This document shows positions 1 through 64,000 of a stretch of 64,000 nt of DNA, in pieces. The stretch spans positions 1 through 64,000 of the forward strand of contig NIVC01001410.1 of the NCBI GenBank assembly GCA_002269645.1. Direction: 5' to 3'. Position 1 is the stretch's first letter. Every line of letters begins with the position of its first letter. The notes beneath the pieces are model-generated. The model ran no database searches, was not told where the DNA came from, and worked only from the letters and a program-made list of their open reading frames with translations. The translations under genes and the position numbers were made by a program. This DNA is from Macrostomum lignano. Taxonomy: Eukaryota.

Positions 1-570
1 GTCTACTCAAACTAATGTGCTTCTACTCAGATAAAGTCTACTCAGATTAGTTTGGAGTCTACTTAGATCAGTGCAGAGTCTACTCAGATCAGTGCAGAGT
101 CTACTCAGATTAGTTGGAGTCTACTTAGATCAGTGCAGAGTCTACTCAGATCAGTGCAGAGTCTACTCAGATCAGTGCAGAGTCTACTCAGATCAGTGCA
201 GAGTCTACTCAGATCAGTGCAGAGTCTACTCAGATCGGTGCAGAGCCTACTCTTATCAGTGCAGAGTCTACTCAGATCAGTGCAGATTCTACTCAGATCA
301 GTGCAGAGTCTACTCAGATTAGTGCAGTCTACTTAGATCAGAGCAGAGTCTACTCAGATCAGTGCAGAGTCTACTCAGATTAGTTTGGAGTCTACTCAGA
401 TCAGTGCAGAGTCTATTCAGATCAGTTTGGAGTCTACTCATATCAGTGCAGAGTCTATTCAGATCAGTGCAGAGTCTACTCAGATCAGTTTGGAGTCTAC
501 TCATATCAGCTTGGAGTCTACTTAGGTCAGTGCAGATTCTACTCAGGTCAGTGCAGAGTCTACTCAGATT
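1..570. repeat. 21-bp minisatellite (CAGTGCAGAGTCTACTCAGAT)n
   Basis: Directly visible tandem unit; explains the 7-aa periodic ORFs at 71-598. Confidence 0.95.
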
Positions 571-628
571 AGTGTGTTTGATCAACTGTGAACTTTGATC
601 AAATATTTATCAACTCTGATCAAACTAG

Positions 629-817
629 AAAATCTTACACCCCTATAACTGTCTCCTGGAAAATCCGCCCAGCCCTGTTGCTGGGTGGCAGCTCCGCAGC
701 GCCAGCAGCGATCGACCAAGCAGCAGCCGCCGCCCCTCCGCCGCCGCCTAGAAACGAGCATGCTGCTAGGCAACTGTTGCTATGGCAACAGCAAGGCCAG
801 AAAAGCAGAGCTGAAGG
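629..817 (+). CDS. Possible upstream exon of the liprin-alpha gene
   Basis: GC-rich open stretch between AG (627-628) and GTAAAA (818); phase-2 end matches the phase-2 start of the exon at 2093. No recognisable motif. Confidence 0.3.
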
Positions 818-1136
818 GTAAAATCTGCATGCTAAAGAGAAGAGCAGATGGCAGACGCCTTGCATTCTTTGTGTCATTTATTCTAGATCTTTGTACGAAG
901 GAATGCCTGACAAGATGAAGCTCTGTAATGCTCATAACGGTAAACCCAGAAAAAGCATGAAACTGAGCATCCTATTCTGCTTAGACAAGTTTTTACAGTC
1001 ACTAATTGTTTGCCATATTTTGTTTACAAGATTTTAATAGATTTTCTATGATGACGAGTGCATAACCGCAACTAATGTAATGCGATTTTTATGCTGAATT
1101 TTTTATGCTTAATTTCTATTACCCAGCCTCCTTAAG

Positions 1137-2045
1137 GCTTCATCATCTTGTCAAGCTCCTTCATCTTGCACAGCTTCATTTCCGAAGTTTCATCATCCTA
1201 TCAAGCTCCGTCATCTCACAGCCTCCTTTCTGAAGCTTCATCATCCCGTCAAGCTCTGTCATCTTACACAGCCTCCTTTCTGAAGCTTCATCATCCGTCA
1301 AGCTCTGTCATCTTACGCAGCCTCCTTTCTGAAGCTTCATCGTATTTGTTAGCTCCTTTATCTTACCCAGCTTCATTTCCGATGCTTCATCATCTTGTCA
1401 GCTCCGTCATCTTACCCAGCCTCCTTTCCTAAGCTTCATCCCGTCAAGCTCCGTCATCTTACCCAGCCTCCTTTCCCAAGCTTCATCATCCCGTCAAGCT
1501 CTGTCATCTTACCCAGCCTCCTTTCCCAAGCTTCATCATCCCGTCAAGCTCTGTCATCTTACACAGCCTCATTCCGAAGCTTCATCATCCCGTCAAGCTC
1601 TGTCATCTTACACAGCTTCATTCCGAAGCTTCATCATCCCGTCAAGCTCCGTCATCTTACCCAGCCTCCTTTCCTAAGCTTCATCCCGTCAAGCTCCGTC
1701 ATCTTACCCAGCCTCCTTTCCTAAGCTTCATCATCCCGTCAAGCTCCGTCATCTTACCCAGCCTCCTTTCCTAAGCTTCATCATCCCGTCAAGCTCCGTC
1801 ATCTTACCCAGCCTCCTTTCCCAAGCTTCATCATCCCGTCAAGCTCTGTCATCTTACCCAGCCTCCTTTCCCAAGCTTCATCATCCAGTGAAGCTCTGTC
1901 ATCTTACCCAGCCTCCTTTCCCAAGCTTCATCATCCCGTCAAGCTCTGTCATCTTACACAGCTTCATTCCGAAGCTTCATCATCTTGCCAAGTTCCATCA
2001 TCTTACCCAGCCTCATTTCCAAAGCTTCTTTATCTCATCAAGCTT
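1137..2045. repeat. ~50-bp intronic minisatellite (AAGCTTCATCATCCCGTCAAGCTCTGTCATCTTACCCAGCCTCCTTTCCC)n
   Basis: Period of 50 visible (CCGTCAAGCT at 1441 and 1491). Confidence 0.95.
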
Positions 2046-2092
2046 TTACAAGCCTGGTCATTCCAAATCGAACTCTTGAAACTGTCTTACAG

Positions 2093-5000
2093 TCAGCGGC
2101 ATGACTCGCGACAGCAGCCGCACTACATTCAGCAGCAGTCGCCAACATCGTCAGCCTCTGGCAGTCAGGAATCTCTGCGTCAGGCCTTCCTGTCTTCGTC
2201 GCCCGTGCCTCGTCAACAGCAGCAGCAGCAGCAACAGCAACAACAACAGCAGCAGCAGAGGCGCAAGCCGAACTCGCTAATGGTCGAATTTTCTTTAAAC
2301 GCGGCGGAACCGGGACGGCCATCGCCGAGTCGCCGACTGTCGCCGCGCCGACGGGAGCTGCTTCCGCGGCGTCGCCGTCTCTGCCGCGATTCAGGCAAAT
2401 TCCGGTGGCCTGCAGTACTTCCACAGCTTGCCTAGGGGCGGGGCGACTGGCGGGACTCCCCGGTGTCGATGGGTGAGCGATTCCCGGTCTGCTGCTGTCT
2501 GGTGTGCTGTCTGATGTGCTGTCTGGTGTGCTGTCTGGTGTGCTGTCTGGTGTGCTGTCTGATGTGCTGTCTGATGTGCTGTCTGATGTGCTGTCTGATG
2601 TGCTGTCTGATGTGCTGTCTGATGTGCTGTCTGGTGTGCTGTCTGATGTGCTGTCTGGTGTGCTGTCTGATGTGCTGTCTGGTGTGCTGTCTGGTGTGCT
2701 GTCTGATGTGCTGTCTGGTGTGCTGTCTGGTGTGCTGTCTGGTGTGCTGTCTGTGCTGTCTGGTGTGCTGTCTGATGTGCTGTCTGGTGTGCTGTCTGGT
2801 GTGCTGTCTGGTGTGCTGTCTGATGTGCTGTCTGGTGTGCTGTCTGATGTGCTGTCTGGTGTGCTGTCTGATGTGCTGTCTGGTGTGCTGTCTGATGTGC
2901 TGTCTGGTGTGCTGTCTGATGTGCTGTCTGATTTGCTGTCTGATTTGCTGTCTGATTTAAACTTGGCTAAACTTGCTTCATCTGTAAAAATTGCAGGAAG
3001 CATCAACGCCCCTCGCCCTTCGACTCCTCGTCCACGGCGTCCGGCCGCCCGTACACGCTGGCCGGGTCGCGTGACGGCTCCATAGCTGGCGGCTCCTCTG
3101 CCGCCTCAACCGTTGTGGCTCCCAGCCCACACGACTTCCTTGGACAGAAGGCGGAAGACAGAAGAAGAAGAAAAAGTGAGACAGGTTTAAGGGATGACTT
3201 GCTAAGGGATTTATGTTGCCGAAGCAGTGCCGACTCTTGAAACACCTTCCCAAATACTCAGTTGCTGGGCCAGCCTCCCAGATCCTCAGTTGCTGGGCCA
3301 GCCTTTCAGATCCTCAGTTGCTGGGCCAGCCTCCCAGATCATCAGTTGCTGGTCCAGCCTTTCAGATCCTCAGTTGCTGGTCCAGCCTCCCAGATCCTCA
3401 GTTGCTGGGCCAGCCTCCAAGATCCTCAGTTGCTGGTCCAGCCTCCCAGATCCTCAGTTGCTGGGCCAGCCTCCCAGATCCTCAGTTGCTGGGCCAGCCT
3501 CCAAGATCCTCAATTGCTGGGCGAGCCTCCCAGATCCTCAGTTGCTGGGCCAGCCTCCAAGATCTTCAGTTGCTGGGCCAGCCTCCAAGATCTTCAATTG
3601 CTGGGCCAGCCTCCAAGATCCTCAATTGCTGGGCCAGCCTCCAAGATCCTCAGTTGCTGGGCCACCGCCACCCTCCCGATCCCTACACTGCCGCCCTGCA
3701 GGGAGGAGCTGCTGGAGGCGGTGATGCGGGAGCGCACCAGCTTTGCCCAGTGGAGCGGGCCCACAGTGGTGGCCTGGCTGGAGCTGTGGGTCGGCATGCC
3801 TGACTGGTACGTGGCCGCCTGCCGGGCCAACGTGAAGTCCGGCGCCATCATGGCGGCGCTGTCCGACCAGGAGATCCAGCGCGAGATCGGCATCTCGAAT
3901 CCGCTGCACCGGCTGAAGCTGCGCCTGGCCGTGCAGGAGATGCTGGCCATCACCGGCCCGGCGTCGGGCGCCGGCGGCGCGGGCAACCCAGTGAGCGGCC
4001 AGATGGGCCACGACTGGGTTGGCAACAGCTGGCTGCCCAGCCTGGGCCTGGCGCAGTACAGATCCGCTTTCATGGAGTGCCTGGTTGACGCCAGGATGCT
4101 GCCGAGGCTGGGCAAGAAAGAGCTGCGGTCGCATCTGCGAATGACCGACGGATTCCATCGCGACTCGTTCGCCTGCGGCGTGCGAGCGCTGCAGCTGCTG
4201 GGCTTCGATAGGGACCTTGGAGGCCAGGCGGGACGCCTGCGAAAACTCGGACACTGGTGAGGCTGGGAGATGTATGGGAGAAGCTGAGTGAGTCTGAAAG
4301 ATGCTGGGAGAGTTTGGAAGAAGCTAAGTGAGTCTGAAAGATGCTGGGAGAGTCTGGAAGAGACTGGATGAGGCTGGAAGAGGGTTGGGTGAGTCTGGAA
4401 GAGACTGGATGAGTCTGGAAGAGGCTGGGTGAGTCTGGAAGAGACTGGATGAGGCTGGAAGAGGCTGGGTGAGTCTGGAAGAGACTGGGTGAGTCTGGAA
4501 GAGACTGGGTGAGTCTGAAAGAGGCTGGGTGAGTCTGGAAGAGGCTAGGTGAGTCTGGAAGAGGCTAGAAGAGGCTAGGTGAGTCTGGAAAGGCTGGGTG
4601 AGTCTGGAAGAGGCTGAGTGAGTCTGGAAGAGGCTAGAAGAGGCTAGGTGAGTCTGAAAGAGGCTGGAAGAGGCTGGGTGAGTCATGAAGAGGCTGGGTG
4701 AGTCTGGAAGAGGCTGGAAGAGGCTGGGTGAGTCATGAAGAGGCTGGGTGAGTCTGGAAGAGGCTGGAAGAGGCTGGGTGAGTCGCACTAGTTCAATATC
4801 CATCGTATCGACAGACTAAATGCAAACTCGAAGGTACAAGAAAAGCTGCACAAGTTTCCAGCAGCAATAGAAGACAGAATTAATGCATTTGGATTACCTC
4901 TTTGCACTGCCCGCAAGACCTGCTGGTCTGGTCAAGCGACCGAGTCTACCGCTGGCTGTGCCGCATCGGCCTGCCACTCTCGTCGGATCTGTCCGCGGCG

Positions 5001-5297
5001 TCGGCGGGCGGCCAGGCGGTTCATCAGCACCCGCTGCAGGAGTCGGGGGTGCACGGCGCTCTAATGCTACTGGACGAGAGCTTCGACTGGTCGACCTTGG
5101 CTCAGCTGCTACTGCTGCCGCAGAACGCGGGCGCCACTCCCGTCAGGCAGCTGCTGGAGCGCGAGTTCAACCAGCTGGTGGGCCGTGAGCGGCGAGGCAC
5201 CGACAGCTGCTGCAGGCGATGCAGCTTCAGCAGCAGCTGTAGCAGCGCATTTCAGCTTGTTGGCTTGTCGCTGGGGCTTGTGGAGAGCCGAAATTAA
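2093..5297 (+). CDS. PPFIA: Liprin-alpha (SYD-2/PPFIA family), 3' part with three SAM domains; exons 2093-2394, 2997-3175, 3702-4256, 4918-5297
   Basis: SAM1 [66 protein letters not shown]2 [31 protein letters not shown] and SAM3 [10 protein letters not shown]...[16 protein letters not shown]...LLEREFNQL match recalled liprin-alpha sequence. Pre-[14 protein letters not shown]. Three single-base frame breaks are needed (near 2283, 3171-3175, 4216). Confidence 0.93.
2490..2958. repeat. 12-bp intronic minisatellite (GTGCTGTCTGAT/GGT)n
   Basis: Directly visible; produces the STPD, CCLV and VLSG artefact ORFs. Confidence 0.95.
3255..3662. repeat. 28-bp intronic minisatellite (CAGATCCTCAGTTGCTGGGCCAGCCTCC)n
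   Basis: GTTGCTGGGC recurs at 3261 and 3289; fills the intron before the SAM1 exon. Confidence 0.95.
4262..4785. repeat. ~20-bp intronic minisatellite (GAGTCTGGAAGAGGCTGGGT)n with 10-bp subunits
   Basis: Directly visible; starts immediately after the donor at 4257. Confidence 0.9.
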
Positions 5298-5309
5298 GAC
5301 AACAGTCAG

Positions 5310-5918
5310 CCCTTGCCCTAACCCCAACTGTATGACCCTTGCCCTAACCCCAACTATATGACCCTTGCCCTAACCCCAACTGTATGACCCTTGCCCTCAC
5401 CCCAACTATATGACCCTTGCCCTCACCCCAACTATATGACCCTTGCCCTCACCCCAACTATATGACCCTTGCCCTCACCCCAACTATATGACCCTTACCC
5501 AAACCCTAACTATATGACCCTTGCCCTAACCCCAACTATATGACCCTTGCCCTCACCCCAACTATATGACCCTTGCCCTCACCCCAACTATATGACCCTT
5601 ACCCAAACCCTAACTATATGACCCTTGCCCTAACCCCAACTATATGACCCTTGCCCTCACCCCAACTATATGACCCTTGCCCTCACTTCAACTATATGAC
5701 CCTTGCCCTCACCCCAACTATATGACCCTTGCCCTCACCCCAACTATATGACCCTTGCCCTCACCCCAACTATATGAACTTGCCCTCACCCCAACTATAT
5801 GACCCTTGCCCTAACCCCAACTATATGAACTTGCCCTCACCCCAACTATATGACCCTTGCCCTCACCCCAACTATATGACCCTTGCCCTAACCCCAACTA
5901 TATGACCCTTGCCCTAAG
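5310..5918. repeat. 26-bp minisatellite (CCCTTGCCCTCACCCCAACTATATGA)n just after the liprin stop
   Basis: Period of 26 visible (CCCCAACTATA at 5400 and 5426); some units contain CCCTAA. Confidence 0.95.
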
Positions 5919-6524
5919 CCTGACAAACCCCTTAAGTGTATTAGTGCACGGAATCGAAGCCGCGGACTGTGACGCGAGAGCCAGGCGCATTACTACTGAT
6001 ATTATGACCCGGCCCTCCTCGGCAGTAGTACAGTAGGCTCATGAATTGGGATTCAGTTTGTACGACTTTCTGCGACCTCAGCGACATGCCCGAGTCGAAC
6101 CCAGTACTTTTTGGTCACTGGCCAGTTTTTACAGCCTGCGGTTTTTCATTCACGGTCTCGATTGGATGCCCTGAATATGCCAGCAAGGCTTTTCAGTTCG
6201 TTTCCGTTGTACAATAAGGTGTTTCCTGTGCATTGGTGCAATATTCACTTAGGTGTGTGTTATACAAATATATTATTATTTAACTGTAGTTCTATGTGAT
6301 GCCCGTTTTATTTTTCGTGCTATTTTCATTGAATCGAATCGCATGTTATTTTTTATCTTACTATTAAATTGTGTTATTGTCTTGTCGCGCAGTAGAAGTC
6401 ATATTTTTTAAATATATAATAGCCTGTAGTTACGTCTGCTGTCTATATGCCCGTATATTTCCGTACGTTGGCTGCATTTCAACATTGAATTCACAAATTA
6501 ATTAGGAAGATATTGTAGACGAAA

Positions 6525-6968
6525 CTCACCCTCCACCAATGTACACACACTCTAGACCAAACCCTACCCCTCCGCCAATGTACACACACTCTAGACCAAA
6601 CCCTACCCCTCCGCCAATGTACACACACTCTTGACCAAACCCTACCCCTCCACCAATGTACACACACTCTTGACCAAACCCTACCCATCCGCCAATGTAC
6701 ACACACTAAACCAAACCCTACCCCTCCGCCAATGTACACACACTCTAAACCAAACCCTACCCCTCCGCCAATGTACACACACTCTAAACCAAACCCTACC
6801 CCTCCGCCAATGTACACACACTCTAAATCAAACCCTATCCCTCCGCCAATGTACACACACTCTAAACCAAACCCTACCCCTCCGCCATTGTACACACACT
6901 AAACCAAACCCTACCCCTCCGCCAATGTACACACACTCTAAATCAAACCCTACCCCTCCGCCAATGTA
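6525..6968. repeat. 39-bp minisatellite (ACCAAACCCTACCCCTCCGCCAATGTACACACACTCTAA)n
   Basis: GTACACACAC recurs at 6541 and 6580. Confidence 0.95.
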
Positions 6969-8024
6969 AACTTACCATCCGTTGGTATCTGATTATTATC
7001 GATTAATTAATTGATATTGATTATTGACAACGAGCGTAGTAATGATATAAATGTATGCCTCTATTCAATATTTTTGTGACAAAACTTTTCATGTTTATAA
7101 AATTATGTTAGCGTGCCTTCACAGTGCTCATTTCGATCGGAATATTCATGCGCCATAAAATAGTTTTTTTAATCAAATTTTAGTTTATTATGTTGTCCAT
7201 CCGCAGATATTTTCTATACTTAATATTTTATTCCTTTCGTTGAAAACAATGAAAAATACGTTTTTCATGACCTGATGTCGCCGTCTCTTGAGTCGCAAAG
7301 TATTAGTTTTGTCTTTATCATTGATTAATATTAAACTGCCTATTCGCATTGCTGTAAGTCCGCTGCTTATAGTCTGTACTTTTAAACTTTGCTTGTTTGT
7401 TTTGATTATGTGTTTGTCTCTTTCACAAAGCACTCAGTGCAATCAATTAATTATTTGGCCAGCAGTTGAGGCACCTGAATGCAAGTGTTTGCAAATGCAT
7501 TTTAATCTTGACAGAACACTGCTATATTGTTATGGCATGAAACTGAAAATTTTTGATTTCTATTTTCCTTTGTCACAGTTACGGATTAGAGACACGTCGT
7601 TTTAGAATCCGTATTAACAAATAAATTTAATCGAAATTGCGTTATTAAGTAATCGCATTCTATTTGGCTTTTATCGGTTTTATTTTTTTAAACTTAATAT
7701 TTTCTTTTCTGCCTACCAAACTCATAGCTATAGCTAGAAAAAGTTATAAACTTGTTTAATACTTTTGTTTATTTTTTAGACCACAAGTTTACTCTCGCTG
7801 TTTCTATTCGATTTTATTTTATTCAACTTTGCTGCATCCTTCTTAGATCAGACTGAATTGTTATATTTTCAACTTGCTTGATTTTTGGCAAATACACTAT
7901 TCATAAGCACTGCATATTGAATACATAAATAGCATTATGAATATTATAGCAAAATCAATTTAGTGTCCGATGCATTGTTGCAGCTAATTTTGAGTTCAGA
8001 TCTACTCTCTGATGTTTGTCCCCT

Positions 8025-8415
8025 CCTACAGCCCCTCCACCCAGCCCCTACCCCTCAGCCCCTACCCCTCAGCCCCTACCCCTCAGCCCCTACCCCTCAG
8101 CCCCTACCCCTCAGCCCCTACCCCTCAGCCCCTACCCCTCAGCCCCTACCCCACAGCCCCTACCCCCCAGCCACTACCCCTCAGCCCCCTACCCCTCAGC
8201 CCCCTACCCCACAGCCCCTACTCCCCAGCCCCCTACCCCACAGCCCCTACCCACAGCCCCTACCCCTCAGCCCCTACCCCACAGCCCCTACCCCACAACA
8301 CCCTACCCCTCAGCCCCCTACCCTACAGCCCCTACCCCACAGCCCCTACCCCACAGCACCCTACCCCTCAGCCCCCTACCCTACAGCCCCCTACCCCACA
8401 GCGCCTACCCCACAG
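8025..8415. repeat. 14-bp C-rich minisatellite (CCCCTACCCCTCAG)n
   Basis: Directly visible; G-quadruplex-prone on the - strand (inference). Confidence 0.95.
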
Positions 8416-8539
8416 AGCCCCCAAACCCAGTGCGCCCCAACCATAAAGTGCCTTCTAAAGGTAACGTACATGTGTAGTGTACGCCCACGCATCACCATTG
8501 ATTGTCATTGTACCAAGCGATAAGGCTACATCAACCGGC

Positions 8540-8775
8540 GAAAGGCATTGCTGCCCATTCCGCCGACTCCCCTGAGCAGGCACACAAGCGCGCGGATACG
8601 TACGCAGTCATACACACAGGCATACGCTCGTACACTCACACAGGAGTGTACAGCAGCCCTAACTTTATTTAATTTATCGTTAGGCATGTACACTTCACTG
8701 TCCCTTTTTGGGGGTTGGCTCTCAAGTTGGCGTTAATTGCACAAGCAGGCCAAGCCGAGATTCAGGCTACACTAA
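8540..8775 (-). mobile_element. Fragment of the SINE-like composite repeat family
   Basis: Reverse complement (CTCGGCTTGG...GCAATTAA...AAGTGTACATGCCTAA...AATAAAGTTAGGGCTGCTGTACACTCCTG) aligns by eye to 12420-12540. Confidence 0.65.
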
Positions 8776-8992
8776 ATCACTAGGCTAGGTAAGTCTCACT
8801 GTTATTAAATGTGCGTTAGCAAAAACTTTATGAAAGTAGAAAATCAAAAAGCATTTGTTTATTGCCTAATCAAAAGGTGAAAATTGTCGTCTCTGATGGC
8901 TCGAGACATGTTTCGAATGGTTTGCTTTATTGTCGAAGTTGATCGAAGGTTGGCGTTGTTGGCAGTGTCGTTAAAGTCATAATATGAAGCTC

Positions 8993-10181
8993 TCACAGCT
9001 CCAGCATGAGTTGGATGCTTTTCAGAGCCTCGTACCTGCCCTCAGTCGCATACCTCCACATCATCTTTCGGAGCGAATCAGCTACGGCAGAGGTCGCGTA
9101 GACGCCGCTTGGGTTGCAGAAGGCGCAGCTCGAGTACCACCAGCCGCCGTTGCCGCAAAAGGCCACAGAGCAGCTGGTGCCGGACCTGCCATCGTTGTCC
9201 AGGTCCATAGTATAGAACTGACTGTTATTTTGAAAGGCCAGAGCGTCTCCCGTCATGTTTGAACTGTCACTGAGGTACGAACCGAAGGTCATGGCGTAGT
9301 TCGTACTGGCATCGCCGACGGTGAAGCCGGAGTACTCGGCGATGAACAAGTCGTCAGCCCAGGTGACAGCCTCCACCCTCAGCACTCTCGGAGTTCTGCC
9401 AGTCAGCTCGTTGATGATGAAAAGACCTGGACAAATTCGAGAGAGTAAACTCAACCAAATTTCTTCGTGGCGAAACCCCATTCAGAGCTATGCGTTCTCT
9501 GAAGCATACTAAATGCACTGGAGATAAGGCAAATATATGTTCATTACTGGCCTTAATCTCATCTCATTTCTAAGAAAATCTACTTCAGTTGTCCATGAAT
9601 TCTCACCAATCCAGAAGTCAGTGTCGTCCTCGAAACCATTTTCGTAGGCCGACCACGGCTGCGCGAAGCTCAAACTGCCTTTCTCCCTTTTCAGTATGGC
9701 AAAAAACATCCGCTCGTCTACCATGTCTGAAAGCATGAAATGTAAGATTGTGGCTGTAGTAGAATCTGGATTCTGCAAGTTTTTCTTCTCAGCAATTGTG
9801 CTTACACGGCTCGAGACTGTCGACACGGCGGCGAAAGACCTGACCGCTGCCACCAGCGGCTCCAAAGCTGGCGTTGCGCAGGATGGAGGTGAGGCACCGA
9901 CCTGTTTCGGGCAAAAACACGGCAGCAGAGCAGCGCTTCCTGCCGAGAGCGTCACACTTCATGACGCAATCTCGTTCGCTGCTACCTGGAAAAGCTCTGT
10001 AGCCCGTGCTTATAGTGGGGTCCACTGACTGGACGCAGAACTCTGCATTTGAGAATTAATCGAAATGCCTGTTGGTTCAATTATCTTTTGACACTAGAAA
10101 GTTTTGGTAATTCTTACCCTCTGCCGTACAGCCTGCAAGTAGGAGAATCAGTTTTGCTGCCACCAGAACACAGCGACTCAT
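8993..10181 (-). CDS. Secreted PAN/apple + fibrinogen-C (FReD) lectin, paralog 1; exons 10181-10118, 10042-9806, 9726-9607, 9426-8993; 284 aa
   Basis: Signal peptide MSRCVLVAAKLILLLAGCTAE; PAN-like DCVMKCDALGRKRCSAAVFLPETGRC; FBG motifs WSAYENGFEDDTDFWIG, FYTMDLDND, GGWWYSSCAFCNPSG. All introns GT-AG phase 1; total 855 nt, divisible by 3. Confidence 0.9.
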
Positions 10182-11114
10182 ATTTCGAATGCTCAAGAAA
10201 TGTTTTTTGCTTTTGCTATTCTTCTGCGCAGTTGTGTCGATGCGAGAGGCAGATATACATTTATTGCTGCTAAGCCTTTGTACGAGCTAGCTCTGAGCAA
10301 GTTGAGCTTGCTTTCTACTCCTTTTTTTCTGGGCTTCGTCCGAAACTTTTTATCATTTTATCTGCAGAGAAGCGGCTTATTGTCAAACCCCCTCAAATCC
10401 CTTGGCATCTGAGCAAATAAAGTTAAACAAACAATGCCTCGTATAGCTTTTGTGGAATATCTAAAATTTTTAGAAACTGCTAAGCCAATATCGTGGCGAA
10501 ATGCAAACAGACGAACTGCCATTAGGAAGACTTGAGATCCATAATTTTAGCCATTCCGCACAACGAATTCCTTTTTGAGGGATCCATTACAGTCAGGTCA
10601 AGTGTAGCATTTCTGATGATGCAATTTAGCCACCTGCCCACATTAACCCAATTTGATAAAGCATCTATCTAATGTGGCCTCTTGGTGCCTAGCTCAAACT
10701 TATGGATACAACAGTTATTTTCTGTAACTCTCTCCGAAAACTTTTACCAATCTTCTCAAGACTTCCCTCTAGGCGGTAATTGTTGGGAAGGCAGCTCAAT
10801 TTACTCCATGGATTAAAGCTCATTTTAGTCAACTTGCACATTTATGCCAAAGGCTATTCCCTGTTGATCGAAGATGTAAAGCATACGCTCGTATATTGCC
10901 TTTGACATCCGTAAACCTTCAGTAAGTCTGTGATTTACAAAATGCTTTCGGATATTTCGATAGCACAGTAAGCGCAGCTCATAGCTGAAAGACTAAAAAA
11001 CGGATAAAATTGTATAAAAATTAGGTTAACTTCTTCTCACATTAAATAATGAAGTCTATTGTATTGTATAGCTCAAATGAAAACTTTATTTATTGTGTCA
11101 TGGAGGTTGGCCCT

Positions 11115-11245
11115 AAAGGGATTTAATTGCACGAGCAGACCCAAGCCGAGAATCCAATTTAGCCCCGAGTTAATGTGACTGCCCTTGGCATCGAGTCTGG
11201 CCCGCTGGCACATCAAAAAGCCGCGATGGAACACTTAGGCCGATG
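11115..11245 (-). mobile_element. tRNA-derived SINE-like repeat copy
   Basis: Reverse complement GATGTGCCAGCGGGCCAGACTCGATGCCAAGGGCAGTCACATT...GGGCTAAATTGG...GCAATTAA is homologous to 12360-12455. Confidence 0.65.
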
Positions 11246-11278
11246 AGGATATTGCTGCGTGCAATATAAACTACAATG

Positions 11279-12822
11279 CTAAACCGCTTTCAGCAGGAGT
11301 CGGATGCTCTTGAGAGCGATCAGGTGTCCATTTGTGGCTCCCTTCCACACAACAGATGTTGCGTCACGAGAAGCGGAGTTCCGATAAATCCCATTCGGAT
11401 TGGAATGGTAGCACTTGCGGTACCACCAGCCGCCATTGCCGTAAGTAGCTGAGCAGGATCCGGAGCTGTGAATTTCATTGTCCCGGTCCATGGTGGAGAA
11501 CTGCATGCCTTTGTGATAGCTGAGCGAATCGCTAGTCATGTTGGAGCTGTCACTCAGGTACAAGCCGAACGTCATAGTGTATTTTGTGCTGGCGTCACCC
11601 ACGGTGAAGCCGGAGTACTCAGCCACGTACAGGACATTCGACCAGGTGACGGCCTCGACTCTCAGCAGCTTCGGGGCGCTGCCAGTCAACTGGTTGATGG
11701 TTCGAAGACCTGCGAATATTGAGTTTGAATGCAAACTTTAACCTTACATACTTCAGCATAATCCTGACTGGACCCTGGTTCAGTACACCAACCCAGCCAG
11801 AAGTCGGTGCCGTCTCCAAAGCCGGTCTCATACTCAGTCCAGCATCTGGCAAAGCTCAGCCTTCCAACCAGTCGCTGCTGAATCACAGTGAATTTCCTGC
11901 CTTCAACCTGCACTGCCGGCTCTGAAACAGCAAAATTGAATTTGCACCGGTGTAAAAGGTCTTGAACATCAAAATACAACACATAGCAGCTCCTTACGGG
12001 ATCGAAGCAATTGCCTCCGATAGACGGGTTTGCCAGGTGCAGCGGCGGAGAAGTCGGCGCCCCAGACCGCGGACATCAGGCAGAGCTTAGTCTCCGACAG
12101 GAAGGCGGTGGCCGCGCATTCACAAGTAGAGACGGCGGCACATTTTGTGATGCAGTCGACGACACTCCGTCTAGACGATGACGTCATCGAAGCAGCCTGC
12201 ACTGGGGCTGCCGATGTTGTAGAGAATTCAGCAGCTGAAGAATTTGCCAGAGAATATTTTATTAGAAATGAGAGACTTTTTACCAGTTTCATAGATAACT
12301 GCGTGCATGTAGGTCGTAGCCATCTGATAAAAGGGGCCGTAGTGGTCTGGTGCGTCGCTCGGATGTCCCAGCGGCCCAGGCTCGATTCCAAGTGCAGTCA
12401 CATTCATGTGAGGGCTAAATTGGAACCTTGGCTTGGGGCTACTCATGCAATTAATACCTTTGAAGGCAAAACACAATGGCACAGTAAAGTGTACATGCCT
12501 AATGATAAATAAAGTTAGGCCGCTGTACACTCCTGAGTGAGTGTGTGCCTGTGCGTATGACTGCGTGTGTATCCGCTCGCTTTTGTGCCTGCTCAGGGGA
12601 GGCAGTAATGCCTCTCACCGGTTGTGGGACAACCGGTTTTTGTCGCTTAAAGTGCGCCAGGGTGCACCCAGCCCCTGCATCAAATATTCGTAAAAACAAT
12701 AAAACCCCATATGCTCCTAGTGTTGCTACAACTTAGGATTATGGCTTACCTGTGCCATCAGTTGCACTGACGAACGCAGCAACTTGAGTTGTCAGAGTAA
12801 TTATTGTACAAAGGCCTTTAAT
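11279..12822 (-). CDS. PAN/apple + fibrinogen-C lectin, paralog 2; exons 12822(or 12833)-12750, 12234-11998, 11960-11793, 11709-11279; first codon is ATT
   Basis: FBG motifs WTEYETGFGDGTDFWLG, FSTMDRDNE, GGWWYRKCYHSNPNG; 237-nt PAN exon; phase-1 introns. The leader-like exon IKGLCTIITLTTQVAAFVSATDGT has a GTAAGC donor and the same 73-nt length as the first exon of paralog 4. Confidence 0.85.
12335..12685 (+). mobile_element. SINE-like composite element in intron 1 of lectin paralog 2
   Basis: A-box-like GTAGTGGTCTGG and B-box-like GGCTCGATTCC, followed by AATAAA and the GGCCGCTGTACACTCCTG...AAGTGCGCCAGGGTGC module also seen at 8640 and 60000. Confidence 0.6.
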
Positions 12823-13858
12823 TTTGGGTCGACCTGGGGTGAACAGAAAAGTTAGCCAGAGAGATTATTCTATCCTATTAGCAGCACGAGAGCTTTCGCC
12901 ATCTCACTGAAACCACGACTCATGTCGTTTATATCGCTTGCTAAGTAAAAGCAAATTTGATTTTCGTTCATTCAAAAAATGCGTTCTGCGTGGCATCTAT
13001 CGAACTCGGTTGGAATACGCCAGAGATGAGCACTCTTCAAGATGGGGAAGAGGCGGGCAAACACAGGACGACAGGAATTGAGATGGACTGGAAGATGCAG
13101 CAGTTGCAGGGAGCCCTCCTATTGCCTTGGAGTTAAAAAACGCGGTTTGGAGACGTTACGGAGCTGCGAAAATTTCTGGTTTTTCAAATTTAAGTGCATC
13201 TACGAGTATGTATAGACGCGACTCTGTAAGAGGGCCGTTTAAGTTGATTGACAGCTTGGAAAGCAGAAATTTTGCCTTGCCTGATACTCGTAAAGTCAGA
13301 GCCAATGCTGCATGCTTGAAGAAGTTACTGACGCTCTGTCAAATATTTTGAAAGAGTTTTTAATCATCACAAGTGTTATATATTAGAATGTTTCTGCAAG
13401 CTATAATTATATCTAGATTACATGGGATGCCTGTTATTAAGAAGTATAGTTTTCTAACCCAGATACAGGCTCAATACAGGCTGCTTGTAATATAGTTGAC
13501 AAAGCCGATGGAATTTTAATAGTTTCCAGTTTCAAGGAGAGGTTATAGCTGCTGCCTGTGAGCGCATGTGTCCACTTGGCGTGCCTAAAAACTCGTAATT
13601 AGCAGAGCACAGCTCATTAACTTGGTTGCTGATGATAAGGAACCAAACAGAGTGCAAACCGCATTTGCTTTTGCTAGCAATGTTTCTTTTTAAAGATAAT
13701 TGCTGCGAAAACGTTAAACTCGAATTCCAGGCACTCGGTGTTGAATACACCATTGCCACAGCATGGTTAAAGCAAGCAGCCAACTGTCATCGTGACAGTT
13801 TGAGAGTGATGCTTCAACAACTGCCAGTTCCGCTCTTACTCTCAAAATTTTAACACAG

Positions 13859-15050
13859 CTAAACCGCTTTCAGCAGGAGTCGGATGCTCTTGAGAGCGGT
13901 CACGTATCCATTTGTGGCTCCCGTCCACACTACGGAGTTTGTGTCATAAGAACCAGAGTTTCTATAAATCCCATTCGGATTCGAATGGTAGCAACTGCGG
14001 TACCACCAGCCGCCATTGCCGTAAGTAGCTGAGCAGGATCCGGAGCTGTGAATTTCATTGTCCCGGTCCATGGTGGAGAACTGCATGCCTCTGTGATAGC
14101 TAAGCGAGTCGCGAGTCATGTTGGAGCTGCCAGTCAGGTACGAGCCGAAGGTCATGGTGTATTTTGTGCTGGCATCGCCCACGATGAAGCCGGAGTACTC
14201 AGCGACGTACAGGACATTCGACCAGGTGACGGCCTCGACTCTCAGAAGCTTCGGGGCGCTTCCGGTCAGCTCGTGAATCGAACGGAGACCTTGGAAAAGC
14301 ATTTTATACTTATAGATCCTCGAGTGGCACTGTGTGCAATCGGAGCAGTGATATTAAATTCAAACGGAGACTCCACTTACCAATCCAAAAGTCGGTGCCG
14401 TCTCCAAAGCCAGTCTCGTACTCAGACCACGGACGGGCAAAACTCACACTTCCTGTGAGTCGCTGCTGAATGACTACAAACGCTGTGGCTCCAACGCAAA
14501 CATACGGTTCTACGGAACAGTTAGAAAATTGCATTCTTAGTAGTAAAAACAAAGTATTAACTTTCAAAAATGCCCAAAACCTCAAGAGCGACAGTGCTCG
14601 GTGTTGTCAGCTTACTAGATCGAAGCAGCCGCCTTCGATAGACGGGTCTGCCGGGTGCTGCGGCGGAGAAGTCGGCGCCCCAGACCGCGGACATCAGGCA
14701 GAGCTTCGTCTCCGGCACGAAAGCGGAAGCCGCACATTCGCAAGGAGGGACGGCGGCGCATTTTGTGACGCACTCGACGCCACTCCGTCCAGCCGATGAC
14801 GTCATTGCAGCAGCCTCTACCTGCGCTGCCGGTGCGCTCGAGAACTCATTGCCTGGCAATTGTTTGTCAATAACATCAGTAGCTACAAAAAATAAAAATC
14901 CTTGTTCTCAAAGATGAAGTTTAAGGAATTTTGATACTCTTTAGAATGATCGATCCAAAACAGAAGCTGCATACCTGATGATTTGGCAATCGCGCAGCAT
15001 ACAGCTGCAATGAGGACAAAAGTGGTAGGGTTAATCATTTTTAAAATCAT
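13859..15050 (-). CDS. PAN/apple + fibrinogen-C lectin, paralog 3; exons 15050-14975, 14852-14616, 14509-14381, 14289-13859; 290 aa
   Basis: Signal peptide MILKMINPTTFVLIAAVCCAIAKSS; PAN ECVTKCAAVPPCECAASAFVPETKLC; FBG VVIQQRLTGSVSFARPWSEYETGFGDGTDFWIG and GGWWYRSCYHSNPNG. All phase-1 GT-AG introns; 873 nt in frame. Confidence 0.9.
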
Positions 15051-15587
15051 TAGGAATTATGTTACAGATAATTATGTAACCTATTGTCTAAAACTGTAAA
15101 ACGAGCGTGTCTGTTTCAATGGGCAGCAGGTGATGCAGCACAAACAAAGGCATTTTATACACATTTTGCGGTCTAAAAATGCATTCTTTCATTTTTCTGA
15201 ATCTTTTTAACATAGCAGTCTTGCGGACTCTCTGCAAGGCAGCTGCTAGCGAAAGGAAGTTTGAGCAATGCATTGCACTGCTGAATTTCTGCTCTGATGC
15301 ATCAGCTGACTCCTGTTGCATCCGCACCGGACTGCGAGGTGGAGCGGCTGTGACGGAAATGGAGCCTTCCTGTATGAGCTCCTGGCTGAAGGGAATTGCA
15401 AGAGACAGTAAAACGGCATCAAGAAACAGTTGCTAATTCACTGCTGTCAATCAAACTCAGTTCGAACTGGCAGCTCGTGTCGCTTATCGTTGCCTCTGTA
15501 GTGAATTCTCAATCAACAGCAATTTTCTAACACTGTCTTTTGAAAATCTCCTGGGGGGCCATCTGTCGTCAGCGTTCTTCCTGGAGG

Positions 15588-15755
15588 TGACAAAATGACC
15601 TGAAAGAAATGGGGAGCACGGGATGACCTAAAGCGGACAAAATGACACATGGGACAAAATGACACATTGGACAAAATGACCTGAAAGAAATGGGGAGCAC
15701 GGGATGACCTAAAGCGGACAAAATGACACATAGGACAAAATGACAAAATGACAGA
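15588..15755. repeat. ~80-bp tandem duplication rich in ACAAAATGAC
   Basis: AAAATGACCTGAAAGAAATGGGGAGCACGGGATGACCTAAAGCGGAC occurs twice. Confidence 0.8.
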
Positions 15756-15889
15756 ATTTTTAGGGGCCTTCATTCTCCCTTCACTCTCCGTTTACTCCTC
15801 TCCCTTTTGATCTCCGCCTTCTTTTTCCCTGGCCTTCCTACTCTGTGCAGCTTTAAAGGTTGAGTGAGAATAACTTCGGAGTTACGCGT

Positions 15890-15990
15890 CTCTATGTGTG
15901 TATCTGTCTATGTCTGTTTGTCTGTTTCTGTATGTTTGTGTGTCTGCCTGTCTGTGTCTGTCTGCTTTAGTTTGTTTGTGTCTGTCTGTT

Positions 15991-16037
<47 letters not shown>

Positions 16038-16345
16038 GACTGTTTCTGAATGCCTGTGTGTCTGCCTGTCTGTGTATATGCCTGTTTGTCTGTCTGCCTG
16101 TCTGTCTGACTGCTTCTGTCTGTCTGACTGTTTTGTATGTCTGTGTGTCTGTCTTTGTCTGTTTATATGTTTCTGTATGTCTGTGTGTCTGCCTGTCTGT
16201 GTCTGTCTGCGTCAGTTTGTTTGTTGTCTTTCTGTCTGTGTCTGCTTGTTTCTGTCTGTCTGTCTGTCTGTCTGACTGTTTCTGTATGTCTGTGTGTCGG
16301 GTCTGTCTGTGTCTGTTTGAGTCTCTGTGTGTCTGGATGTCTATA
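15890..16345. repeat. Degenerate (GTCT)n microsatellite
   Basis: Directly visible. Confidence 0.95.
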
Positions 16346-17053
16346 TGCATGATTCGGAATGCTACACAATGATGATTAATCATAAATTAATTAAAAATCT
16401 TCGTTATGATTGTCAATAGTAGTGGATCGCTCATTATTACAAGCTACTAAGTATTGAAAATAAGTACGGTAGTTAGCTATGGATATGGACATTGCGTTAA
16501 GATACATTTAAGTAGACATCATATATTGCATTGATAGGATACAGACAATAGTTTGTCGACAAATTCCGCTAAATGCATACAAAATATAAAAATAATAGAA
16601 ACAAAAAACAGCAAAATTAAATTGAAATTGAAATTGAAAAGAAATTTATACGAGTACATGCAAAAATGTAATTCGGGGTGTAAATAGTGCCCTAATACGA
16701 GCTAAGCGCTTCTTATAGGAAGCCGAATCATGAAACTATGACTCAGGTAAATGTATGCAAAAACGCAAATAACGATGATTAGTTTGTCTTTAGTCTTTTG
16801 TTTTTCACATCATTAAAAAACGCTTCAGGCGCTGTTTGCAGGTCGTTTTGGATGCTTTCATATTCATATTCAGAGCATGGCGAAACTTTGGAGTTTGTTC
16901 GTCATCGCTATTCTGATGATCTTCCAATTGGTGAACCGTGCTGACCCAATCACGGGTAGGAGGGTCATAACCGTGACCATAGCAGGCCACCACAATTTCC
17001 CGCATTGCCAGTAAGCAAATACTGTTCGCCTGGCCTCGAAACTGCGTTCTTAC

Positions 17054-33699
<16,646 letters not shown>

Positions 33700-33939
33700 A
33701 GACCACTGGCTAGAGTCACTCTCTGCGGCTATCGATCTACTGAGAGCAGACAGTCTGGCACGTAAGATCCTTTTGGTTCCGCCCTTTGCCAGCGGTGAAG
33801 AATTGACTCAAATTCTGAGTTAGAAACTCTCTGTTACTCTTATTGCCTCTCCTCCTCTTAAACCAATTGTATCCTTCTCAGCGCCTGACTTTATACTGGC
33901 GCTGGCATCCTGGCTGAGAACTTTAAACTAGCTGACTAC

Positions 33940-34890
33940 TGTAGGCCTCGCAAGCTGGAAGGCAACATTTTGAATCTACACCCTACCTTCAAACTCTCTG
34001 AATCTGAGACGAGGCTGCTAGATAGGGGACTCAATTTTATCCCAACCCAAGCCCTTGATTTCGATGATCTGAGGAACTGCATGACGCAATTTCATCGTAA
34101 ACTTTTCTGGAAAGACTTTTTTAAAAAGAGGGGTCTCGCCAATAGCAGCCCGCCCCCCTTCACGGGGAAATCAGTGAAGGAGGTTCCCCCCAGACTTAGA
34201 AGGGATGAGTGCAAATGTGCAATTTGTTTGTGCTTGAGAACCAGAAACTGGTGGAGGATTAGACAACGGTACAGGTCAAAGGCAACCTAGAGGCACCAGA
34301 GACCAGAGCGATTCAGGGGCTCAAGCGAAACAGCTCCGTCCTAATAAAAAAGGCGGACAAAAGTAACGCAGTGGTCATCATGCACCCTAAGGATTACGAA
34401 TTCGCAGCCTACAACCAATTACTTGACACAATGCTATCAACAGCTGGACCAGCCACTGCAACCCGAGACTACGGAAATTATCAGGGGGATCTTCCTTGAT
34501 GTATGTAACAGAAAGTTCATATCTAAGAAACAGTTTTCTTTTCTTTGTCCCGGAGAAAACTTCCGTCCCCGGCATTTCTACCTGCTCCCAAAAATTCACA
34601 AGGACCCGGCCACCTGGCTGATCCCCTTTCAGGTCCCAGCAGGCAGACCTATTGTTAGCGGATGCAGTTCTGAAGCCATTGGGGCAAATCTGTGATAACT
34701 AAAAGTCTTTCAACGATGCTTTCAATTCGTTAAAATCGGAACTCAAGCTATTAGGCTACTCGAAGATCCTTAGAAACTGCAAAAAGGAGGTACTAAAACT
34801 TATGAACTGGACTGCAGGACCAACGACCAATCTGGGACTGCTTCCCAAAGGGTTCCATCGCTGTGGGTCATCCCGCTGCAAATGCTGCAC
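33940..34890 (+). mobile_element. Degenerate, internally deleted Penelope-like retroelement
   Basis: LSESETRLLDRGLNFIPT; IQGLKRNSSVLIKKADKSNAVVIM; FYLLPKIHKDPATW...GRPIVSGCSSE (pre-RT motifs of PLEs); then GFHRCGSSRCKCC (Cys linker that precedes GIY-YIG). Frameshifted; RT core missing. Confidence 0.8.
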
Positions 34891-35683
34891 CCACTCACCG
34901 CATGCTCTCTCCGCCCAGGGACCAATATTCGTATTGATGAATCATGACGAATATTCTCCTGCTAACACAGTTCTGAGATGGAGATTCTCTTTCTTTTATA
35001 AACTTTCTGTAGACAATTGTCTAACCAAAAATGTGAAAAAACTTGTATTTCATTGTATTCAAGTTTTATTGCCGTCTGTTGACTTAACACATAATGGTGG
35101 AAGTTATTTCCGGAACACGCTCAATCGCTTGGTCACAGCTTGGATTTCTGGAAGACGGCATCATCTGGAAGAGCCAGTTGCCTTTACGCTTAAGTCTGAC
35201 TTGACTGTGAATGAGAGTGAGAGATAGCGGAGCATAGCCCCATCGCACTCGCAACCTGTCAAAGTTTTGTCTACAGGCTGTACAGCTCGAAACATTTAGT
35301 TTCCATAGCAACTCAATCTCTCATCCACATTGGGGAGCTGCAGCAGCTTGGGAGGCAGCCTAAGGTTTCGTTTCTTTCTTTCAGCGACAACTCAGCCCGG
35401 GCCATTGTCTCTGGCCGCTGCTTCACCAAATCGACTTCCATCAGAGCCAGGAAACGCGGTTTCCTTTCTGCGCCACTGAGTCAGGAAATATTGGATGCAG
35501 AAGATGGAAAACTCTGACTTAGAGTTTGCCTTCTATTACTGCAGGCTTAATCTTGGTGAAAGGTTGGTGAAAAAACTGCTACGTAACTGACGATGCAAAT
35601 TTGCCTACTTCAAGTATTGTAGAAGGCATTTGAATTGTTTCTATTGAATTTCAAGACTTCAGACAGTTGGTCAGTTTGTTCGC

Positions 35684-35990
35684 AGGTTGGCCCTCATGTG
35701 CGCTAATTGCATGGCACTCCATACGGCCAGTTTCTCTGTGCCTTGGAGGGTTGGCCCTCATGTGCACTAATTGCATGGCTCTCCATACGGCCAGTTTCTC
35801 TGTGCCTTGGAGGGTTGGCCCTCATGTGCGCTAATTGCATGGCACTCCATACGGCCAGTTTCTCTGTGCCTTGGAGGGTTGGCCCTCATGTGCGCTAATT
35901 GCATGGCACTCCATACGGCCAGTTTCCCTGTGCCTTGGAGGGTTGGCCCTCATGTGCGCTAATTGCATGGCACTCCATACGGCCAGTTTC
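35684..35990. repeat. 64-bp tandem repeat, ~5 copies
   Basis: GGTTGGCCCTCATGTGCGCTAATTGCATGGCACTCCATACGGCCAGTTTCTCTGTGCCTTGGAG; ORF offsets of 64. Confidence 0.95.
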
Positions 35991-36581
35991 AAATTAATGT
36001 GACGTTGGTTTCAAACCAAAACAAAGTAATCGTTTGGTGCATTGGCATCTTAAATTGTGACTCACAGTTATTGAGTTACAGTTATTTTTTACAATCAATG
36101 TTGTAGCATTTTGTTTGCGCATTTTTTCATTCCGTTGACAAATTTGGTAACCTCTCTGCTTTTAATTTCAAAGACATTTTCTTGATACTTTTTCTGAAAA
36201 GATTGAAGGTAGCAAATATTACCTTCCAGGTAGCTATTTATATCGTTTCCGATTGCCTCACAGATTGCTTAATTAGGAAGCGTAAGGATTTGGGAATTAA
36301 GGAAGAGCATATTAAATATGGAATTTTAACTCTAGAAATTCCCATTTTAACCCGCGGCCTAGTACTGAGAAAGCATAAAAAATAAATAATTCATAAAACC
36401 CGGTTGGCAGCAGGAATCTTAGTAAAACTCGGTCGCAAATCCGATTGAGGTTGTGGGAAATTTATTAAAATGCATTTGCTATGAGGATATTTTCGATTTT
36501 TTTCAAATTAGCGTTCCATCTTCTATATTTCATCATTAGGAGGCTTAAAAGACTGGAATGGAAGTAGAGATGAACCATCGA

Positions 36582-36755
36582 ATGGAATGGAATGGAATGG
36601 AATGGAATGGAATGGAATGGAATGGAATGGAATGGAATGGAATGGAATGGAATGGAATGGAATCGAATGGAATGGAATGGAATCGAATGGAATGGAATGG
36701 AATGGAATGGAATGGATGGAATGGACGGATGTGGAGAGGAGTCATGGAATGGAAT
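36582..36755. repeat. (GGAAT)n pentanucleotide satellite
   Basis: Directly visible. Confidence 0.95.
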
Positions 36756-39076
36756 GGGACGTTCATACAATACATATTTAATGCCAACGTGATTCATCGA
36801 ATCGCCATCTTCACGGCAGGTAACCTTTGTTTAATCACACACGCGAAGTGCTAATAAATAAAATGATGAAGTAAACAGGATGAAAAAAATGATGATCGAG
36901 GCAAAATTGCCATTCCCAAAAGTCGTTAGAAACGTTACCTGCTCCGAAGACGTCCGGTATCCATTGCATGGAATGCATGTAGTCTAGAATTACTGAGAGC
37001 TCACACGCACTACTCATAGTGGTTGAATTCAATTGTGCATCATTGTCAATCCCACAATACAGAAATAAAACTTAACTATAGATGCCACAGAATTCTAGCC
37101 TTGCAAGGACGTTCTATAGTGTCCGCTAAGTTGACCTTGTACTGGATCAGATAACCCTAAATTGGATACTTGATTCAACACTCAACAATCACACTATTGC
37201 AGACTCGTCTTTCAAGTTCATCGACTGACTCTACTGGACCCGTACTGGTCCAAGTAAGCTAACGATTTTCCTTGAGTTCAGTGCCTAATGAGCAAAAAAC
37301 AATACCCCAGTGGGGGGCTTGCAGTATCCTGCTTGGTAACTGGATTCAGTACTGAATATTTTAAATGAAACTATTTGCTCGCCAATCAAGATTTTGTCCA
37401 TGCAATGAACAGGTCGTTGTTGACGATGGCTAACTAGAAATGTCAAAAAGCAGATTTTTAATCTCGTATTTTAGTTCTATTGTTCTAAAGATCATTTTTG
37501 TGTGACCCTACTTTTTCTTTACTATTAGCTTGGTTGTCGATCATATTTCCGTTTTGGCTCGGCTTCATCTTACAGGGTGAGAGGCTCTGGTCTATAGCAA
37601 TGCAATAATAACTGTAGGAAGATTTAGAGTACCCTAGCGACATCGTCCACAACTATGGGATACCTGACAAAGGTCAGGATGTCTGTACACTCTGTGCGAG
37701 TGTGTGGGTACCGAGACCGTACGTCTATTTTATAGGCATTGTGATACGTCACTGATCCCTGCTGCTGGAGGGCGTGTGATTCCCTCTTAGCTAGCAACGG
37801 CAGGGCCAAAACACACGCAGCAATAGTTTTTACATTAAACTAGCGCGTTGCTACGGGGGCGAGACAGATTATTTGATATCAGTTAATTGCAAGGTTGAGT
37901 CAGGTGTTTAGTGGAGGTCAGTCCGATCGTCCGTTGCGCACGTCAGGCCACCCGTCCAGCGCCCTCGGCTATCGACCTCGCGGCTTCTTCTCCCTATCTG
38001 CCTGGGACTCTGCCTGGTACCTCGTCATCTCGCTTGGGCTGGCATCAGTGATGAAAGGGTGGCTGTTAGACTCTTGTCATCCCTACATCTCTGTTGCTGT
38101 CCTCTAATTGTCCCCATTTGGCACCTTATCTTTTGGCCTCTGCTTTTGTTTTTCTAACTCAACTTTCACCCAGCTTGATATTCTTTCTAGCCTTGACCTT
38201 TAGTGTAACTCATTCTTTGCTAATATCTAATCCGCGTTGATTTTAAAAGCAACTTCCCACCGCCCTCGCGGCAAATAACCAAATGAAATCAAACGATGCC
38301 CATTGGCACACTAAATCGCATTTCTAAGCTTGTATCCATACGCATGAAATTACCTGTTCTTGCAAAACTCGCATGGATAAAAGTAACTGCCTAATGGATG
38401 TTAGATAAAGGCGGGAAAAAAGAATAAATAATAATATTAAAGAGCATCAAATCAGAAATGCGCTTTCTAACCTTTCGCGGAGACTCTGCATTCGCGCATG
38501 ATAAAAGCAAGGGCTGCCAGTCAACCCCTCCCCTGGCTGCATGCTTCCGATAAATTTGTCTTACAAGTCCCTCTGACAGCACTTAAAAGGTACAAAAGTT
38601 CAACGGCAACAAAAAGTCTCCTTGGTTTGGATTTAGAAAATGTCAGGTGATAATCCCTCCCTTCTTGGCTTGTAGTTTATCCTTTAAACTCGAACAGCTG
38701 AAGTTTCGGAAATCTGTTCAATATGTCCTTTTGCAGATATCGCGGGTTAGGGTCTTTTCTTAGAAATTAGATTTTGCAGTTCGAAGCAAACCCCGACTGA
38801 TTGAGTTATCAGTGTCATTCTTCCCTTTGTATGCAAAAAGAAATGAAACGACACCCCCTTTTGTGAATGGCTATTTTTAGTCGGGCTGCCGGGATGTTCG
38901 TGCAGGTTATCGAATCTTCCTGGCCAATTTTAGCCAGTCTGCATCACTCAGCTCAGGAAAAGCAGAAGCTGTGCGCACTTCAGCAGGCTTTTAGGGTCCC
39001 ATCTCAGATTTAAACTCCGCTCAAATGAGTTTTTTAAAAAATGAATTATAGAGTCAAGGTACGGCCAGTGAGCAAG

Positions 39077-39559
39077 CGAGGGGTGTCCGGAAAGTTGTTA
39101 CCCTTTTAATCCCAGAGCAAAAACAGTAGCAGCTGCAAGCACAATTTAAAGTCATTTTAAAGCGGAACATCTCTTCTTTCTAATGAATCCAGTCGCGTGC
39201 ATGTTGGTCATTTCATTTAAAAGTTATGTGTGAAAACCATCACAATGCCACTTATAGTCAGGAGGTAGGAGAGGAGAGAAGAAGAGAAGGGAGAGGGGAG
39301 AGAAAAGTTTACTCCAGCAGGGATCATTGCTGGACAAGGTTCAATGCATTCTCTCCCGTGGTCTTTACTGTAAGACCATCAGTGGCATTGCGAAGGTTTT
39401 TCCCACATAAATTTTGATTAAAATGACCAAAATACACGCGACTGAATTCATTGGAAAGAAGGGACGTGCCGCTTTAAAATGACTTTAAATTTGTGCTTGC
39501 AGCTGCCACTGTTTTTGCTCTGGGATTAAAAGGGTTAAGAACTTTCCGGACACCCGTCG
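39077..39559. mobile_element. Tc1/mariner-like MITE with ~135-bp terminal inverted repeats
   Basis: 39077-39212 (CGAGGGGTGTCCGGAAAGTT...) is the reverse complement of about 39419-39559; TA follows the right end, but the left flank is not TA. Confidence 0.75.
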
Positions 39560-40574
39560 TAGTATTTATCGAGAGTCTAGCGCTAATCAATCACATAAAA
39601 GACCCAGTGAGACAGTGACTGAAAAGGATGGCAAGGCAACACAGTCAAGGGCAAGTGAAGCAGGAGCAGGACAGGATTTCCTCTCCGCGTCTATCTGGGG
39701 GCCCGGGCTGTCAGGTTTTAACTCGATTTATCAATATTCGCGCGGTCGCTTCTGCCGCCTCAGGCTCAGGCGGTGCCTGCAGTTCCGCAAACTGCCAGAT
39801 AAGGCGAGACAGGCGGCCGCTCCCAGGGAAAAGTCTGCAGGCGGTTAAGCCTCTATCAAGCACCGGGGCCTCGGCTCAAATTCGAGTCATAAAACAGAAT
39901 ATACAGCTACGGTATATGCAAGCTATCTGGTTGCTACCCAATGTTTTAACTGCAGCCCGTGGCAGTGAAAGCCAATGGGACGGGGCCGCTACAGCGCTTG
40001 CCAGAATGTGAATCGATGCAGCCCAAACTTGGCAGGCAGAGTGCGGTACTCGATATAGAAAAATCAATTCAGTTGCGTAGACGGCAAGCTGGGCAGGACA
40101 TGACAGGGGAGGGAACGAATTTGAAGCAACTGCAGAGCCTAATTTGCCTGAAGATTCACCTGACATGCACGAGGTCCATTAATAGAACTGCAGAAGACAA
40201 AGTTTTTTCTTCATTTTGAACACTTCTGAGTCTGGCAGGAGCGAGGAAGCGCGTTGTGGAAAGAGTGGCACAAAGAAAGCACTGGATTGGCATGTGAAGT
40301 CTTGCCAAATCAAAGCAGTAAGACTCATTGTTCAAATTTGTCAAATCATTTCGGCACAATAAAGGAAGCGAGGAGTCTGACTTTTAATTTTGACTGCGAC
40401 TCCTGTCTATAATGCGAGTTCTTTTATAAATTTAGTTTGCTTTATTTTCACCTCCATTGCCACTGCTGTCACCATAAAAATGGTTACAATTACTGCTTTA
40501 CAGGATTTAATTTCGGTTATGCTCAGCAAAAATGAAAAGAAGTTATAAAGTTTCGCTGGAAAAAACATTCAAAA

Positions 40575-41088
40575 CTGCAGTTTTGTCTATTGGCCCGTAT
40601 GCAGAAAGCTCTGTCTAGGGTAGTGCAAGACAAGGCCAGACTGCAGTTTTGTCTATGGCCCGTATGCAGAAAGCTCTGTCTAGGGTAGTGCAAGACAAGG
40701 CCAGACTGCAGTTTTGTCTATTGGCCCGTATGCAGAAAGCTCTGTCTAGGGTAGTGCAAGACAAGGCCAGACTGCAGTTTTGTCTATTGGCCCGTATGCA
40801 GAAAGCTCTCTCTAGGGTAGTGCAAGACAAGGCCAGACTGCAGTTTTGTCTATGGCCCGTATGCAGAAAGCTCTGTCTAGGGTAGTGCAAGACAAGGCCA
40901 GACTGCAGTTTTGTCTATGGCCCGTATGAATAAAGCTCTGTCTAGGGTAGTGCAAGACAAGGCCAGACTGCAGTTTTTTCTATTGGCCCGTATGCAGAAA
41001 GCTCTGTCTAGGGTAGTGCAAGACAAGGCCAGACTGCAGTTTTGTCTATGGCCCGTATGCAGAAAGCTCTGTCTAGGGTAGTGCAAGG
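40575..41088. repeat. 65-66-bp tandem repeat, ~8 copies
   Basis: CTGCAGTTTTGTCTATTGGCCCGTATGCAGAAAGCTCTGTCTAGGGTAGTGCAAGACAAGGCCAGA. Confidence 0.95.
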
Positions 41089-42241
41089 CAGGACTTGGAT
41101 TCGGTATGCAGAAAGGCGAAGCCATGAGCCAGTCTTACCATAGACAAAACTAGGGTAGCTCAGTCTAGGCTAATCGGTCAACAAGAAGCAAATATTCTGT
41201 TGATTCAGTTCAGTGAGACCTTCGTCAACAACGCGAAATTCTGTGATCGACTGGAGCCACTGCAGCTATGTACCCTCGTATCTTGGTACTGGCACCTTTC
41301 AGCAGAACCTGGCTGGCTTCCGAGGAATCAACCAGAACATTCTGGGAAGAGAGCATTAAATTCGATAATGAGATTTCAGGGACCAAATAAGCAATTTCCG
41401 GACGAATTTGTCAACCGAAAAACTGCCCTTTGTGATGCCTGGCAATTCTTGGAGATTCAGGCTATCTGGTTATCTATCCTCTTCAGAAAATTTCTGTCCA
41501 GTTTGGACCATAGACAACGGGGAATTCCCTAAAAATGACACCAAATTTAGGCGCTCGGTCTAGCCTAGATTACAGATTTTATGCTTACCGATTACAAGAC
41601 CATTACAAGACAGAACTATCCACTCCGGACCAGCTAGTCGGTACTCAGCTCTCTGCATGCGGCCAATATGAGTAGGTTAAATTTATCGGGCCAGTTGTCA
41701 GTCGCTAAGCATAGTTTATTTTTTAATGCCACTAACTTTGTTCAAGCTCGGCCCGATCCCCGAGCTACAAAAACGCCTCATTAAGACCGATCCATTGAGT
41801 GCTGGAGATACTCCATACCTACTGGCTAACGCAATTGTGGCTCCACTTCACCTCCAAGCCGTGGTGGCGCCCAACTCAATACTCAAATTTATTATTAATA
41901 GCAAAGCATCGAATGAGGGCAATTTCAGAGAGAAAATTGAAACAGTTTAAGACTCAATATAAGCCTAGCTACTCCGGGTTAAGTGGGCGTCATGAAACAT
42001 TCATTAAGTTGTGCATCAGCTTTGCTGGGGGGGGGTTGTGAGAAAAGACAGAGGCTGCTCAGGACAGGCGGGAGAATTGTGAGCAGGCTTGCAGGGAAGC
42101 TGCGATGATGCTGGCTGACACAGGCGGCAGACCGTGTATTGATTGACAGGATTAGGAATTAGCAGTCTGGGAACAAGTTGAGAGTCCACGCCTGGGCGCC
42201 TGAGCCAAACAGAGGGCTTTGATCGGTTGGATGAGCCGCGA

Positions 42242-42424
42242 CTAAAAATACCCAGAGAGTGAAATTTCTTGAAGACTCGTGCAGGATGCCTGAAGCTTTT
42301 GTAAGGAGAAGTTGATCAGATAGATAGAGAGAAAGATTTCAGAGTTGGAGCAAAAATTGAGGCCCCGGTAAAGATAGAGGCTTAGACGGACCTGGGAAAA
42401 TTGCCCACAAGACCAATTACACAT
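42242..42424 (-). mobile_element. Possible Penelope-like N-terminal remnant
   Basis: LYRGLNFCSNSEIF resembles the PLE RGLNF motif; short and degenerate. Confidence 0.3.
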
Positions 42425-44524
42425 GAGCGGGAGCGTGAGCAGGGCCTACACGATGCGCGGCTGCGAGAGAAAAAAAGTGAAAAGGCCGAGAGAGAGAGAG
42501 AGAAGGAGCGAAATTAATTTCCCGCTCTTCTATCTCTCTCTGTCCGCGCGCTTCCATCTTGACAGTACCGAGGCTCAGTACTCGGCGAATGATGAGCAAA
42601 GAAAGATGAAGTTAATATCGAGCTCGGCCTTGCTAGCGCCTTCCTGAAGCTGCTGCTGCCCTGGAATGATGAGGCGAGGGCAGCCGCGAGGGCAAAGAAG
42701 GCAGGGGTTTTGCATTCATTCAGGCGGAATGGTAGCGGCTAGACCTCAAGCTCCGCTAAGTCCCTTCCGGATCTCGCGAACCAATTTGCAGACCGCGGCC
42801 CGGATCAGCGGACGCTTTCTGTCTGGTCGCTAGTACTCTAATGCAGATAGCATGCGTCACATGGCATGGCTAAATTCCTACTTATATTAACGTACTAAAT
42901 GCGCAAGTAGGACATATTCGGCTACAGAAGAAGCGTGACAATCAGCTGCCAAAGACTGGCAGCATTTCAGCTTTTAAGTAAGAAAAATTGCCGACTGATT
43001 CAGAGTAGACAGACTCCGATAGAAAGATAAAAATAGCTGTGAGATTCACGCGGGCATGGCAAGAGAAGGGGGCAAGAAAATAAGAAGCATTAATATTTTT
43101 TCTCGCGTTAATGCACTTTGATACTATTAATAACTCAGAGGGAAGACTTGAACAGAAGAGAAAGAAAGGGACTGACAGTCAGGCGTGCTGGTGAGCCAGA
43201 CGGCCCAGATCAATCAATTCCCAGTCAATCGATTGCTAATGGCTTGAGCACGTTGCAGCTCAGGATGAGTGAAATAAGAGAAGGCTTTGGTCCCGGAGCA
43301 GGTGGAGCAGAGCGATTTCTTTTCTATTTAAGGTGTGTCATTCCAGAATCTGTAACGCAGGTCTGTTGTACATACGTGTGTAGCTCATGACATCGTAGCA
43401 GTTCAGGATTTCTCAGAGACAGGTACAAGAATAACTGCATCGCAAACTGAAACTTTCAAGCGAGACAAACCCTCAGGCTTCAAGGAAAATCAAGCAAGTG
43501 AGGGGGTGGAGAGCCGCGCCTCAGAGACAGACCCAGAATGACGCACTGAGCAAAGTTTTTTCAGTTTTACAATGCAGACGAGCTGCAGGGAAGACTGATA
43601 GGGGAGAAGGGGGCGTGGAGTCAGGAGAAAGCAGCGTCTCCTTGACGCAGATCTGAATGAACGCGATCTATGCTGGTCGGGAAAGTTGAAATGAAAGGCA
43701 AATTATGCTAGCAGTAAAAGTGGGTGGCAACTGGGCTGTAAATCGAGAGGCCACTCAACCAGCCGAGAGCCCAATGCGCTGTTTAACAAAGCGAGCGCGT
43801 TGGAAACTCAACGAACAAGTACACCTGTTCTGTCAAAAAATCAACTAGATGTGTCTTCAGCTAAAAATACCTGCTCTAACTTTATAAGCACAGTAAAAAA
43901 ACCGGATCGATAGCTGAAACCCCCCAAGTGCTGGACTGGGCTGCAATGGAAGCCACCTCACACTGGAAGGCTTTGTGGCCATAAAACGTGAGGAAGCGAG
44001 AGAATGTTTAGCCATGACTTTAACCTTGCTGCAGTGCTCAAACACTTTCAGCAAAGTTGAAACAGTTGTAAGTATTAGCTAGAAAACTTGGCTTCCCATA
44101 TAGGAAGACAAAAATGAGTAAAAAGGCAGATCCAAAGACGCTCTAAAGCCAGAACGGTTCAGGCTCTCACGGGCAAGAGTGCTCTGGTATTCGCGGATAT
44201 TTATAATTTATTGGCCAATAATCCGGTGTTGCGGTCAAGATTAGCCGATAAAGTTTGACACTTCCTGCTGGCTGCCGTAGGGGAAGTCGAAACCGCCCCA
44301 GCAACTGAGCAGGGGGAGGATACAGCGGGGGAAAAGTGAAGCGAGAACCAGATGAGGAATCGATCGGATTATTTAGGGCGGGTTGGGAATCGATCTGCGA
44401 CTCGACTATTTGTCAATAGTTGCCGGCGAAATACTCCGGCCTCTTCTGAGCTGTGAACGGATGCTGGATTTGGCCCTGCGAGCAAGCAGCAGCCGCAGGC
44501 TTGGCTTCAAGCTGGGCCGGATGG

Positions 44525-44820
44525 TCAGCCGAGAGCTGTCCTATGTTTGTACACCTATCAGCCGAGAGCTGTCCTATGTTTGTACACCTATCAGCCGAGA
44601 GCTGTCCTATGTTTGTACACCTATCAGCCGAGAGCTGTCCTATGTTTGTACACCTATCAGCCGAGAGCTGTCCTATGTTTGTACACCTATCAGCCGAGAG
44701 CTGTCCTATGTTTGTACACCTATCAGCCGAGAGCTGTCCTATGTTTGTACACCTATCAGCCGAGAGCTGTCCTATGTTTGTACACCTATCAGCCGAGAGC
44801 TGTCCTATGTTTGTACACCT
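44525..44820. repeat. 33-bp tandem repeat, ~9 copies (TCAGCCGAGAGCTGTCCTATGTTTGTACACCTA)
   Basis: Directly visible; 11-aa periodic ORFs. Confidence 0.95.
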
Positions 44821-45229
44821 GTGCGTCCAAGTTTTACTGTAGCTGACCAATCTAGTTAACTCGTATCCAATTAACAGTAAGATTTACAGCCAAGTCTTCA
44901 TAACGACAGAGCACTGCTCAATTCTAGGGACAGACCAAAGCTGGAATTTCGCTTGTGCGATGCTCAGACTGAATGAGACAGCAGGGGTGAACTGGAACTT
45001 AGTGTGCTTTTAAAACTTTAATCTGGTAAATTACACACTTAGCTGTGCACTGATTTGAGCAATCTGTGGCTCGAAGAATAACTGGCCAATAAATTCAATG
45101 CAAAATAAACAAACAGTTTGCCATTGCACCAATGCCAATCTGAGTCAGTCATTTGATATATTTATATGTTATTTAATAATGATCTCTGAAAATTCGGGTA
45201 CAAAAGCCGCAAGTACATAAATAGCTATT

Positions 45230-45600
45230 GAAAAGTAAATAGTAATTCTTTATAGAAACGGCAATCAATTAGTAACCAAGAATTTACAGACACAATTATG
45301 TTTAAGACTGCATCTGGATAGCCGCGCGGATACAGAGGAGATTTAGCCATCATCAGAGTCAGAAGTTTGATTGCAGCAAGCGGATTTTCGTAAGCAGGTA
45401 AAACATGACAAAATAATCGTTTCTCGGAGATTCCAAAACCGATGCCAAAATTTCCTGCACAGACTTTCCGCTCTCCGTGATGCAAATTCGCGATTAAAGA
45501 CACAACGGCTTGCATGAGCACTTGACAATAATGACATGAGCACACGCGGTCTAAAAGTAAATCTGAGCAGGTTTCCATCACGAAAGAATCGGGAGACTAA
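45230..45600 (-). mobile_element. Possible Penelope-like RT thumb remnant
   Basis: DGNLLRFTFRPRVLMSLLSSAHASRCVF and, after a frameshift, LYPRGYPDAVL resemble the PLE S.HP and RGYP motifs. Confidence 0.35.
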
Positions 45601-46134
45601 AATATGGTTAGACGATTGTTAAATCTTGAAAAATACCCAGATCACAGACAAGTCCGGAGTTCGTGCCCCAAGAATAATTCCTTTTTTAGAAGCCGGCCAA
45701 AATTGAGCAAGTATAGCAAAATAGACAGAATTAGGAAAGAAGCGGAGTGATTCGTGACCGGGCGCAGGGGCTTCAGGAATTCGCCCTACAGAATACCGTG
45801 GGTTTTCCATACGCGCGAAGGAAGGCTGCGATAATCCAAAAAAATGTGGGGGCGGTCTCTGGCCAACGCCCCAGGCAACCAGTCCAACTTTGTGCAGCAG
45901 TCCACGGGTAACTTATAGGCACAGAGTAGTTGATCCGCGGTGAACGCGGAAGGAGCAGCAGAAGGGACTAGACAAACTGAATATTATGCGCCTGAGATGG
46001 CGCTTTGTATAGTTGACAATAAGAGAGCGAAGCTGGGTTGACAAAGGCTGCTTTTGAGAGGGAGGTGGCGGCTATCTCAGTTACTGCTCAGTAGGAGCAA
46101 TTTGTCCAAATGATAAAGAGCACTTTGAGAGATC

Positions 46135-46278
<144 letters not shown>

Positions 46279-46934
46279 CAGACACACGAACAACCTAGTC
46301 CCCAGCATAGATCCTAAAATGCAGTCACCCTCAAAGCCTGTTTATATCAAAAACTGGCAAGTCCGCCCAGCGCAAAGAATTCCCAGCAGACAGAGGAGCA
46401 CAGTGAGGCGGGAAATGAGACAACCATGCGGATGAAAGCTGCTAGAAGACAGGCGAGCTCCCTGATCCCACCTGAGCGGCAGCCGGCACCCGGGCGAGAT
46501 GATGCTAGAAAACAAGATTCCGCTATTAAGCCTCCAATAAGCCTCTGCAGGACAAACAAATACACAACGAACCGCGAAGAGCACAGAGTAAAGGAAAAAG
46601 CAAGAGAAAAGCCGGAGGTGCTGAGTTCCAGGCACGGTTTAGTTTTTGTTATAAAAAAAACACACACGAGGAGAAAGTGCCGCATCAAGCTGCATCAAAA
46701 GCTTTTCACAAGTTAGAAGCGAATGACAGAAAATAATAATAAAAATAAATATGTAAACAGGTGAGAGAATTGAATTTACCGCGATTCCCCAGCAACAGCA
46801 CACTGTTTCTAAGCAAAATGACATTAGATGCTTGTACTAGAATTACAAAAGTGGACTTAGGAGTTTGATTGGCTTAAGCCAGTGGCAGATGCGGCGGAAC
46901 TTACTGCACTACTTGTTTGTACTTTATGGAGAAT

Positions 46935-47195
46935 ACAAGCTCACTGAAGGACCGGAAGTAGAGAATAGAAGCTCACTGAAGGACCGGAAGTAGAGAATAG
47001 AAGCTCACTGAGGGACCAGAAGTAGAGAATAGAAGCTCACTGAAGGACCGGAAGTAGAGAATAGAAGCTCACTGAGGGACCAGAAGTAGAGAATAGAAGC
47101 TCACTGAGGGACCAGAAGTAGAGAATAGAAGCTCACGGAAGGACCGGAAGTAGATAATAGAAGCTCACTGAAGGACCGGAAGTAGAGAAAAGAGG
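46935..47195. repeat. 32-bp tandem repeat (GAAGCTCACTGAAGGACCGGAAGTAGAGAATA)n
   Basis: About 8 visible copies downstream of the MyTH4-FERM stop. Confidence 0.92.
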
Positions 47196-47505
47196 TTCAC
47201 TAAAGAACTTAAAGACAGAGGGAAGGTGTGAGCTTCTATTATCTAATTAGTGGTTAAAATGTTCGGAATTAGTGGTTATGACCGGAATTAGTGGTTAAAA
47301 TGTCTCTTAAAGCCTAGTAAATTATTAGGGTTGATAAAAATGGCATTTAGTTACAAAAACAGACAATATTAAGTGGCATCTGTCGCTGGCTTGAGGTTGA
47401 ACATGGAACTAGAATGGAGAAATGACGGATTAATCAGCTGCGGTAAATCTTCAGTTTATACACTCACACGCACTCGGAGGTTAGGAGCGGTGAATTATGG
47501 CATTT

Positions 47506-47780
47506 TTACAACTGAGTTTCTAATCTTCGCTGATTAGAAGAGGCCGCAGCCGTTTTCCTAGACACGTGAGCAGTCCGGGGAGTCGAGGCCGCGACCGCGG
47601 CTGCAGCCGATGAGCTGTGATTGCCGAGGCAGTCGGAAGCTGCTGCGGCGGCGGCCACTTCGTCGGAGGATGCTACGACGCCGCTTCGAGCTCGATGGAT
47701 GGGGCGCGGGCTGCTGGCTAGGGAGGCTGAGCACGAGTTCGAGTTGACTCGAGTCTGCTGTTGCTGGGATTGGCAGTTGG

Positions 47781-47817
<37 letters not shown>

Positions 47818-50800
47818 AGCTCTCCGTCTGCCGCTGCTGGCCAGAGACGAGGACCTGGCAAGGCTGGCGGGCAGCAGTCGCAGCTGCATCATGTAGTCCC
47901 GGATAAGGTAAGCCATCTGAGTGGCCTGCTTTGAGTACAGTGACAGGCGCCGGCCCTCCGGCAGCAGCTGCAGACACAGCAGGTAGCGGCTCTCGGTGCA
48001 GAAGCTCTGCAGCGCGGAGAAGCCCCAGGACAGATAGGGATCCTGGCGCAGGTCGGAGCTGAGCAGGTGCAGGCCGGACTCGCCGATGGCCAGCACGCAG
48101 GACTCGAGCTGAAGCTGCTGCGACTGCTGCGGCGGGTCCGGGCAGTTGACTCGGACTTCGAACAGGGCACAGCCGAATAGCGGCCAGGAGTTTGAGCAGG
48201 CGTCAATGAATAAAAGATTCAGCTCGTGCTGCCTCTCGGCTTCAGTCAGCTGGTGCTGAGGCTGATGAGGCGAGTTCTGGAGGCTGGACAAATGCTGGGC
48301 AGCGATAGCCGCGACTTCATCCGGGTTCACCTGAGTTCAATGGAGGGTTTACAGGCGGTTTTCGGATGTTCTGAGAGGACACCAGGATGTCAAACTGGAG
48401 TCTGCGAAACCACAACTCAATCAGCTGATTACATACGAGTATACGGTCATACTTAGGCGTACTCTGAACAGTCATTGACCGGAAATCACGACTGAATTCT
48501 AAGAAATTACACTTAATAGGTCAACGAATATAGAACGTCGCACTGCATTCTAGGAAATCACCCAACTGATGTTTGCAGGAAGCTGCGGGCGCTGCGGCAA
48601 GTCAAAGCGACAGTGGATCCGCTGCAGTCAGGCCCATTGCGCTGGCCCCTGAGCACGCAGAGGCATACAGATACACGCTCACGCAGAGAGTCCATTGACT
48701 CAGATACCACATACAATAACTACAATAGATGGGTCACTCAGCACATTTGCGTGCAACCTACTTTCAGTTCAGTAGTAAGTTAAACTGAAGCATTTTAATG
48801 TACTTTTAAAGACAAGGCTCATTTATTGGCTCTTACCCCAAGCTTAAACCCTCAAACTCCACACAGAACCTCTTACCCCCGCCACGCCACCCAATTTTTA
48901 TTGCCTTCCTCGGAATTCTAGTCTAAAGCAGCCATGTACATTTCAGCGGACTGGCTAATGTACATTATTGCTAAACCAATAAGAAAGTTGTTTACGCCTG
49001 CAAGCTTGGGGGCTTCTATACTCATCAGTCATCACTCAGCTGCCTTTATTCTTACAAAATAGCTTATGTATTCTTCCTTGCTACTGAACTGAAAGTAGAA
49101 AGCTGTTTTGCTAAGTATATATATGCCTGAGTGGCCTATCTAGTTATTTATAGTATCTGTGATTGACTCTTGACCGCATTCTAAGAAATAAAGCCTATTA
49201 GTAGAAATTCTAAGTCTAGAAGTTTAACAGCCAAGTTTAACGATGCTTCGCTTACCTGATCGCGCCAGGACCGAGGCAGGATGCGCAGGACCGCCGACGG
49301 CGGGCTGGCGGCTTCGCTGGCCGCCCGAATGCCGCAGAGTTCGCGGGCGAGCGCCGGGTCCAGCGGTAGGCGGCCCTCGAACACGTCCGTCATGCACTGG
49401 TGCGCCAGCAGCGCCGACTCCACGTGGTCGGTCCGGCTAACAAACGGGCGAATAAAAATTCGCTTCTTACAGACGAGCCGCAACTGCTGCTGGTGCTGCT
49501 GGTGCTGATGGTGATGGTGGTGATGGTGCGAGGCCGCGGGAGCCGCGCTGAGCTGGGCGTACTGCTCCCACTTGAACAGCACGTCGCCAATGTAGTCGCT
49601 GGGGTTGGTGTACCGCTCCATGACGCCGTACTGCTCGAACAGGGCCCAGCCGACCGCGGCAGGCCCCGCCAAGGGCACCTTGGCCAGCAGTGCCGTCAGC
49701 GCCTCCTCGCCTGTCAGATGCGGGTGAAACTCCAGCTGCCGATGGTCGCCGTTCAGCAGGTGGACGGACACGGTGGCCGGGCCGCGCCGGAATATCGCCA
49801 ACAACTCGCTAGCGGAGGGAGGAAATCGGCGCCTCGCGCGCTGCTGCTGCCACTGGGTGGCGCGCTGCAAGCAGCGCAAGCAAAACTGCGCGTAGCGGCC
49901 CTCATCGGTGAGGGTGTCCAAAGCTGCCCTGTTCAGGTGGCTGCGCAGGTAGGCCAGCACTTGGGGCGCTGGCGGCGGCGTCAGGGCGCACAGGGCGCAG
50001 AGCAGCTGGTAGGAGCGCTCCGAGTGGGCGTCCAGCTCAGAGCCGGAGTCCGCGCCGCCGCCGACCATCCCGATGCCGCCAACTCCGGATCCACCGCCGC
50101 TACCGCCGCCACCGCCGCCACTGCCCCCTCCGGTGCCGACGCAGTCTGGCCAGCAGGTCTGTTTGATGAGCAGCAGGCAGAGCTCGTTGCATAGCTGGCC
50201 GCTCTCCAGGCACTTCTGCAGCAGAGCCTGGGCGGTGCGCAGCACCACGGAGTCTTCCAGCGAGTCGGCGGATTCGACCAGCTGCACGGAGGCGGAGAAT
50301 TTGCAGGCGGTGGCGAATTGCTGCGCGTCCGGGTGCAGCAGCAGCGGCTGCTGCTTGCCGCCGCCTCCGCCTCGGCCCGAGGGGCCGCCGTTACCGCCGC
50401 CTCCGCCGCTAACACTGACGCCGCTGACGAGGCCGCCGCCGCCGCCGGAGCGAGCCCAATAGCTGGGCCGAAAATAGGACGGATCGGAGCAGCCTCGTGT
50501 CGGTTGGTGCTGCTGCTGTTGTTGCTGCTGCTGCTGTTGCTTGGCCTTGCTGGTGAAAACGCGCAGAGTGGAGCGCAGCAGCGAGTGCTCCGGCTGGGGT
50601 GGCTTGGCCAGCAGGCCGGAGGCTACCAGCTCGCGTCTGCAGCGGTCCGCCTCCTCGGCCAGGCGATGCCGGTCGGCCTCGGTGGTGGCCACTCGCTGGA
50701 GCAGCAGCTGGTTGGCCTGGCGCAGGATGCTGCTGGTGCTGGCCGAGCCGGCAGTTCCCTGTTGCTGCTGCTGGTTGCCTGGCAACGGAGTGGCCGGTCC

Positions 50801-50938
50801 GTCGCCGGCAGAGTTGGCGGTGTGATTTCCGCTGTTGTTGTTTTTGTTGCCGCTGACACTGTTGACGCAGTTGCTGCTGTTGGCGTTGGCGTGGACGCTG
50901 CGGTGACCGCCGCCGCCCCCGCCGCCGCCGCTAGCCAT
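47506..50938 (-). CDS. MyTH4-FERM protein (unconventional myosin-tail type); exons 50938-49256 and 48330-47506; ~835 aa if the ATG at 50938 is the start
   Basis: MyTH4: LCNELCLLLIKQT...SYQLLCALC...LAYLRSHL...EGRYAQFC...RRFPPSASEL. FERM: VSVHLLNGDHRQLEFHP, WALFE, IGDVLFKWEQY, LVCKKRIF, WPLFGCALFEV, LAIGESGLHLL. Donor CAG|GTAAGC and acceptor CAG|GTG are both phase 0. Confidence 0.88.
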
Positions 50939-53900
50939 GCGGCCGTGGGTCAACGGCGGCGCCCCGGCCGTGGGTCAACTGCGGCGCCCGGCTGGGTGTC
51001 CGCTCTCAGAGCTGCGAGCTCGCTTGCTAGGGCATCGGAGCCGCTCAGCAGCGGACAGCCGGGCATTTGGCAGTGAAGCCGGGCACGGCCCGGACAGCCG
51101 CTCCAACCTGGTCGTCCAGTTCGATGCTGCGCCGATTGTGGAAGTTGCGTACCGGGGAAAACCTTGACAGTCTTGGGGATCCGGGATGAGAAAGTTGTTA
51201 CCGCCGCTGCCGGTGCAGAATCAGCGTCGCTGCAATACCAAACAAATTCGCGAGCATGTTGAAACTATAGTTGGCTGGCAGTAGGCCAACGCACAGCAGG
51301 CTAAAAGTGAGGTCCACTGATTCCAGCACGCGCTTCCTGACTGGCTGCGCACTTACGAGAGAGAGAGAGCACGTTCTGCGCTTCTCAATTACACACGCTT
51401 GGCTCACGCTGCGCTGCTTGACTCTCTCTCTCTATCTCTGCCGAGTGCAGGCCTGCGATTGCAACTAAAGGCTGAAGACTAGGCGGTCTAGGCGGCGACG
51501 CGGATGGGGTGGGGTCCATTTAACACATGCTGCTTGAGAGAGAGAGAGAGAAGAGAGGCCAACCCGGAGAGGGGCGGGAATGGAAAACATAATTTTCGGA
51601 CGCAGGAAAGGGGGTGGGGCGGATGCGGCACAGCATCTGCAGAACTGAAGGAAGCGAGTGAGAAAGGGAGAGAGGTAGGGAAATAGGGATGGAACGAAGG
51701 CAAAGAATAAAGTGAACTAGAGGAACAGCCATACTAAAGGAAATTCCCTATCCAAGAATCTGTCCCAATGGCAGAGACTGGGCCTTCAGAGCAGCCAATG
51801 GCAGAGTAGCCTGCGAGGCACACCCTCGGGATTCTGTACCTCCCCGCCTCTCTTGCCCCTAACCTTCAGGGAAGAAGGCGAAGCACCAAGGCAGCCGCCC
51901 AAGGAGGGAGAGAAGGAGAGAGGGAGGGCTGGGGGAGCAGAAGACCAAGGAGGGATGATGGTGTATAGTGTGTGAAGCGGTTGGGGACTGACTGAGCCGG
52001 GGTACACCGCCGGAGCCCCCTATCTCTCCTCTCTCTCTCTCTCTCTGGCTCGGCCTTTCCCAGGCACTCAGTTGATTTGGGCTCCTAGAGCAGCATTAAC
52101 TGCTTCCCTCTCTGTGAGATTCAACTCCCAAAAAATACTCAATCCCACACACCGCGCCTCTCCCCGTATGCACTCCAAGCCAGCATCAAAGCCATTCCCA
52201 GGCATCCAAAATGCAAACCGCTTGCTTAACTGGCTGCCAAAAATCCAGGTTGAAATTTTCAGCTCTGAGAGACCAAAGAAGCTCGAGCTCTGTTAAAAAT
52301 AACCACCCGCACTGCTGGTTGCTGCAGTTGGGCTGCTCTCAGAAACGGGAATGCGCGAGGGATATTTTTGAAATTCAATTAGATAAAAAAACGATGCAGT
52401 CCAGTAGACAGCACTAATACTCGAATTAGCCTGCAAAGCTCTTTTAAAAATATTAATTTGGTTACCACTATCCTTGAAAATCCTTGAAAAATCCAGGAAG
52501 TCAGAAATGACAACACAAGAATTGAAAATATAAAAAAATAAAATGCTACAAGGTAGCTGTCTTAGCATGTCAATTATCAATTGGATAAAAAGTTTTGTCT
52601 ACCATGGTATGTCTTCTTTAATAAATCTTAGTCCTTGGTACAGAGTTCATAAACAATTCCTGTCTTACCTACTATATATCTTTAAATACCGAATTATTTG
52701 TGCCTATTTTCTGAATCTTTCTCTGGATATATTTTGATTTCTATAATATCATTTTAATATATATTTTAATAAATCATAGAATCTGATTGATAGGCCCTTC
52801 TAATAAATTTCTATTATATACCTACATAAAATATATAATACTAATGGCAAAACAGCAGTGCTTCTTATACTTCTGTAATATCATTATTGTAACAAGCTAT
52901 TAAATAAAATCAGTGTTAATTTTGCTTTTTGAACTAATCAAGCAGTTTTTGGCTAGACAGAATTATATATCTGAATCTAATCTAATATCAAATATTCTAA
53001 TATATATATACACATTATATACACATTATGTGTATATATATATATGTATATATAGGTTATATACATATGAATTGTTTAAAAGCTGTATTTGTATATTTTA
53101 TTCAATAGTATGGATGTTTAAAGTAAAAAACATTTGTTTTTTTACCAATGTGGGCACTATAGGAACAAAATACTGATCTGTAGTGTAGCTCAATTGCGAT
53201 CATTATATAATGGTAAGAGTATGATTATGACTAATTACACACAGTATTTGAAGTTCATGGACACATTTCAACATTTTATAAAGCATTCTGAATACAAATA
53301 TTCTAACTTTTTAGGGTGATTATTACTTTTGAGGAATAGTTTCCTGTTTTAAGAATTTAAAATTATGTTTAGGGTGATTATATTAAAATTAAGTTATATT
53401 TTACTTTATACGGCATAATGCTTCAAGACGGTTATACGATATGGTATGGTACCACGAAAAACTAGATGTTCATTGAATAATTCAATCAGAAATTTTAGGT
53501 CAGTGTTTAGAATTAACTGTTGAAATACCTTTGAAAATTAATTAATTTTGAAAGCCAGTTGATTTTATTCGAGCCTCTTAAAAAGCAACTGTTTTTTTTC
53601 AAGTAACATGTCCATGATTGATAAAGTTAAGCAGTATCTTGTTGATCTAACTGAGTAACCGCTGGTTCGCTAGTGCAAAATTCAATTGTTTTTGCAAAAC
53701 CTAAAAATGTTCTTATATAAAAACCGTGTTAAAATACTGTATACGTTTTTTAGTGCTCTAACGACTAAAACCTTTCTGTGTAATCAAACTTTTAAGAAAA
53801 TACTACCTTTCTAATTAACTGTATGATATTTTATTTTTCTTGTTATAACTCACATAAATCCGTAGGTTTGCGATATCATTTTACATCAGATTTGGTGTTG

Positions 53901-56089
53901 TGCGTGCTTTCAACCAGTTCCGAATAAGAAATTTTATTTTTTTGTACGCATGATCCTTTGATGACGATCAAGTCAGTTAGAAATCAAATGTTTGTGAGAG
54001 AACTTTTATTATTATATATCTATTACATAGTCTTTAAGTTACATCAAAAGTCGCAATTTGTAACAAGAGGACATTTATCTAACTTGATGGGTTTCGACCT
54101 TCGGGCTCCTTGTTAGGGAAGCCTTCGGGCCTCAGGCTCAGAAATAAATCAATTAGAGACCTGGCCCCCCACTCCTGTCAGATGGTCAGCCCCATGGTAG
54201 CTTGATCGTGTGGCGAGCAGTCTAGGTCCTATAGCTAAGAGAGGGACAGCGAGAGACGAGCAGGGAGAATTTTGAAAGTAGAAATTAGCTAATCCGCAGA
54301 TCAACTAACTTGCTGCCACCAGCCCGTGCGCCCTGGCTCACCACACCGGGACTCTCGAAATCGGGCTTCCGACTAGAAGGGGCTTTGCACTTACCTGCCA
54401 ACTAGTGTCTTTTTGCTGTCAATCTCGAAGTCATAGCCGATGATAAGGGACACTGCTGGGACTAGATCGCGTTGGCCATGCAGGTACAGAGGGGACTTGT
54501 GCAGGGGATTCTTGCGGTGGCGAGTCTATGGGGTAGCTACATGTACTATTACATTGCTAAATACGAAGATATGTACTTTTAGCCTTCAACGCGCCAACTA
54601 GCCTCTCATAGCGCTGATGATAGGCTAACTCGAACTTCAGAGACCGCATGATTCATTTACCCGAGCCGCTTGGCTACCCTAGAGTGCACAAAGTACATCT
54701 CTGGCGCCGATTCTGCACTTTTGGCAGTTTTGCTCACTGATTTGTTAGATTGGTCGACTGAGAACTGCCTTGCCATTCGTCCACTGTGACCGGCGCCTAC
54801 TAGCTTAGCTACTCATCTGAGCCATCGGCGAACAAAGAAATAAAACCGACAAAGATAACTGTTAGATTTAACCTTCTCCTTAGTTCACTTCACACTTTTA
54901 TAGATTGAATTGGAGTCTTAGACTACTAGCAGTATTATTGAATGATTCCTGCCTCAGCAACAGCACTACTGAACAAAATGAGCAAAAGTGTGCGCCTAAT
55001 TCAGCTACTGCAACAGGGGACAGAAAAGGGATCACCCAATCAAGCAAGTCTAGGTAGCCTCTCACCCAACCAATCAGAAACTCAACAGCCGGAGACCAGG
55101 TATTCCACAGTGACCGAATCGGCTCGATGCTCTGCAGCTGTAGACTCGGGATGATGCTGTCACAATCTTCGCTGTTAGCTAGCAGGTGATGCTCTTAACT
55201 GGATGTTCGCTGCTGTCGACCGGGGACTCGTCCTTGATGATGATGGGGGAAGTTGCAATCCGGGGATCAAGAAACGACAGTCGTGCTCCGGGAACCAGAA
55301 GTTGCGCGCTGGGCCCGAGCCAAAGTAAGAAGAAGTTGCGTCCGAGCGGGCCAAAAACTCCGGTTTAAATAGCCGCCAACTGGACCGCAGTTTGTTATAA
55401 CGGAACACGTCGATTCTGATTGGCTGAGCCGTTTTGTTAAAATGAGCGCCGAATTTTCTGATTGGCTAAGCTCGTTGCTACCCAGAATCACGTGACCGAG
55501 AGATCCTATCAGTTCCCACAGGGTCGTAAAAAGATGACAGGTGCGGCCATAAATCACTCAAAATCGCAACAAAATGATTTATGACTTTTCGCGTAGGATT
55601 GACAGAAATTAATGAAAAAATATACATTAGAAAGCTCTTATTAAATAGAAAGTGAAGATAATGAAGAGAAATCGCTAATCGCTAATCCCAAGGTACTTTT
55701 AGGGGTAAAACGCATAGCTGTCAAAGCTGTCACACGCTTGAGTGAATCCGAACAATAGGCTCTGACCTCATAAATCTTGATGGCCTGTCAAAATGATGAG
55801 AAAAAAGCTACCGCCCGCATCCTCTCAGACCATCTGGCGCCCGCTTCAACACTGAGTGAGGCGCAGGTGGCTGTCAGATCAGCTTCGAAAGCGATGATTT
55901 ATGACCCAAAAAGCTGCGCCTATGTTATTATGACTACTAGTATGGCCAGACATTATATCTAGTATAGTTTCTATGACAATTTGCAGAAAAAAGATAAAAA
56001 TGCCCACTGCCCACTGTTAGTAGGCAAGTAAGTTTAGAGCCCATGTGCTAGCGCGGGATTTGGGAAAAAGTGCGTCCTCATCAAACTAT

Positions 56090-56415
56090 ATAAGGATTTT
56101 ATGGTGGGGGGGGACAAAGCCAAGGATTCTAAATGTACATAATTTTCTAGAATCGGTGTTTTCAGCGCTCATTTTGGCGCCGCAGGCACTCATTTCAGCG
56201 CCTCAAACACTCGTTTTGGTGCCGCAGGCGCAATCATACAGTTTCTAATCATACAGTTAATTAGAAAGGTAGTATTTTCTTAAAAGTTTAATTACACAGA
56301 ATTTTGTCGCCCTGAAGCAAAATTATTGATTTCCATAACGGGTCACAAGGTTGGGTGGGGGACAAAGAATGGGCATGTCCCCCCAATAGCTTGGGGGGAC
56401 ATTGCCCCCCCAAGC
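56090..56415. mobile_element. Degenerate copy of the hAT MITE at 59162, in inverted orientation
   Basis: TTTATGGTGGGGGGGACAAAGCCAAG...GAATCGGTGTT...GCGCCGCAGGCACTCATTT...CCATAACGGG aligns to the reverse complement of 59230-59440; TIRs not seen. Confidence 0.7.
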
Positions 56416-56973
56416 AAGAGAACCTTTTGCTTATTCTACAGTGTGCTAAGTACAACCCTTATTAGCGCATATTCCTTATCAGTAACTTCAAGTGCCATCC
56501 AATACAAGTGCAGTGGTACATTTGCATCGTTTACCGACTTGTCTAATAACGTCTAACGTGTGTATTGCGGCCTTAGTATACGAGAGTCCTCATAAGCCAC
56601 TCATACATACGTACGTACCGGCATTCACAAATCTTAACTTCAAAAAGTAGCAGCTTTCGTTGATGGTCTATTAGAAATAGAATATTTTCCGTTTTCTACC
56701 ACTGACGCATCCTTGACCATTTCAGAAAGTCGACTGCGTCTTGACGTGATAAACAAGTGTCTATGGCTAAAAGACTAATATTTGGCTAAAAGCTAATTTT
56801 CTCCTCATCGTAACTATATAGAGCACAAGAGAAAGCAAATAACCTAAAAAGTAATTCCTCTCCTTCATGCTTTATCACAAACTATAACTTCTGGATTAAG
56901 CAAAAAGATAATAAAGAAGAGATCGAGGATCGAAATCACGCTGTTCGACTGCAAAATATCCCAAAATAGGAGG

Positions 56974-58068
56974 ATGCTACCCTACTGGCACAGCACGTCT
57001 GCTGATCTGTGTCCCATGCAAGAGGTCGAATGTCGGACCGCACCAGCTCGTCAAAACTGCGGTGTTGGTGGCTGCAAAAGCCAACGAATCATGGAGAAAA
57101 ACAGTGAAATTGTCGGAGAACGACAAACGGCGCTTGACTGCCACACGTTCAAATCGTCGGACACTGAAACGAACTGGTACTGGCTTGAAGAAGACCGGCT
57201 TCAGCAGACTCCAGCGGAGCAGCGGCTGCTATATGACCGAGCCATCGACGAAGAGACAACGCGGGCAGCTCAGCTTGAGGCCGCGGAACTCTCAACGTTT
57301 CCTTCTCTGTGCGACTACCTGTCGGTCGACACGGCGGAATGCTGTCAGTTTTCGCCCAGAGATATTCCAGCAGCATTAATTGCCCCGAATGTGTACAATA
57401 GAAAACCACCGCCCTCCCCGGAGCCTGTGGTGCCGGCAACGGCGCTACACTGGCGCGCTCAGCTGTACATGGGTGACTATCGTACAATGTCACTGCCTTC
57501 ACCACCGGCGCTATCAGCTCCAGGACAGCCAGCAACAACCAGTTATTCGGTTAACCGCAGCGAAACAAAACAGGACAAACTGCTCTCTACTCGCGTCACA
57601 GCCGATGCCTCGGTGCAGACGCAGATGAACAACAACAACGTCAGCGGAAAAGGTCAAGGCAACCCCGGTAAGACGGTAGCATCAGGAAGGAGCCTCTCAG
57701 ACATCGAGGCAGCCGTTGAGCGCACCCGGAACAACTCCAATCAGCAGCAGCGGTACGAGATGCGCGGCGGACACGCGGTGGAGATTTGCTCCCGGGTGGA
57801 GTTCCCCGACAAGAAAACACGCGACGTGTCTGTAACCGTGGAGGCAACGCATAGCAACGGTTGCCATCGTGTGATAATGCTCAAGGGTCTGATAGCAAAG
57901 AAACGACCAGATCTTGGACCCAAGGTGAAAGACTGCCGTCTGCGCATGGATCAAATTGTGCTCACGAGGCCCAACACGTCCATTGAGGACTGGCAGAAGT
58001 CCATTACAATGTCATACGACTCAGATTTTCAAGTTGGCATGGGTGAAGATAAGAACAGGGCGCTTTGA
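56974..58068 (+). CDS. Intronless hypothetical protein, 364 aa; C-terminal ~85 aa possibly ubiquitin-like
   Basis: Non-repetitive ATG-to-TGA ORF, more GC-rich than its flanks. The C-terminal pattern VSVTVEA...VIMLKGLIAKK...DCRL...IVL...TSIEDW recalls a beta-grasp fold (weak, by eye). Confidence 0.5.
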   Translation: MLPYWHSTSADLCPMQEVECRTAPARQNCGVGGCKSQRIMEKNSEIVGERQTALDCHTFKSSDTETNWYWLEEDRLQQTPAEQRLLYDRAIDEETTRAAQLEAAELSTFPSLCDYLSVDTAECCQFSPRDIPAALIAPNVYNRKPPPSPEPVVPATALHWRAQLYMGDYRTMSLPSPPALSAPGQPATTSYSVNRSETKQDKLLSTRVTADASVQTQMNNNNVSGKGQGNPGKTVASGRSLSDIEAAVERTRNNSNQQQRYEMRGGHAVEICSRVEFPDKKTRDVSVTVEATHSNGCHRVIMLKGLIAKKRPDLGPKVKDCRLRMDQIVLTRPNTSIEDWQKSITMSYDSDFQVGMGEDKNRAL

Positions 58069-59161
58069 TGAAGAGCTCTACAGATCGTACACGTACATGT
58101 ACGAGATGCCAGAGTGCCCGCGGGGTTGGCGAATTTCAACTGGCCTCCCTATAAAAGAGCACGCACTCAATTTTTGACACAGCAACCTTAATCTTTATGT
58201 TGGTTCCTCACCATTTTCATTAGTCGAATGCGACTATTTTCAATCAAAAACTTGGACAAAACCGCGCTTACTATGTACGTACTTTACTAACTGGTTAATC
58301 AACAAACAGTTGAAACTGAAACGAGCAAACGCAAACGAGTCTCGCTCTCACAACCTTACAATTATACAAAAACGAAGATTTTCAGGTGTCTTGCAGTCGC
58401 TCTGGAATGAATTTGCTCTTTCTTGGTTAAAAAACAAATACATTTGATTTTTTGTGACCGGTACGACAAAAACGTACAGTTGAACAAAAAGTATTCTATC
58501 AGCACATTCTGTAAACTCTTTCTTCTCTAGCGTTAAATTGCGTTCAGCCTCGTATTTTTTATCCAACGAGGAACAACAGCTAAAGCTTTGGCCACACGCT
58601 ATCCATAGCAGCTGAGTGATGTCGATAGGGACTTCTTAACGATAAGTATTTGACATCAAAGCAAGGACGGCAACGCAGCTATACTATAAAGGCTTATTAT
58701 GCATTTTGATTGCCCTATGGTTCATGCCAAGTCATCAATCTACTGAAGCATATACATTAGCATATAAGCATATAAGTAGTTACAAATAAATAAAATATTA
58801 GTTTTGAAAAGTTGACACGGCGAGATCTCTGTAAATAAAAGCTAAAAATATGATCCATGAAATCTGCACCCACGACTGAATCAAGTCAGGATAAGCTTTT
58901 CTTTCAAAAAAGTGACTTGCCTATCTATCGTTAGTGAATTTTATTGTCGTAAACAGGCCTAAATCACCAGTAGCTTCCACAACTGAGCGGTCTCTACATA
59001 TAATTATAGGCCCATGGCTTTGGTGTTCTTACTGCATGTGTATTTCTCAGAATAATAACTCTCTACTGCAATTTCTTTACTCCTCAAGCATCTCAATCAA
59101 TCTGCATCCTCAGACGTTACCGAGAATACCGGTCTACAGCCTCCCATGGTGCACTTGATGC

Positions 59162-59459
59162 CAGGGCCGTCGCCACCGAGGAAGGGGACAGGGGGGACAT
59201 GTCTCCCCAAGTAAAATCTATGGGGACATGCCAATGCTTTGTACCCCCCACCCCACCTTGTTACCCGTTATGGATACCAATAACTTTGGTTCAGGGCAAC
59301 AAAATATAGCTCCTGCGGCGCTAAAATGAGTGCCTGCGGCGCTAAAATGAGTGCTGACAACACCGATTCTGAAAGTATATGTAATATACGAATTTAGTCA
59401 TGTACATATAAAATTCTTGGCTTTGTCCCCCCACCATAAAGTTCATGGCGACGCCCCTG
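59162..59459. mobile_element. hAT-type MITE, 298 bp, with 14-bp TIRs and an 8-bp TSD
   Basis: TIRs CAGGGCCGTCGCCA / TGGCGACGCCCCTG (one mismatch); TSD CTTGATGC at 59154-59161 and 59460-59467. Confidence 0.92.
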
Positions 59460-59994
59460 CTTGATGCTGTACAAGTATATATATATATACGTTTATAGCA
59501 TGCATTCAATACTGTATCTGTTTACCTCTCTAGGATCAGCTACTTCGTTTCTGACTTATTCGCTTGAAGTTACTTCTCAGTACTCTACTTATTAGTAGTA
59601 CATGCGGTATATGCAATCTTACACTTCACTCTTTTTAAAAGAATTACGAGTAAGTCTTGAATAATATTCTAATGTAAATTCTAATGTAGAACCACGATTT
59701 GTTTATTTAATGGATCGAAGATCGAAAATGAGCACGAGACGTCCGTCACGGTCTCCTAATTCAAAATTGGCTGCTTTATATACGAGTACTGTATTTAATA
59801 ATGGTTGTTTAAATAAGTTTCGAGATTCAGTTTTTTGCTCCAAACATTAAAACAAAATAATTATATTAAATTTTGCGCTGATTCAAGTTACACAAAAGGT
59901 ATTTAAAAGGCTATTTTAACAGATAAACTGAATTTTATGCACTTGAGTGGCTATGTTGAACTTGAGTTGGATATTGGGCTTCAGCTCGGGTTCG

Positions 59995-60112
59995 CTTATA
60001 GGGCCGCTGTACACTCCTGTGTGAGTCTGTGCGGAGTCGCTTTCACAAGACCGAAATTTCATAAGACCTAAAGTTCACCTAAAGTGCGCCAGGGTGCGCA
60101 CAGCCTCCTGAC
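59995..60112 (+). repeat. Dispersed repeat module shared with 12515-12680 and 8640-8665
   Basis: GGGCCGCTGTACACTCCTGTGTGAG...AAGTGCGCCAGGGTGC. Confidence 0.65.
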
Positions 60113-60346
60113 ACAAATAAAAAAAACTGAGTTAGAATAGGAATGTTAATATGATGAAAATGAAATATACGTGAGCAACAGTCAAAAGTTCCACCCACCA
60201 AGCAAGCATATTTTTTGACCTTGTATCGTGAATTTTAAATGAGAAGATTTCTCTCTAACTAAGCATGATTTGTACAGGTGCAATTTTCTACTATTGCGGA
60301 GTATATTTTGACAGCAGTAACAACACACAGAAGCCAAATGGACTTC

Positions 60347-61621
60347 TTACAGCAACAGAAGGCGAATGCTCTTTAACGACAGGTAATTGTTTGCTTCAGC
60401 GCCTTTCCACACCATAAAGTCAGCTCCAATTACTTCCGAGAATGAAAATCTTCCGTTAGGATTCACGCCATGACAGTTGTTATACCACCAGCCGCCATAA
60501 CCGTATGATTTCGAGCAGGAGCCACTGAGAAGGTCATTGTCGCGGTCGAATGTAGAGAACTGCATGCCTTTGTGATAAGCGAATGATTCGACAGTCATGT
60601 TGGAGCTGCTAATCAGGTACGAGCCGAACGTCATAGTGTATTTTGTGCTGGCGTCACCCACGGTGAAGCCGGAGTACTCAGCCACGTACAGGACATTCGA
60701 CCAGGTGACGGCCTCGACTCTCAGCAGCTTCGGGGCGCTGCCAGTCAACCGGTTGATGGTTCGAAGACCTGCGAATATTGAGTTCAAATACAAAATTTAG
60801 CCTTACATACTTCAGCATAATCCTGACTGGACCCTGGTTCAGTACACCTACCAAGCCAGAAGTCGGTGCCGTCTCCAAAGCCGGTCTCATACTCAGTCCA
60901 GCATCTGGCAAAGCTTAGCCTTCCAACCAGTCGCTGCTGAATCACAGTGAATGTCCTGCCTTCAACCTGCACTGCCGGCTCTGAAACAGCAAAATTGAAT
61001 TTGCACCGGTGTAAAAGGTCTTGCAAATCAAAATACAACACATAGCAGCTCCTTACGGGATCGAAGCAGTTGCCTCCGATAGACGGGTTTGCCAGGTGCA
61101 GCGGCGGAGAGGTCGGCGCCCCAGACCGCGGACAGCAGGCAGAGCTTCGTCTCCGACAGGAAGGCGGTGGCCGCGCATTCGCAAGGAGAGACGGTGGCGC
61201 ACTTTGCGGCGCACTCGATGCCGCTTTCGCAAGCAGATGACGTCATCACAGCGGCTTCGGTTGGAGTGGTTACGGCATTGACAAACTTGACAGCTGCAAG
61301 GTTATTCAGAAGTGTAAAACGTTTGATGTAATCAATCTGCTACGGCCAACAGGGGACAAAGTAGCTTCAATGCGCGGCCGGTACTAATCTGGGCTCGCAA
61401 AATTCTCAAAATTTCACGGTATGACTGGGCAAACATCAAGGTCTTTGGTAAAAGTCCTTTCTAAAATACCAAATGACTAAATAACTTTTCCATGGAACAC
61501 TGGATCATGGATAGTGTTCGGTGTGGACTGTGTTTGGGCAGGACTTACTCGTACCAGCGTCCGTCGCGACAATCTCGGTCGCAATAATAAAAACGAGAAC
61601 GAAAAACTTAGCGATGGCCAT
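60347..61621 (-). CDS. PAN/apple + fibrinogen-C lectin, paralog 4; exons 61621-61549, 61293-61057, 61019-60852, 60768-60347; 299 aa
   Basis: Signal peptide MAIAKFFVLVFIIATEIVATDAGT with a GTAAGT donor; 237-nt PAN exon; FBG FSTFDRDND and GGWWYNNCHGVNPNG; phase-1 introns; 900 nt in frame. Confidence 0.92.
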
Positions 61622-63549
61622 GAATTGCTTTATCCTGCAATATACTTTTCGCTACCTTGACAAGCAAGCAAGCAAGCTTTTTTCACTTTTGCAATGGTTT
61701 ATAAGACAAGCTCGCAATTCTGCTTGAATATCCTGTAGGCTGCCTCATCTTGGTTGTCAAGGTGACGTTTGCAAATAAGGCAAAGGTGGAAAGTTGAATC
61801 CATGTTTTTACGACTGAGTTGCGAGCCATTGTGTGGAAAACAAATGACGGGGGTGACAATAGAATCAAACATCCACCAGGAGCTTCTTCTCACTTCGCTT
61901 CCTGGGGTTCACTTCGCGTCCTGCGCCCACACTGGCTTCGTAGGCCGCATGCGATCTCGTTCGGTTTTCCTAGCAGCAGAAACAAAGGAAACAGATAAAC
62001 AGAGAACCTCAACAACCTCACAGATGCACCGGAGATTCACGTATGTAGTTAGAGCTGAGAAAGAGAAACTATCGATAAAATCCTTTTTTAGAAACGCTTG
62101 CCGAAAGTTAAGCCAATCTGTTGCATTGGTAAAGCATGCATTGGTAATGCACTGGTAATGCATTCGTAAAGCATGCGTTGTTAAAGCTAAACGTAGAAGC
62201 ACCCGTGTTTTTAAGGCTCTTCATTACTTTTTTGAATAGTCAACTGATATTTTTCTTGCTTATTAAGCATTGATCTAAGAATTCTAAATAGGGCTTAAAA
62301 AATTCTAGAAGACTGATGGTCACGCCTCAATCTCAGTTATGCTGGCTTGCCCGTGTTTTACGCTGGTATGTATGTCCACTTGCATTATATCATACGTTTG
62401 TTGTATTTTCCGCAGACAGGTGATCGGGGTTCGGTCGGGTACGGGAGTGCCCAGAGCTTGCTGGGTATGAAAGGGTGGAAAGAGGCGAGCCCCGAGGCGT
62501 ACAGACACTTTGGGGCTGAATTGGAAGTGGAGGGGCTGGGGGCGCGTACAGACACTCGTCCAGCCAGACACTCGTCCGGCAAAAGGGAGGTGCCGGTGAG
62601 AGGCTGTGATCAGGTAGCCACTCAGCAGCAGCAGAGGTGAGCACGGCCGTCTGGAGGCGTACGGATCCACTACGCAGACCCCAATAAAGACTGTGACGAG
62701 AGAAGAGATCTCGGAAGATGGCAATAAATGAAGGGTAACACTATCTTACCGGGAGGGATCACTTGCTGCGCTCATGTAGGCTAGCTAGTGGTAGATGGAT
62801 TAGGGAGGGCTAGAGCCGGGCGAGGGCCGTGCGCGCACACATTAAAACAGGGTGAGAGCAGGGGCTGGGTGGGGCTAAGCCAAGCAGGGCTGGGGGTGGG
62901 GGCAAAAAAACACACAGAGTTGAAGGGCGAGAGAAAGGAGGGGGGAGGCTAGCCAATCAGGTGCTTCCACGGAGAGAGACATGATTGGACTGGCCCAAAC
63001 GAAAGACGAAAAGACGCCAGCCAATGAAAATGAAAACAAGAAAAATAAAACGAAGAACGGAATCTCAAGACGGAGGGGGGAGGCAGACCAGAATGAACCA
63101 GCGGTAGAGAGAGAGGAGAGGCGGAGAGCGGGAGAGGTCGGGGCAAGGGCATTGTGAGGCGCAGCTCACGACACGTTTCTGACGGCTAATGGTATGCTAC
63201 GCTTACCGTGGCGAATCAAGACTCGTGGAGGGTTAAAAGCTCGAAATTTTCACGACGTCGAAAACTTAATATATACTTAGCAGTAGCAACATTGAAAATT
63301 CGCCACTATTTGCCCCAGTGAGCAGTGTCTTTGTTTATAGAGTTAGCCGCGCGCTAGCGTATCATTAACTTTAGCTTTGACTAGGCCTAATAAATCTTTT
63401 CTGATAGGACGAGTATGTGGCATTTTTTTTGAAATCTGAAAGAATCAATAAGATTCAAATATGAGATTAATATGACATGGGGGAAAGAAAACTCTATAAA
63501 CAGCATTTCATTGAACACAGCTACATGTAAAAGATCCGTTTGAACATTA

Positions 63550-64000
63550 GTAGCAATCTTGCCCCCCCCCCCTTCCGGGCGGCCAATTAGCAAGAGACGA
63601 AAATTATTGTGTATCCCCGTTGTAAGCCTTGACATCTTAGCAATTCCCTCAAGTCTTGAAATCTCAGAAATTCCCCGTTGTAAGCCTTGACATCTTAGCA
63701 ATTCCCTCAAGTCTTGAAATCTCAGCAATTCCCGTTGTAAGCCTTGACATCTTAGCAATTCCCTCAAGTCTTGAAATCTTAGAAATTCCCCGTTGTAAGC
63801 CTTGACATCTTAGCAATTCCCTCAAGTCTTGAAATCTCAGAAATTCCCCGTTGTAAGCCTTGACATCTTAGCAATTCCCTCAAGTCTTGAAATCTCAGAA
63901 ATTCCCCGTTGTAAGCCTTGACATCTTAGCAATTCCCCGTTGTAAGCCTTGACATCTTAGCAATTCCCTCAAGTCTTGAAATCTCAGAAATTCCCCGTTG
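63550..64000 (-). mobile_element. 3' end of a third Helitron-like element of the same family, with an internal ~58-bp tandem repeat (63612-64000)
   Basis: Reverse complement CTCTTGCTAATTGGCCGCCCGGAAGGGG...CAAGATTGCTAC|T matches 24665-24710; the GTAAGCCTTGACAT repeat matches the ATGTCAAGGCTTAC repeats at 23540-24480. Confidence 0.65.

What the first reader, a model, noticed from the sequence alone, without database searches (positions are those of the whole stretch)
11279..12080. Lectin paralog 2 is a mosaic of paralog 4 (49 kb away) and paralog 3
Seen: about 11563-12080, including the 83-bp and 37-bp introns and the 168-nt exon, is nearly identical to about 60622-61139 of paralog 4, while paralog 3 has different intron and exon lengths there (91, 106, 129). 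Yet 11417-11510 is identical over 94 nt to 13997-14090 of paralog 3, where paralog 4 diverges strongly. The switch lies inside the last exon (about 11510-11563), just upstream of the FSTxDRDN...GGWWY region. Established: that C-terminal part of FBG domains holds the calcium and ligand-binding site. Inference: gene conversion or unequal crossing-over is swapping ligand-binding modules onto shared scaffolds, an innate-immune diversification mechanism reminiscent of snail FREPs.
Basis: partly seen in the sequence, partly recalled or inferred. Interest (0 to 1): 0.78.

Follow-up and report, generated by a model that had tools for sequence, protein, structure and literature searches.

The report
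Gene-conversion patch between flatworm lectin genes
Two fibrinogen-type lectin genes 49 kb apart in a flatworm genome share a nearly identical 0.58-kb core, introns included, because one copied it from the other by gene conversion; this is real but ordinary in gene families and does not show a dedicated immune diversification system.

Summary
It matches paralog 3 perfectly over 95 nt (11416-11510).

The breakpoints are 12136|12130 and 11570|11551. Inside them 68 of 72 informative sites group P2 with P4; outside only 13 of 124 do (Fisher p 5e-34; 0 of 200,000 permutations reach the observed value). Segment trees conflict at 99-100% bootstrap.

Homology gives a 129-nt exon and introns of 76 and 83 bp.

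The best explanation is ordinary germline interlocus gene conversion of a tract of about 575 bp. Its direction is unresolved, and synonymous sites lean towards P4 being the recipient. The tract covers the conserved core, and its ends fall where similarity between the paralogs collapses. The 5' end cuts through the N-terminal domain, dN/dS is below 1, and the proteins have no IgSF domain. P2 also lacks a detectable signal-peptide exon and has a weak splice donor. The comparison with snail FREP diversification is therefore unsupported. Interest is low to moderate.

The parts
11279..12234 (-). Paralog 2 (P2) gene body. Exons 12234-11998, 11921-11793 and 11709-11279 (237, 129 and 431 nt). Introns 11997-11922 (76 bp) and 11792-11710 (83 bp). 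Stop codon TAG at 11281-11279.
   Evidence: Splice model and intact reading frame. Intron positions match M. lignano Mlig012238. Pfam Fibrinogen_C E 5e-41.
11552..12135 (-). Conversion tract shared with P4 (P4 counterpart 60611-61194, offset +49059, no indels). It covers the 3' 60% of exon 1, intron 1, exon 2, intron 2 and the 5' third of exon 3.
   Evidence: 564/584 identical over the tract. Intron 1 is 74/76 identical, intron 2 77/83, exon 2 126/129. There is a 128-nt perfect run at 11563-11690. dS between P2 and P4 is 0.049.
12130..12136 (-). 5' breakpoint interval (residues 34-36). It lies inside the N-terminal Cys-rich domain, just after its helix.
   Evidence: Maximum-likelihood two-breakpoint fit. 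Residue mapping onto the structure model.
11551..11570 (-). 3' breakpoint interval (residues 169-176, TFGLYLSD), at the transition from the B subdomain to the P subdomain of the FBG domain.
   Evidence: The secondary structure of the model shows the last long B strands ending just upstream.
11416..11510 (-). 95-nt block identical to P3 13996-14090. It encodes GMQFSTMDRDNEIHSSGSCSATYGNGGWWYR, the calcium-site and disulfide core of the P subdomain. Probably a separate, recent exchange between P2 and P3.
   Evidence: The probability of such a run, given 24 differences in 279 sites, is 6e-4.
11279..11550 (-). Segment C, the P3-like 3' part of exon 3 (P subdomain plus the C-terminal strands).
   Evidence: P2-P3 91.4% identical with dS 0.148. 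P2-P4 62.6% identical with dS 1.45. Homology to P3 stops at the stop codon.
12137..12234 (-). Segment A, the P3-like 5' part of exon 1. It carries many substitutions private to P2.
   Evidence: P2-P3 78.8% identical, P2-P4 55.6%. Private residues are listed.
11787..11792 (-). Intron 2 donor of P2 is GTTGGT (T at +3). P4 has GTAGGT, P3 GTAAGT and P1 GTGAGA at the same position.
13859..15038 (-). Paralog 3 (P3). Exons 14852-14616, 14509-14381 and 14289-13859. Introns 106 and 91 bp. Putative signal-peptide exon 15038-14975.
60347..61621 (-). Paralog 4 (P4). Exons 61293-61057, 60980-60852 and 60768-60347. Introns 76 and 83 bp. Putative signal-peptide exon 61621 to about 61555.
8993..10181 (-). Paralog 1 (P1), used as the outgroup. 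Exons 10042-9806, 9726-9607 and 9426-8993. Signal-peptide exon 10181-10118.

Best explanation
The window carries four minus-strand genes of a Macrostomum-type family of secreted lectin-like proteins. Each has a Cys-rich N-terminal domain followed by a fibrinogen-related (FBG) domain that lacks the A subdomain.

P2 and P4 lie 49 kb apart. They share a tract of about 575 bp (11552-12135 and 60611-61194) that one copied from the other by germline interlocus (ectopic) gene conversion. This most likely happened during repair of a double-strand break or gap. The two best-conserved coding stretches, roughly 12112-12023 and 11683-11564, served as homology anchors, and everything between them (both introns and exon 2) was copied along.

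The tract stops where paralog similarity collapses. That is why its 3' end coincides with the start of the fast-evolving ligand-binding P subdomain.

Outside the tract P2 resembles its tandem neighbour P3. That resemblance is limited to exons and is uneven: 79% in segment A, 91% in segment C, and a perfect 95-nt block. P2 and P3 have therefore exchanged sequence too, at least once recently.

Shown: the mosaic pattern, its significance, intron identity, and the absence of flank homology. Inferred: the repair mechanism, the anchors, and the order of events.

The direction of the main tract is unresolved. I put about 55-60% on P2 (or a P2/P3-type gene) as donor and P4 as recipient, and about 40-45% on the reverse.

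Overall this is ordinary concerted evolution of a lectin multigene family. As a by-product it produces genes that combine one core with different binding subdomains. It is not a dedicated diversification system.
For: - Mosaic statistics.
- Ungapped 96.6-97.1% identity through both introns.
- dS between P2 and P4 in the tract is 0.049, against 1.45 in both flanking segments.
- There is no detectable similarity between P2 and P3 introns, between 3' flanks, or between the P2 upstream region and the signal exons of the other paralogs (shuffle p 0.05-0.94). No flanking DNA was exchanged, so this is conversion and not crossing-over or a fresh duplication.
- The tract ends coincide with the edges of three-way 90-95% identity: sliding windows, exact runs.
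- P2 carries private substitutions in every segment, and P2 and P4 differ at 20 of 584 tract positions. P2 is therefore not a trivial mis-join or polishing copy.
- Direction: synonymous p-distance between P2 and P3 in the exonic parts of the tract (0.32) equals that in segment A (0.29). For P3-P4 it is 0.27 in those parts against 0.67 in segments A and C (Fisher p 7e-7). P4's segment C is about as far from P2 and P3 (56-59% amino-acid identity) as from M. lignano family members (50-52%).
- Against a specialised mechanism: the 5' breakpoint falls inside a domain, dN/dS is 0.1-0.57 in all segments, and only Fibrinogen_C plus a sub-threshold PAN match is found.
Against: - Only four paralogs from one 64-kb window were available. 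An unsampled paralog could be the true donor of any segment.
- No reads or second assembly of this species could be found. The best database protein is only 61% identical, so an assembly artefact is argued against, not excluded.
- Either direction needs at least one extra event. If P2 is the donor, P3's intron 1, exon 2 and intron 2 must have been replaced or have diverged unusually fast. If P4 is the donor, both anchors must have been homogenised between P3 and P4 earlier.
- The coincidence of the 3' end with a subdomain boundary is also what a selected module exchange would predict. Pairwise dN/dS on about 90 codons has little power to detect diversifying selection.
Confidence: 0.8

Rival explanations
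1. One reading: conversion or recombination is a selected, perhaps programmed, mechanism that shuffles ligand-binding P subdomains onto shared scaffolds to diversify an innate immune lectin repertoire, as proposed for snail FREPs.
For: The 3' breakpoint (residues 169-176) lies at the transition from the B subdomain to the P subdomain. The P subdomain is the ligand-binding and most variable part of FBG domains (PMC5928061). P4 and P2/P3 differ in pocket-region residues, for example NNCHGV against RKCYHS. P2 has exchanged sequence with two partners recently. Gene conversion is cited as a source of BgFREP diversity (PMC12074976).
Against: The copied tract is the conserved core, and P2's P subdomain is merely P3-like. 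The 5' breakpoint cuts through the N-terminal domain. Both ends track the decay of nucleotide identity. dN/dS is below 1 everywhere. No IgSF domain is present. P2 lacks a signal-peptide exon and has a GTTGGT donor. There are no data on expression, on immunity or on somatic variation. I found no paper on FBG proteins of Macrostomum.
Confidence: 0.1
2. Unequal crossing-over or non-allelic homologous recombination created a hybrid gene from P3 and P4.
For: The paralogs are in the same orientation on one chromosome segment. A chimeric coding sequence exists.
Against: There are two switches, not one. P2's flanks match neither P3's nor P4's flanks. All three genes are still present. A crossover between genes 46-49 kb apart would delete or duplicate the interval between them.
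Confidence: 0.03
3. Assembly or polishing artefact: reads from P4 and P3 were mis-assigned, producing a chimeric consensus at P2.
For: No independent reads or assembly were available to check. The window is very rich in repeats.
Against: P2 differs from P4 at 20 positions spread over the 584-bp tract. It differs from P3 at 8.6% of sites in segment C and 21% in segment A, and it has private variants in all segments. An artefact would give stretches of 100% identity to the sources. P2's flanks are unique sequence.
Confidence: 0.04
4. No exchange occurred: similarity between P2 and P4 in the core reflects strong purifying selection on a conserved scaffold.
For: The core encodes the most conserved protein segments of the family.
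Against: Introns are 93-97% identical and synonymous divergence in the tract is 0.049. Over the same exons P3 shows dS of 0.39-0.96 and its introns cannot be aligned.
Confidence: 0.01

Closest known systems
Interlocus (ectopic) gene conversion and concerted evolution in multigene families (textbook cases such as globin, MHC and opsin genes; cited from my own knowledge)
   Same: A patch of a few hundred bp of near-identity that includes introns and silent sites. It is flanked on both sides by sequence of different ancestry, the flanks are not exchanged, and the tract ends are limited by homology.
   Different: Nothing in principle. The case is new only in that it involves a macrostomid flatworm lectin family and partners 49 kb apart.
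Biomphalaria glabrata FREPs (fibrinogen-related proteins)
   Same: A multigene family of FBG-domain proteins in a lophotrochozoan. Gene conversion plus point mutation is cited as the source of their diversity (PMC12074976).
   Different: FREPs are defined by one or two N-terminal IgSF domains plus FBG (PMC7588048). None is present here, so in snail terminology these proteins would be FReDs. From my own knowledge, the snail diversification was reported as somatic and mainly in IgSF1. Here there is one germline assembly and the tract covers the conserved core.
Ficolins and tachylectin-5A (acetyl-group-binding FBG lectins)
   Same: FBG B and P subdomains. P2 matches ficolin-2 at E 1e-28. The model of the M. 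lignano homolog superposes on L-ficolin over 185 residues at 2.1 A. The FSTxDxDN calcium motif, the Cys-Cys pair and GGWWY are conserved.
   Different: There is no collagen-like region, and the A subdomain is missing (the Pfam match starts at profile position 32-45). It is replaced by a Cys-rich N-terminal domain with only a sub-threshold PAN match. Binding activity is untested.
Uncharacterised Macrostomum lignano 'Fibrinogen C-terminal domain-containing proteins' (for example BOX15_Mlig012238g1)
   Same: The same domain layout, the same four-exon structure and the same intron positions. Amino-acid identity is 50-61%. P1 is 78-86% identical to Mlig028202 in the C-terminal half.
   Different: A different species. 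No conversion analysis or function has been published for them, as far as my searches show.
Pseudogene-templated gene conversion of chicken immunoglobulin V genes (cited from my own knowledge)
   Same: It would be a parallel only if P2 is a non-functional copy that donates sequence to a functional gene (P4).
   Different: The chicken process is somatic, AID-dependent and unidirectional. There is no evidence here for any of these, nor evidence that P2 is non-functional.

Membership tests
Fibrinogen-related domain (FBG/FReD) proteins | Significant match to the Fibrinogen_C profile (PF00147) | tested here: met
   All four paralogs match, E 8e-28 to 4e-42 and bit scores 98-145 against a cut-off of 22.
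Fibrinogen-related domain (FBG/FReD) proteins | Complete three-subdomain (A, B, P) architecture | tested here: not met
   The profile match starts at position 32-45 of 221 and the ficolin-2 alignment starts at chain residue 41, so the A subdomain is absent.
Fibrinogen-related domain (FBG/FReD) proteins | P-subdomain calcium-site motif and disulfide (FSTxDxDND ... C ... GGWWY ... C) | tested here: met
   P2 and P3 have FSTMDRDNE, with Glu at the second acidic position. P4 has FSTFDRDND and P1 has YTMDLDNDG. The Cys pair and GGWWY are present in all four, and these columns are invariant or nearly so in the family alignment. Metal binding itself was not tested.
Fibrinogen-related domain (FBG/FReD) proteins | FBG fold | tested here: met
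   Tested on the 61%-identical M. lignano homolog only. The AlphaFold2 model has pLDDT 81. Foldseek against L-ficolin gives E 6e-15 and 185 residues at 2.1 A.
Biomphalaria-type FREPs | One or two N-terminal IgSF domains upstream of the FBG domain (PMC7588048) | tested here: not met
   Pfam finds no Ig-type domain at E up to 0.1. The N-terminal domain gives only a sub-threshold PAN_1 match.
Biomphalaria-type FREPs | Somatic diversification within individuals | not testable with these tools
   Only one assembled sequence is available. This needs amplicon or long-read sequencing of tissues.
Ficolins | Collagen-like region N-terminal to the FBG domain | tested here: not met
   There is no Collagen match and no Gly-X-Y repeats in the translated exons.
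Interlocus gene conversion event | Statistically supported change of nearest relative along the gene, with incongruent segment trees | tested here: met
   Fisher p 5e-34, 0 of 200,000 permutations reach the observed value, and segment trees have 99-100% bootstrap support.
Interlocus gene conversion event | An internal patch bounded on both sides by other ancestry, that is, two switches | tested here: met
   Breakpoints at 12136|12130 and 11570|11551.
Interlocus gene conversion event | Similarity extends through introns and synonymous sites, so it is DNA-level copying and not selection | tested here: met
   Introns are 74/76 and 77/83 identical, and dS is 0.049.
Interlocus gene conversion event | Flanking DNA is not exchanged | tested here: met
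   There is no significant similarity between P2's flanks and those of P3 or P4.
Interlocus gene conversion event | Donor and recipient identified | tested here: inconclusive
   The synonymous-site pattern leans towards P2-type as donor and P4 as recipient, but both directions need an extra event. This needs orthologous loci or the full set of paralogs.
Hybrid gene made by unequal crossing-over | A single switch, with the flanks of each parent retained on either side | tested here: not met
   There are two switches and the flanks match neither parent.

The most novel reading that the evidence does not exclude
Recurrent germline conversion gated by sequence similarity keeps one common core across tandem and distant family members, while the N-terminal and P-subdomain ends escape it. 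The family then behaves as a combinatorial lectin system. P2, which lacks a signal peptide and has a weakened splice site, acts as a silent cassette that shuttles sequence between the P1-P3 cluster and P4. That would be a flatworm counterpart of pseudogene-templated receptor diversification.
Probability: 0.08. Interest if true: 0.6.

Novelty: new member of a known kind. Interest (0 to 1): 0.27.

Why it matters
The finding gives a clean, statistically solid example of interlocus gene conversion acting over 49 kb in a macrostomid flatworm lectin family.

In practice it means that gene trees, orthology calls and dN/dS estimates for this family must be made segment by segment. It also means the nearest relative of a gene differs between its core and its binding subdomain.

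It offers a simple reason why breakpoints in lectin families tend to fall at the edge of the variable binding subdomain: conversion cannot spread into diverged sequence. No dedicated shuffling mechanism needs to be invoked.

It does not open a new question or reveal a new kind of system.

Tried and rejected
(1) P2 as a retrocopy, or as a copy that lost its first intron. The sequence just upstream of P2 exon 1 looked by eye like the end of P3's signal exon. Local alignments of P2 12330-12235 against the signal exons of P1, P3 and P4 are no better than shuffles (p 0.05-0.74), and the 3' UTRs are also unrelated. Rejected.

(2) A signal-peptide exon for P2. A scan of 12235-13858 for ATG, a hydrophobic stretch and a phase-1 GT donor found nothing. 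The same scan found clear candidates for P1, P3 and P4. An in-frame upstream ATG at 12292 gives MKLVKSLSFLIKYSLANSS, which is weakly hydrophobic.

(3) Residual homology between P2 and P3 introns, which would be expected if the two genes were simple sisters at dS of about 0.4. None was found (p 0.18 and 0.50).

(4) Positive selection on the P subdomain. dN/dS is 0.51 for P2-P3 and 0.26 against P4 in segment C, and 0.56 in the last 134 nt. There is no signal, though power is low.

(5) One repair event that switched templates from P4 to P3. This is unlikely. A 52-nt stretch like neither paralog (11511-11562) separates the two blocks, and their ages differ.

(6) Folding P2 itself.

(7) An independent copy of this species' sequence. 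The protein search returned nothing above 61% identity, so I ran no further search on it.

(8) Literature. I found no paper on Macrostomum FBG proteins and nothing relevant for fibrinogen-related proteins plus concerted evolution.

(9) P2 as a gene captured by a transposable element. Repeat copies in inverted orientation bracket the gene, but a third copy and fragments lie next to P1 and P4, and no element ends could be defined. Left as an observation.
Full report
WHAT IS THERE

The finding lies in a gene on the minus strand. A tblastn search with the translated exons finds four paralogs in the window, all on the minus strand: P1 about 8993-10052, P2 11282-12238, P3 13862-14847 and P4 60353-61297. 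All four match Pfam Fibrinogen_C strongly (E 8e-28 to 4e-42). The match starts only at profile position 32-45 of 221, so the A subdomain is missing. In its place is a Cys-rich N-terminal domain with a sub-threshold PAN match. There is no IgSF domain and no collagen-like region.

The closest database proteins are 13 uncharacterised 'Fibrinogen C-terminal domain-containing proteins' of the flatworm Macrostomum lignano, with a best identity of 61%. P1 is 78-86% identical to one of them in its C-terminal half. The window therefore comes from a macrostomid flatworm related to M. lignano but probably not M. lignano itself. The solved structures closest in sequence are ficolin-2, angiopoietin-like proteins, tenascins and tachylectin-5A. 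An AlphaFold2 model of the M. lignano homolog (pLDDT 81) superposes on L-ficolin over 185 residues at 2.1 A.

GENE MODEL

The M. lignano gene Mlig012238 has four exons: a signal peptide exon, an intron just before the 'EF' motif, an intron after 'RRLxS', and an intron directly after 'FWLG'. The same positions give open, in-frame models for all four paralogs here.
- P2: exons 12234-11998, 11921-11793 and 11709-11279, with introns of 76 and 83 bp.
- P4: the same exon 1 and exon 2 lengths and the same intron lengths; its last exon is 9 nt shorter (422 against 431).
- P3: the same exon lengths as P2, with introns of 106 and 91 bp.

The ficolin-2 alignment runs through FWLG without a gap. The only in-frame alternative, GTAAGG at 11747, gives 174 nt and 38 bp and inserts 15 residues that no homolog has. 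Exon 2 is 129 nt in all three genes, and only the introns differ.

P1, P3 and P4 each have a convincing signal-peptide exon upstream. P2 has none in the 1.6 kb up to P3. Its intron 2 donor is GTTGGT, where the others have GTAGGT, GTAAGT and GTGAGA. It also has a private Ser-to-Leu change at a serine conserved in the family. P2 may therefore be decaying, although all three exons remain open.

CHECK OF THE OBSERVATION

P2 11563-12080 against P4 60622-61139 is 503/518 identical with no gaps. P2 11417-11510 against P3 13997-14090 is 94/94 identical, and the perfect run is 95 nt.

A plot of informative sites shows three blocks, not two. P2 groups with P3 from 12230 to 12136, with P4 from 12130 to 11570, and with P3 again from 11551 to the stop codon. 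The best two-breakpoint model puts the switches at 12136|12130 and 11570|11551. Inside them 68 of 72 informative sites have P2=P4; outside, 13 of 124 do (Fisher p 4.7e-34). A 3SEQ-type maximum descent is 64, against a maximum of 28 in 200,000 permutations.

With P1 as outgroup, parsimony-informative sites give (P2,P3) 8:0:1 in segment A, (P2,P4) 29:0:1 in segment B and (P2,P3) 19:1:4 in segment C. Bootstrap support is 99-100% for each.

WHY THIS IS GENE CONVERSION

Inside the tract (11552-12135, 564/584 identical) the two introns are 74/76 and 77/83 identical, and the synonymous distance is 0.049. The flanking coding segments of the same gene pair have dS of about 1.45. This is DNA-level copying, not selection.

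There are two switches. Nothing outside the coding region of P2 resembles the flanks of P3 or P4, and the introns of P2 and P3 are no more alike than shuffled sequence. This excludes a crossover product and a recent duplication that carried its flanks.

A mis-join or polishing artefact would leave stretches of 100% identity to the sources. Instead P2 differs from P4 at 20 positions spread over the tract. It differs from P3 by 8.6% in segment C and by 21% in segment A, and it has private substitutions in every segment. I could not check reads, because no sequence of this species is in the databases I could search.

WHY THE BREAKPOINTS LIE WHERE THEY DO

Sliding windows show two stretches, roughly 12112-12023 and 11683-11564, where all three paralogs are 90-100% identical. 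Beyond them P4 drops to 44-72% identity with P2 and P3. Exact runs are listed.

The tract ends at the outer edges of these two stretches. The simplest mechanism is repair of a break or gap anchored in these two conserved stretches, with the divergent interior (intron 1, exon 2, intron 2) copied from the donor. Extension stops where mismatches become dense. This part is inference.

The 3' end falls at residues 169-176 (TFGLYLSD), just after the last long B-subdomain strands and before the loop-rich P subdomain. The P subdomain is the ligand-binding and most variable part of FBG domains (PMC5928061).

The 5' end falls at residues 34-36, in the middle of the N-terminal domain. That is not what an exchange of whole modules would look like.

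Segment C also contains the C-terminal strands that return to the B sheet, so it is not a clean 'module'.

MORE THAN ONE EVENT

P2 and P3 are 91.4% identical in segment C (dS 0.148) but only 78.8% identical in segment A (dS 0.37). Segment C contains a 95-nt perfect block whose chance probability is 6e-4. The homology between P2 and P3 ends exactly at the stop codon. P2 has thus also exchanged exon sequence with its tandem neighbour P3, at least once recently.

P3 and P4 are themselves uneven. Their synonymous p-distance is 0.27 in the two conserved stretches against 0.67 in segments A and C (Fisher p 7e-7).

WHICH GENE IS THE MOSAIC?

Three sequences cannot tell. The synonymous p-distance between P2 and P3 in the exonic parts of the tract (0.32) equals that in segment A (0.29). 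This fits P2 being native throughout and P4 having received a P2-type core. P4's own ends are about as far from P2 and P3 (56-59% amino-acid identity in segment C) as from M. lignano family members (50-52%). Under that scenario P3's intron 1, exon 2 and intron 2 (about 330 bp) must have been replaced or have diverged rapidly.

The reverse direction, P4 to P2, instead needs an earlier homogenisation of both conserved stretches between P3 and P4. I put about 55-60% on P4 as recipient. The title 'paralog 2 is a mosaic' describes the pattern correctly but may name the wrong gene.

THE IMMUNE-DIVERSIFICATION READING

Reviews cite gene conversion and point mutation as sources of BgFREP diversity (PMC12074976). 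However, FREPs are defined by IgSF domains plus FBG (PMC7588048), and these proteins have none.
- The conversion copied the conserved core, not the binding subdomain.
- P2's binding subdomain is just P3-like.
- Pairwise dN/dS is 0.10-0.57 in every segment.
- Nothing is known about expression or function, and I found no paper on FBG proteins of Macrostomum.
- One germline assembly cannot show somatic variation.

The by-product is real: genes that share a core but carry different P subdomains. The evidence fits ordinary concerted evolution limited by sequence divergence.

VERDICT

Gene conversion is well supported, with confidence about 0.8 for the overall explanation. Its direction is unresolved. 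The FREP-like diversification mechanism is unsupported, at about 0.1. This is a new member of a known kind, of low to moderate interest.

Noticed in passing
window 35-8415, 15589-33620, 35685-47205, 63614-64000: The window is packed with minisatellite arrays: about 25 arrays with periods of 12-90 bp. Examples are 17137-17953 (30 bp x 27 copies, 97% matches), 19705-21917 (24 bp x 92 copies), 25321-28055 (23 bp x 119 copies) and 44525-44820 (33 bp x 9 copies, 100% matches).
   Followed up: no
window 8532-8763 (+), 11089-11214 (+), 12362-12624 (-), fragments at 60002-60119: A dispersed repeat, 74-79% identical between copies, lies next to the lectin genes. Two copies in inverted orientation bracket P2, 65 bp below its stop codon and about 130 bp above exon 1. 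It may be a MITE-like element. No element ends or target-site duplications could be defined.
   Followed up: partly
window 11787-11792, 12235-13858, 11561-11563: P2 shows signs of decay although its exons are open. It has no detectable signal-peptide exon, a GTTGGT donor at intron 2, and a private Ser172Leu change at a serine conserved in the family.
   Followed up: partly
window 14290-14615 (P3 intron 1, exon 2 and intron 2): P3 has a contiguous stretch of about 330 bp that is far more diverged from P2 and P4 (58-70% in exon 2, introns not alignable) than the exon sequence on either side (88-95%). P3's exon 2 peptide (KPYVCVGATAF...) is also the odd one out against the M. lignano homologs. 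This may be a patch from a paralog outside the window.
   Followed up: partly
window 8993-10181 (P1) against M. lignano P0003: P1 is 78-86% identical to M. lignano Mlig028202 in the C-terminal half of the FBG domain but only 30-51% identical in the N-terminal half. Similarity is thus uneven between species as well.
   Followed up: no
all four paralogs, N-terminal 80 residues (for example P2 12234-11998): The FBG domains lack the A subdomain and carry instead a Cys-rich domain of about 60 residues with a helix and a small sheet. Pfam gives only a sub-threshold PAN_1 match (E 0.018). This layout is shared with the M. lignano family.
   Followed up: partly
window 49181-50953 (-): A long open exon encodes MyTH4 and RA-like domains, so part of an unrelated gene lies between the P1-P3 cluster and P4.
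   Followed up: no
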